NCBI GenBank assembly: GCA_038087875.1
Contig: CM075988.1
Span: 13,082,001 to 13,146,000, forward strand
Origin: Malacoraja senta
Lineage: Eukaryota
Direction of reading: 5' to 3'
DNA: 64,000 nucleotides
Translations under genes and position numbers: made by a program
In this document: one piece after another, positions 1 through 64,000 of the stretch
How positions within the stretch are numbered: position 1 is the stretch's first letter
Layout: every line of letters starts with the position of its first letter
The notes under the pieces: generated by a model
What the model was told of the DNA's origin: nothing
Databases searched by the model: none
What the model saw: only the letters and a program-made list of their open reading frames with translations

Positions 1-859
1 TCTGCAACACCCTCTCTGGCTGCTCCCCCTCTGTGATGGCCACTGCACTCCGCTCTACGCGTTGTCCCTCTTCATACTAGTTTCCCTCTCCCCTGATTCT
101 CAGTCTGAAGAAGAGTCTCGACCCCATTCCTTTTCTCCAGGGATGCAGCCTAACCCGCAGCTCTAACATTGTGTGTCTACTCGTAGTCACGTTGCCCAGG
201 GCTCCTCGAAGCCGCAGCTTTGCTTTCATCTATGCTGGACGCCGGGGTGACCTTTGGTGCCCTCTGGGTGGTCACCGAAACAAATGATCATCCTAAACAT
301 TGGTCCCATGGACACCCCCCCCCCCCCCCCCGGTCACAATTCCGTTATCAAAATAAGAATGGTTATGGCAAGACTTAATCGTCAGCACATAACATTTGGA
401 GATTCCCATTTCCCAACAAAATACACCTCCTCTTTTATTCCCAATGCACAAACATGCATTAATCTTGCAATAGCGTAGGATGCTGTTTCAGGGATTTTTT
501 TTCTGATGATATTGCAGTCAGCCGTGGGGCGGCAGCAGGAAGTAGACTTGCTTCGTTGCAGAAACCTCCCTGGACACCAAAGATCCTATAGCGGAGCGCT
601 CTCTAGGATGGTTGCTGGACACTGATGAACATCGACCAGCATTGTCCGCGGCCAGTTTACAGACTCCGCCCGCTTATTGCAGAGGGAGCAGACGAAACTG
701 ACAGCAAATGGATGTTGCAATTGCACTTTAAATAACAACAAACGGCCGTGGGCTCGGCCTGCCCTTCCTGTTCGGTAAGGTTTCTCGCTCCTTCTTCGGA
801 GTTTTATTGTCTATGCATTCTGGGTTTTTTTGGGCTGATGCGACTGAAAACAAAGAAAG

Positions 860-1740
860 CTGGACACAAAATGCTGGAATAACTCAGCGGGACAGGCAGC
901 ATCTCTGGAGAGAAAGTGACGTTTCGGGTCGAGACCTTTCTTCTATCCAGAGATGTTGCCTGACCCACTGAGTTACTCCAGCAATTTGTGCCTATCTTCG
1001 TTTTAAACCAGGTCCTTTCTACACAAAGAAAGTTGACGCGGTTCGTCGAGGAGAATCTGCGTGCTTTGTCTTTTCAACGTGACTCTATTGTCAGCACGGT
1101 TTATCCACAGCCCATTAACCCTATCGCTACCCTCTTAGTTCCTCTATCCTTTAACAAATTAATTTTAGTTTCCCCATCCCCTCTGCGCCGGACTGCACCG
1201 TTTTTCTCTCTCTACCGGACCCCACCCCGTTCTCCCCTTTTGTCTAAAATCTGCCGTCGATATTTTGCTTCTAACTGCCTCTCGCCTTTTCTCCTCGGGA
1301 CTCCAACATCTTTCTCTCATTGTGGAGGAAGGAACTGCAGATGCTGGTTTAAACCGAAGGTAGACACAAAAAAATGCTGGAGCAACTCAGCGGGACAGGC
1401 GGCATCTCTGGAGAGGAGGAATGGGTGGCGTTTCGGGTCGAGACACTTCTTCAGACTGGTTACCCATTCCTTCTCTCCAGAGATGCTGCCTGACCCACTG
1501 AGTTTCGCCAGCATTTTGTGTCTATCTTTCTCTCATTCCTATCGGAACAGGAACATCCTCTGCTCACTTCCCAATACTGCCCCCTCTTTCCCAACAATGA
1601 CCCCCCTCTTTCTGCCTTTAAACATCCTCACGATTCTTCCATCGGAGACACAATTGGCATCATATTCCTCTGCTGGCTCCTTGCCTTTGAACTCGTCATT
1701 TCTAAATCTTCAAATGTTGCTCATGTTGTTTTTTGACCTA
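860..1740. mobile_element. Cluster of Penelope-derived terminal-repeat (pLTR-like) elements and a PLE coding remnant
   Basis: Inverted pairs of the gacacaaaatgctggagtaactcagcggg..gtgacgtttcgggtcgagaccct motif at 860-1012 and 1325-1527; PPLSAF remnant at about 1600. Confidence 0.7.
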
Positions 1741-2099
1741 TTGTTTGTTCCCATTTCTAATTGAAAGCCCCTGCCTCTGATGCCAAGCGATGTGTGTTTT
1801 TTCAGTTGGCCATGGGTGTAACGTGGTTGTTGTGCTAATCGCTAATGCCACGTTATACGATTTGGAATGTGTTTTTGACATCATGTGCAATTCTATTGTT
1901 AATTGCAATGAATCCGACAAAGGATCGAAATGGGTCTGAAAGAAACTGGAGCCTTAAATAATTTATTTAATGTGCTTTTTTTTTAAAACTCTTTGTGATG
2001 GTGAGGTCTTGGAGTGCCAGTTTTGTGTTACAGTCCTGGAAGGGATGGGAGGTCACTCCCATTTGTTGACATCAAACATAATGTAATATGCAGCCATAA

Positions 2100-2462
2100 G
2101 GAGTAGTGGCACAGTGGTGTCACTACTGGTGTCCTTACTCCATAAGGAGTAGTGCCACACCCGATTGAGCTGCTGCCTCGAGTGCCAGAGACCCAGGTTC
2201 AATCCTGACCTCGGGTGCTGTCTGTGTTGACTTTGTACGTTCTCACTGTCACCATGCAGGTTTCCTCTGGGTGCTTCAGTTTCCTCTCGCATCCCAAAAA
2301 TTTGTGGGTTTGTAGGTTAATTGGCAACTGTAAATTATCCCCAGTGTGCAGGGGGTGGATGCGAAAGTGAGATAACAGAGAACTAGTATGGATAACTACG
2401 ATCAATAGTCGGCATGGACTTGGTGGGCCCAAGGACCTGTTCCCATGCTGTATTTCTAAACT
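2100..2462 (+). mobile_element. tRNA-derived V-SINE (HE1-like)
   Basis: B-box-like ggttcaatcc, central gtacgttctc..ggtttcctc..cccaaa domain, CR1-like tail ending ctgtatttctaaact. Confidence 0.8.
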
Positions 2463-3951
2463 ATGTTAAGTGTTTGAAAGCTCTCCGACTTCACCAGTGG
2501 GGTGAGCATAGGCATTAGAGAGATTATCAGGGCAGACGAGAAATGGATAGCTCAGCAAGAACAAATAACACCACATCTATATCCAGTCCGAAGAAGGGTC
2601 TCAACCCAAAACGTCACCCACTCCTTCTCTCCAGAGATGCTGCCAATCCCGCTGAGTTACTCAGCCTTTTGTGCCTATATCTAAGTCAGCTGCCTAGAGC
2701 AGATGAGATAAGGTGAGGTTATGCTATGTCACATGAGACTAGGCATTGCTGCAAGAGGCAGACCACATGCAAATTTCTCAACTGCACTTTGTACCTTATC
2801 TGTAAAATGTATATATTTTTTAATGGATGGGCACAAGAAAATTAATATTAAAATCAAATGTGATAAGAATGACTTAAAGGAGAAAAGAGCGTTAGTGCAG
2901 ACAGAACATTTCAGCGTTCAGGAGCTTGTCATAGGAAGACTTGAGTGCTTGTGGCCAAACTTTATATTCGAAATGATCAAGGTCAGATGAGAGCAGTGAT
3001 ATCAGAAAAGATTGTTGGGATCAATTTGATCTTGCAAATGGGATGAGAATGTTAAATCGTAGATTAAACCACAGAGGTGATGGTTTGGGTAATACAAAGG
3101 TATAACCATAGCTAGGTTATTGTCCAACCCATCTCTACCCCATTGCGGTCATTGGACTTTGTCTGTAGAGCTGGTGCTCTACAATGCAGAACTCTATCCT
3201 GCACTGTATCATCCCCTTTGCTCTCTCTATTGTACTTGAGTTTGGCCTGATTGTACAGTATTAACTGTTTTGAATAGATAGCATGGAAAACAAAGCTTTG
3301 CAGTGCACCTTTTATACTTGTAGCAATAATAAACTTAAACGTAAAGCCTACAAAAGTATTTTTGAATGTAAGCTGCTGTGAGTTAGGCCATGACCAACAG
3401 TACTATAGATGAGTTGGGAGCCTTTCCAGAAATGAGTTACATCATCATATGTTAACAAAGGTATCAAGAATTTCAGGAGTAAGATGATTTAAGGTCAAGA
3501 TGGCCATGCTTTGCTACATTAGGAAGGAATACTTTCTTGTCACAAGTGACCAGGCACAGTGAGCTTATTTGCTTGCATACACAATGTTTACAAATAGCAG
3601 ACACCTATGGCGCAGACAAAGTTACAAAGCATGCTGGCTCCCCCTTTTGTTCCACCCCCACCCCCACCCTACAGTGGTTCCCCCACGCCAGGTCCTCATT
3701 GTCCTTTGTCCCCCCCCCCCCCAATTGTCCTTTGTTTTCCCCCTCCCTCACAATGGTCCCCCCCATGCCGAGTCTCCATTGTTCTTCTCCCGCCCCCTCA
3801 CGGCTCCTCCATGCTCTCATCGGCAGTCGACCGTGGGTTGACCTGCGAGGAATCGCCACCGCCGCCTCGAGGCCCCATCGCCGCGAGGCTTCACCGCTGC
3901 CGACGCCCCACTTCATGCCACCGCGGTGCCGACCCGGGCCCCAGCCGCGCG

Positions 3952-4151
3952 NNNNNNNNNNNNNNNNNNNNNNNNNNNNNNNNNNNNNNNNNNNNNNNNN
4001 NNNNNNNNNNNNNNNNNNNNNNNNNNNNNNNNNNNNNNNNNNNNNNNNNNNNNNNNNNNNNNNNNNNNNNNNNNNNNNNNNNNNNNNNNNNNNNNNNNNN
4101 NNNNNNNNNNNNNNNNNNNNNNNNNNNNNNNNNNNNNNNNNNNNNNNNNNN
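3952..4151. other. Assembly gap (200 N)
   Basis: Run of exactly 200 N after a GC-rich low-complexity stretch. Confidence 1.
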
Positions 4152-4291
4152 ACTTGATTGAATTTGTCCTCATTAAGGCGATGATTAAATTGTAAAGAAT
4201 TCGACCATCAGATTAATTTGTATCATTGACGTGCTTTAGATGTTTTGAAAAATCATTTGTGTAATTCATGCAAAACTTCTATTCTTTTCAG

Positions 4292-4385
4292 GTCCGTTCT
4301 TGCTGCTACTCCCACTTGCTCTGGTCATTTGGAATTTTCCATTCCTCTTGTAGAAACGCAAATGTTGCGAGATACCGAGTTCTGA
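4292..4385 (+). other. Possible terminal coding exon of an unidentified plus-strand gene
   Basis: ttctattcttttcag| followed by SVLAATPTCSGHLEFSIPLVETQMLRDTEF* (phase 2), then AT-rich 3'UTR-like DNA. The protein is not recognised. Confidence 0.3.
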
Positions 4386-6159
4386 AAATCTGCAGTTCTT
4401 GAAAGATCATTTACCATTCAAGTAATGTGCAATATAAAGAGGACATTTGCAAAACATGCTCCAGCAACATTTCAATTAAAGTCATCTGAGGGACAATCCT
4501 GAAAAGTTGCAATAATACGTAACACTTTCAGCTGGTATGCATGACATTTTGGGCCTATATTGAACATTCCTTTGTCTATTGTGATAAGAGGACATTTCAG
4601 CAGGATATGAATTATGATTTGTAATGCTTCTGTGCATTTTCCTAAGTTAAGCATCCATGACTACCTAAAGTTACAAGCCATATTCTGCGAACAGTGTTTT
4701 GACATTTATTGTATGCTAATGAGATAGATTTATTTTTACATTATCAAATAATTTAAAATATCTTTTTAAATAGTTCTGATTTTGTGAGGCTTCAGAGGGC
4801 AATATATAAATGCAGGACTGGATATAAAAATACAAATGACAAAAACAATGGTTAGTGACAATAGTTGGTGGTATTTGTCCTTAAAAAGTCCTTCCAAGCC
4901 TCTCCAGACGGAATGTGTTTTTTGGTTCAGTGAATACCAATACAGCAAGATTTAATTTGTGGTAAACTACTTCCCGTACTTCCCCTTGAGGCAAACTTTG
5001 TCTTTTGACATTCTGTTTTAAAAGATGAAACTGTAATTAGTAAAATTAATTTCATTATTTTTAACAAAGCAGGTAAAACCTAAAATTAAAAATGTTGACT
5101 CTTTGAACTCACAAGTCAGAGGTATATTGCAAGTTTGGAGAAGGGTAAGTAGGGACATCACCCCTTCTCTCTGCCTCAATAATGTGCTGCGATTATGGCC
5201 TACACATTTATCCAATCACAACAAGGAAATTCGAAGTCCTGTATACTGATCTGTTTAACATTTATTCAAACAGTACAGAACCAAAATAATTCAGGTCATT
5301 TCTTATTTGGAATTGACATTATTTCCTGTCCATCATTCTAAATGTACGAATGAAAATATTTTTGTGAACTAAACTCGGTAATATTTGCTCTTGGATTTAG
5401 TGTATCTGTGCTAACTGTGAGAGCAAATAACTATGGTACTCTGGGAATGGGGCTGGACAAGCAAGTTATGGTGATGAAACTAATCTTCTGTAAAGGTTGC
5501 TAGTTTGCTCACATGCAGCAGTTGTACTGATCAAATCATGTGATAACATTGAAGTGCCGATCTGACTGTTATTTAAAATTAAAAGTTCATACAAATGAAT
5601 CTGCGGTTCAACATCATATAAATAATCAACATTTTCCAATCCCACCATTGAATCGGAGTACCTAGTCCAATGATTGCATTCCCAGTTGCAGCAAATGATC
5701 ATTCTAAACTGGGGACGGCCTATTTATACACTACACCAACAGAAAATAAGTATGAAGAAATAGTCTTATCTCATCTTGCTGGAGATAAGTGATGGATAAT
5801 TCATAATAGTTCTGACGTTTTAATCTCAGATTCTAATTGTAACAGTAACAACAACATTTGTGACATCATGTTTCGTATATGTCTGTATTTGTGAATTGTG
5901 CATTTGTCACAGGTGAATTTAAGAATAGTTCTAATGTCGGGTCGCATGTAATGTTCCCTGTGACAGATGCTTGGGAATATGTACAGTTTGATTTTGGGGA
6001 TCTAATCACTCCTGTTGCATTCTCAACGTATTGTATTGTATATCTTTATTGTCATTTCCTGAGTATTCGCATACCCAGAGAAAACAAAAAAACATTCCTC
6101 AACCAGTGTCCATTTCAGTGTGCAGTAAAAAATAAATAGAAGTAAAAATACATATATCA

Positions 6160-6840
6160 TGAACAAATTAACACTCTACTCTACTAAACATCAACAGGCG
6201 TTCCGATCGGCAGCGGCACGACAGTGGCTCTGCTGCAGTGTGTCCAGGTTGGTGGTTGGTGCACGATACTTTGGCAGGGGACAAAGTCCGTTTATCAGTC
6301 TTATAACCTGCGGGAAGAAGCTGAGGAGCATCCTGCTGGTTTTGCACCTAATGCTCCGGTACCTCTTCCCAGATGGCAGGATGGAGAATATGTGATGCAA
6401 TGGGTGGTAGGGGTCTTTGATGATGGGGATGGCTCTGCTGATACATCTCTTCCTGTATATGTCCAGCAGGAAAGGGAGTGGAGCACCAATAATCCTGCTG
6501 GCGGTCTTCACAATCCTGTCTAGTTGGTGCCGTTCGTACGCCGTGCAGCTCCCGAACCAGGAAGTGATGCCGTAGGTTAATGTGCTCTCGATTGTCCCCC
6601 TATAAAAAGTTCGTAGGTGTGTAGTGGGGAGACCTGCTTTACGTAGTCTTCGGAGAGGGTGTAGTCGCTGCTGGGCTCTCTTGACCAGTGCTGTGGTGTT
6701 GGTCGTGGGCGTCAGGTCATCTGACAGGTGGAGTCCTAGAAACTTCACGCTGTTGACCCTTTCCACATCAGCTCCATCGATGTGCAGAGGTGTATGGTGT
6801 TGTTTTCCCGCCCTCCTGAAGTCAACCACCATCTCCTTAG
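6160..6840 (-). mobile_element. Rex1/Babar LINE 3' fragment
   Basis: TKEMVVDFRR..VERVNSVKFLGLHL..AQQRLHPLRRL..FYRGTIES..LPSGKRYRSI..FFPQVIRL is a Rex1-type RT C-terminus. Confidence 0.9.
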
Positions 6841-7039
6841 TAATCAATATATCTTCAGAAGCTGAACAGACTCTTGCATTAATATTTAAAATCTGTGGAA
6901 TTACATTTTTTTGTGATGAAGTTGCATGTCAAAGCAAATTTAAAAAATGAATATATTTTGTCTGGTTCTCTGCAAATCAATCACCGTAGTGTGATCCACT
7001 ACCAATCGCCTTGAAACGAAAGACCCTGAGGACTTGTTC

Positions 7040-7960
7040 TTCATAGTTTGGGCTAGACCAGGCCGACCTGTGAGCTACCAGGATACTATCAGCACGTCTC
7101 CTGTCCCACCAGAGGCTCAAATGCCCTCGAACACTGCGACACAGCTATCAAAGACATCTATCATTCCATCTGACTTACAGACTCTGCCCCTCCTTCCTGC
7201 ATACAAGAAGAAACTGAATCAATAGGATGTGGTATTGAAAGTCAAACAGTATTTGTCTGAATAAACATGAGCTCCTACGTTACAGTTTGAGTCGGTAGAC
7301 TGGTCCATGTTCAAGCACTCACCCCTAAGTGGGTACACTGGTTTTGTCACAGGCATCATCAATAAGTGTCTAAAGGACTGCATGTCAAAGTTGTCAATCT
7401 GGGTGTTCCCCAACTGGAAACAATGGATGAACTGTGTACAAGAAATCTAGGTAGCACCATCACAAAGACATCAGGAATGCCAAGAGACAATTCCAGACAA
7501 ACCACAAAGAGCCTGTTGGTTCTGGCAAACCTTGCATACTATAATGGACTACATGCCGAGTCAGCCGGAATCACCAGAAATTCCCCTTCCAGACGAACAC
7601 CAGATCAGTGGAATTATGTCACCCATCCCATTGGGTGTTCATATACCACACCCAGCAGATTGGCAGCTGGGCAGAAGATACAAATGTTTAAAATCATGTA
7701 TCACCAGATTCAGACAAAGCTTCTTCCCCAATTTTATCAGTCTTGAAAGAACCTCTAAGGATGAAATCCCACTCCCCCAATCTACTTGTTGCAGCTCATG
7801 TACTTTCTTTAATCTGCAATTTCTCTGTAGTTGTAACACAATATACACCACTCTGTTTATTTTCTCTTTTGCATTACCTGATGCATTCATGTATGGTGTG
7901 ATTTGCCTAGATAGCACCAAATCAAAGATCATTACTGTACCTTGGTACAAATGACATTAA
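7040..7960. mobile_element. Scrambled old Rex1-like fragments
   Basis: Degenerate PAYKKKL and VDWSMFK segments plus a Rex-type 3' tail; mixed orientation. Confidence 0.55.
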
Positions 7961-8643
7961 TAAACCAACATCAATGGAAATATCAATAGTAAGACTGAGC
8001 CTTTTTTATTTCAGCAGAAGTTGCTATTATCTTTGCCCTGACCAAAGTATGAATGTTTTTTTTTGCTTAAAGTATTGTGATGGTTTACAAACAGATGTGC
8101 ACATTTCTTTTGCCTGGCAATCAGATTGACAATCTGAATCAAAATCCACATCTGGTGAATAAAATTGTTTAAATTATATCTGACCAGATGATGGATTTGA
8201 TTTCTTTCATTCGAGCCTGCGGTGCAGGGCCAAGGGCCTCTCCTGCACCTGTTTTCTATTGGCACAAAGAGACAGACTGGTAACAAAACAAGCTTTGGTT
8301 TTGTACCAGATACAATGTTTATTCTTTCCTAATGTCTGTTCTTCAAATTTTAAATTATAAATTGGAAAATTAATCTTGTATTCTCCAGTTTTCCAAAAAA
8401 GCATAATATGTATTTAATTAAATACTTGTACTTTACTTATTACTGTTAAAATATGTATACAATTTGCATGTTTTGAACATCTTTGTTGATATTAACTTTC
8501 ATGCTTAGAAACTTAAAAACATTTGAGAGCTAATATGAATTTATGAATTGTTTCAGATGATGCAGTGGTATGATTGAATATAAATGTGTGCTATGGTTCT
8601 TAAAGTATTTTAGCTCACAGCCTTTCCCAGCCAGGAACACTAA

Positions 8644-8973
8644 AGGGCCTGTCCCACTTACGTGACTTTTTTGGCAACTGCCAGCACCCGTCATAGTTCG
8701 CCGAAAATTGTCAACGTGTTGAAAATGCAGTGGCGACCAGAAAGACGCTACGACTCTTTGGGTGATTAGGAGACTACTCACGACCATACAGGCGACACCC
8801 TGGCAACATGTCACGGGGTGAAGCCTGTATGGTCGTGAGTAGTCACCCAAAGAGTCGTACCTTGTTCTGGTTGCCGCTGGATTTTCAACAAGTTGAAAAT
8901 TTTCGGCAACCTGTAACGACCTATGACGGGTGCCAGCAGTCGCTGAAAAAGTCGCGTAAGTGGGACAAGCCCT
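8644..8973. mobile_element. Harbinger/PIF-type MITE
   Basis: TIR AGGGC(C/T)TGTCCCACTTACG; TAA TSD. Confidence 0.85.
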
Positions 8974-9529
8974 TAAGTTTGTTTTTCATTTTGACCATAG
9001 GAACACTGCTGTCATCTTCAACTTTGAAAAACCTGCTGAAGTAAATATGAAGTTGTAGAATTTCTGCTTATATAGACTTAGTGCAGTTTTCCTATGAAGC
9101 CTTTTAAATTTGCACATAAGATCGCAAAAGTAAAATATAACTGATGCTGAAAAAATGACTTGATAGTAAAAAGAAATTGATGGGGTTTGGACAATGTCTA
9201 TGGAGAGAGGACCTGAGACAGCATTTCATCTTTTTTCTTTTACCTGTAAATGTTTTTGACCTAAGAATGGACTGTGTGATTTACATTCTATGCACAGTAT
9301 TTTGCTTTTAATTAATGGAGAATTTGTGCACTTGGGGACAATTTGGTATTTAAAATATCTTGCAAAGTAGGCCAGGAGTAAACTTTGCGTTAAAAGATCA
9401 GTCGGACCACATGCTAACTGGGTCTCGCCACCATGTTGGAATCCATGGCTAACCAGAGAAATTATGTAGATACTGAACGCAGCCCACACGTTTAGTATAT
9501 TTCTTGCTATTCCTACAGTTTCACATAGA

Positions 9530-10188
9530 AACATAGAAACATAGAAAGTAGGTGCGAGAGTAGACCACCAGGTCCATCGAGCCCGCACCGCCATTCGCTC
9601 ATGGCTGAACACTAAACAGACACCCTTACCCACAAACAGTAGACACAAGACACAGAACACAAGACACTACCCTCCCCTTTATATCGCTATCACCCCTCTC
9701 CACCCCAAGAACCGCGTGATCTCCTGGGGGAGGCAAAAAACCGGATAAAAACCCAGGTCCAATTCGGGAAAAAAATCCGGGAAATTCCTCTCCGACCCCA
9801 ATCCAGGCGATCGACACTTGTCCAGGAGATCACTCAGGTCTTACTATACTAACCATACCTAGGTCCATATCCCTGCCCTCTCCCCGTAGCCCCTTATCCC
9901 CTTGGCAGCTAAAAAACCATCTATTTTAGACTTAAATATATTTAATGTTTCTGCTTCCACTGCTCCCTGGGGCAGTGAATTCCATAAATTAACCACCCTC
10001 TGGGTGAAGAAGTTCTTCCTCATCTCAGTTTTAAAAGAGCCCCCTCTTATTCTACAACTATGTCCCCTAGTTCTAGTTTCCCCGATCATTGGGAACATCC
10101 TCGGTGCATCCACCCGATCAAGGCCCCTCACGATCTTATATGTTTCAATGAGATCGCCTCTCATTCTTCTAAACTCCAAAGAGTAGAG
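9530..10188 (-). mobile_element. CR1 LINE 3' fragment
   Basis: EFRRMRGDLIETYK..TRGHS..FFTQRVVNLWNSLP; (catagaaa)3 tail; its 3' UTR differs from the 57335 copy. Confidence 0.9.
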
Positions 10189-12831
10189 TCTGCTAAATTA
10201 CTACTTTCAATTAAAAATTGGAACATGTCATGTTATAACATCTTACCTTTTTTGGTCTGAATTGAGTAGCTCTTTAATTGCTCTGAAGAAGGGTTTTAAC
10301 CTTAAACGTCACCTATTCCTTTTCTTCAATTATGCTGCCTGACCAGCTGAGTTACTCCAGCATTTTGTGTCTATCTTCAGTACAAACCAACATCTACAAT
10401 TCCTTCGACATGGTTTATCTTCTAATCCTTGATAATTTCAATTAAGAATCGTGAATGATAAAGGAATTAATAATAATTTACTTTTGAATTAGATGGTGAT
10501 TAATGTCACTTGCAAAAGATATTTAGGTTATTCAATTATGTGTAATGTTGATGCATCAAGCCCTATTAAATGCATTCTTAAATGTACTCTTTGTAAAACA
10601 ACAGTTTTAAATGTACTCTTTGTAAAACAACAGATTACAATTGGTACTTCAATACCAGGAAATGAGATGTAATTATTAGTGTGCTGTTTTTGGTATTATG
10701 CATAGTACTTAGGCCAAATATGGTGCCCCAAAGAAATGCAATTGGTAATGCCTGTTAAGAACTTGTTATTTATGATTTGCACTCATTCATGTTAATAAAC
10801 TTAATCTGAATCCTTTGTAGTTGAGAACTGGCACCCCATCAATTCTCCACAATCCCTCCAATTCCCTCTCATCTCTGTTGTAGTCGCAGTCATCACTAAA
10901 GAGATCTCTCCATGAGGACTGTGACTCCCATGGAGGTGATAGAGAAATGTTTGAGGTTATGGAAAATTAGGTTGGCAGAATCTAGGATATGGAAGGTTCA
11001 TTGATTTCCCAACTATGGAGTGGGGAAATTGGTGTCTATGTTCACAGTGGCCCCGACTACCTGAGCTCAATGGCAGCACTAAATCCAGAGATTATAGCCC
11101 TATCATGGTTACCAGTTCATAGACCTCTCAATCTCTTATAGATTACCTGTAGGTCACATTATTCCATGGACAGTTGACTATTGCATCATGATATATTCCT
11201 CATTTTCTTGTGTATTCTTTACAAATATTGTAAGTTATGACCAGAAATGATTTCACAAGTGAGATACATGATGGATGCATTGAAGTAAATCTTGACAGAA
11301 AGTGCTAATGGAATGATCATAAAGAGGAAATGAGAGTAATCTAAAAGAGACACAACATGTTTCAAGTGCATCTTGTTTATTGAAAAGAAAGGCAAAAAAG
11401 GTTGAATTCCCACAAACATGTGTTGGATAGCCAGTGGAATGTAATTTTTTGGAGGGGAAAAATAAATGATGCTTTGAAAATAACCACAGCAGCTTTTCCA
11501 TTATACACACACTGATGGTTTCCTTGAAGGCAGATAAAGTTCTCAACTTTCTCTGAAAATAACTACAGATGCTCCCCCGCAATGAGTATGTTATTCCCTT
11601 CTCATATCCCACGGTAGGAAAGGTTTGAAAGGTTTCTTCTGCTGAAATTATGATTAAATTATAAATAATTTTCTTGAAGGAATGTGGTTTTGATTTTGAC
11701 ACACAGACAATTGGACGAAATCTCACGAGTTCTGTAACCCTGTCAATCTGAATGATCATCTGTGCAGTTTCAATTTTGTGATTGAACTGAATGACTGGTG
11801 TCTGAGCCTTTGCAGTTTGAGCTCACAATGTCTAGCCCCAAATCTAATGAAAACATCAGATTAATTAATGAAAATGAATTTCTAGAGTGAAATGCATACC
11901 TGCTCCTTTACTCGATCTAGGCAGGCAATGTTTGTCATTTACCAAATTAAAGATAAAACACCATATGCTTTTTGTATTGCTTTTGTACTGTTTTCGTAAA
12001 TTGCTTTCAGTCTGACTGTAAATAGCAGTCTTTAACATTAGTCATCATTTTCCAAATCTAGCTCAACTAAAATTTAACAGCTAAAATATGATGGCAATTC
12101 ACTTGTAGACCTGGCAAGTGCAATTTCAAATTGATGAACAAGAAATGCTGGAAGTGCTCAGAATCCAAGACCTCTGTTCCTCCCTCCACAGCTGCTGCTG
12201 AATGCTGAGTTCATTACATTGAAACTTTAGTTCAGTTTCTTGATCCATGGCTTCTACCTGACCTACGGGGTCAAGGAAAAGGCATTCACGTCGCGGTCCT
12301 GTTTCCACCAATCTTTCCGCCATCACGCACAAGAAATGTCAAGACATACACCATTGTATGCAGATGCCGAGAAGTGTGTTCAGCTCTGGCTGAACAACTT
12401 CTAATCTTGTGCGTGGACTCGATAAGAAGAAGAACCTGACCTACTGAGCATCTCCAATGTTTTCCATGTATACTTCTGATTTCCAGCAGCTGCAGTATTT
12501 TGCTTTCAAGAAGAATTGCATCTCTAATTCTATGTATGAATAATTACTTATTAATTCAGTCACTCTGATATTGCAACTCCACGATGTTTATTTTCATAAC
12601 CTTTATTTATGCATCCACAGGAAGTGGTATTCACGGTCAATGGCCAGTGGTGACGCGTGTCACTAAGGCAGCCATATCTGAGCCGTTGAACTGATTGACT
12701 TGCTGGATGTTTTCAGAAGGCAATTAATATTGAATCATATTGCTATGGGGTTGGAGCTCCGTTGGCCAGACGGGAATTCCTCCTCTAAAAGACATTAATG
12801 AACCAGTTGTTTTAATTTCTTATGTAGCAGA

Positions 12832-13115
12832 AGGGCGGCACAGTGGCGGTAGAGTTGCTATGTTACAGCGCCAAAGTACCACGTTTGATCTTGACTGTGG
12901 GTGTTGTCTGTGCGGAGTTTATAGGTTCTCCCGGTGACTGTGGGTTTTCTCCAGGTGCTCCGGTTTCCTCCTATGCTCCAAAGACGTGTAGGTTTGTAGG
13001 TTAATTGGCTTCAGTAAAATTGTAAATTGTCCCTTGTATGTAAAATAGTGTTAGTGTACGGGGTGATTGCTGGTCAGCGTGGACTCAGTGGGCTGAAGGG
13101 CCTATTTTCACATTG
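12832..13115 (+). mobile_element. tRNA-derived V-SINE (HE1-like)
   Basis: ggcggcacagtggc head, V-domain, tail ..tatctaaagt. Confidence 0.8.
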
Positions 13116-13865
13116 GATATCTAAAGTCGGACGATTTGCTTAAGGGTATTGGAAAGCAAAAAGAAAAATGGCAAAACGGCTCTCAATTTAAAACAAAGGT
13201 CATCCAGATAATCTGAGTAATAAAAGGTTTGCACAGCTGCAAGGGAAAAATTTCCATACCACAGCATGAAGCGATTACTGAGCCCGTGACACTGACATAG
13301 ATAATCAAGAACTCTTTTCTCATGTAATGATGTGTACTGCCAAATCTGGCTCAAGATCAAGGCAAAAACATTTTTTGTTCTTTGGCAGATGTAAAAATCT
13401 AACCTTCCCAATGTGCCACAGACTTGGGACTTTAATTACATGCAAAAGTTAATGTAACATGCAAGTAGTCTTGGGTTCACTCCATTACCATAAAGTCATG
13501 AAAGGGTGATGTGTCTGAAGAAGGGTGTCGACCTGAAATGTCACCTATCCATGTTCTCCAGAGATGCTGCCTGACCTGTTGCATTACTCCAGCACTTTGT
13601 GTCCTTTAGTGTATTAACCAGCATCTGCAGTTCCTTGTTTCTACACCTTATTCCAAATTAGCATTCAAGGCAGTATCATAGTAAATTAGATTCCACAATT
13701 AAGGGCCTGTCCCACTTACGCGTCCTTGGCTCGCAAATTACGCGACCTCGTGGTTGCTTGAGGCGTACGGGCACCGTATGGCCGCGCGGGGCCGGTCCCA
13801 CTTAGAAGCGCGGAGGGGTATGGAGTTGTGCGGGGCTGGTCCCGACATCGCGCGGGGCTCTGAAA

Positions 13866-16800
13866 TATTTTATTTTTTTATTTTTTTATTTATTTTATTT
13901 ATTAGAAGTACATTACATTACAACCACATACATTAGTACTCGTCACTTATGTCTTCTTACAATTAATGTACTCCGTTTGTTTTTTACACTAGTAAAAGGA
14001 AAGGATAAGATTGAAAGAAAGAAGAAAGTGAAGGAAAAAGTGAGAGTGTAGAAAATGTGACAACAAGAAAGAACGAAGACCCTATAAGAACAAAATTAAA
14101 AACAAAAGAAAAAGAGTTAAGAAATAGACCCTAGAAAAGAAGGAGAAAGAGAAAGAGGAAAAAGAGAGAAACAAATAGTTTTTATGAGCATTACGCAAAT
14201 GGGACATACCAACTCTTCAACTATCATCCCCCATTACCTGACCTCAATTTTTTTAAGGTACCTTTGCACCCTATATTTGTAATAATTCTATAAATGCAGA
14301 CCACGTCAGGTGGAAGTGATCTGGTTTACCTGCCAGGAGGAGTCTTATCTCTTCTAGGTGTAATGTTTCGAACATATTTGAAATCCACATGTTTATAGTT
14401 GGTATTGGAGCCTTCTTGAGGATTAGAGCCTTCTTGAGGATTAGAAAATTTGAGGATTAGCTTTTTTCCAGTTATTAACCCATAGTTTATTAGTTTCTTT
14501 TGAAACACATTTAGTTCTGGACCATCTTCCGTTATTCCGAAGATAATCCATTCTGCTTTGGGTATCAGTTTTATTTTAAATAATTTTGTAAAGATTTTGA
14601 AAATTTCATTCCAAAATTTTTGAATTTTTGTACAGAAAACAAATGAGTGCGCTATAGTAGCTTCTTGGGATTGACATTTATCACAAATGGATGATACATT
14701 TGGGAAAATTTTATGGATTTTAGTTTTGGAATAATATAATCTATGTAAAATTTTAAATTGTATTAAAGTGTGTCTTACATTAATCGAACATTTATGCACG
14801 TTTAATAAGTGTTCATTCCAACTTTCCTTTGAAATTTTAATAGCTAACTCTTGTTCCCAGTCTCTTCTGATACCCTCCGTAGATGGTATTTCTACATTTA
14901 AGATAATATTATACAAATATGATATTAAGTTTGCTGATTCAGGTTTTATCTGCATTGCCTCATCCAATACATCTGCTGGGTTATTATAATGATCTTTTGT
15001 ATATTATTTCAAATAGTCGCATATTTGAAAATATTTAAAATATTGATTATTTCCGAGTTTATATTTTATTTGTAATTGTTGAAATGAAAGTAATTTTCCA
15101 GTTTCATACAAGTCACCGAACATTTTAATTCCTAGTCTATCCCAATGTGTAAAAGCTTTATCTATAATAGAGGGATTAAACGAAGGGTTATTAACTATGG
15201 GTGATAAAAGTGATACATTTCTTAATTTTAAATTTTGTTTTATTTGTTTCCAAATTCGGATTGTGCTATGAATAATTGGGTTCTTATTATAATTTATATT
15301 ATTCAGTTTCATTGGAGAGAGGAGGATCGCTCCAATGTTTCCAGAGGAGCAATCCTCTTTCTCCATTACAATCCAGTCCACTTGCTGGGCGGAGTTATCC
15401 ATCAGTTGAATCATATTTTTAATATTTACTGACCAATAATAATACATAAAATTAGGTAGTGCTAAACCCCCTAATACTTTAGGTTTATTCAGGTGAGTTT
15501 TTTGTAATCTATGTGATTTATAGTCCCATATAAAATTAGTGATATCTGAGTCGAGTTTTTTTTTAAACTTCTTTGGTAAGTATATAGGAATCGATTGAAA
15601 TAGGTATAAAATTTGTGGTAGAAAGATCATTTTTATTGCATTTATTCGGCCTATTAAAGACATCGGGAGCGTTTTCCAGAATTTAATTAGTGTGTTTAAT
15701 TTATTAAGTAGGGGGTCAAAATTTGCCTTAAACATACCTTGATATGTTCTAGTAATTTCGATTCCCAAGTATTTAAATTTTTCTGTAGCTATTTTAAAAG
15801 GGAATTTTAAAAGATGTGTTGAATCTTTCGGTTTTATTGACATAATTTCACTTTTATTCCAATTTATTCTATATCCAGAAAAAGATCCAAAGTCTTCAAT
15901 TAAATTTAATATATTTGGTATAGTGATTTGAGGATTTGTAATGTACAGTAATATATCATCCGCGTATAAAGATATTTTATTATATGAATCTTTAGTATTA
16001 TATCCATGGATATCAAGGTGTATTCTAATTTTTCTGCTAGCGGTTCAATAATGAGAGCAAACAGCTGTGGTGATAATGAGCATCCTTGTCTATTTCCCCT
16101 TGATAGTTGGAATTTCGAGGATAATATGTTATTAGTTAATATTCTAGCTGTAGGTTTATTATATAATAATTTGATCCATAGAATAAAATTCTCTCCCAGT
16201 TGGAATGTTTGTAATACTTTATCCATATAATTCCATTCTACTTGGTCAAATGCTTTTTCAGCATCCAGCGAAATAATTGATAATTCTTGATCTTCAGATT
16301 TGTGTGAGTGCATTATGTTGAGTAGATGTCTCATATTGTTAGATGAGTATCTCTTAGGGATAAACCCCGTCTGATCTGGGTTTATTAATTTACTAATGTA
16401 TTTACTTAATCTTCTAGCTAATGTTTTCGCTAATATTTTTTGATCTGTGTTTAACAATGCTATAGCTCTATATGAACCCGGTTCTTCTAAATCTTTGTCT
16501 TTCTTAAGTATTAGTGTAATCGTTGATTACGCTAATGTATCAGGTAGTATTTGTTTTTTAAAAGCATATTGGTACATTTTTTGTAATCTTGGTATTATTT
16601 TATCATAAAAGCTTTTATAAAATTCATTAGTAAATTCATCAGGACCTGGTGTTTTTCCATTCTTTAGTGAGTTTATTGTATCTTCTAATTACTTAATTGA
16701 AATTTGTGCACCCAATTCCTCTTGTTCCTTCAGCTCTAACATTGGAAGATTACAATTATCCAAAAACTTTGTGATATTATTGGAATCAATTGTCGTTTTA

Positions 16801-19330
16801 GATGTATACAAATTCTCATAAAATTGCGCAAATCTTTTATTAATATCCTTCGGTGTTGTTAATAATTCCCCTTTATCTGATTTAATCTTTGGGATAGTAT
16901 GTTCCTTTTCTCGTTTTTTTAGCTGGCAAGCCAAAAGTTTATGCGGTTTATCCCCAAATTCAAAGTGCTCTTGTTTTGTAATTTGAAAAAGTCTTATAAG
17001 TTTGGCAGATAATAATTTATTTTATTTAAATTTCAAAATTATTATTTTATTATGTTTATCTATTGATGGATCTTTAGCATTATCTATATCCATTTGTCTA
17101 ATAAGTTCTTCTAACTGTCTTTGTTCATTCTTATTCTTTTTATTTTGAAAAGCTTGATATGAAATTATAATACCCCTAATCTGGAGTATCATTTATTTGA
17201 AAAAGGCATCCATTTGTTCTTTTAAATATATACTCGCTTGTGGATCTTTTCGAATTTGAGAATTAAATCTCCAAAACGATTTATTCTTAAACATTCCTTC
17301 CAGTTTTAAAAAGAAAGTTAGTGGAGAATGGTCTGAAATCGAATTTGTATGGCATGTTGGGTTAAATGTTTGAGGGATTAATTTTGTATCCAGCAGGAAG
17401 TAATCTATACGTGAGTATGTCTTATGTACCATTGAATAAAACGAGTATTCCCTGCCAGTTGGATTAACAATTCTCCAAACATCTGCTATATTAGTATTGT
17501 TTATATAAGTATTGAGAAGTTCCCCGGTTTTCGATTTCATATTCCCTCTCTGTTTTTGGCTTGATTTATCTAAGTACGGATCTAAAACAATTAAAGTCTC
17601 CTCCTATTATAACATTTTGATAGTTAAACTCTGCAATTATGTTGAAAATTGTATTGAAAAAGTGGGGGTTGTTAAAATTAGGGGCATATATATTTACCAA
17701 GGTAAGTGGAGTATCATGAATTTCTCCATTAACTATTAAGTATTTCCCTTCTATATCTGTTATGATATTCTTTGCTTTAAATGATATACCTTTTCTTATA
17801 ATGATTGACGTACCTCTAGATTTCGAAGTGAATGAAGAATGGTATGTTTGACCTATCCATTTCGCCCTCAACCTAGCTTGATCCTGAGATTTTAAATGTG
17901 TTTCTTGTTAGAAGATAATGTCAGAGTTGTACAGTTTCAGCTGAGCTAGTATCTTACCCCTTTTAATAGGTTCGTTAATACCTCTTATATTCCAACTACA
18001 AAATGAGATTCCTCCTAGGTTCTTTTGTTTAGTATCATGCATTTTGAATAATTATAGTACCTTTAAATCTTGTGGTGCATCCATATCCCAGGTCTTTGGG
18101 TATTGGGGGAACTTTTGAATTTCTAAGTTTTGTTGGTATATCCATTTTACGCTTATCACTAAACACAAAACACAAACATGTGAGTTTATGTGGTAATAAA
18201 AAAAAAACTAAAAAAGTGAAGATACAGTGTCTAATATAGTCGGCACTGTAGCGAGTGTCCCACCTGCAGGTGGGAAAAAACCTTGTTTCGACTTCCATTG
18301 TGATGTTAAACAAATAGCTCCGCTCTCTTGGTTGATCATAACATATTAAAATATTAAAACGGGGCCTCACATTCAGATATATAATACAATTTAACCCTAT
18401 ATATTTCATTATAACATATCATATATATATCGCAATTTTAGCTACTAATTATTAAACAGATACTTTTGACTTCAATAAGAATCAACTGTTGGTTGAAGGG
18501 GTTAACGAGACGTGCCCCTGGACCTAAGCCAGGTGCTCGTTTATCATCCCCTCCTCCCACTTATAGATAAGGTTTCAATTTATTAAAAATTCATATTAGT
18601 ATGTTAGTTCATTATTTTTTATTTTTATTTATTTTTTATTTTTGTTAGTATTCTAATCTAACATGAATAACTTGTTAAGTTATTAATAGGATAAATTCTT
18701 ACAATTGGTTTTAATATTATAATCTAATAAACAAGTAAATGCTTCTGGTATATACCATTCCCGTCTGTTCAGCTGCTTACTCATTTTGAACAGAAAGTGT
18801 CCTTGATTCAACATTCCAAAGATAACAGTCTAGCCATCCCCAGACAAAGCATTACTTAGAATGGTTCAGATCTGCCAAACCCCCATTTGATTTCTATTTT
18901 TCAACGATAGTTTTGGCATATTTGAACGCGTCTTCAGGCTTAACATATGACTTTTCAGAACCCTTGAAGGAAATACGCATTTTCGCTGGATAAAAAACTC
19001 CGTATCTGATCCCTTCTTTCCCTCTTAAAAGATCCTTAACCTTCTCGAATTTGTTTCTTTTTTGCACAATTTCATACGGGTAGTCCCTGAGTATCTTGAT
19101 AGTGTCATTGTCCACCCGCAGTTGCACACCATGTTTGATTTTGCTCATAACATCTTCCAGTTCTAAAATATCCCGAAATTTCACAATAATGTCGTGGATG
19201 AGTTTTTCCCGCACCAGATCTTTGTTTAAATCTTGGGACACGATGAGCCACTTTGATTTTCGGTTCTTTGGAAAGATTAAGCAGTTGTTTAAGCAAGCCC
19301 ATGGCAAACTCACGCACATCCTCCCCCTCG
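13866..19330 (-). mobile_element. L1 LINE (fish-type), 5'-truncated in ORF1, ORF2 broken by stops and frameshifts
   Basis: ORF1 C-terminus 18894-19319; ORF2 from about 18042 (SWNIRG..QETHL, GDFN, SRIDY, SDH, RGNRQGCSLSP, YADD-like, FKYLG, C-terminal CxxC..HxFxxC); A-rich tail at about 13866-13900; flanked by ggctc(c)tgaaat at about 13856 and 19330. Confidence 0.93.
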
Positions 19331-19544
19331 GCTCCTGAAATTCTTGTAGTGAACGAAATCTTCACGCGCCAACGGCCTGTCGCGGAACTGACGGCCAAAG
19401 TGGGAGAGGCCCAAGACCCTGGCATGACGCAACGTCTCACCTTCAACAGCAGCAGAAGCAGGCAAACAATCGCCGAACTCGGCCTGGGGCTCACGGCCAT
19501 TGCGGTCCGGATCCGCCCCCACTTCTACTCCCAGAGCGGGACCA

Positions 19545-19745
19545 AGAAAATTGAAGATGGACACAAAATGCAGGAGTAACTCAGCGGGACCGGCAGCATT
19601 TCTTGAGAGAAGCAATGGGTGACGTTTCGGGTCAAGACCCTTCTTTTCAGACTGAAGAAGTCTCGACACGAAACATCACCCATTCCTTCTCTCCAGAGAT
19701 GCTGCCATTCCCGCTGAGTTACTCCAGCTTTGTGTCCATCTTCAA
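19545..19745. mobile_element. Palindromic pLTR-like element (two head-to-head copies) inside the MITE
   Basis: ttgaagatggacacaaa... is mirrored by ...tttgtgtccatcttcaa, centred near ttcagactgaa. Confidence 0.85.
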
Positions 19746-20169
19746 ATGACGTCATGCGCTCCAGACGGCTGTGCGTACGCATGTAATCGTGCCCGACCTT
19801 CGCTCGACCGTCTCGGCTCAACGCGACCATGAGGTCGCGTAATTTGCGTGCCAAGGGCACGTAAGTGGGACAGGCCCTTTAAGGAAATGCTTCATTTAAC
19901 ATTGCAACATGTGGAATGTATCATGCTGAAACAAGGCATTTAATCCAACAGCAGCAATCAACAACTGGCGGTTCTGACATATTCTCTTGTTATTTTAGAC
20001 ATCCAGTGCAGTTTTTAAAAATTATCAGGATGTTAGTGAATATTGGCTATTTTATTAGGGGATTAAAAAGAAACAATGAAATGTTGACATTTTGTATATT
20101 GGGAGAGTTTGTTTTATATTTTCATAATCCTTTACTTCCTTATCGACAGACTCAGTGCAGATGATTAAC

Positions 20170-20560
20170 AGCATCTCCTCCTCACTGACCTTCAACATAA
20201 GGGCGCAAGGCTGTGTGCTTGGCCCTCTGCTCTACTCTCTGTTCTCCCATGATTGTGTGGCCAAATACAGCTCCAAATGCTATCTATAAATGTGCTGATG
20301 ATACCCACTGCTGTTGGCTAAATCCCAAGTAGCTGACAAGTCTGAATGCAGGATATAGAACATGTAGTTGAGTGGTGCTGCAACAACAACCTCTTGCTCA
20401 ACATCAACCAAAAGAAGAAACTAATCCTTGACTTCAGAAAAGGGAAGTTGGGAGACGACTCGCCTGTTTTCATTGCTAGTTAAGCAGCAGAGAGTTAACA
20501 GCTTCACATTCCTGGATGTTAAAGTCTTGGATGACCTGTAGACCTTGGATGGCCTAGCAC
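20170..20560 (+). mobile_element. Degenerate Rex1-like RT fragment
   Basis: PQGCV-GPLLYSL..DCVA..IYKCADDT..WC..NNLLLNI..TKEL-like remnants. Confidence 0.65.
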
Positions 20561-21311
20561 ATGGATACACCCAGTAAATGATGCACATGGATTACTTCCA
20601 TGAATGATCATTGCCATTCAGAGTCATGGAACTCCAGCAGGAAGATTGTTTTTTTTGTGGTTTTCACTGAGCCGGAGGATACAATAGAAAATGAATTGCA
20701 GGAAGCTGTAGCCCAAGAAAATACTTTTAACTTCATATATTTCCCAGGAGGGGATAACTGAGGGTCTTATTTGACACTTGAGCAGCTCTTTCACATTTGG
20801 TTCTATTCAGGGTTGTCAGTTCTAACTGATTTCAATTCATGGAAGGGTTTTGTGGACTGGTGTGTTACTCAGCCACACTCCGATCATTGACTCATTTTTG
20901 TGCTCCGACAATTTTTCCAAATCAGAATCATGGCTTGTGAAATCATTGCTTTCATCTTTTGTAAGACATTTATGATATTGAGAGAAAATGTAGTTCTGTT
21001 TAATACCATTGTGGATTTTCTGCTGTGCTATTCACTGAATGTTATGAAGGCTTTTCTTTAAATCCGAGATAACGAGAAAGGTTGACAGTCTAAACAGCAT
21101 CTGATCTTGCTGGATAACTACTTTACCTGACTGTGGAAGTAATGAAAAATACTGAACGAGCTGAAAAATACTGAATACTGAATACTGAAAAATACTGAAA
21201 AATACTAAGTGACATCTTGTGAATATGTCTAAACTTCCAGTACTCCAACAAATGAAGAAATGTGCTTTATTTATACCAAACAATTATAACACGCAGTGCA
21301 ACATTTCTTAC

Positions 21312-21354
21312 AGTGGCGTTCTCCGAAGAGGTAAACTCTCCTGTGAGCTGTACA
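21312..21354 (-). other. Candidate 43-nt cytoplasmic exon
   Basis: gcattgtttcag|TGTACAGC..GCCACT|gtaaga; open in two frames (VYSSQESLPLRRTP or VQLTGEFTSSENAT). Confidence 0.35.
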
Positions 21355-21464
21355 CTGAAACAATGCATCAGCAGACTTAGTCATATTCTTTAATTTCAAA
21401 AGAGATACCACTCAATATTACATGTTATAGGTAATGTTCCATTGATGTAGATGTTGGTAAGTTA

Positions 21465-21979
21465 AACTCAAATCTAATACGTACACCCTAAAGTCTCGAC
21501 TCGCCAAAGTGGTGACCCTACTGGTCCGGACGGATTTTGGACTTTCAACATGCAAGCCGCCATTATTCCCGACGCCCTGCAAAACGCTGTGGGACTGAAG
21601 CTGCCCGTGTTCTGGGCAGAGCAGCCTCAAGTGTGCTTTGCCCAGTTTCACCTCCGCAATGTCATGGTTGACGACACCCGGAACTTTAACGTCGTCGGGG
21701 CGCTCAACCAAGAGACGGCTCGCAGTTGCTGCCATACTTACAGGACCCACCAGCGCTTGGCAAGTACGATTGCGTCAAGGCCCTACTGCTTCGCATCTTC
21801 GGGCTCAGCCGCCGGGAGCGTGCCGCCTGCCTCCTCCACATGGACGGCCTCAGCGATTGCGCCACTCTGGATTGCGATTCATTTATCGTCGCAGCGGTGG
21901 CCCAGCCGCTCCTGGGCGCTGACTTCCTTCGGGCCTTTTCCCTCATGGTGGACGTACAGGGCGGGCGCCTAATTCCACC
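21465..21979 (+). mobile_element. Internally deleted Gypsy fragment (LTR end, PBS, gag fused to protease remnant)
   Basis: PBS-like tggtgaccc at about 21510; gag AVGLKLPVFW..FGLSRRERAACLLHMDGLSD joined to VAAVAQPLLGADFLRA. Confidence 0.8.
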
Positions 21980-23479
21980 GGAAACAGACACAGGCCGTTG
22001 AATGCAAAGGAAGCTTGTTAGCCTTTGTAAACACTTCCAGCCAATGCAAGATAGACCTTATGGAACCATCTTAGTGAGAAGGAGCAGGGGGTGCGAGAGA
22101 TCAGGAAATTGGTCAAACAAGTATACCAAATGTCAATTTCAGATATCAACATCTGAACGTCTGTTGCAAGTACTTTTTAGCCAATCTGTGGTAATAACTT
22201 CAAACTCACATCAGCTCATTTAGATCCATCACCAATTGAGATTTTATTGGCTCTTGATATAAAGTTTAAAAAAATTAACTAAAGCTATCCATGAAGAATA
22301 AGCCATCGCTTTATTACCTTTCAGCTGAGAGCACAAGCTCATGAGAAAATTATTTATTTGTGGGGGACCAAAAGATTGGGGTGAATGGAAAAGTTACATT
22401 TAGCAAAGAAAATGAAATCCACTTGTTAAAAAAAACAACACAAAGTGCTGGAGCACCCGAACAGGTCAGGTATCATCACTGGAGAAGATGGATAGGCAAC
22501 ATTTTGGGTGAGGACAATTCTCAGATTGCCGAGAAGGAGTTGGGGTGCCAGAGAACAAAGACTGTTCGATGTAACCAACAAAAGGGCAGGCATTGGTGGA
22601 GCCCATGCGAGTGCCCACAGCGACAAATTTAACTTGAAGAAAGTGTGACGAGTCAAAATATAAGTAATTGAGAGTGGAAAGATTCTACCAGGTGGAGAGG
22701 AATGTTAGTGGAGGAAAACTGATTTGGGCTCTGTTCAAGGAAAAAGTGGAGGGCCATGAGACCTGGTGGGGATGGAAGTGTAAAGAGAAATCCTCTTGTT
22801 CCTCAAGAAATACAGACTTTTTTCAGGGATACACCAGGAAATTGGGTTTCTACAAGAGAGCTTAGCAGAAAAATCTAACTGGCCTCTGTAAAACTATCAT
22901 GTGCTCAGAATTCAGAAGTAATCATGTTGTCTTTTTGGCTATTAACATTTTCCGGAGAGTCACTTTTGGCCAATCTGCTTTGGTTCCTGTGTTGCTTTGA
23001 ATTCCTAATGAGAAAGAAAAATAGCAAAGTTGTGAGGAATAAGTCCCAAAATTATTCTGTGATGCTCAATTAAGAACCACCCAGGAATATAAATCCAGAG
23101 TGATTATTTTCATCTTCTTACTCAAACACAACTCTGTCACTCCACCCAATCCATTTACTGTTTTACTAAAATGCCTTAGGTTATTTTACCAATTTGAACA
23201 TCAGTACAAGCAAATTCTACTCAGAGTTTAATGAATTTTCAACTATAAAGAATGACAAAGACATGTCTGTATTCTAAGATTTATCTTCTGAAATTTCTTT
23301 CAAGTGATCCCTCAGGATCAATTTTGGACACCCTCTTTTCCACACTGTGAAGATATCCAGTTAACCTTCCAAGATGTAGAGATGACACAATCTCTAACTG
23401 CCTCCATTTTATCATTCTATTTATCTGCTATGTACTTCTGGCCAAGTTACTCCCAGTTTACCTCCAGTTTTCTCAGTGT

Positions 23480-24050
23480 GACCCAGATGTGTATATAAAT
23501 GAATCATTGGAAGTTAAATGCAATTACAAAATGCAATTGGGATCTAATTCTATATTGGCTTTAATTGCAAGGGAACCCGAGTACAAAGATAGACACATTT
23601 GTTTCCAATTGCATACGAGTCTGGTGGGAAAACATCTGAAATATTATGTACTGGTCTGGTTTCCCAATCCAAGAAAGGATTTACTTGTGATGAAGAGAGA
23701 GTAGTTGATTCATGGAATGGTGGCATTGTCATGAGGAGAGATTAAGCAGACTGGGCCTTTACCAATTATATTATATGTTGTACATTGTGATTGCATTGAG
23801 GCATTAAAAGTTATTATCATAGGAAAGTGAGGATGATGTTTCCCAAGACGAGCATGTTCTGAACCACAATAAAGAGGTCACCTTTCTGGACAGGAAGGAG
23901 AAGAAATTCCTACACCTTGAGGATAGAGGTCTTTGGAATTCTTACCTAGGTGGAGGCTTAGTCAGTTGTGAGAGAGATGGGGAGATTTTTTGGATAATAT
24001 GGGATATGCAGGAAAGTTGTATTGAGATAAAAGATCAAGTCAATGATCTT
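23480..24050 (+). mobile_element. Old CR1 3' fragment (also in the paralogous block at about 61800-62350)
   Basis: Degenerate ARxxEYK..YCVxxWxP..TRGH..F..WN pattern. Confidence 0.6.
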
Positions 24051-24590
24051 ATTGAAGAGTTGAACAGGTGCAAGGGACCAATGGCCTGCATGTGATCTTG
24101 TGTGATGTGCAGCTTGAATGTGAATGTTTGAAACTTTTGGTACATTTTCTGTCCATCATCAAGACCGTAAAAAAATGACTCGCTATCTGCACCTGCCGCT
24201 GATGACCTTAGCCGGTGACCTGACAAATCTCTCATCTGAATCTTTTTTACTTTCAGATGGGGCTGTTGCAATGCTCTCTCTCCAGCCCCATGGGCTTCTC
24301 TCACCTGTGATTCAGCCAAACCATGGTGTTAAGCATTTGGTCTTACACTAAACCTTATTCCCTTTATTGTGTATCTATACACTGTGGATGGTTTGATAGT
24401 AACCATGAATTGTCTTTCTGCTCACTAGTTATCTTTTCACCATACCCTGAGTTTCAAAATTCCTCAAATCCACACTGCAGATTACCTCCTTGCTGTTGTA
24501 AACTTGCTTCCTACTTAATGCATATTATTGGAGAAAAATTGTTCATCTATCATTTATATAAAAAGGATAAAAGGCTATTTTAAGGCTTAC

Positions 24591-24615
24591 CTCCATTTGC
24601 ACAAGCAGTCCCAAT
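24591..24615 (-). other. Candidate 25-nt cytoplasmic micro-exon
   Basis: tttttattgtatag|ATTGGGACTGCTTGTGCAAATGGAG|gtaagc; also present in the paralogous block near 62911-62935. Reading phase unresolved. Confidence 0.35.
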
Positions 24616-25105
24616 CTATACAATAAAAAGGACATATTATTAGGGAAATTCTCCCATACATCATTTTTTTCGTCTGGAATCTGATTTTCATAATATAGAA
24701 CATTTGTTTTTATTCAATGCTTTGACACATTTATTGTTAGTCATAAAACATGGAAACAGGCTCTTCAGCCCAACCTATCAATGCTGACCAAGATGTCCCA
24801 TCAAGGTAGTCCCAATTGCCTGGCCCAGATTCCTCGAAACCTTTCCAACCTATGTACCTGTCCAAATGTTTTTGATGTGTTGCTATAAAATGCGTTTGGA
24901 CAAGTACATGTGTGGTGCTTTTTATTTACATTGATGCAATAACACCCCAGAATCCTTCACCCCCACAATCCTGCTGACTGCTGTTTTTGTATAAACCTTG
25001 CTGATTGCTCCAAATTTTCAACAGGGAAATTCCATTTAAGAATCCTTCCTTTTAGCGATTTTTCAATGTCAAAAAGGAAAATATTAACTAAAGGTGAGAA
25101 AGTTA

Positions 25106-25405
25106 AGGGGCTGTCCCACTGTACGAGCTAATTTTAGAGTTCTCCCGAGTTTACCCTGATTCGAACTCGGAGAATTATAGTAATAGTCGCTCGTAGGTAC
25201 TCGGGGCTCTCGTGAAGATTTTTCAACGTTGAAAAATCTTCACGAGCTTACCGCGTTTCCCGAGTACCTGCCGTTAGCATTACGATCCGCTAAGAGACGT
25301 CCTAATCTCTGACATACCCGCTACGTACATTCTACGTGCTTACCACGAGTTTTTTTTTAAACTTGGGAGAGCTCTTGAATTAGCTCGTACAGTGGGACAG
25401 GCCCT
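25106..25405. mobile_element. Harbinger/PIF-type MITE
   Basis: TIR AGGG(G/C)CTGTCCCACTGTACGAGCTA; TTA TSD; the paralogous site at 63428-63430 is empty with a single TTA. Confidence 0.92.
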
Positions 25406-25610
25406 TTAGGCATGATTTCACATGGGATATTTTGTAGCTCTTTGTGACCAGAGTAACCTGTTTAGAACTGGACATACCTTTACAACAGACATCGATATTA
25501 ACTTTTGTGTGCACCGTGACTACACTGTAAGATTCCTATGTTACCTTGCCCTTCGAAATCATTACTTGTCATTTTTTATCCACTATTCAATTCCTTATTT
25601 GTTTGTTTAC

Positions 25611-25700
25611 CAGTTAATTTGCCTTTCCTGCAGCAGAGCAGTAACAAAATCACAGTCGTCACGAAGATTGGCACCGTTACAAATCGGACAGGGAAATGAC
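25611..25700 (-). CDS. Transmembrane exon of the Ig receptor
   Basis: Acceptor tttttgatgtcttacag|GT and donor ACTG|gtaaac; 90 nt, phase 1-1. SHFPVRFVTVPIFVTTVILLLCCRKGKLT: hydrophobic stretch, di-Cys and basic stop-transfer residues, in frame with the C2 exon. Confidence 0.75.
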
Positions 25701-25939
25701 CTGTAAGACATCAAAAAATTGGGTTTCTTATGGTTTGCATCAGTATAAAAGAACGCTGGCAAATATCAGTTAAATTGCCTTCCTTGCGTATCGATTCAGT
25801 GCAATATTAATATCATGAATTGCAAATTAATTTCTCATTAATGCTGCTGTAGATTCACCATACCATTATTTGTGAGATAGGATTGTACCAGCCCATCTAG
25901 GTTTAGATTTCTTATTGCCATGTTTATCGAGGTACAGTG

Positions 25940-27130
25940 AAAAGCTTTGTTTTGGATGATATCAAAACAGATCAGATATGCTGCACATAAATACAATCAC
26001 ATCAAACTCAAGTACAATAAATAAAGCAAAGGAAAAGATGCAAAGTGCAGAATATAGTTCCCAGCATTGTAGCACATCAGTTTCATAGACAAAGCCCATG
26101 ATAGTAAGTTTGCAGATGATATCAAGATTGCTGGGGTCACGGACTGTGAAGAAGGATGCCAAAGTTTACATTATTTTGGCTGCTTTTCTGAGGCAGAGTG
26201 GAGTGTGGATGGAATCAATAGTGGGAAGTCTGGTCTGTATGATGGTCTGGGCTACAGCTACTATTCTCTGCAATTTCTTGTGGCCTGGGCAGAACTGCTC
26301 CCAAACCAAGATGTGTTGCAACCCAACAGTAGGCTTTCTATGGTGCTTTTGTGGAAGTTTGTAAGAGTCATTGAATAATATTATATTATAAGAGTCATTG
26401 AATTATTTATATTATAGGCAAGAAAATTGAAGATCTCAACCATTTCCGCTTCATTGATGGTGATTTGGGCATATTTTGCACCACACTTTCAGACATTGAT
26501 AACTAGCTCGCTCATCTTGCGAACATTGAGGGAGAGGTTATTGTCAATATGTATAGACTTCTGTCCATATTTTCCGAACACCATTTTACTAAGTACTCTA
26601 TCTCCTTCCTTTCTTGTCATTGTTCATGATCCAGCCCACCTCACTGGTGTCAACTACAAATTTGTGGATGGACTTTGAACCAAATTTGGCCGTCCAGTCA
26701 TTAGTGTATCGGGAGTTCTGTAAGGGACTGAGAAAGCATCCTTGCAGGGCACTGATATTGACAATTATTGTGGAGGATGTGTTGCCAGATTGTGGTCCGG
26801 GCATCAGAAATTCAAGACTCATTGATAGAATCCAAATTGTATTGATTTACTGCAATCCATTCAAATTGCAGTTAAGACCCTTTACTCGTTGTATAATGTT
26901 GGCATAAAGTGAGAGGGGGAAAGTTGATTGGAGAAGTGAGGGGCAAGGTTTTTTTTTCACAATGTGGTGGGGGCCTGGAACACACTGCCAGGGCTTGTGG
27001 TGGAGGCAGCTACGATAGTGGTGTTTAAGAGGCTTTTGGATAGGCACATGGATATGCAGGGGATGGAGCGATATGGATCTTGTACAGGCAGATGAGATCA
27101 GTTTAACTTGGCATCATGTTTGGCACAAAC
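25940..27130. mobile_element. Cluster of old Rex1 (minus) and CR1 (plus) fragments
   Basis: Remnants of QGCFLSPL..DW.AKF..IHKFVDDT (minus) and a CR1 3' end at 26900-27130. Confidence 0.6.
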
Positions 27131-27699
27131 ATTGTGATATACTCTTCTGTTTTAATAGCTGACATATCTGACCACCTTAGAATATTAATATAGAAATACC
27201 ATTAATTGTGTTCTCACTAACACGTTAGGCTAGAAATGTTAATTTGTGATTTCAATGTTCGATTGTTCTCATTGACGTTAATTCATTCCATCCACAATGT
27301 GCTTACTCTCTGAAATGTGGATGGTCATATAGATGAATGCAATTCAGGCTGCTTCATGTATGATTCACATAGGCAAAATCTGGCAACTGAGCCTTCCTAT
27401 CAACAACTGGAGAGCTGTCCTAAGCTACCATCTACCTCATTGGAGACCCTTGGACTATTTTTGATTGAACTACTGGACTTTATCTTGCACTAAACATATT
27501 CACACTATTCCCTTTATCATGCATCTATCTGTACAGTGTGGATGGCTCGATTGTAATCATGTATTGTCGTTCTGCTGACTGGAAAGACCGTAGTGTAGAA
27601 TATCATTGATTTGCCAGGAGCCACAGTTGTTACAGGAGCCTGATTTTGCACATCACCCCTCTATAAATGAACGAATTATAAAAATATTGTGGTACTTAC

Positions 27700-28020
27700 T
27701 TTTCCAATCTGATGTCACGTATACTCTCACAGAAGATTCTTTGGCGCCATATGAATTGTAAGCTCTGCAGATATACTTTCCATTGAAGGAATCATCGATC
27801 TTCTCTTTCTGCAGAATTGAATGACTTAATCCAATAGTCAATTGTATCCTTTCAGTTTGCTCTCCTGATTTCATCCAGATGACCGTGGATATTGGATTAC
27901 TGTCCGTGGTACAATTTAGTTGAAGATACGACTGAGGTTCAACATAGATGATGTCTTGGAGCAGAGGCTGCAATTGATGCGCAATAGAATTCCTGTAATG
28001 TATTGCTGGCTGTGGACCAT
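27700..28020 (-). CDS. Ig C2/I-set exon (CD22/Siglec/CEACAM-like)
   Basis: 321 nt, phase 1-1, donor AAAA|gtaagt. YGPQP..LQLNCTTDSNPISTVIWMK..DDSFNGKYICRAYNSYGAKESSVRVYV. The C1 exon end AAT T plus AT GGT CCA gives LNVNYGP. The acceptor is a weak GAG, so the exact 5' boundary is less certain. Confidence 0.85.
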
Positions 28021-28659
28021 CTCAATCAGAACAGTGAAAAAGAAAAGGCATTAGTCACAAGGGCAGCTTCAACAAAGCTTCGAAAGTACCACCTGTCACC
28101 GCTTTGTATTTGCGCCTCATTTTTAATCTGTTATTTAAAATAGATTTTGTATATTTGAACTAACATTTTGATTAACAATAGTGAATGTTTTATAAAATTG
28201 TGGAGGTTATTTGGCCAATTACTCCAGTGTTGGCATAAAAGAGGAGTCCAGATTTTGCCCATACATTCCTTCATCACAAGAGTGAGGCCACGTACTAATT
28301 GAAAGAACAGCACCTTATGTTCTGCTTGGGTAGCTTACACCCCAATGGCATGACATTGAATTCTTCAATTCACAGTTATACTTTTCCTATGCCCTTTGGC
28401 CTAATGGGTGGCTTCAGAACCAACAAGGGCCATGAGAAGTGAATGCAAATCAGACTGGCAATTAATCGAAGAGTTGCCATGACAGTTCAAGATTTGATGG
28501 TTTGTTTGGATCAGTGGTGGTGAGGAAGGCTGCAAGCTTAATAGTTGACTGATAAGAAGTGCAATTGTATACAGTACTGTGTGAGTTTGTGACATTTGAA
28601 CATCCCTGTTAGATTTTAGCAATGTGCAGGTTAATATTTGGCCAATAACCTTTCTCAAT

Positions 28660-29015
28660 TTTCCCTTTCAAAACCCTTCATCAATCAAGAGAATTACTCA
28701 TTAAGAGGCAGATAAGGCTTTGTCCAATGTAATGTGCTGGATATGATTATCTCAATTTGGTCTCCACTACATTGGAGGAACCAAATGCAGATGTTGTGGT
28801 AGTTTTGATGAACACCTGCACTCAGTGGTCTCGTAGTGATCCCCAGCTTCCCAGTATTTCCCACTTTAATTCCCAATTATATTTCTATTCTGACCTGTGC
28901 ATCAGTGGCCTGCTCCACTCCCAGTAGTGATGCCTGACATAAACTAGAACAACATATTATCATCAGTTGAGGTACTTTTGCAATCTTCTGGAATGAATAT
29001 TACATTTTACAACTA
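28660..29015 (+). mobile_element. Penelope-like element GIY-YIG endonuclease remnant
   Basis: Degenerate SNVMCWI..GLHYIGGTK..FDEHLHSV..HFNS..DL..GLLH..KLEQHII..GMNI. Confidence 0.75.
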
Positions 29016-29184
29016 CAGATACTGCTCTCCTATTGTGTCCTTATGTTCCTTTCTCAAACAGCTTATTTGAACTTATTTGCTCCTTAATATCTGATCTGTC
29101 TTAAATTATCTCCATTGTCTTGCCCCTCATTCCTCCCTCCAGCTCTGCTTTGAAAACTGTAAACCCTGCACTCCAGTAGAGTTA

Positions 29185-29490
29185 CTGCAGCAGTAGAGTT
29201 GCTGCCTTACAATGGCAGAGATCCAGGTTCGATCCTGAAGTAGGGTGCTCTATACTGAATTTGTACGTCCTCTCCGTGGGTTTTCTCCGAGATCTGCAGT
29301 TTCCTCCCACACTCCAAAGATGTACAGATTTGTAGGTTGGCTTGATATAAATGTAAATTGTATAAATGTAAACTGTCCCTAATGTGTGTAGCATAGTGTT
29401 AACGTGTGGGGATAGCTGGTAGGCGTGGACTCGGTGGGTCGAAGGGCCTGTTTCCATGCTGTATTTCTAAACAAAACTAAACTAAACTCT
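29185..29490 (+). mobile_element. tRNA-derived V-SINE (HE1-like)
   Basis: gcagtagagttgctgcct..ggttcgatcc head, V-domain, (ctaaa)n tail. Confidence 0.8.
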
Positions 29491-29851
29491 CTCCAGCCTC
29501 TCCATTTCCAAGGAAGGGTCAATGAATCAAATTATTGTTTCTCTTTCATCTGGACTGGGTGAGTTCTTACAATATTTTGGTTCATGTTTCATGTTTCAAC
29601 ATCTGTAGTTTTATGTATTAACTTCCTTAACTTTCTTCATTCAACTTAGTAAAATTCCATCTTCTTCAATCTTTCTGCAAGAACTGCATTCCTAAATCAC
29701 TATAATTATTCAGACAAATGTTTTATCTCTCCTCTAGACCCTTGCTAAAATGGATAGCTAGAAACGTCCACCATGTTCCAGCTAACTCAACAATTGAGAT
29801 TGAGAAAAGCATTGTTGAAATTTGTTACCAGTTAGAAATATTTGCTATGTG

Positions 29852-32800
29852 TGTTAGGCGCTTCCCCCCCGGTGAATGCTATGTACTTACCTTTCTCTGT
29901 TTCTTTCCCGAGTGCAGGCCTTGTGGCTGTGTCTGGAATCAAAGGGTTAAAAGGCTCCTGTACCCGATTGGCCAAGCTGCGTCAGGTGACGGGTGACTCA
30001 TCTGAAGCTTAAATACCAGAGGCTCCCAGAATTCTCTCTCTTCTTCGTCAACCCTGACTTGTGAGCTGACTGCTGGAGTGAGCTGCGGAAGGCCTGGCCA
30101 CATGGCATAGAACTTTGTGTACTTTCACAATTACTTATTAACAAATATTGAATTGGGACGGATAAGGGCTGACCTTAGTGTTTTCGTGTATTTTGTTTTA
30201 GGGTTATATCTCTTTAGGCAGGTTTTAGAGTCTCCGGTTCGACGGTCCATCACGTGGCTGGCTGGAGCACTGTTAAATTGTTTGTTAGTCCATCCATATC
30301 CCTGACTGGGTTGTTTGAATCAGGTTTGGGTTTTGTGTTCCATTGAATAATTAAAACTATTTTTGAACTTGAACCTGGTTTTTGAATTATGTTACGCGGC
30401 TCTGAAGTACCTGCATTCGGGAGTCGTAACAATGTGACCCATGGACTATAAATCTTCGCAGGAATCAATAGGAGAGACAACATGCCTCATTGGGTGATGT
30501 TCCAGCCCATTGTCTCCAGCCATGCTGTTTGGTACATTTACAACGTTGCATAGCTATTAGCATGGATTACTCGCCAGGTAGGTCCCATTCAAAAAGTCAA
30601 TTAATTACAGACTGTTAACTCTCAATCATCAGCAATGTCCATGAATAGCAATAGTGGCATTGTTATCCTGTGGAACTTGCTCACTTGTAGCCTACACCCT
30701 AGTGCTTAGTTTGGATTTTGAGAGAACCACTTCACTTCACACCACATCCTGGCCAAATTGTCTAAGACTACAAGATCCAGAAGACCTTCACCACAGTCAA
30801 TTAAGCTGCATTTCAGACTGAGAAATCAAGGTGAGAGGACAGTTTACTGATGTATCCATTTCTGACATTACCTAGTTATTTAAAAGGCTAGGTGAAATAC
30901 TTAGAACTTAGCCCACGTCTGGTAGATCCATGGTACGTAATTGGAAATTGTATTGAAAGAGCATAAAATGAACATACTTACAATTAACGTTGAGTGTTAT
31001 GTGTTGCATTATCCACTCTTTGCTTGTTGTATGAAGCCTCCTGGTGACTAAGGCTTCTGGTGACTAAGGAAGTCTGTGTTGTGAGGGAAATATTTCTTCC
31101 CTGTTTGTGGTAGCATTGGTGCCCAGGGTTTAACTGGTGGTTTGGTGCTACATTTGATATGGAGTCTAAAGGGAAGGACTTTATTGAGGCTCCTAGTCGG
31201 GAGTTGTTTGATAGATGTACGAAGGAGCATTTGATTTTTCTGGCAGAGAACTATGAAGTGCCTATTAACCCACATTCAAAGAAACAGTCCATTAAATCGG
31301 TGTTGTGGGCTGCGTTGGTGGAGGGTGGGGTTTTGCCTGGCTGTGCAGACAGTCCCACACCTTCTGTTCAGCCTGGTCAGGACATGGAGGCAGTCATTAG
31401 GTTGAAGGAGTTAGAACTCAAAAGAGCAGAGATTCAGCTGCGTGAGGCAGATATTAGGCTGCGGGAGAAGGAATTGGATGCCTCCCGGGTTTCTTCTAGG
31501 GAACGGGAGTTTGATATGAGCAAGAACATCCGCCTGGTTCCCCCCTTTAGTGAGAAGGATGTGGACAAGTTTTTCACAGTGTTTGAACGGGTGGCTTTGT
31601 CCTTGAAGTGGCCTAGGGACATGTGGACCTTGCTATTGCAGTGTGTCCTTGTGGGTAAAGCACGGGAGGTGTACTCGTCTTTGTCTGTTGAAAGCAGTCT
31701 GGACTATGAGTGTGTGAAGTCTACAGTATTAAGGGCTTATGAATTAGTTCCAGAGGCGTACCTGAGGTGCCTGAGTCTGATGAGTGTAGGAATTATTCTG
31801 CGTACATCATGAATGGTTTTGTTTCTCTGGAGGATGGGAGTGATAGAGTTCCAGTATCCATCTTGCGTGATACTGGTGCTACTCAGTCCTTTATATTGGA
31901 GAGTGTACTGCCGTTTTCTGGGGAATCATCGGTTGGGTCAAGTGTCCCTGTGGTAGGATTCGGGATGGATGGCATGGTAGTGCCTTTGCATACCGTGAGT
32001 CTCGAGTCCGAGTTGGTTTCAGGCCGGGTAACTGTTGGGTTACGGCCGTGTTTTCCCGTTGGGGGAGTTTCTGTAATTTTGGGGAATGACTTTGCAGGAG
32101 GTAGAGTTTTAGTTACTCCTGAGGTGACGGCTGTTCCGATGGTGCAGAGTCCTGATAGATTGGCTATGCAGCATCCGAGGGTCTTTGCAGCTTGTGCTGT
32201 CACGAGGGCTATGGCTAAGAGCCAGGCGAAGTTTGGGGATGTAGTGGACCTGAGTGAGAGCATTTTTGGGGATCAGGATGATGGATCCTGTGTTGTGAAG
32301 GGTGTTTCTACATCTCAAGATGGGATAGTGTCTGAAAATGGGCCGGTGTCGCTGTCACGTGACCGGCTGGTTGAGGAGCAAAAGAGTGATCCAGGTTTAT
32401 CTGATCTGTTCGACTGCGCGGTGCCTGAGGGGGATATGGATTCCACAGCAAAGGGGTATTTTCTAAGGGAGGGCTTACTGATGCGAAAGTGGTCTCCCTT
32501 GGATATATCTGGGCATGATGATTGGAGTGTGGTTGATCAGATTGTGATACCTCGTCGATACTCTGTTTGGCTCATGATGGTCCTCTGGGTGGACATTTGG
32601 GGGTCAATAAGACGTATGACCGTATCTTACGGAATTTATTTTGGCCAGGGTTGAAAAAGGACGTGAAACAGCAGTGCAGGTGTTGTCACATTTGCCAGGT
32701 GGCAGGAAAGCCAAACCAATCGATTGTTCCTGCGCCTTTATATCCAATCCCTGTGGTCGGTGAGCCGTTTGAGCGGATTTTAGTTGATTGTGTGGGTCCT

Positions 32801-35800
32801 CTACCTCGGACAAAGGTAGGCAACAAGTTTTTATTGACAATTATGTGTGCGTCTACCCGCTTTCCGGAGGTTGTCCCTTTGCGTAGAATTACTGCCCCTA
32901 CCATTGTGAAGCCTCTCACTAAGTTTTTTTCGTTGTTCGGTTTGCCCAAAGTTGTGCAGAGTGACCAAGGTTCCAACTTCATGTCGAAGGTTTTTGGTCA
33001 GGTAATGAAGTTGTTAGATATTAAGCATTGTTACTCCAGTGCGTATCACCCTGAGAGCCAGGGAACTCTCGAGAGGTTTCACCAGACTTTGAAATCTATG
33101 TTGAGGACTTACTGCCTGGAGTTTGAAAAAGACTGGGATGAGGGGGTTCATCTAGTTATGTTTGCGGTGCGTGAGGTCGTGCAGGAGTCTTTAGGGTTCA
33201 GTCCTGCTGACCTGGTGTTCGCGCATACTGTACGTGGTCCGTTGAGGGTCCTAAAGGAGAAATGGTTGCAGGAGGATACAAAACGTAGTATTTTAGACCA
33301 CGTCTGTACCTTTCGGTCTAGACTGAAGAGGGCATGCGAACTGGCAATGGGTAATCTTGCTTCTGCTCAGTCTAGGATGAAGGGGTGGTTCGACAGGAAG
33401 GCTTCTAGTAGGAATTTTTCTCCAGGTGACAAGGTCCTGGTGTTGTTGCCTATTCCGGGTTCCAGTCTGCAGGCTCGGTATAGCGGTCTCTATCAGGTGG
33501 TTAAGAAGGTTGGTGAAAGGGATTATGTTATTAGTACCCCTGATCGAAGGCGTAAGACTCAGCTCTGTCATGTCAACATGATGAAGCAGTACCATGAGCA
33601 GGAGCCTGTGGAGGTTGATGGGGAGGTGCTGTGTCCTTCGGTTTCATCTAAGCCTGTTTTGGCAGTAGCAGTGCTGCCCCCTGACACGGGTGGTGATGTG
33701 GGTGAGGCACGGTTGTCTGTGGCAGTGACGCAGGGAAGGCTGTGTAACTCTGAGGCTTTGGAGTCGCTTCCCTTGCGGTTGTCGCATTTGACTGAAAGTC
33801 AGCGGAGTGATCTGCTTGCTTTGGTGGAGTCAAATGGGTCACTGTTCTCGGATGTGCCTTCTCAGACGTCTGTGCTGCAGCATGACATTGACGTGGCCGG
33901 TGCTGCGCCAATTAAACAGCATCCGTATCGGGTCAACCCTGACAGGCGTCATCGTCTAGGGAGTCAGGTTGAATATATGCTGCGGCATGGCATTGCTGAA
34001 CCTAGTTGTAGTCCGTGGAGTTCTCCGTGTCTACTGGCTACGAAGGCTAATGGGGAGGACAGGTTTTGCACGGAATTTCGGAAAGTGAATGGTGTAACTA
34101 AGCCGGATTGCTATCCTCTCCCACGAATGGAGGATTGCGTGGATCGTGTGGGAAGTGCATCTTTTGTGTCTAAGTTGGACTTGTTAAAAGGGTATTGGCA
34201 AGTTCCTTTGACTAGGTGGGCGAGGGAGATCTCTGCGTTCATTACGCCTGATAACTTTCTGCAGTACACAGTAATGGCATTTGGGATGCGCAATGCGCCG
34301 GCAACCTTCCAACGGTTGGTGAACATTGTATTGTCTGGTTTGTCCTTCTGTGAGGCATACCTTGATGATTTGGTTGTGTGCTCCAGGTCGTGGATCGAAC
34401 ACATCGGTCATCTGAAGGAGGTATTTGATCGTCTAGCGGAGGCGAAACTAACGATCAATCTGGGGAAGTGTGAGTTTGGCCAGGCCACGGTAACGTATCT
34501 GGGTAAGGTGGTGGGCCGGGGTCAGGTTCGCACTCTCAAGGAAAAGGTGGGGCATATTGTCGCATTTCCTGCTCCAACCTCGAGGACTGAACTCCGTAGG
34601 TATCTGGCTATGGTTGGGTACTATAGAGGGTTCTGTCCAAACCTCTCTGCGGTGGCTGCCCCTTTGACGGATTTGCTGAGTCCGAAGGTAGCTTTTGTGT
34701 GGTCCGCAGAGTGTCAACAAGCCTTTGATCAGACTAAAAGTCTTCTGGTGCGCGCACCCGTGCTTGCGGCACCTGATTTTGAGCGTCCATTTAAGCTGGC
34801 AGTGGATGCTAGTGATCGTGGGGTTGGGGGAGTTCTTCTACAGGATGATTCAGATGGGGTGGAGCATCCAGTTTCGTACTTCTCTAAGAAGTTTAATCGT
34901 CATCAGAAGTGGTACTCCACCATTGAGAAAGAAGCCCTTGCTATTTTAATGTCTCTGAATCATTTCGAGGTTTATGTTGGTTCCTCGAATGTCCCTGTCA
35001 TCGTACTCACGGATCATAATCCGTTGGTATTTTTGCATAGTATGAAGAATAAGAACCGGTGGTTAATGAGCTGGAGTTTGCAGCTGCAAGACTACAACCT
35101 GGAGGTCTGGCATATCCGTGGCAAGGATAATGTCTTGGCTGACGCCTTGTCGCGCCAGTAGAGTTTTAGCTCCTGAATAGTTTCTGGGATTTGGTGGTGT
35201 TTTTTCTCTCTTCTTCCGAAACTTATTCAGTATCTTTGGGGGGGGGGGGGTGTTAGGTGCTTCCCCCCCACTGGTGAATGCTATGTACTTACCTTTCTCT
35301 GTTTCTTTCCCGAGTGCAGGCCTTGTGGCTGTGAGTCTGGAATCAAAGTGTTAAAAGGCTCCTGTACCCGATTGGCCAAGCTGCGTCAGGTGACGGGTGA
35401 CTCATCTGAAGCTTAAATACCAGAGGCTCCCAGAATTCTCTCTCTTTTTCGTCGACCCTGACTTGTGAGCTGACTGCTGGAGTGAGCTGCGGAAGGCCTG
35501 GCCACATGGCATAGAACTTTGTGTACTTTCACAATTACTTATTAACAAATATTGAATTGGGACGGATAAGGGCTGACCTTAGTGTTTTCGTGTATTTTGT
35601 TTCAGGGTTATATCTCTTTAGGCAGGTTTTAGAGTCTCCGGTTCGACGGTCCATCACGTGGCTGGCTGGAGCACTGTTAAATTGTTTGTTAGTCCATCCA
35701 TATCCCTGACTGGGTTGTTTGAATCAGGGTTGGGTTTTGTGTTCCATTGAATAATTAAAACTATTTTTGAACTTGAACCTGGTTTTTGAAGTATGTTACG

Positions 35801-35835
35801 CGGCTCTGAAGTACCTGCATTCGGGAGTCGTCACA
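29852..35835 (+). mobile_element. Gypsy LTR retrotransposon of Gmr1-type domain order (gag-PR-IN-RT-RH), rearranged
   Basis: LTRs 29852-30431 and 35251-35835 (TG..CA); polypurine tract 35238-35250; ATGTG TSD; gag 31159 to about 31770 (truncated); protease ILRDTGA; ORF 32567-35161 has the integrase (HxxxxH/CxxC, DCVGP, SDQG, YHPESQG) before RT (YLDD) and RNase H. Confidence 0.95.
30432..31036. repeat. ~605-bp host duplication (second copy 35836-36441) including the last 55 nt and donor of the C1 exon
   Basis: Near-identical sequence follows both LTRs, with roughly ten substitutions or indels read by eye. Confidence 0.95.
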
Positions 35836-36386
35836 ATGTGACCCATGGACTATAAATCTTCGCAGGAATCAATAGGAGAGACAACATGCCTCATTGGGTG
35901 ATGTTCTATCCCATTGTCTCCAGCCATACTGTTTTGGTACATTTACAACGTTGCATAGCTATTAGCATGGATTACCCACCAGGTAGGTCCCATTCAAAAA
36001 GTCAATTAATTACAGACTGTTAACTCTCAAACATCAGCAATGTCCATGAATAGCAATGGTGGCATTGTTATCCTGTGGAACTTGCTCACTTGTAGCCTAC
36101 ACCCTAGTGCTTAGTTTGGATTTTGAGAGAACCACTTCACTTCACACCACATCCTGGCCAAATTGTCTAAGACTACAAGATCCAGAAGACCTTCACCACA
36201 GTCAATTAAGCTGCATTTCAGACTGAGAAATCAAGGTGAGAGGACAGTTTACTGATGTATCCATTTCTGACATTACCTAGTTATTTAAAAGGCTAGGTGA
36301 AATACTTAGAACTTAGCCCACGTCTGGTAGATCCATGGTACGTAATTGGAAATTGTAATGAAAGAGCATAAAATGAACATACTTAC

Positions 36387-36713
36387 AATTAACGTTGAGT
36401 GTTATGTGTTGCATTATCCACTCTTTGCTTGTTGTATGAAGGACCTGACAAGTACAAACTGTCCTGTGGTCTTGCAAGGTTGGAGTAAAACTAATTTGAC
36501 TTGTTGCGTTAAATGTGCCATCAGAGTTCCTGGAGGGGGAGAGTTTTGTGGTAATATTAACAGCTGATTTTGTAGCTTGAGTGTTGTGAGGATGTTGCCA
36601 TTGCATTGTGATGTTCTCAGGATAAAATCCCCACGCATGGCAGTACAAAACAGATGCTTTCTCTGCTATTAAATCTCCCTGAGTCATTCGAATTTTTGGT
36701 GTAGATTCTGGGA
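36387..36713 (-). CDS. Ig C1-set exon (B7-H6/SIRP/tapasin-like C1)
   Basis: Acceptor ttatttgttacag|TC and donor AATT|gtaagt; 327 nt, phase 1-1. LYCHAWGFYPENITMQW..SRNSDGTFNATSQISFTP..CTCQVLH matches C1-set CxxxGFYP, NxDGTF and CxVxH motifs. Joins the V exon in frame (..QVY-VPE..). Confidence 0.9.
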
Positions 36714-36826
36714 CTGTAACAAATAACATGAAACAAAGTTATGTTGCGCTATATACTTACATACTTATCCTTTCGTGCTAAATAAAAAACACAAAGCATG
36801 TTAATTAGCATTTATCCACTTAAGGT

Positions 36827-36910
36827 ATATAGGTCTGAAGAAGGGTCTTGACCTGAAACGTCACGCATTCCTTCTCTCCAGAGATGCTGCCTGTCCCCTT
36901 GTGTTACTTC
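36827..36910 (+). ncRNA. Minimal type I hammerhead-ribozyme-like motif in a pLTR-like repeat
   Basis: aggt-CTGAAGA-a-GGGTC tt GACCT-GAAA-C-GTC-ac: CUGANGA and GAAA cores, 5-bp stem II, palindromic ACGT helix III and a GUC cleavage triplet. Confidence 0.55.
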
Positions 36911-38703
36911 AGCATTGTGTATCTATCTTTAATGTAAAAAGCAATTCCACTTCAGTAAGTGTGAATCAGAAATATTATTTTTTCCTGGTGATAACCAATG
37001 TCTTGTAGACCCGCACAAAGGCCTTCCCATGAGTGTTATAAATTGTATTGTTAATTGTTAGCTTGGATACATTTTGACAAATTTTGCATGACCTACTCTG
37101 CTTAGGCCCCCTTCGGTCATGGCTGACTATGGGTGTCTCCAGAATGTTATTCCCTATATGGAGGATGCCTGTGCATGACTTTGTTTAATGTGGGGAGACT
37201 GGTGCACAGACAGCCACCCCACAGTCCTCGACAGATCTGGGTCAGGATCCAGTGGCATGGAGTCCAAGATGACTGGAGACCCTTTTCTACTGCAGCCTTC
37301 ATCCACCTTCCCAGCCGATTTGACGCTCCACAAAGGTCAGCCATCATCCTCCGCCTGTTCCACAGTTGAGGTCTTGGTTGGATTGCTCTTTTCCCACTAT
37401 TGTTTTTGATATTATCGATATTAAGCCAAAGACCTCAGGGCATATGTAGGAAGGAACTGCAGATGCTGGTTTAAACTGAAGATAGAAACAAAAAGCTGGA
37501 GTAACTCAGTGGGTCAGACTGCATCTCTGGAGAAGGAACAGGTGATGTTTCAGGTCTTGACCTCTCAGGACATCTTACCCTATTCACCATTCAGTTGTGA
37601 GTACTGAGGGGAGAAGCAAACAGAACCAAGATCCTTTACGTCATGGGTCGGTCAACTGTTCAGGAGAGGGGGAGTAGAGTAGGGCCAAGGAAGGAATAAT
37701 TGTCGGGATCTCTATAGGAAGCAGAACAAATTGACAGTGATCCATTTTTCCAGAACAAATAATAGAGAGTAGTTATGCAGGAATAGACAGAGTACAAGTT
37801 ATACATTTAACCTGTTTAGTGCCACCCCCGTGTATACTTGGGTCATTGGGCAAAAGTGAAAAAAATCTTGGCAGTGAACAGGTTAAACAGAGGTGCATTT
37901 AACATCAGATATGGATTTAACAATTGTTGGTGACCTGAAAGACCAACTGAACACCCAGGATTATAATGTGACAAGGAAATCAGAGATCTGTCCTAAAAGA
38001 AAGTGTAAAATTCTTGGATGAAGATACTGCAGAAAGATGAGGAAGGGAAGACAAGAAGGGAAGGTACACAAAAATGCTGGAGAAACTCAGCGGGTGCAGC
38101 AGCATCTATGGAGCGAAGGAAATAGGCAACGTTTCGGGCCGAAACCCTTCTTCCGACTAGATGTGGCAATATTGATGAAGGGGGTCAGTGCATTGCAGGA
38201 GAGAGAGAGAATAATCTGCCAAAGAGAAGAGAAACATGTAACGACCATGGTAATAATCTTTCAAACTTTGTAGATTAAGCAGTGATGACTGAGGATTTTG
38301 GAGGCGGTTATAGAGTTATAGTGCTGTACAAAATGGAAATAAGCCCTTTGGCCCACCATACCCATTCCCGACAAAGTTAGGATTTGGATCTAGTCCCATT
38401 TGCCTGCAGCTTACAACCTAATTGTATGTGCACATAGGTATCTAACCTACAAACTACTAAATTATTCAGTAGATTACAGAATATAAATTTAACCTAAACA
38501 AGTATTGAAATATAGGCAATCCAAATATTTGGAAGAGTTGTATTTTAACAATTGTAAAACCAGCTAATAGAGTCATACAGCGTGGAAACAGGCCCTTCGG
38601 CCCAACTTGCCCAAGCTGACCTATATGCCCCATCTACACTAGTACCACCTGCCTGCGCTTGGCCATTAACCCTCTAAACCCATCCTATCCATCCTGCCAA
38701 TAC

Positions 38704-38763
38704 TTGGAGCAGATAATAACAATGAAGGAAGCACAACATTAATTTCAGTGATAGTCTTCATAC
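38704..38763 (-). CDS. Paralogous short hydrophobic exon-like segment between V and C1
   Basis: ttag|GT ATG AAG..GCT CCA A|gtattg; 60 nt; MKTITEINVVLPSLLLSAP. Homologous to 40580-40648 and differs by an in-frame 9-nt indel. Confidence 0.3.
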
Positions 38764-39239
38764 CTAACCTATGATTATTTGCATTAAAACTGCAGATGCT
38801 GGAGATCTGAGTTGAAAATAAAAATATTGCAAACTCTGAGCTGATCAGGCAGAATCTGTGGGAAAATATACTTTAATTGTTTCTCTTAACACAGTTGTAA
38901 CCTATGCTGCTCAGTGTTTCTACCTTTCTCCAACTTTATTTTATGATCCCTTTACCTTGGCTACGTAACCGCACAGACTACATTTGACAGAAAATTCCAC
39001 AATCAACATTGGTAAATTACTTATTATTCTTTTTGGTTGCAATGAATTACAATTAATTAGCCTGACTTCCCATGGTGTGTGTTATTAATCTATATCAGTG
39101 GTAATGTGGTATGATATGTAAGTATAATCAATACACATATTATATGAACTGCATTTCTGCAGAATTATATAAATACTTTACCATAAACCTGTATAGAGTG
39201 CAGAGACTGAAGATCATCATAGTATTACAAATACTTTAC

Positions 39240-39587
39240 CATAAACCTGTATTCGTGTTCCTTGGCCCATTTTATTAATTGGAGGGAAGACACTTGGTAC
39301 TTTCACCGCACAAGTGTAGTTGTAAACAGAGTGACCAACCGATACATTTTCAATCTTCAGTGATACCGTACAGTGTTTGAAACCATCCCAGAGGGGGTGA
39401 GGATTACAGAGCAAGTTGTCCATGTTGTAAGTTGCATCCGCCCCTTCCGGCGATGTCCGATACCAGGAAACACGGAGCCAGACATCCACACTTGCATTAT
39501 AAGTAAATGTACAGTTTAATGTGACGGATTGGCTCCTCCGCACACTGACCAGACGTGGCTGGGTCAACTCTGTGATCAACGGAACTC
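39240..39587 (-). CDS. Ig V-set exon (VJ-type, NKp30/SIRP/CD8-like) of a non-rearranging receptor gene
   Basis: Acceptor ttatgttccatcag|GA and donor TATG|gtaaag; 348 nt, phase 1-1, open. Translation GVPLITELTQPRLVSVRRSQSVTLNCTF..VSWYR..CTVSLKIENVS..YNYTCAVKVP..MGQGTRIQVY has the B-strand Cys, C-strand Trp, YxC and a J-like G-x-G-T motif. Confidence 0.9.
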
Positions 39588-40579
39588 CTGATGGAACATA
39601 AATAAATTTGTTATTTTTACTTGCATTAATAGTCCCACGGAAGCTCACTGTGTGTGTGTCAAACTCCGTGCAAACTGCTCGCACACCCTGCAACCCGACT
39701 CTCCAACCGTCCCTCTGCCCACTCCGGCTCAGCCGCCGCCTGGCCCGTTCCTGTCCAACCACCCACTGCTGCCACTCGGCCCGTCCCGTCCCCACCCTGC
39801 CAACCCACTACCGTCCCCGCCCTGCCCACCCACTATTTTTTCTCACCAATATGTAATTACTGATTCTGTTCTATTCTGTATTGTAGTTTTTGCACATTCC
39901 ACAGGCATTGCCACTTTTCATTTCACTGCACATCTCGTATGCGTATGTGACAAACAAACATGACTTGACTTGACTACCTGCCTGCCTGCTCGCTGCCGCC
40001 GCTGGGCCACAGGGCGGGGGGAGAATGGAGTTAATGTTCGTCACAGTAGGCACCACGAGCTTTTGATCAGCTGGTGGAGAAGATCTCCTCCGAGAAGGCC
40101 GTGAGGGTGAGTTACCGGAGGTGACGGACCCGGGGGGCTGGGTATATGGGACCGCCATTGCCACAGAGGGTGGGCGGGAGAGAGGTGTGAGTGATGAGGG
40201 AGAGAGAGATGGGACAAGGGCTTCCACTGGGCCTCCACTGCCACCGCCGGTGGTGGGGGAGAGGATAGACAAGTTACTGTGTGGAGGGGAGAGAGGAGTT
40301 TATGAGTGAGGCAGGACAGGCCGCCGCTGGTGGGGCACGTGCGGTTTTTAAGATTTCTAAACCCTGATAACTTTTACAATACACTATTGATCGGAACGAA
40401 ACGTGTTGCACTCGCAGCACAGGAGAACAGTGAGTAACCTGGCAAAAAAACATAGCACTATCATGTGCTGTTTTTGCGCAAATAGAAAACCCGCGCAATC
40501 CGGAAGAACATAAGATCAGAGTTTTAGTTATGTATAGATAGATGATAGATAGAAGATAGATTGTAAAACAAACAAATAC

Positions 40580-40648
40580 TTGACACAAATGGAGTAGATA
40601 CAAACAATGAAAGAAACACAAAATCAAATTCAGTGATGATGTTCATAC
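40580..40648 (-). CDS. Candidate signal-peptide exon of the Ig receptor
   Basis: ttag|GT ATG AAC..GTG TCA A|gtattt; 69 nt, phase 1-1; MNIITEFDFVFLSLFVSTPFVS joins the V exon in frame (R-VPLIT). Splice sites are weak. Confidence 0.45.
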
Positions 40649-41271
40649 CTAATCAATTCTTTACATTAAAACTGCAGATGCTGGAAATCTGAATTGAAAC
40701 GGAAAATATTTCAGACTATCAGTTGATCAGGCAGAATTTGTGAAAAAAGAAACATTAACTGTTTCTCTTACCAGAGATGTAAGCTGTTCTGCTGAGTGTT
40801 TCTACCTGTCTCTGCCTTTACTTTATGATCTTTTACATTGGCTGCATAACTCCATATCCACGAGCAGTAGCTCTCATCAACAACCAAACGTCTGTAGCCT
40901 CCTTTTGCTCTGGTATTTTATTTAATTCTTCACATGTTTAAATTATAATGATTTTTTTAAATTGTCTATGCATATCATGTTGTTACTTGCGAGCAAAACA
41001 CCAAGGCAAATTCCTTGTATGTATACTTACTTGGCTAATAAAATGTATTTAATTCAATCATAAACTACATTTAACAAAAATATCAAAATCAACAGTGCTG
41101 AATTACTTCTCATTGTTCTTGGTTGAAACACATGACATTTAATTAGCCTGGTTTCCAATGGGATGTGATTCTTATTAGTGTATATCGCTGTTTCTGAATG
41201 TGGTATGATATGCAAGTAAAATTAATAGGCACATATTATAGAAACTGCATTTTTACAGAATTATATAATTA

Positions 41272-41540
41272 CTTTAGCATAAATCTGTATTTGTGTTGCA
41301 TCACCCATTTTATATGATGGAGTGAACACCTGGTATCTTCACCTCGAGTGTAGTTATAAACAGAGTGACAAACAGAACATTTTCTTCAGTGATACTGTAC
41401 AGGATTTGAGGGGGTGAGGAATGCAGAGCGATTTGTTAATTTGGTAAGTAGCATCAGGACACTCCCGGTGATGTCCGATATCAGGAAACACTGAGCCAGG
41501 CATCCACACTTCCATTATAAGTAAATGCACAGTTTATCAC
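41272..41540 (-). pseudogene. Degenerate tandem copy of the V exon
   Basis: Aligns to 39240-39530 (INCAFTYNGSVDAWLSVS*YRTSP..). The conserved Trp codon is TGA, there are several indels, the 5' part is missing and the donor is mutated (GCTAAAG). Confidence 0.85.
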
Positions 41541-43089
41541 AAACTAATTGGGTAAAATACAGAGCTCAATACTCTCCCAGATGTATTTGTTTGAAACAAG
41601 GAACTGCAGATCCTGCCAGAGATAGATGGTACAATGGGCAAAGGGGTGGGTGATGGGGAGATCAAACCAGATAGGGTAGGAGGGTCTGAATTGAAGATTG
41701 GCTTTCCATTGTATCAATTATTTTTCTTAAATAATATATTTGCCTTTTTCAGATTTAAGGTTATGTTGGTTTGTGATGCAATGTTCTGCCTGAATTTGTT
41801 TCATTTGCGGACACCATCAGAGGTATCCGAATGTTGCTATTATGATCCTTGGCTGATAATTACTTCAAGTTCTGAAGTGACTGCTAAAATCATAAGATCA
41901 TAAGTAACAGCAGATTAAGGCCATTCAGCCCATCACTGCCATTCAATCATAGCTGATCTATCTCTCTCCCTCAACCCCTTTCTCCTGCCTTCTCCGTATA
42001 ACGCCTGACACACATTTTAATTAAGAATCTGTTAATCTCCTCCTTAAAAATATCACTTCTAACTTTTATTGTAGCTTTTAATAAATGCCATAATATTTTT
42101 TGAAAAAATGTACATTACAACTTAAAATATCTAATCATTGTACTATCTTGAAGCAGGAGTTGAATCCTTCTCTGGTTCTGAATGTCCCTGATGCTAATTA
42201 AACTCTCAGCCTATCCCCTGCTCCAAGAGAACTTTGTATGACTTTGCTGAAAAACATCACCTATTCCTTCTCTCCAGAGATGTTGCCTGTCCCGTTGAGT
42301 TACTCCAGCGTTTTTTGTCTATCTTTGGTTTAAACTAGCATCTACAGTTCCTTCCTACAACGGACTTTGCATGATTATGGATGATTTGTTTAGATGACTA
42401 TGATCCACTTTAATTATCAGTTCAATCACTAATAATTAATGGTACATTTATTTTTTTATTGCATTTAATGTGCCTGTTGAGCAGAGCAAGTAAAAATGTC
42501 ATTGTTCCATTCATAAATTGTTCACACGACAATTCTGAGTCTAGAATTTGCATGTTCTCCCTATGACCTTATGGGTTCCATCTGGGCATTTTAGTCTCCT
42601 CCCAAGTGAAGGTTGGTAGAAGGAAATCAAAAAAATGTAAGTTCTTGAAAATCTGAAATAAAAAGTGCTTGAAAAACTCAGCAGGTCAGACAGCATCAGT
42701 GAAAATAAAGGCAATGTTTCATTAGAAACCTTTTGCAGTTTTGATAATAGAGTTGCAGACAGACCCAAAATATTGACCGTTTCACTTTCCATGGATACAC
42801 CCTGACTCACTGGGCTTCTTTTTGTTTTTATATTAGTGCGGATTACTTGGTTGAATGGTCACAGGATATAGATCAGTGGTAGATGATTTCACCACTAATC
42901 CACACCTTGCCCCCAGGGTGTAGATGAATGGTAGAATATGGGATGGGGACTGGGTAGTTGATGTGGCAAATAAAGTGGTTTACAGGAGGATCATTTTAGG
43001 AATAGGAGCCTTATTATTGGGGTGGACGCGTTGAAATGAAGGGTTTGTTCCATGTTGTTTCACTCAACAGTATAACAAGTAAAACTCAC

Positions 43090-43099
43090 ATTGCATCAT
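43090..43099 (-). CDS. Candidate first coding exon (ATG ATG CAA T|gtgagt), preceded by 5' UTR-like sequence to about 43255
   Basis: Strong phase-1 donor after a double ATG. In frame with the 40648 exon (T+GT = Cys). It cannot join the V exon directly (T+GA = stop). Confidence 0.35.
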
Positions 43100-44454
43100 C
43101 ACCTCTGATTCAGATCAATTTTCTGAACCCTCGTTCTTCAGGGAAAGTCACTTTCTTCTTCCTTGTGGAAGACGGCACACAGCTCCGTGGAGAACTGAAC
43201 AATCAGAAATGAACCTGTAGCCATTTGCATTGGGTAGAAGACAAACTAAATAGATCTTAGGTATGTCGGAAAGAACTGCAGATGCTGGTTTAAATCGAAG
43301 GTGGACACAAAATGCTGGAGTAACTAAGCGAGACAGATCTTTGGAGGGAAAGAATGTGTGACTGTTTCGGGTCGAATCCCTTTTTCAGATACCACTTAGA
43401 CATTTCCTGTGCTGGTTTTTGAGGCAGTCAGTTATTGGTGAATGGTTTTTGCATGTTCTCAATACGCAGTGAAATTGTTTAAAATTAATAATGATTTGTT
43501 TAAAAATTAATTCCATAGAAATGCATCATAATAGCTCACTAATTTAATTATTAATATACTAAGCAATTATTTCGCATTTAATCTGTAAAATCTGTAAACT
43601 CCATTCACAATTTTTGAACAGCTCATGTTTTAGCTTTCTCTGCTCAAAGCAGAATAATCTTAATGTTTTTTATTAAATTCAAATCTTTAATTAATTCTGA
43701 GGTTCAACCAAATAAAATCCCACTTCCAAATTTTCCATTAAAATACAGACATTTTGCATTGTAAACACCCTCAGTCATGCAGCCACAGCCAATGAACTTA
43801 CAAAATGGCAACCTTCCTTCTCCAGCTGTTCTGACATGATGCCTCAGCCAAGATAGAGGCAATCTGCTCAGATCCCTGCTCCGGAGATCTAAGCTGCTTC
43901 TAGCCATTAGCTTCTGTAAATCTCCCCACAGACTGATCAAATAATCACACCACTAACACTTTGGCTTTTGTTAAATTTTTGTGATCATTTCAATCTATGA
44001 GCTGATTCCGTAATACACAAGCTGAAAGAAGGATATTAACCAAGACACTGACCTGTTGAGTATCTCTGCTCCAGTAGGAACACCATCAGTTGCAATAAAG
44101 TGTTTCCTGCCAACATTCCCTTAATTTGGTACATTTCTTTCAAACTTCACAATATCCAACTGTCACAGAATTATCTTGTGCATTATATTCTCTCGTGATC
44201 AATTCAGGTTCATCGCGGTCACAGTGGTTGAAGAGACACATCTGACCACGTACAATTGGAGAGGATGTACAGTGCATTCGGAAAGTAATCAGAACCCTTC
44301 ACTTTTTCCACATCTTGTTACGTTACAGCCTTATTATAAAATGGATTAAATTCTTTTTTTTTAATTTAAATTTCAATTCAATTTTATTGTCATTGCACAG
44401 ATACAAGCATGGGTACAACGAAATACAGTTTAGCGTCTGTTCGTAGTAATATTG

Positions 44455-44670
44455 CAATATAGAAATAAAAATACAGAATAAGAATAATATACAGAATAAA
44501 AATACAGAATAAGCAAACAATGTGGACGGAGAGACTGGAGAAATCTATCGGCGGGACTCCGAGTTCAGCAATGTGATAGTGTTGTTGAAGAAGCTGTTCC
44601 TCATCCTACTTGTACGAGACCTGAGGCTTCTGTACCGCCTCCCTGATGGGAGGAGGGCAAACAGGTTGTA
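44455..44670 (-). mobile_element. Rex1 3' end with short tandem tail
   Basis: LFALLPSGRRYRSLRSRTSRMRNSFF; aatacagaat repeats. Confidence 0.75.
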
Positions 44671-44980
44671 GATTGATATCATCAATCTACACACAATACC
44701 CCATAATAAAATACTGAATACTGAAAATAAAAGTCTGAATACTTTCTGAATGCACTGTAAATGCTGGTATTTAAGCATGTTCCTTGGTGGTGGCAATGCT
44801 TAAAACAGATTTTAAGACAGAAAAGATTGATGTGAAAAATGGCAATTGCTTTGTTCATTAAATTAGTGAGCTTTTATCATGTATTACTATGATATGAATT
44901 TAAAAACAAAATAAACATATTTTCAACATTTTCCGTTTAAAAAAACGTACATGAAATGTCCAGCAAGTACAGCCCCAGGT

Positions 44981-45085
44981 CCATTTAAGTTTGCCTTCTC
45001 CCCATACAAATGGCTACATGTTGATTTCTGAATTCTTCAGTTCTCCATGGAGCTTTGCGCTGCCTTTCACAACGTCAGAAGGAAG
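44981..45085 (+). repeat. Inverted diverged copy of 43150-43255
   Basis: ttgccttctccccatacaaatggctacatgttgatttctgaattcttcagttctccatggagct versus ttgtcttctacccaatgcaaatggctacaggttcatttctgattgttcagttctccacggagct. Confidence 0.8.
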
Positions 45086-47144
45086 ATAATTATGACTGCT
45101 TGCAATGGAGGAATGTATTCCTTCAATAGCTAAATAATGCTTTTTGCGACTGACTGCAAAGGAAAGACATTATGTTACACCAGCAAAGTCTCAACCCGCA
45201 ATGTCGACCATCCTTTTGCTTCCACAGATGCTGCCTGATCCATTGAATTCCTCCAGCAAATTTGTTTATTGCTCCAGATGCCAGCATCCGCAGTCTCTTG
45301 TGTTTCCATTTTACATTACATGAGGTTGGATGTGAGCATCAGTGGTGGGTGGTGACACACAAATCTGCAGGCCAATTATTTTATATTATATGTAATGTGC
45401 CTGTAATGCAGCCACAAGTAAGATTTTCATTGTTCCAGTTCATAAGTGGTTGAGATGATAAATAAACGCTCTTGACTTTAACTGTGGATCAGTTTCCATC
45501 ACCCATTATGAGATATTGTCCCTTAAGAATAAGGTGTGCTGATGGAATTGGCTTTAGAATGTCCAGTGAGGCTGTAAGGATTCTTTAACTCATTGAATCC
45601 GTTCTTGGTCTAGATCAGTTGTGATTATGTCAATGATATATAAAGTTATGGGATTATCACAACATGGCAGGCAGGTAGGTAACACACCCAGCATCTGATT
45701 TATTATCCAGACCGCCACAGAGTGAGTTTGTGATTGCCTCTGCTCAATGTCATATCAGGAACCTGAGATTAATTTTATTTACCATTCACATTGCAGCAAT
45801 GTCTTTGGACAGAGTGTGCTTTCATTAATAAAGATGGTCAACTGTAAAAGAAATTAACCAAAAACAACATTTTTGACTATCTTATACACATGGCAACAGT
45901 AATTAAACTAAATTCTAAAAAGCTTTTAGAAATATGGACTTGAAGCAGTATTTTGTTGATACTCAGCATGTAGTTAACAGTTTGATAACAGAGAGTACAC
46001 ACTAAGAAGTTATTGCCGTTTATTGTTCTACTAACATTATAGATGCATAATTCCCCTGAACTGACTTCAAAAGGAAGACCCTCTGAATTAAAATCTACAT
46101 CCACTGCGGCATTAACATCGTGGAGCTGGCGGTCCCTTTGTTAGGGATCGACTGGGAGAGCTCCAACTACAGGAGCTTCGACTGCCCCGATTGCGGGAGC
46201 TACGATCGCCCCGACTATGGGAGAAAAGGAGGAAAGAAGGGATAAGCTATTTGCCTTCTATCACAGTGGGGAATGTGAGGTTGCCAAAAATACAAGATGG
46301 ACGTGCTGCCTGCACTGGTGATAACTCGGAGGGAGTGCAGTTATCTCGGTGTTTGCGGGAATATGGCTCCATGAGGTCATCCCGGAGTCTAGTGCGAGTG
46401 CGGACGGCTTTCTGACTGTTCGGGCGGACAGGGACTGTAGAGAGAGTGACAGCGGTCAGTACAACTCTGATCACATCACGGTGAAGGAGCGTGTGTGTGT
46501 GGCTCGAACATTGAACTGATGGTTGTGGGTCTCCACTTATGCTGTGTGCCCTGGGGATTCTCATATGCTATTGTGGTGGCTGTTTATGTTTAATTTTTAT
46601 GTGGTTATATGTATCTTGTTGCTTTTTTGTATAACTCTTGGCAAATCAAAATCCTTGTATGCTTACTTACTTGGCTAATAAATTAATTGCAATTATAATT
46701 ACAATTATTTTAATTACAGAAATAGTGTTTAACCACCAGGAAAGTAGGTCAACATCATGGCATCGAGGGACTAAAACTTTTATCATATAGGTGACCTGGA
46801 TACAGACAGGATGTAAGAAGAGAGTTGAAGTATCGTTTGTCAAAGGTCAATGAGGAAGAGCTATGCAAAACCTACTTTCCGATTTAAGTGCAAACTGCAC
46901 CTTCTATTGTAAATTCAATCTGCTACTTGCTTGTGCAAGACCTGTGTTTATATATCGTCCGCAGTAAGACTGAAAAAAGTATAATTCTATTTCAGGACTC
47001 TCCGATGTGCTGCACACCTTTGAAGTGGAGTCGTATTGTGATGCAGAAATTGTGGAAATCCAAGTTGCATGGAGTGGGGTCCCACAGTGAGTAAAGAGTG
47101 AATACCTCAATCTGTTGTTAAAAGATTAGTGTGCGGCAGCGTTA

Positions 47145-47692
47145 AGGGGCTGTCCCACTGCGGCGACCTAATTGGCGAGTTTAGAAGAGTTTAGGAGAGT
47201 TTGAAAAAAAGTCATGTTGAAGACCTCCTTCGACTATGTTGAAGACTAGCTTCGACTAGCTACGACTAACTTCGGGAAAATTGGACACCGAATAGTGGAG
47301 AGTGAAGACGACCTCCTTCGACCTCCCTTCGACTATGATGATGACTATCTATGACTACCTTCGACTACCTTCGATTACCTTCGACTACCCTCGATTACCT
47401 ACGAATAACATACCGACCTACTACGATTTACTACGACCTACTACAACTAAACCTACGAGTAAAAAAAGTATCAATTTTTTCCATGGCGACCTTTTTTAAC
47501 TCGCGGGCATTTTTCAACATTGAAAAATATGCCGCGACCTAGCTGAGGCCTCGAGTACACGGGGACTACTCCCGAGCATGAAGGAGAGTTACAAAGATCT
47601 CCTAGGACCTCGTGTTGACCATGCTGCGAGTATGAGTCGAGGGCAAACTCGCCAGAACTCGCGGATTAGGTCACCCAAGTGGGACAGCCCCT
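47145..47692. mobile_element. Harbinger/PIF-type MITE with internal CGACTA-rich array
   Basis: TIR AGGGGCTGTCCCACT; TTA TSD. Confidence 0.85.
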
Positions 47693-47739
47693 TTATCGAG
47701 AGACTTCTACTGCTCCCTTTCGAAACATTGTTGTGATGT

Positions 47740-47990
47740 AATTTACCTGAGAGGGCAGATTTCAGAGTTGTGAATCTGTAGAATTCTCTGCCACAGAAGG
47801 CAGTGGAGGCCAATTCACTGGATGTTTTCAAGAGAGAGTTAGATATAGCTTTTTGGGCTAACGTAATCAAGGGAAATGGGGAGGAAGCAGGAACAGGGAT
47901 ACTGATTTTGGATGATCAGCCATGATCATATTGAATGACAGTGTTGGCTCGAATGGCCTAATCCTGCACCTATTTTCTATGTTTCGATGA
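47740..47990 (+). mobile_element. CR1 3' fragment
   Basis: RVVNL.NSLPQKAVEA..; 3' UTR and ttctatgt tail. Confidence 0.8.
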
Positions 47991-50239
47991 TACCTCATTT
48001 ATCAATTTTAACTGGTTTTAACTGAAATATGTCATCTTTAGCTGCTTTTCATTTTCTAAAGGAACAACTGATTGCCAACACCTTTCCTTCACAAACCACC
48101 CTTTTATTGATCACTTTATTTCCATCTACTTAGTTTTTAAATCTTCCCTTCAATGAAAGTTTTTAATACTGCGCCACGTCCGAATCTCTATTTTAGTATT
48201 TTTCTAGCTTTTTCCAATTAAATAAATATTGGCAATTAGTGTAGTCCTAATTAAAACAAGCTGGACGGAATTAAGATCAACAGTAAAGATATTATTCATT
48301 TTAATTTGTCAATGCAATTGGAGGGTGTTCCAGATTAAGTTGACAGCTGTTCACTCACTTACCCGCCCTGTCATTCTGCAACAATAAGGAACTGCAGTTA
48401 CTGGTTTATACCAATGTTTAACCCTATAATTTTCATGCTTACAGGCTATTAACACATTTGTAATATGCTAGGGACGTACTTTCAGTTTGTGGGATTTCAG
48501 TATTGTGGGAGAGGCTTGTACTGGAGAGATGTCTGTGGCTGCTGAAGGGTGTGAATGGAAGTAATGAGAACGCTTTTTCCAAACTGGCACCTATAAAATA
48601 AACACAGCTGTGTAGCATGATTTTGTATAAACATTAACAGAAATGCAGGAAGCACGCGGCTCCATGGACAACGTCTGTGGAAAGAGCAACCAGTTAAAGT
48701 AAAACACCAAAAAAAGACACAAAGTGCTTGAGTAACTCAGCAGGTCGGACTGCATCCCTGGAGAACATGGATAGGTGATGTTTCGGGAAGAAGAGTCCCA
48801 ACGCAAATTGTCACCTATTCATGTTCTCCAGTGATGCTGCCTGACCCACTGAGTCACTCCAGCACTTTTTGTCTTTCTTTTTGTATAAACCAGCATCTGC
48901 AGTTCCTCATATCTCCACACAAAACAAAATGTGCTGGAGAAACTCAGCGTCTCAGGCAGCACCTTAAGAGGGAATGGACAGGCAACTTTTCAGGTCAGGA
49001 TACCATCCTTGGTGGAATGGTCCTCAACTGAAAGTCACCAGTCCATTCCCATACCAGACCTGTTAAGTTCCTCCAGTACTTTGCCCAATATTTCTGTATC
49101 TACAGTCTCTTGTATATTCAGACAAGTTAGCGTTTCAGGTTGCAGACTCTTCATCAGGACTATCCCTATAAACATTAGCCTATTACCGCATATTTTCCAT
49201 CAAAAGCAAAATAATTGGGTTCAGGAAATCAGAAATACAAGCAGAAATCTTTTGCTGTCCCTTCTACCTATCGCATATCCTTGCACATTTAGCTGACAAC
49301 TTTTATCATCCAGAAATCACAATTCCATATCAGCAATTACCAAACCAATATTCAGTTCATCTACTTCTCTGTTATCAGGCTTCTGTATCATCCAGGAATA
49401 CTGCCCATTCCCCTCGACCCTATTTCAGACATTGGACTTTGTCTCTAGAACTGATGCACTACAATGCTGGGAACTATATTCGCTCTCTCTATCTTCCCAT
49501 TTGTTCTACCTATTTTTTCTGAATTTGGCTTGATTGTATTTATGAATACTATTATCTGATCTGATTGGATAGCATGCAAAATAAATCTTTTTCACTGTAC
49601 CTCAGCACATGTGACAATAGTAAACCTAAATCTAAACCTAAATGCTGTGTGCATTGAGATATATCATCTTTAATTTTATCTTTTGAATATTTTTTCGCTA
49701 TGAACCAATTTGCTGATTGCCTTTGCTTCAATACCTGTTTATTTCACTTACTACTTGTATAACTTGCATATCATGTTTTGTTTCTCCCCTTCCAGAATTT
49801 TCTCCAAGGTTCCCATCCCCCTGCCAAGCATATTCAAATCCACCCCAACAGAAATCTCTCCAGCAAGGGTATTGATCGTTATTCTGATGCATTGCAACTT
49901 CAAGTCAAGAGTGTTTATTGTCATGTGTCCCAGATAGGACAATGAAATCCATCCTCCTTGCTTCAGAAATGGTTCCCAATTTATAAATCTAAAGCCCACC
50001 CTCCTACACCATTACTCCATCCATATCTTCAGCTGCTTTGTCCCCTTATGTCTGAGCTTGTCAGCACTGTACATAGTGTGCCATCCGCAGATTACTACCT
50101 TTGAGCTTCTGCAATCAAACCTCGTTTCTGCCTTCAAAAATCTGCTTGCAGGATCTCATCTCTTTCCCTGCCATTTGTGAAGACCACAACTGCTGATTGC
50201 TCAGATCCCTCCAAATGCCTGCCATGGACAGTTGAACAG

Positions 50240-51190
50240 GTCGGTGGGGGCGCTGCAAGCCGGCAGCTCTGCCAGCAGCGCGTTAGTTTTTTCAACTTTT
50301 TTAATTTTTTTAGTGTGTCCTAATGTGTGTTTTTGGTGTCTCTCTGTGTGTTTTGTGTGGGGAGTGGTGTGGGGGGTAAGGGGGAAACCATTTCAGTCGC
50401 CTCCTCCACGGAGAGGCGACTTTTTCCATGTCGCCTCCGCTGTTGCCTAACAGCAAGGATCGGTGCGGCCTTTCCCGGAGACGTGCCCGGGACATCAGCG
50501 GCGGGCGCACCGTGGACTCTCGTCGCGGAGCGGGTGAGCCCTCGCCGGGGCTCGCCGGAGGGGAGCGCTCCGTTCGCTGGCCCGCAGCAGCCTGAAGCCG
50601 CGGTCTGCGGAGCTCCAGCTGGCAGCGTCTGCAGCCTGGGATCCCTCATTGGGGACCCTGAAGGAGAAGAAGCTCCGACCGCCGGCCCACGGCCTACTTC
50701 TACCACGGGCGTGGCGGAGACTTACCATCAGGAGCGGGGTCCCTTGACGGGGACCCATGGGGAGGAGCTCTGAACGCCGGCCCTGCGGTCTGCGGTGCTT
50801 CTGGCTGCGGCATGGCGGGGACTTTAAATTTTCGACCGCTGGCCTGCGGCCTACACCAACCTGAAGCCGCAGTCTCCGGTGGGGAAGCACTGATTCAGGA
50901 CTTACCTGGACTTTATCTGGACTTTACCTAGTCTGAACATCTGGACGCCCGCAGCGGCGGCTGCAGAGGATTGAGGTCCCGACCACGGGGGAAATTGGAG
51001 GAGGACTGGCCATATTTTGTGCCTTCCACCACAGTGATGAATGCTGTGGTGGATGTTTGTGTTAAATTCTTATTGTGTTTTTGCGTGTTCTTTTTTCATT
51101 GTACCGTTGCTGGCAAATTAATTTCACTTGCACTTTATGTGCAAGTGGTAAATAAAACTGATATTGATTGATATTGATTGATATTGAATT
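50240..51190 (+). mobile_element. GC-rich non-autonomous element with Rex-type 3' tail
   Basis: CpG-rich body with repeated cctgaagccgc(g/a)gtct motifs, ending aataaaact(gatattgatt)n. Confidence 0.55.
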
Positions 51191-51464
51191 CCTGATTACT
51201 ATCAGTCTCTCACTCTTCTTCCCATCTGACTAAGAAGCTGAATCACATGGAAAGGTGTGATTCTGCTTCTGGCCACCCTTCTCTGCAGTTCTCCATCATC
51301 TCGCCAGTAAACAAAACAATAAAAAAAAATTGGTGAAGCCAAGGAGAACTCTATCAATGTTTGAGGGAGGACACAGCATGGGAACAACAGTGTTGTAAAT
51401 GTAGCCAGTGTGGATGAGAGCCTCGTCATCTACAGTGAAGAAGCCACCACTGCTGATTGTTGTG

Positions 51465-52022
51465 TCCTGGAGTCACCACTAGAGGGCTCTGTCTCAAAAT
51501 GAATGTTTCCTCAGGGAGGGTCCCTGTGGGATCTGCAGGGTTTGAGGGGAGTCATGTTTGACTTGTAATAAATACACTTCGGGTTCTGGACACCAAGTGT
51601 AGTTTGTGAATTATTTAGACCCTGAATACAACATCTGGCAACAAGTGTGGCTGATTTAACCCTCGCTGCCCCATCTCCATTCTTGGAAACTCCAGGAGAG
51701 CCTCCGGTACCATGGATACGCTGGTATGAAAGTTTCAAGACTTACCTGATCACAAGTGGCCTGGATGGCAAGGCCATTTTGGACATTCGCCCCCGAGCGA
51801 TTCTGCTGCATTGCCTCGGAACAGAGGGACAGCGAATCTTCGCGCAGCTCGGCAGTGCTGCAACAAGTGAGTACAGTACTGCTGTTAATGCACTGGGCAA
51901 ATATTTTGGCCCAAAGACAAGTGTGCTGAAAGAAAGATACTGGTTTCGCCAACGGTCACAGGGACAAGGCGAACCAGTGAAGCAATTTGCTTCTGCATTG
52001 ATAGCACTGGCTGCAAAGTGCA
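51465..52022 (+). mobile_element. Gypsy fragment (LTR, PBS, gag N-terminus) cut by a DIRS end
   Basis: LTR-like segment ending aatacaaca, PBS-like tctggcaac, gag PFLETPGEPPVPWIRW..AILLHCLGTEGQRIF..ERYWFRQRSQ. Confidence 0.8.
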
Positions 52023-52380
52023 ATTTTACTTCGGAGTCACGTGAGTGACTACGTGAAGAAGAGCCCGTCCAGCCACACATGCGTCATATCGTACAGACGC
52101 ATAGCGTGAGTGCCGATGTTTGGAGTGAGCAGAGCTCCTCCAAACCGGTAAGTAAAAAACCTGAAGGTAAGTTTTTACTTACGTTTTTCAGGTGATTTAA
52201 AAGACTTGTAGTAATAAAATACAAGTCATAATAAAGAAAATTGTGGAGGTGTACCGCAGAGTGCTCAGACAGACCGCGGGTCTGTGAGTAGCGGGCGACC
52301 TTTAAGAATTTTTTTTTAACGGTTACCGTTTAGCGCTATTAGATCGCATAGATAAGAGGTTGCCGTTAAAGTTTTAACAT
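52023..52380 (+). mobile_element. Second, truncated DIRS 5' end
   Basis: Same left-ITR sequence as at 52605, diverging after about 70 bp; interrupts a Gypsy gag. Confidence 0.8.
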
Positions 52381-52604
52381 TGTCCCTACATTTGTACACC
52401 ATTGCAGGTGAGAGCTTTGAAGGAGGCAGATATTCACAGGGAAACAGGCATGAAAATAAAGCTTGGAACCATGACATACTTAAGTCGATATATCATAGCA
52501 GCCATGAATTCATTGAGTTGTGAAACAGGAAAGAAGGGCCAAATGGCTCTACTTCTGAAATAAAACCAGTTAGTGCTGGGAATACTCAGCAAGTCAAGCA
52601 AGAG

Positions 52605-55600
52605 ATTTTACTTCGGAGTCACGTGAGTGACTACGTGAAGAAGACCCCGTCCAGCCGCACACGCATCATTATCGATCAGACGCATAGCGTTCATGACCGT
52701 GTGTGGAGGAGCAGGAGCTCCTCCAGCCGGTGAGTAAAACAAAAGTAAAGCAAAAGTCGGAAGGTAAGTGGGTTACTTTTCACTTACAGGAGCGTATCCT
52801 TCCCATTTAGACTTGTTGGTGGGGCTCCACACAAGTTTATTATGGAGAAATGGGAAGGAGAGGCGGCCAGGGACGCACCGTAGTAAAACCCCAGATCCTA
52901 AGGGTAGCGGGTATCAGTCAGGGGAGTCAGTGGCAGCGAAGCCATTAACTCCCGTTGTGGTCGAATGTGCGTTAAACCGCCGCGGGCGGGCGCAAGGCTA
53001 AAAAAAAAAAAAATTTTTTAAATCGGCCCGACCTGTAGACTCGGATGAGTCAGACCCGGAGGTATGCCCTCCTCAGGCAGGAAAGAGTATTACACTGCAA
53101 GGGTCAAAAACTTTAGAACTCCTTATGGGGCAGATGATTTGTAAAGAACCCCCACAGGAGGATTTAAGTCGGTGTTGGCCAATGAAGTATAGCACAGGAG
53201 GTGCCTTGGATGGGACAGGCACAAGGGTGGCCTACAGGAGAGCCATCAGTGCCTGTGCAGAAACATTAAAGAGGTTGGCCTACAGGAGGGCCAGTGCCCA
53301 AAAATGCCAGAAAAAAGGCAAGTTATGTGTTGGCCTATTGGAGAGCCAGTACTAGAAATGCCTGAACAAAAGGCAGCACAAACGTGCAATGACAAATGTG
53401 CCAGCACCGACAAATATAAAGAGTAAAAATAATGAAGCGTTGGCCTAGAATTGAGCCAGCGCCAGCAGCACCTGAAGCAGGGCTGCCTGTGGGTGGGCCT
53501 ACAAGAGAGCCCGCGCAGGGGGAATCTGGCAGAGACTTACCTGAAACAGGGGAGCCAGAAATTACCCAACATAAAAATGAATATCTAGATTTAGATGATG
53601 ATTTAAATGACCAGAGCCCATTATCAGAGCCAAAAATGTTCCAAGGCTGGCACAAAACTTTGCTGTTCCCAGAGTAACTGGGGAACCTTTGAGAGAGGAA
53701 ATAGCTATGACTATAAATTATCTACTCTCCCATCAGCCCCAGGAATTAACCATGGATGAGACTATCAAAAAATATGAGACCCGGGAAATTGTAGCAGTTA
53801 CAGCAGTGAATAACTTGATATGGGTAATTTGAGCAGTGGTTTACGCTCACAAGAATTGAAATTACACAAGTGCTGAAATTTCTGGGGTCAGTGGTTTGGA
53901 TGAAGATTATATATCGTATTCACAACAAAATGCCTTAGCACTCATGTGTAGTGCGCACTTTGAAATAAATTGTATTCATAAAAATGCAATAAGACCAAAT
54001 ATTCATCCTAAGTATGCAGGCTCTGCAAACCATCCAATATACAAATGCCTAAATCTGTTTTTGGAGAAAATCTAGCAAAGAAACTAAAGGATCACCTATG
54101 CTGAGGCGAAATGTGGTGCTGGAGAAGGAACAATCCTATCATTCTCGTATACACGTTGACGTGCTGCACCAAGGATACGTGGAGGTTACAATGTGCCTAC
54201 TAGAAGGGGACAACAACTGCCGGTGGCAAACCCCGAGGTTAGGGGGCTTGGTCTGGTAAGAAACACAACAAATGTTTCACACTCACAAATAGGGGGAAGG
54301 TTACGATTCTTCCTAAAAGAATGGCAATCAATAACAAATGATTCATTTATTCTATGTAGCATTGTAGGATTCAAAATTGAGTTCTCTCCACGTTTGGATC
54401 CTCCAATTCAGCATAATTCAAACTGGTCACGGATTTTTCTCAAAGGAAGAGAATGGGTTGATCAAAGGAGAATTGAAAAATTTTATGCAGAAAAGGATGA
54501 TATAAATGTCAGTAGAACAACACCATCAGTTTGTGTCAAATATTCTCCTAGAAAAAAAAAAAAAAAAAGGGATGGTGGACGTAGAATCTGACAAATCTTA
54601 ACCTTTATGTACAATAGAAACATTTCAAAATGGAAACATTTACTAATGCCATTTAGCTGGTCACAAATAATTGCTACAAGGCAAGCATAGATCTGCAAAA
54701 TGCATATTATTCTGTGGCAATGCATGGTAATGATCAAAGATATTTGATATTTAGACGATATTCTGATTGTAGGCACTTTGGTGCTGCAAAATTGTCATAT
54801 CCAGGGTCAAGTACATTTTTAAGAAAATGGGTTTCATTATTCACCTACAAAAATCTAAATTGTTACCAAGCAAGAAAATTGATTACCTAGGGTTCACAAT
54901 CAACTCAGAACACATGGTAATCACTTTGCCAAAAGAGAAAAGGCTGCAGTTAATTGAAGGTTGCATCAAACTCATAAACGAGGACACACCTTCAATTAGA
55001 GAAGTGGCAAGCTTGCTGGGCAAATTAATTGCTGGGTTTCCAGCTGTCAGGTTTGGACCATTGCATTATCAATGTTTACAGAGGGCTAAGGTACAATCAT
55101 TAAAAATGAATATAGGGCATTTTGACAGGCCCATGAAATTAACAATTAGATCCATTACTGAAATAGAATGGTGCATTAACAATGTCTCTAATGCTTCCAG
55201 AAAGGTTCTGGTAGAAACACCTTCCGTCACTCTACAGACGGATGTAAGTGCTCTTGGATGGAGCGCTACTAACATGATTTCCAGCTGTGGAGGTAGGTGG
55301 AATGTGAATGAAGTACCTTTGCTGGAAAATCAGGGGATCAATTACCTAGAGCTATTAGGAGCATTTTATGGCCTTAAAGCTTATTGCACTAATATGGGAA
55401 TGTGCATGTTCAGGTACAGGTTGACAATACTACAGCTGTAGCATACATAAATCACATGGGTCGTATCAAATCAGAATCATGTGATAGATTGGCAAATGAA
55501 ATTTGGACCTGGTGTATTGGCAGAAAAATTTGGCTGTCAGCAATATATTTACCAGAAAAATTTAACACAATTGCAGACAAAAGATCACGTAAATTAAATG

Positions 55601-58600
55601 ATAATACAGAATGGATGTTAAATCAGGAAATATTTACACAAATTGTAACACAATTTGGAATGCCAGAGATTGATTTGTTTGCATCAAGACTGAACCACCA
55701 ATTGCCTAAGTATGTGTCATGGGAACCTGATCCTGGTGCAGTAGCGGTGGATGCTTTCTCGCTACATTGGGGTGGTATGTTTTCTGTATGCATTTCCACC
55801 ATTTTGTTTTAATCCACAGATGCATACAGAAAATTAAACAAGACTCAGCCTCAGGGATTTTGGTAGTACCAGATTGGCCTACACAGCTATGGTACCCACT
55901 GGTGTTAAAATGATCCAAAAAAAACAAAACAAAAAAACAAACAAAAAACCTTATGGTTATTCCAAAGCAGATTAAACTGCTTGTACACCCTGTGACTAAT
56001 GAACCACATCCTTTACATGATTGTATTGGTTTGTTGATTTGCAGATTCTAAGAAGGCCATATCTTGGAAAAGGATTATCAGACCGTACGGTGGATGTTAT
56101 GACAGCAGCCTGGAGGAATAGTACCCAGAAGCAGTACATTTCCTATATAAAGAAATGGGAGGTGTTTTGTTCAGGAAAGAATATTGCATATAACACAGCA
56201 GAAATTTCAGATGTAATAGAGTTTCTTTAAACTCTATACTACAAATTAAAATTAAGTTATAGTGCAATCAATACTGCACAAAGTGTACTCTCTGCATATT
56301 TAAGCAGTGAATCAGAACAAAATCCAATAGGATCACATCCTTGGGTCTGTAGGTTTATGAAAGGAATTTTCAACTCCAATCCTCCTAGACCTAGGTATAC
56401 AGAAATCTGGAATGTAAAAGATGTACTGATGCTGCTGAGGATTGGAATCCCATTGAAACTCTGTCATTAGCCAAAAATCACCATGAAATTGGTTATGCTC
56501 ATGGCATTAGTTTCAGCTCAGAGAGTTCAATCATTACAGAAACTAAGAATTGACAGAATGAAGGTAGGGGCGAATGCCGTTACATTCTATGTCTATGATT
56601 TACTGAAGCAAAGTAGACCTGGGTTCATGGGATGTAAGTTGGAGTTTTTCAACATATCCTACAGATCCACGGCTATGTGTAGTAACATATGTGAAATGTT
56701 ACATAGAAACAACAAAAGTTTTAAGAGGCACCGAATTGGCATTTTTTATTAGTCATAAAAAGCCTCATAAGAAAGTGTCAACACAAACAATTTCACAATG
56801 GTTGAAACAGGTGTTGAGATATTTAGGTATTGATACTGATAAAATTAAATCTCATTCCACCAGGGCGGCATCAACATCAGCGGCCAGGGATTCAGACGTG
56901 CAATAGACCTTATTCTCGCGGCCGCAGGATGGGCAAGTGAACAGATGTTTCACAAGTATTACCATAAGGAGATTAAAGATCTCAGAGGGTTTGGTGATGC
57001 CGTGCTGGATACAATATTAAATCCCCCATTATAATAAATGGGCCTAATTTTGTTACTTTTATTAAAATAAATAAAACCATTAACTGATTACATTCAAATG
57101 TTGTGGTTATGCATTGTTGATTGTGCTTACTCAAATAGAGTCAATCGATGCAGTGAACACCTGGATTTGAATCCACGGTGTGAAATCACAGAGTTTTGAA
57201 ATCTTCACGTAGTCACTCACGTGACTCCGAAGTAAAATAGTAAGATTAAATGAGAACTTACCAGTTTGAAGTTTGATCTTTATTTTATGAGGAGTAACGT
57301 TGAGGGATTACGTGCCCTCCGCTCCCACCCTCATAAAAGGATCAAGAGTACTTAAGGAAGTAGCTCCAGAAATAGTGGATGCATTAGTAATAATCTTTCA
57401 AAATTCTTTAGATTCTGGAGTAGTTCCTGAGGATTGGCGGGTAGCAAACGTAACCCCACTTTTTAAGAAGGGAGGGAGAGAGAAAACGGGGAATTACAGA
57501 CCAGTTAGTCTAACATCGGTAGTGGGGAAACTGCTAGAGTCGGTTATTAAAGATGGGATAGCAGCACATTTGGAAAGTGGTGAAATCATTGGACAAAGTC
57601 AGCATGGATTTACGAAAGGTAAATCATGTCTGACGAATCTTATAGAATTTTTCGAGGATGTAACTAGTAGCGTGGATAGGGGAGAACCAGTGGATGTGGT
57701 GTATCTGGACTTCCAGAAGGCTTTCGACAAGGTCCCACATAAGAGATTAGTATACAAACTTAAAGCACATGGCATTGGGGGTTCAGTATTGATGTGGATA
57801 GAGAACTGGCTGGCAAACAGGAAGCAAAGAGTAGGAGTAAACGGGTCCTTTTCACAATGGCAGGCAGTGACTAGTGGGGTACCGCAAGGCTCAGTGCTGG
57901 GACCCCAGCTATTTACAATATATATTAATGACCTGGATGAGGGAATTGAAGGCAATATCTCCAAGTTTGCGGATGACACTAAGCTGGGGGGCAGTGTTAG
58001 CTGTGAGGAGGATGCTAGGAGACTGCAAGGTGACTTGGATAGGCTGGGTGAGTGGGCAAATGTTTGGCAGATGCAGTATAATGCGGATAAATGTGAGGTT
58101 ATCCATTTTGGTGGCAAAAACAGGAAAGCAGACTATTTTCTAAATGGTGGCCGACTAGGAAAAGGGGAGATGCAGCGAGACCTGGGTGTCATGGTACACC
58201 AGTCATTGAAAGTAGGCATGCAGGTGCAGCAGGCAGTGAAGAAAGCGAATGGTATGTTAGCTTTCATAGCAAAAGGATTTGAGTATAGGAGCAGGGAGGT
58301 TCTACTGCAGTTGTACAGGGTCTTGGTGAGACCACACCTGGAGTATTGCGTACAGTTTTGGTCTCCAAATCTGAGGAAGGACATTATTGCCATAGAGGGA
58401 GTGCAGAGAAGGTTCACCAGACTGATTCCTGGGATGTCAGGACTGTCTTATGAAGAAAGACTGGATAGACTTGGTTTATACTCACTAGAATTTAGGAGAT
58501 TGAGAGGGGATCTTATAGAAACTTACAAAATTCTTAAGGGGTTGGACAGGCTAGATGCAGGAAGATTGCTCCCGATGTTGGGGAAGTCCAGGACAAGGGG

Positions 58601-59102
58601 TCACAGCTTAAGGATAAGGGGGAAATCCTTTAAAACCGAGATGAGAAGAACTTTTTTCACACAGAGAGTGGTGAATCTCTGGAACTCTCTGCCACAGAGG
58701 GTAGTCGAGGCCAGTTCATTGGCTATATTTAAGAGGGAGCTAGATGTGGCCCTTGTGGCTAAAGGGATCAGAGGGTATGGAGAGAAGGCAGGTACGGGAT
58801 ACTGAGTTGGATGATCAGCCATGATCATATTGAATGGCGGTGCAGGCTCGAAGGGCCGAATGGCCTACTCCTGCACCTAATTTCTATGTTTCTATGTTTC
58901 TATGTAAGCTGGTAGTTCTAAGTCTTTATGCATCTTACTATCATACTTCAGTAATTATCGTCTGTGATTGTCACTCCGCTGCTTTGAAAGATTGACGCGT
59001 GTGCGGCTGGACGGGGTCTTCTTCACGTAATCTCTCAACGTTACTCCTCATAAATTAAAGATCAAACTTCAAACTGGTAAGTTCTCGTTTAATCTTACTA
59101 TT
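52605..59102 (+). mobile_element. DIRS1-like tyrosine-recombinase retrotransposon, degenerate ORFs
   Basis: Left ITR (ttttacttcggagtcacgtgagtgactacgtgaagaagaccccgtccagccgcacacg) is inverted at about 58995-59030. The internal complementary region at about 57200-57315 matches both termini. Remnants of RT/RNase H (54200-55440), an MT-like domain (DLFASRLNHQLPKYVSW, 55500-55900) and tyrosine recombinase (HSTRAASTSAA, 56020-57000). Confidence 0.93.
57335..58905 (+). mobile_element. 5'-truncated CR1 LINE (HER1-like) with uninterrupted RT ORF, inserted in the DIRS
   Basis: ORF to 58805 with YRPVSLTS, QHGF, YLDFQKAFDKV, GVPQGSVLGP, FADD; 3' UTR ending in (ttctatgt)n. Confidence 0.95.
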
Positions 59103-59612
59103 ATAGCCCTATCATGGTTACCAGTTCATAGACCTCTCAATCTCTTATAGATGACCTGTAGGTCACATTATTCCATGGACAGTTGACTATTGCATCATGA
59201 TATATTCCTCATTTTGTTGTGTATTCTTTATAAAGATTGTAAGTTATGACTAGAAATGATTTCACGAGTGAGATACATGTTGGCTGCATCAAAGTAAATC
59301 TTGACAGAATGTATGATATAATGTATAATGTATAATGGAACGATCCTCGAGGAAATGAGAGCAATCTAAAAGAGGCACAAAATGTTTCAAGTGCATTTTG
59401 TTTATTGAAAAGAAAGGCAAAAAGGTTGAATTCTCAGGAACATATGTTGGATAGTCAGTGGAATATGAATTTGGAGGGGGGGGGGTGTGGGGGGCAAAAT
59501 AAATGATGCTTTGAAAATAACCACAGCATTTTTTTCCATTTTATACTGTGGTGATTTCCTTGAAGGCAGACAAAGTTCTCAACTTCCTCTGAAAATAATT
59601 ACAGATGCTCCC
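59100..59612. repeat. Direct duplicate of 11091-11576
   Basis: Colinear match from attatagccctatcatgg to acagatgctccc. Confidence 0.95.
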
Positions 59613-60282
59613 TTCTGCAGTTCCTTCTTAAACATTTATTCACAGTATTTGTTTTGGATGTAGGCAGAGTGACATTTACAACCCATCCCTTGTTGCCACA
59701 GAGGAGCTGTAAATGTGCTGGAATGACTTTGCTCCATGTTGTGGAGATACTCCCAACAATGTTACTGAATTCAGTTTTGACCAAACTGCAGGCTGTCCAA
59801 TGTAAAGTAATCCTCTCCCCTCAGTCAGTTCCTCAAGATCAAATATGAGTTCATCCACTCTGGCTTTGAGGAAAGATGACCAACCTTCAACAAGCACAAC
59901 ATTCTCCATTATGACAGATATGACCACAGCCACAAAAGGATTCTCCTGATCATGCAGTGCCTTATGCCTTTGTGGCTGGAGACGACCATTTTGATGGAAG
60001 TCAAACTGAACATAAGTGAGTAAATTATTGGTAAGTACTAGGCATTTAACAATGCTTTTGGTGATTATGTTTGTCACTTTGCTTTGTAAGCTGATACGGG
60101 AATAATTGGCTTTGTTACTCAGCAACACAGCCCAGTATCTTCCCTTTGTATCTAACAGTTTCAGGATAATTAATGTCCTGGAACAAGTAACGATAAGGAA
60201 GTAAAGGATTTATTTGTCTGGGACAAATATTAAGCTGGAAACAAAGAAAACCGGGTAAATGTTATGGTTTCTCTTAATCGAA

Positions 60283-63200
60283 GGAAACAGACACAGGCCG
60301 TTGAATGCAAAGGAAGCTTGTTAGCCTTTGTAAACACTTCCAGCCAATGCAAGATAGACCTTATGGAACCATTTTAGTGAGAAGGAGCAGGGGGTGGGAG
60401 AGATCAGGAAAATGGTCAAACAAGTATACCAAATGTCAATTTCAAATATCAACGTCTGAACGTCTGTTGCAAGTACTTTTTAGCCAATCTGTGGTAATAA
60501 CTTCAAACACACATCAGCTCATTTAGATCCATCACCAATTGAGATTTTATTGGTTCTTGATATAAAGTTTTAAAAAAATTAACTAAAGCTATCCATGAAG
60601 AATAAGCCATCGCTTTATTACCTTTCAGCTGAGAGCACAAGCTCATGAGGAAATTATTTATTTGTGGGGGACCAAAAGATTGGGGTGAATGGAAAAGTTA
60701 CATTTAGCAAAGAAAATGAAATCCACTTGTTAACAAAAAATACACAAAGTGCTGGAGCACCCGAACAGGTCAGGTATCATCACTAGAGAAGATGGATAGG
60801 CAACATTTTGGGTGAGGACAATTCTCAGATTGCCGAGAAGGAGTTGGGGTGCCAGAGAACAAAGACTGTTCGATGTAACCAACAAAAGGGCAGGCATTGG
60901 TGGAGCCCATGCGAGTGCCCACAGCGACAAATTTAACTTGAAGAAAGTGTGACGAGTCAAAAAATAAGTAATTGAGAGTGAAAAGATTCTACCAGGTGGA
61001 GAAGAATGTTAGTAGAGGGAAACTGAATTGGGCTCTGTTCAAGGAAAAAGTGGAGGGCCATGGGACCTGGTGGGGGATGGAAGTGTAAAGAGAAATCCTC
61101 TTGTTCCTCAAGAAATACAGACTTGTTTCAGAGATACCCCAGGAAATTGGGTTTCTACAAGAGAGCATAGCAGAAAGATCTAACTGGCCTCTGTAAAACT
61201 ATATTGTGCTCAGAATTCGGAAGTAATTATGTTGTCTATTTGGCTATTAACATTTTCCGGAGAGTCACTTTTGGCCAATCTGCTTTGGTTCCTGTGTTGC
61301 TTTGAGTTCCTAATGAGAAAGAAAAATAGCAAAGTTGTGAGGAATAAGTTCCCAAATAAAACTGTGATGCTCAAATAAGAACCACCCAGGAATATAAATC
61401 CAGAGTGATTATTCTCAGCTTCTTCCTCAAACACACAACAAACTCTGTCACTCCACCCAATCCATTTACTTTTTTACTAAAATGCCTTAGGTTATTTTAC
61501 CAATTTGAACATCAGTACAAGCAAATTCTACTCGGTGTTTAATGAATTTTCAACTATAAAGAATGACAAAGACATGTCTGTATTCTAAGATTTATCTTCT
61601 GAAACTTCTTTCAAGTGATCCCTCAGGATCAATTTTGGACACCCTCTTTTCCACACTGTGATGATATCCAGTTAACCTTCCAAGATGTAGAGATGACACA
61701 ATCTCTAACTGCCTCCATTTTATCATTCTATTTATCTGCTATGCACTTCTGGCCAAGTTACTCCCAGTTTACCTCCAGTTTTCTCAGCGTGACCCGCATG
61801 TGTATATAAATGAAACATCGGAAGTTAAATGCAATTACAACATGCTTTAATTGCAATGGAATCTGAGTACAAAGATAGACACATTTGGTTCCAATTGCAT
61901 ACGAGTCTGGTGGGACTGCATCTGAAATATTATGTACTGGTCTGGATTCCCAATCCAAGAAAGGAATTTAAATGATGAAGAGAGAGTAGTTGATTCCTGG
62001 AATGGTGGCATTGTCATGAGGAGACATTAAGCAAACTGGGCCTATACCTATTATATTATATGTTGTACATGGTGATTGCATTGAGGCATTAAAAGTTATT
62101 ATCATGGGAAAGTGAGGATGATGTTTCCCAAGAAGAGCATGTTCGGAATCAGCATTTTCAGTTTCACAATAAGGAGGTCACCATTCTGGACAGGAAGGAG
62201 AACAAATTCCTCCACCTTGAGGATAGAGGTCTTTGGAATTCTTACCTGGGTGGAGGCTCAGTCAGTTGAGAGAGAGATGGGGAGATTTTTGTGGATTATA
62301 AGGGATATGCAGGAAAGTTGTATTGAGATAAAAGATCAAGTCAATGATCTTATTGAAGAGTTGAACAGGTGCAAGGGACCAATGGCCTGCATGTGTTCTT
62401 GTGTGATGTGCAGCTTGAATGTGAATGTTTGCAACTTTTGGTACATTTTCTGAATTCCATCTGCTGTCCATCATCAAGATCGTAAAAAAAATACTCGCTA
62501 TCTGCACCTGCCGCTGCTGACCTTAGCCCGTGACCTGACAAATCTCTCATCTGAATCATTTTTACTTTCAGATGGGGCTGTTGCAATGCTCTCTCTCCAG
62601 CCCCATAGGCTTCTCTCACCTGTGATTCAGCCAAACCATGGTGTTAAGCATTTTGTCTTACACTAAACCTTATTCCCTTTATTGTGTATCTATACACTGT
62701 GGATGGCTTGATAGTAATCATGTATTGTCTTTCTGCTCACTAGTTAGCTTTTCACTGTACCCTGAGTCGGAGTTTCAAAATTCCTCAAATCCACACTGCA
62801 GATATCTCCTTGTTGTTGTAAACTTGCTTCCTACTTAATGCATATTATTGGAGAAAAAATGTTCATCCATCATTTATATAAAAAGGATAAACGGCTATTT
62901 TAAGGCTTACCTCCATTTGCACAAGCAGTCCCGATCTATACAATAAAAAGAATTATACATTATTAGGGAAATTCTCCCATACGTGTTATTTTTTTCATCT
63001 GGAATCCGACTTTCATAATATAGAAAATTTGTTTTTATTCAATGCTTTGACACATTTGTTGATAGTCATAAAACATGGAAACATGCTCTTCAGCCCAACC
63101 TATCAATGCTGACCTAGATGTCCCATCAAGGTAGTCCCAATTGCCTGGCCCAGATTCCTCTAAACGTTTCCATCCTATGTACCTGTTCAAATGTTTTTGA

Positions 63201-63621
63201 AATGTTGCTATAAAATGCGTTTGGACAAGTACATGTGTGGTGATTTTTGTTTAAATTGATGCAATAACACCCCAGAATCTTTCACCTCCACAATCGTTCT
63301 GACTGCTGCTATTTGTATAACCTTGCTGATTGTTCCAAATTTTCAACAGGGAAATTCCATTTAAGAATCCTTCGTCTTAGCGATTTTTCAATGTCAAAAA
63401 GGAAAATATTAACTAAAGGTGAGAAAGTTAGGCATGATTTCACATGGGATATTTTGTAGCTCTTTGTGACTGGAGTGACCTGTTTAGAACTGGACATACC
63501 TTTACAACAGACATCGATATTAACTATTGTGTGCACCGTGACTACACTGTAAGATTCCCATGTTACCTTGCCCTTCAAAATCATTACTTGTCAATTTTTA
63601 TCCACTATTAAATTCCTTATT
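60283..63621. repeat. Segmental duplicate (direct) of 21980-25599
   Basis: Colinear high identity over about 3.3 kb; the 25106 MITE is absent from this copy. Confidence 0.97.
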
Positions 63622-64000
63622 CCCATGAAAGATCAGCTTGTTGATAATATTTCAATTTCCTTTTTTCAATCATAATTTTCTAGTTTAACACTCTGCATTT
63701 CAAAAATCAGCCCATTATCTGCAACTTTCTGCATCATTTATATTTAAGTTTACCATCAACCTTTCAAATTATCATTTAATTTGACAACTGTTCTACACTG
63801 TGTAGAATGCTCATCCATCATTTTTGTCGGACCATCTCTCTGATTATTGCATGTTGCCACACTCTATTCAACTGTAATAATGGAGCTGACCATCGTAGGA
63901 ATACTTTATTCCATAGGTATCGTACCTTGAATTATTTTGTCATTCAAATTATTTTACTTCAATAAATAATCACATCAAGTGGGGAATGTTTAGGAAAGAA

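Follow-up and report, generated by a model that had tools for sequence, protein, structure and literature searches.

A non-rearranging VJ-C1-I/C2 membrane receptor gene of a skate and the paralogue cluster around it

Results

Gene A and its exons

The window analyzed, a 64,000-nucleotide stretch of Malacoraja senta contig CM075988.1 (positions 13,082,001 to 13,146,000), carries on its minus strand a gene, here gene A, with four core exons, each having canonical AG/GT splice sites and phase 1 on both sides. The features are as follows, in coordinates of the window.

44053..44116, minus strand: candidate leader exon (M-LAGNT-LLQLMVFLL-EQRYST), ending G|GT in phase 1
41279..41537, minus strand: pseudo-V exon in the leader intron, recognized by tblastn with family V domains, the hits being divided between frames -3 and -1
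39240..39587, minus strand: V exon with germline-joined J motif (..YNYTCAVKVP..KMGQGTRIQVY), 348 nt, phase 1/1
39171..39194, minus strand: 24-nt duplicate of the V-exon end and donor (ACAGGTTTATG|GTAAAGTATT), about 50 nt into the intron
36387..36713, minus strand: C1-set exon (..LYCHAWGFYPENITMQW..DGTF..CTCQVLH..), 327 nt, phase 1/1
29851..36441, plus strand: insertion in the C1-C2 intron, a retroelement core with flanking direct repeat
27700..28020, minus strand: I-set/C2 exon (YGPQPAIHYRN..LQLNCTTDSNP..VIW..GKYICRAYNSYG..), 321 nt, phase 1/1
25611..25700, minus strand: stalk/transmembrane (TM) exon (HFPVR-FVTVPIFVTTVILLLLCC-RKGKLT), 90 nt, donor G|GTAAAC in phase 1
22905..23004, minus strand: conserved C-terminal exon (..NSKQHRNQ..NMITSEF-stop), whose acceptor leaves phase 2
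61213..61312, minus strand: second tail-exon copy, belonging to gene B, the neighboring V-only paralogue

Joined in silico, the candidate leader and the V, C1, I/C2 and TM exons gave a 1150-nt frame free of stops, which confirmed the earlier sequence-only reading of four phase-1 exons forming one open V(J)-C1-C2/I-TM frame. The joins are inferred from the sequence and from orthologues. The I/C2 exon was started at 28020, where T|AT gives Tyr followed by GPQP, because this start is colinear with ..NVNYGPQP.. in orthologues P0005, P0021, and P0023; AGs near 27970 or 27955 were rejected in its favor. The leader candidate (44116-44053) came from a scan for an ATG, a hydrophobic core, and a G|GT donor. 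It joins the V exon in frame (G+GA = Gly) and matches the ..QG-VPLIT.. junction of P0001, and an identical copy of its peptide lies upstream of the duplicated V exon of gene B; starting instead at the in-frame ATG at 44134 would prepend MYQIKG. The 5' end originally placed at 43099 failed: in an exon from that ATG, the last base ahead of the GT donor is T, which at the join with GA of the V exon creates a TGA stop, so this ATG cannot be the leader. The extent first given to the gene, 25611-43099, likewise had to be abandoned at both ends, as the leader candidate and the tail exon (23004-22905) fall outside it.

The tail exon aligns colinearly, for 33 residues, with the C-terminal ends of P0021, P0023, and P0005. 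Its phase-2 acceptor conflicts with the phase-1 TM donor, so that the PDZ-type end may not be translated in this skate. Splicing into this exon in phase 1 gives an unrelated 27-residue tail, and read-through past the TM donor reaches a stop at TAA 25578-25576. An Arg precedes the TM hydrophobic core in all eight type-1 sequences examined (the subfamily of gene A, see below) and is absent from type-2 TMs. A run of 16-18 hydrophobic residues separates it from the cytoplasmic basic residues; lying at the membrane edge, it might be only a juxtamembrane residue.

Domains

The V exon matched Pfam V-set (E 2.5e-8) as far as profile position 108/109, which places the G strand and J motif inside the exon. 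All 12 family V domains compared have the J-like G-x-G-T, as well as invariant C25, W41, C92, G107, G109, and T110 and an extra Cys pair, C60/C72, located between the C' and E regions. An AF2 model of the domain had a pLDDT of 90.9. Its nearest matches were Ig lambda and TCR V domains, at 20-31% identity; the family V profile likewise preferred TCR V-alpha (E 1.3e-8, 38 bits) and Ig lambda, and Foldseek with the model returned lambda V and VpreB-J (E about 3e-7). A search for recombination signals (RSS; 12 or 23 ±1 spacer, at most one heptamer and two nonamer mismatches) found no heptamer/nonamer site on either strand of 25000-45000, shuffles giving 0.44. The absence of an RSS beside the V exon, noted from the sequence at the outset, was thus borne out. 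Gene A needs no V(D)J rearrangement, and its description as a non-rearranging VJ-C1-C2/I-TM receptor of a cartilaginous fish, here a skate, is supported. A genome search found this V-type only in four clustered copies.

The C1 exon scored as Pfam C1-set (E 1.8e-12, 47.9 bits) against only 19.6 for CD80-like C2, and all family second domains exceeded the Pfam C1-set cut-off; identity to P0005 and P0021 was 57-69%. Compared with two related species, this exon has diverged by ~2.8% vs 6-7% in introns, with six synonymous to three nonsynonymous changes among the listed differences; by this comparison it is under purifying selection. The third-domain exon is Pfam I-set (E 3.3e-8, 33.9 bits; no C1-set match), has 54-55% identity to P0005, and matched titin, DSCAM, Robo, contactin, and MAG.

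The family

Orthologues of the same architecture were found in sharks, a stingray, paddlefish, sturgeon, gar, and bowfin, the I-set and TM exons after C1 being conserved across more than 400 My. Gene A is the skate member of an ancient family; its subfamily, here termed type 1, extends through sharks, rays, and non-teleost ray-finned fishes. Family members are already predicted in public gene sets, with inconsistent and misleading labels (Siglec, MAG, sialoadhesin, SIRP-alpha-like, HMCN2), and a literature search found neither a family name nor a paper describing the family. The idea of an unnamed elasmobranch receptor family stands as to the name and not as to a restriction to elasmobranchs, given the four ray-finned fishes. 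That no orthologue could be assigned also holds for named families: nectin, CADM, CD96, and SIRP showed no orthology along the full length, the nearest named family being SIRP, with 25-28% identity over about half of the length.

The cluster

At least four paralogues, genes A to D, lie on one scaffold and comprise two subfamilies with a common V exon; MHC class I had no match on this scaffold. Gene A is type 1 and combines a short tail with the invariant Arg at the TM top. Gene B is V-only, having the same TM and having lost C1 and C2; its V, TM, and leader are located immediately beyond the end of the window. Genes A and B lie in the two copies of a segmental duplication (21980-44362 vs 60283-72802, extended coordinates), in which the TM exon is 99% identical between copies and the flanks 93%. 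Genes C and D are type 2, with uncharged TMs. Gene C has a stop directly after the TM, so some cluster members may be nonfunctional. Downstream of gene D, 13-17 kb from its TM exon, are ITSM and ITIM exons (ITSM, DTIYAVV; ITIM, VSYADIVI; also SEYSVV).

Type-1 and type-2 genes are 87-89% identical in a ~430-bp patch around the V exon, to which the similarity of gene A to genes C and D is limited (39621-39193), whereas type-1 and type-2 C1 domains have ~30% identity; V exons have therefore been exchanged or homogenized among the paralogues. Phylogenies gave the same picture. In the C1 tree, type 1 (support 89/95) and type 2 (100/99) each hold sharks and batoids; in the V tree, all V domains from skate, whether type 1 or type 2, fall into a single clade (97/98), and an AU test, with clades named after the tree had been seen, rejected grouping of V by type (p 0.004 and 0.001). 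Differences among the paralogous V exons mostly change amino acids (dS 0.02-0.19; dN/dS 0.66-3.0, based on 14-44 differences).

The introns of gene A hold further remnants. The pseudo-V has internal stops (two TGA, one TAA), and three-frame translation shows V remnants broken by frameshifts. The 24-nt duplicate matches the V-exon ends of genes B, C, and D at 100%. The core of the insertion (31037-35249) is a 4.2-kb retroelement with gag, protease, and integrase before RT/RNase H, and its 5' end (tested, 31051-31160) is high-copy in the genome. On either side of the core lies one copy of a 1.19-kb direct repeat (29851-31036 and 35250-36441, 98.2% identical) of host DNA that holds the last 55 bp of the C1 exon and its donor; the last 437 bp of the repeat, the part tested, occur at only these two places in the whole genome. 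The retroelement, the duplicated exon fragment, and the pseudo-V could be signs of decay.

Discussion

On balance we think it probable that gene A encodes a type-I membrane receptor of an ancient family and that its cluster works as a paired-receptor system. The predicted product would be a glycoprotein with signal peptide, V+J, C1-set, and I/C2-set domains, stalk, Arg-preceded TM, and short tail. The similar V domains of type-1 and type-2 members may see the same or related ligands, type-2 members presumably giving inhibitory signals through ITIM/ITSM. In type-1 members, gene A included, the TM Arg could couple to an FcR-gamma-type adaptor carrying an Asp, and/or the conserved ..TSEF end could bind PDZ scaffolds. 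An FcR-gamma-like TM exon with Asp is present in this genome, and the position of the Arg appears to match that in FcR-gamma-coupled receptors such as GPVI, NKp46, and Fc-alpha-RI.

Type-1 members, gene A among them, might be adhesion molecules like nectin, CADM, or CRTAM instead of activating immune receptors, the ectodomain contacting cells and the ..TSEF/..TSEL/..ITEF end anchoring PDZ scaffolds. Elasmobranch type-1 tails do end in class-I PDZ-ligand-like S/T-x-F/L and are without tyrosine motifs, the ..L-x-V-x-Y-x-P.. linker and NP-containing I-set third domain (with the matches given above) are common in IgSF adhesion molecules, and the profile search has a weak CADM3 match (E 3.9e-9). 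We nevertheless regard this as unlikely, because the paddlefish, sturgeon, gar, and bowfin orthologues are without the PDZ-like end, the tail exon is out of phase in this skate, the second domain does not score as CD80-like C2, and adjoining paralogues with the same V carry ITIM/ITSM; moreover, the V profile finds TCR/Ig V domains, with nectin, PVR, and TIGIT chains absent from the best 60 of 269 PDB matches. Quite unlikely, too, is that gene A is a duplicate undergoing decay, either a pseudogene or an unprocessed relic, whose ectodomain exons are open while the full receptor is no longer expressed. The TM/tail phase conflict, the 6.6-kb insertion with its copy of an exon end and donor, the pseudo-V, and the loss of C1 and C2 from sister copy B would fit such a history, but the four core exons are all uninterrupted by stops and their splice sites fit the consensus, C1 differences are mostly synonymous and fewer than in introns, the TM exon is better conserved between A and B than its flanks, and the read-through stop would still give a normal short-tailed receptor.

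Relationship to named families was weighed in the same way. SIRP-alpha/beta provide the best named matches outside the family (E 1e-10 with a single sequence, 6.5e-37 with a profile), NCBI labels the paddlefish and sturgeon proteins SIRP-alpha-like, and both groups have a VJ domain followed by C1 and include inhibitory forms as well as short-tailed forms with a TM Arg. It is still improbable that the family represents SIRP in fish as its orthologue, the third domain having diverged: the limited identity noted above covers about half of the length, SIRP V domains score at most 12.6 bits with the family V profile, the third domain is I-set, and in the C1 tree SIRP d2 and d3 fall outside the family on long branches. 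We give hardly any credence to a Siglec/MAG-type lectin, to which the NCBI and UniRef pipeline names, a weak resemblance of the third domain to MAG, and type-2 tails with ITIM and ITIM-like motifs, as in CD33-related Siglecs, would point. Siglec V domains, which use a conserved Arg and precede C2-set domains, are not known to have the inter-sheet B-F disulfide, whereas the V domain of gene A has canonical B-F cysteines, Trp41, and a J motif, matches Ig/TCR V domains, and precedes a C1-set domain. Equally remote is an antigen-receptor gene, either Ig light-chain or TCR-like, that is germline-joined like those known from skates. The VJ exon followed by a C1 exon and the lambda and TCR V-alpha matches recall such genes, but V identity is low, the C1 exon has no stop and runs in phase into the anciently conserved I-set and TM exons, 25000-45000 holds no RSS relic, and the V-type is limited to the four clustered copies.

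Comparison with known systems

Ig lambda and TCR V-alpha, with their J motif, remain the best sequence and fold matches of the gene A V domain, which differs in having V and J in one exon with no RSS, in its identity of 20-31%, and in the extra Cys pair of its family. Nectin, CADM, CRTAM, and PVR share a V-C-C ectodomain, a single TM, and, with elasmobranch type-1 members, a short PDZ-ligand-like tail; in the skate family, however, the second domain is C1-set, and none of these molecules was among the best PDB matches listed for any of the three domains. To our knowledge, their V domains are without the G-x-G-T J motif. Like the skate family, SIRPs are type-I membrane receptors with a non-rearranging V domain with J-like G strand, then C1-set, and they include inhibitory members with ITIMs and members that have a short tail and a basic TM residue. 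SIRPs are V-C1-C1, however, their V domains are not specifically related (12.6 bits vs 38 for TCR V-alpha), and the extra V Cys pair and the TM motif VR-x-V-x-x-P-[IL]-F-V are specific to the skate gene's family.

UrIg and UrIg2 are non-rearranging shark genes with a single-exon VJ, C1-type domains, and no RSS (PMC12227049); gene A is likewise an elasmobranch gene with these features. UrIg proteins have C1 domains only (UrIg2 of nurse shark has nine) and assemble into antibody-like dimers, UrIg being linked to the MHC and UrIg2 to the Ig/TCR complex (PMC12227049), whereas the gene A family has one C1, one I-set, and a TM. UrIg2 was the top PDB match of the C1 exon, its score adding up three weak C1 hits (E 0.008-0.33 each), and was absent among the best 60 of 655 V-domain matches.

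With paired receptors kept alike by gene conversion (Siglec-5/14, Siglec-11/16, SIRP-alpha/beta, KIR, PILR), the resemblance is in putative working and not in descent, and the skate cluster has the V-only gene B in addition. The likeness comprises neighboring genes with near-identical ligand-binding domains, opposite signaling ends (ITIM/ITSM vs a basic TM residue and short tail), and a homogenized patch confined to the N-terminal exon.

Exon structure of gene A

Gene A, the minus-strand receptor gene under study, is best described as a member of a new, unnamed VJ-C1-I-TM family among the known non-rearranging VJ-C1 receptors of the immunoglobulin superfamily. Its exons are as follows.

44116-44053, minus strand: candidate leader exon, from a scan for an ATG, a hydrophobic core and a G/GT donor
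39587-39240, minus strand: V exon with J motif; AG/GT sites, multiple of three, phase 1/1
36713-36387, minus strand: C1-set exon; AG/GT sites, multiple of three, phase 1/1
28020-27700, minus strand: I/C2-set exon; AG/GT sites, multiple of three, phase 1/1
25700-25611, minus strand: stalk/TM exon; AG/GT sites, multiple of three, phase 1/1
23004-22905, minus strand: conserved tail exon; 33 residues colinear with the C-termini of shark and stingray orthologues, ending ..NMITSEF-stop

The sequence-only reading had proposed four phase-1 exons in one open frame; their splice sites are canonical and, joined in silico with the leader candidate, they give a stop-free frame of 1150 nt, the splicing being predicted. 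The limits then set for the gene, 25611-43099, had to be revised at both ends. The sequence at 43099 (ATG ATG CAA T, followed by GT) is not a leader because its final T and the GA with which the V exon begins make a stop. The peptide of the leader candidate at 44116-44053 is identical upstream of the duplicated V exon of the paralogous gene B and similar to the leader of a Rhinoraja paralogue, and this segment is the candidate leader of gene A on sequence comparison. At the other end, the conserved tail exon falls downstream of the earlier range. The start of the third Ig exon at 28020 (T/AT GGT CCA, giving Y-G-P-Q-P) is fixed by the orthologue junction ..NVNYGPQP.., and was preferred to the acceptor AGs at 27970 (phase 0) and 27955.

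The tail-exon acceptor leaves phase 2, while the TM exon offers a single usable donor, in phase 1; the interval between 25611 and 23004 yielded no micro-exon that would bridge these phases, and other donors (GT, GC or AT) did not fit. The gene A protein would thus end by read-through or in a shifted frame; the read-through end is RKGKLTGKQTNKELNSG-stop, with the TAA at 25578-25576. A few juxtamembrane codons present in the orthologues, those of the C-x-x-C-N stretch, have apparently been lost from gene A. In another frame, the TM exon (25611-25700, minus strand) reads C-P-I-C-N-G, like the juxtamembrane C-x-x-C-N motif of the orthologues, a likeness that is probably due to chance.

Searches of sequencing runs with either half of gene A turned up no RNA run; read alignment gave DNA contigs only, and the one run presumed to be RNA matched nothing but high-copy repeats. 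Against DNA contigs of two related species, the C1 exon differed by ~2.8%, versus 6-7% for neighboring intron pieces. Six of the differences in this exon were synonymous and three nonsynonymous, the latter at two codons; the table covers only the best-supported differences, so that the 6:3 count may be incomplete. The pattern is that of a coding exon under purifying selection.

In rearranging Ig and TCR genes, V and J are separate segments flanked by recombination signal sequences (RSS), each with a heptamer, a spacer of 12 or 23 and a nonamer. A scan allowing ≤1 heptamer mismatch, a spacer of 12 or 23 ±1 and ≤2 nonamer mismatches found no RSS on either strand of 25-45 kb (shuffles give 0.44). 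With V running through G-x-G-T in a single open exon and RSS absent from this 25-45 kb region, the earlier observation of a V exon without a flanking RSS is confirmed.

Insertion and repeats in the introns

The introns of gene A hold these elements.

29851-36441, plus strand: insertion in the C1-C2 intron, a 4.2-kb retroelement core between 1.19-kb stretches of duplicated host DNA
39171-39194, minus strand: 24-nt tandem copy of the V-exon end and donor, ~50 nt into the V-C1 intron
36833-36925, 37445-37534, 38060-38160 and 38567-38613: very high-copy short repeats in the V-C1 intron

The retroelement core encodes gag, protease and an integrase ahead of RT/RNase H, and has a G-rich tract at its 3' end. 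The final 55 bp of the C1 exon, together with the donor, are part of the duplicated 1.19-kb piece, and their copy lies at 30982-31036. These repeats were rejected as LTRs for the part tested, their last 437 bp, which occurs at only two genome sites; the core, by contrast, is high-copy in the stretch tested at its 5' end. The 24-nt copy is a possible decoy donor. Summed contig depth over the V-C1 intron repeats was 10^5-10^7 in all four runs, and the many joints that link them are as expected for SINE-like elements.

Domain relationships

The V exon matched the Pfam V-set (E 2.5e-8) up to the last profile positions, which places the G strand inside the exon; since the exon ends ..KMGQGTRIQVY, the J-like motif does lie within it, as first noticed. 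Pfam likewise bore out the proposed C1-set second and I-set third domains. The C1 exon matched C1-set with E 1.8e-12 and 47.9 bits, versus 19.6 bits for the CD80-like C2 (C2-set_2), and the third domain matched I-set with E 3.3e-8 and 33.9 bits, without a C1-set match. All second domains of both subfamilies described below exceeded the Pfam C1-set cut-off. Cys25, Trp41, Cys92, G-x-G-T and an extra Cys pair were invariant in 12 V domains of the family.

Among the PDB matches listed for the family V profile, the best was TCR V-alpha (E 1.3e-8, 38 bits), followed by lambda light chains and a VNAR; SIRP V domains scored ≤12.6 bits. When the V exon was modelled with AlphaFold (pLDDT 90.9), lambda V domains, VpreB-J and a TCR came out as the top fold matches. 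The C1 profile matched Ig heavy-chain constant domains, UrIg2 and SIRP d2/d3 in the PDB, and the third domain matched I-set domains of titin, DSCAM, Robo, contactin and MAG. The best PDB matches listed for each of the three domains included no V domain of the nectin group or of Siglecs.

Family members and distribution

An exhaustive search with the V exon recovered six clear relatives, all of them elasmobranch predictions with inconsistent automatic names. The names met with were:

Siglec-12/13: Rhinoraja, Narcine
MAG-like: whale shark, zebra shark
sialoadhesin-like: Pristiophorus
uncharacterized or hypothetical: Heterodontus, Chiloscyllium

Public names for the family as a whole are inconsistent and mostly wrong, ranging over Siglec-10/11/12/13/14, MAG-like, sialoadhesin-like, syg-2-like, HMCN2 and SIRP-alpha-like. 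The sawshark protein P0005 was colinear with gene A throughout (identity 52% in V, 57% in C1 and 55% in the I-set domain), and per-domain identity of gene A to P0005 and a further relative, P0021, was 52-69%. Partial orthologues were found in a stingray, an epaulette shark and a catshark. In a comparison with P0005, P0021, P0023, P0028, P0030 and P0033, which belong to the subfamily with a TM Arg and a short tail (type 1), gene A had the same colinear V, C1, ..Y-x-P.. linker and I-set domain and the TM motif R-x-V-x-x-P-[IL]-F-V.

More distant members with the same architecture and motifs occurred in paddlefish, sturgeon, bowfin and gar; the actinopterygian sequences have in common the extra Cys pair, G-x-G-T, GFYP..W, a ..KY-x-P.. 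linker, the I-set domain and an R-x-V-T-Y-P-L-F-V TM. With members in sharks and rays as well as in these fishes, the family predates the split between cartilaginous and bony fish. The suggestion of an unnamed elasmobranch receptor family therefore stands as to the missing name and fails as to confinement to elasmobranchs. We found no published description of a VJ-C1-I-TM family in the literature.

The gene cluster

In the genome of the window (G000), V domains of this kind were confined to the C12 scaffold, where four intact copies and two remnants lie in ~90 kb. The genes and remnants are:

Gene A, minus strand: candidate leader, pseudo-V, V, C1, I-set, TM and tail exon
Gene B, minus strand: own candidate leader, pseudo-V, V, TM and tail exon, without C1 and I-set; tail at window 61312-61213, TM at G000:C12:13146247-13146336, V at 13149780-13150127, leader candidate at ~13154493-13154556
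Gene C, plus strand, G000:C12:13190439-13195336 (loci L030, L024): type-2 V-C1-I-TM; in-frame stop directly after the TM helix (..IIYFCLF-stop)
Gene D, plus strand: type-2 V, I-set and TM exons (the C1 position falls outside the sequence examined)
Window 41279-41537 and G000:C12:13149135-13149367, minus strand: degenerate pseudo-V exons with frameshifts and stops

Gene B belongs to a segmental duplication of 21980-44362 (93% identical) that has lost the C1 and I-set exons; its TM exon is 99% identical to that of gene A, and its V exon sits 3.8 kb beyond the window end. The leader candidate, V and TM of gene B join in frame in silico, and V(B) might be spliced to gene A as well, every exon of gene B being in phase 1. 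One pseudo-V lies upstream of V(A) and the other downstream of V(B), remnants which indicate that the V cassette was repeatedly duplicated locally. Gene C, judged by its stop, may be either tail-less or a pseudogene. Rhinoraja, too, has a form with a short tail (P0001), and another with an ITIM (P0019). Exons with an ITSM (DTIYAVV), an ITIM (VSYADIVI) and SEYSVV lie 13-17 kb downstream of gene D.

The only long open reading frames in 90 kb of flank were transposon-like. The genome gave 88 matches to MHC class I alpha1/alpha2-like sequence, mostly near-identical copies on small unplaced scaffolds, with two on another scaffold, C9, and none on C12; as many of these matches are unplaced, absence from C12 is weak evidence against MHC linkage.

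Probable exchange of the V exon between subfamilies

The C1 domains fell into two separate clades, type 1 (gene A, stingray, sawshark and epaulette shark; support 89/95) and type 2, the subfamily of genes C and D (100/99). Because both clades hold sharks and batoids, the split between the types is older than the shark-ray divergence. Comparators from beyond the family were pig SIRP-alpha domains only; the SIRP C1 domains lay outside the family clade on long branches.

In the V tree, every skate V domain, of either type, was in one clade (97/98). An AU test rejected trees grouping V by type (p 0.004 and 0.001), the groups having been named after the tree was seen. Gene A DNA aligned with genes C and D only at 39621-39193, that is, over the V exon and ~35-45 bp on each side, at 87-88% identity, and V-exon dS among the paralogues was low (0.02-0.19). 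V-exon dN/dS was 0.66-0.77 for gene A versus the others and 1.8-3.0 for the B/C, B/D and C/D pairs. The amino-acid differences cluster in the CDR1-, CDR2- and CDR3-like stretches and the A' strand. We read these data, from small counts in short exons, as suggesting that the V exon has been swapped or gene-converted among paralogues in an exon-limited manner, and that selection on the binding face is relaxed or diversifying.

Signalling ends and possible mode of action

The domain order of gene A predicts a type-I membrane protein carrying an antigen-receptor-like VJ domain on a stalk of C1 and I-set domains. The TM Arg of type 1 was invariant in 8/8 sequences, from skate to gar, and stands directly before 18 hydrophobic residues that are followed by basic residues; type-2 TMs have no charge. 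The cluster combines linked genes and like ectodomains with an ITIM/ITSM end on one side versus a basic TM residue and short tail on the other, and these features suggest the signature of paired receptors. Type-2 members would recruit SHP phosphatases, and type-1 members would pair, through the TM Arg, with an Asp-bearing ITAM adaptor. The Arg is placed as in FcR-gamma-coupled receptors. The sole strong match to the CD3-zeta/FcR-gamma TM family (58 bits) was:

G000:C5:19864556-19864642 (locus L037), plus strand: FcR-gamma-like TM exon

Its sequence, ..CYVLDAILFIYG..YCRLK, looks FcR-gamma-like and has a TM Asp. A complex prediction of the gene A TM with two copies of this TM scored 0.02, which gives no answer either way.

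The main rival to such signalling is an adhesion or scaffold role for type-1 members, because the C-terminus of elasmobranch type-1 tails is a conserved S/T-x-F/L resembling class-I PDZ ligands; in Malacoraja senta gene A this end may go untranslated. A broader proposal, which we put forward tentatively and consider rather doubtful, is that the family forms an ancient germline variable-receptor system in which a TCR/Ig-light-chain-like VJ exon is gene-converted among activating-type, inhibitory-type and V-only genes while its CDR-like loops diversify under positive selection. If this were true, the VJ-C1 receptor that preceded the RAG transposon would have in this family one of its few membrane-bound relatives still in existence; sharks through gar would have kept the family, and in teleosts and tetrapods it would have been lost or have become unrecognisable.

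Comparison with known systems

Non-rearranging genes with V and J in one exon beside a C1 domain are rare, and are the main comparative material for the antigen-receptor ancestor before the RAG transposon. The present family adds a membrane-bound case, with a V domain nearer to TCR V-alpha and Ig lambda than to SIRP and a VJ-C1-I-TM architecture that differs from those of SIRP, tapasin and UrIg. Through its cluster, the pairing of inhibitory with putatively activating receptors becomes testable in the oldest jawed vertebrates, in a setting where V homogenisation is exon-limited.

The V of gene A is of antigen-receptor type and precedes a C1-set domain, as in Ig and TCR; the reading as an antigen receptor, rearranging or germline-joined, was rejected on the missing RSS and on the frame, which runs on into conserved I-set and TM exons. 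UrIg and UrIg2 have VJ followed only by C1 domains, unlike the conserved I-set third domain and TM of this family. UrIg2 was discarded as a close relative, its high C1 score being the sum of three weak C1 matches, and it was absent from the best 60 of 655 V-domain matches of gene A. Siglecs have a V-set domain without the B-F inter-sheet disulfide, a sialic-acid-binding Arg and then C2-set domains; the canonical C25/W41/C92, the J motif, the C1-set second domain and the Ig-lambda-like V fold place gene A outside them. Nectin, CADM and PVR proteins have a V without a J motif and a CD80-like C2 second domain. Assignment to that group was rejected on the invariant J motif and the C1-set second domain, on the weakness of the CADM3 match, and on the absence of nectin-group chains from the best PDB matches listed.

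SIRP has the architecture V(J)-C1-C1. With a nine-member profile, the nearest match outside the family was SIRP-beta/alpha (E 6.5e-37 for a multi-domain entry, 25-28% identity), followed by a lizard Ig protein, a teleost CD22-like protein, Robo3 and, weakly, CADM3. At this level of identity to the nearest named family, the earlier view that no named orthologue could be assigned holds. Gene A itself is unlikely to be a SIRP, judging from its I-set third domain, from V scores of ≤12.6 bits and from SIRP C1 domains that branch outside the family; it differs from SIRP in its third domain, in a V that is not SIRP-like and in this 25-28% identity. In its putative mode of action, gene A would work most like the SIRP-alpha/beta or the Siglec-5/14 pair.
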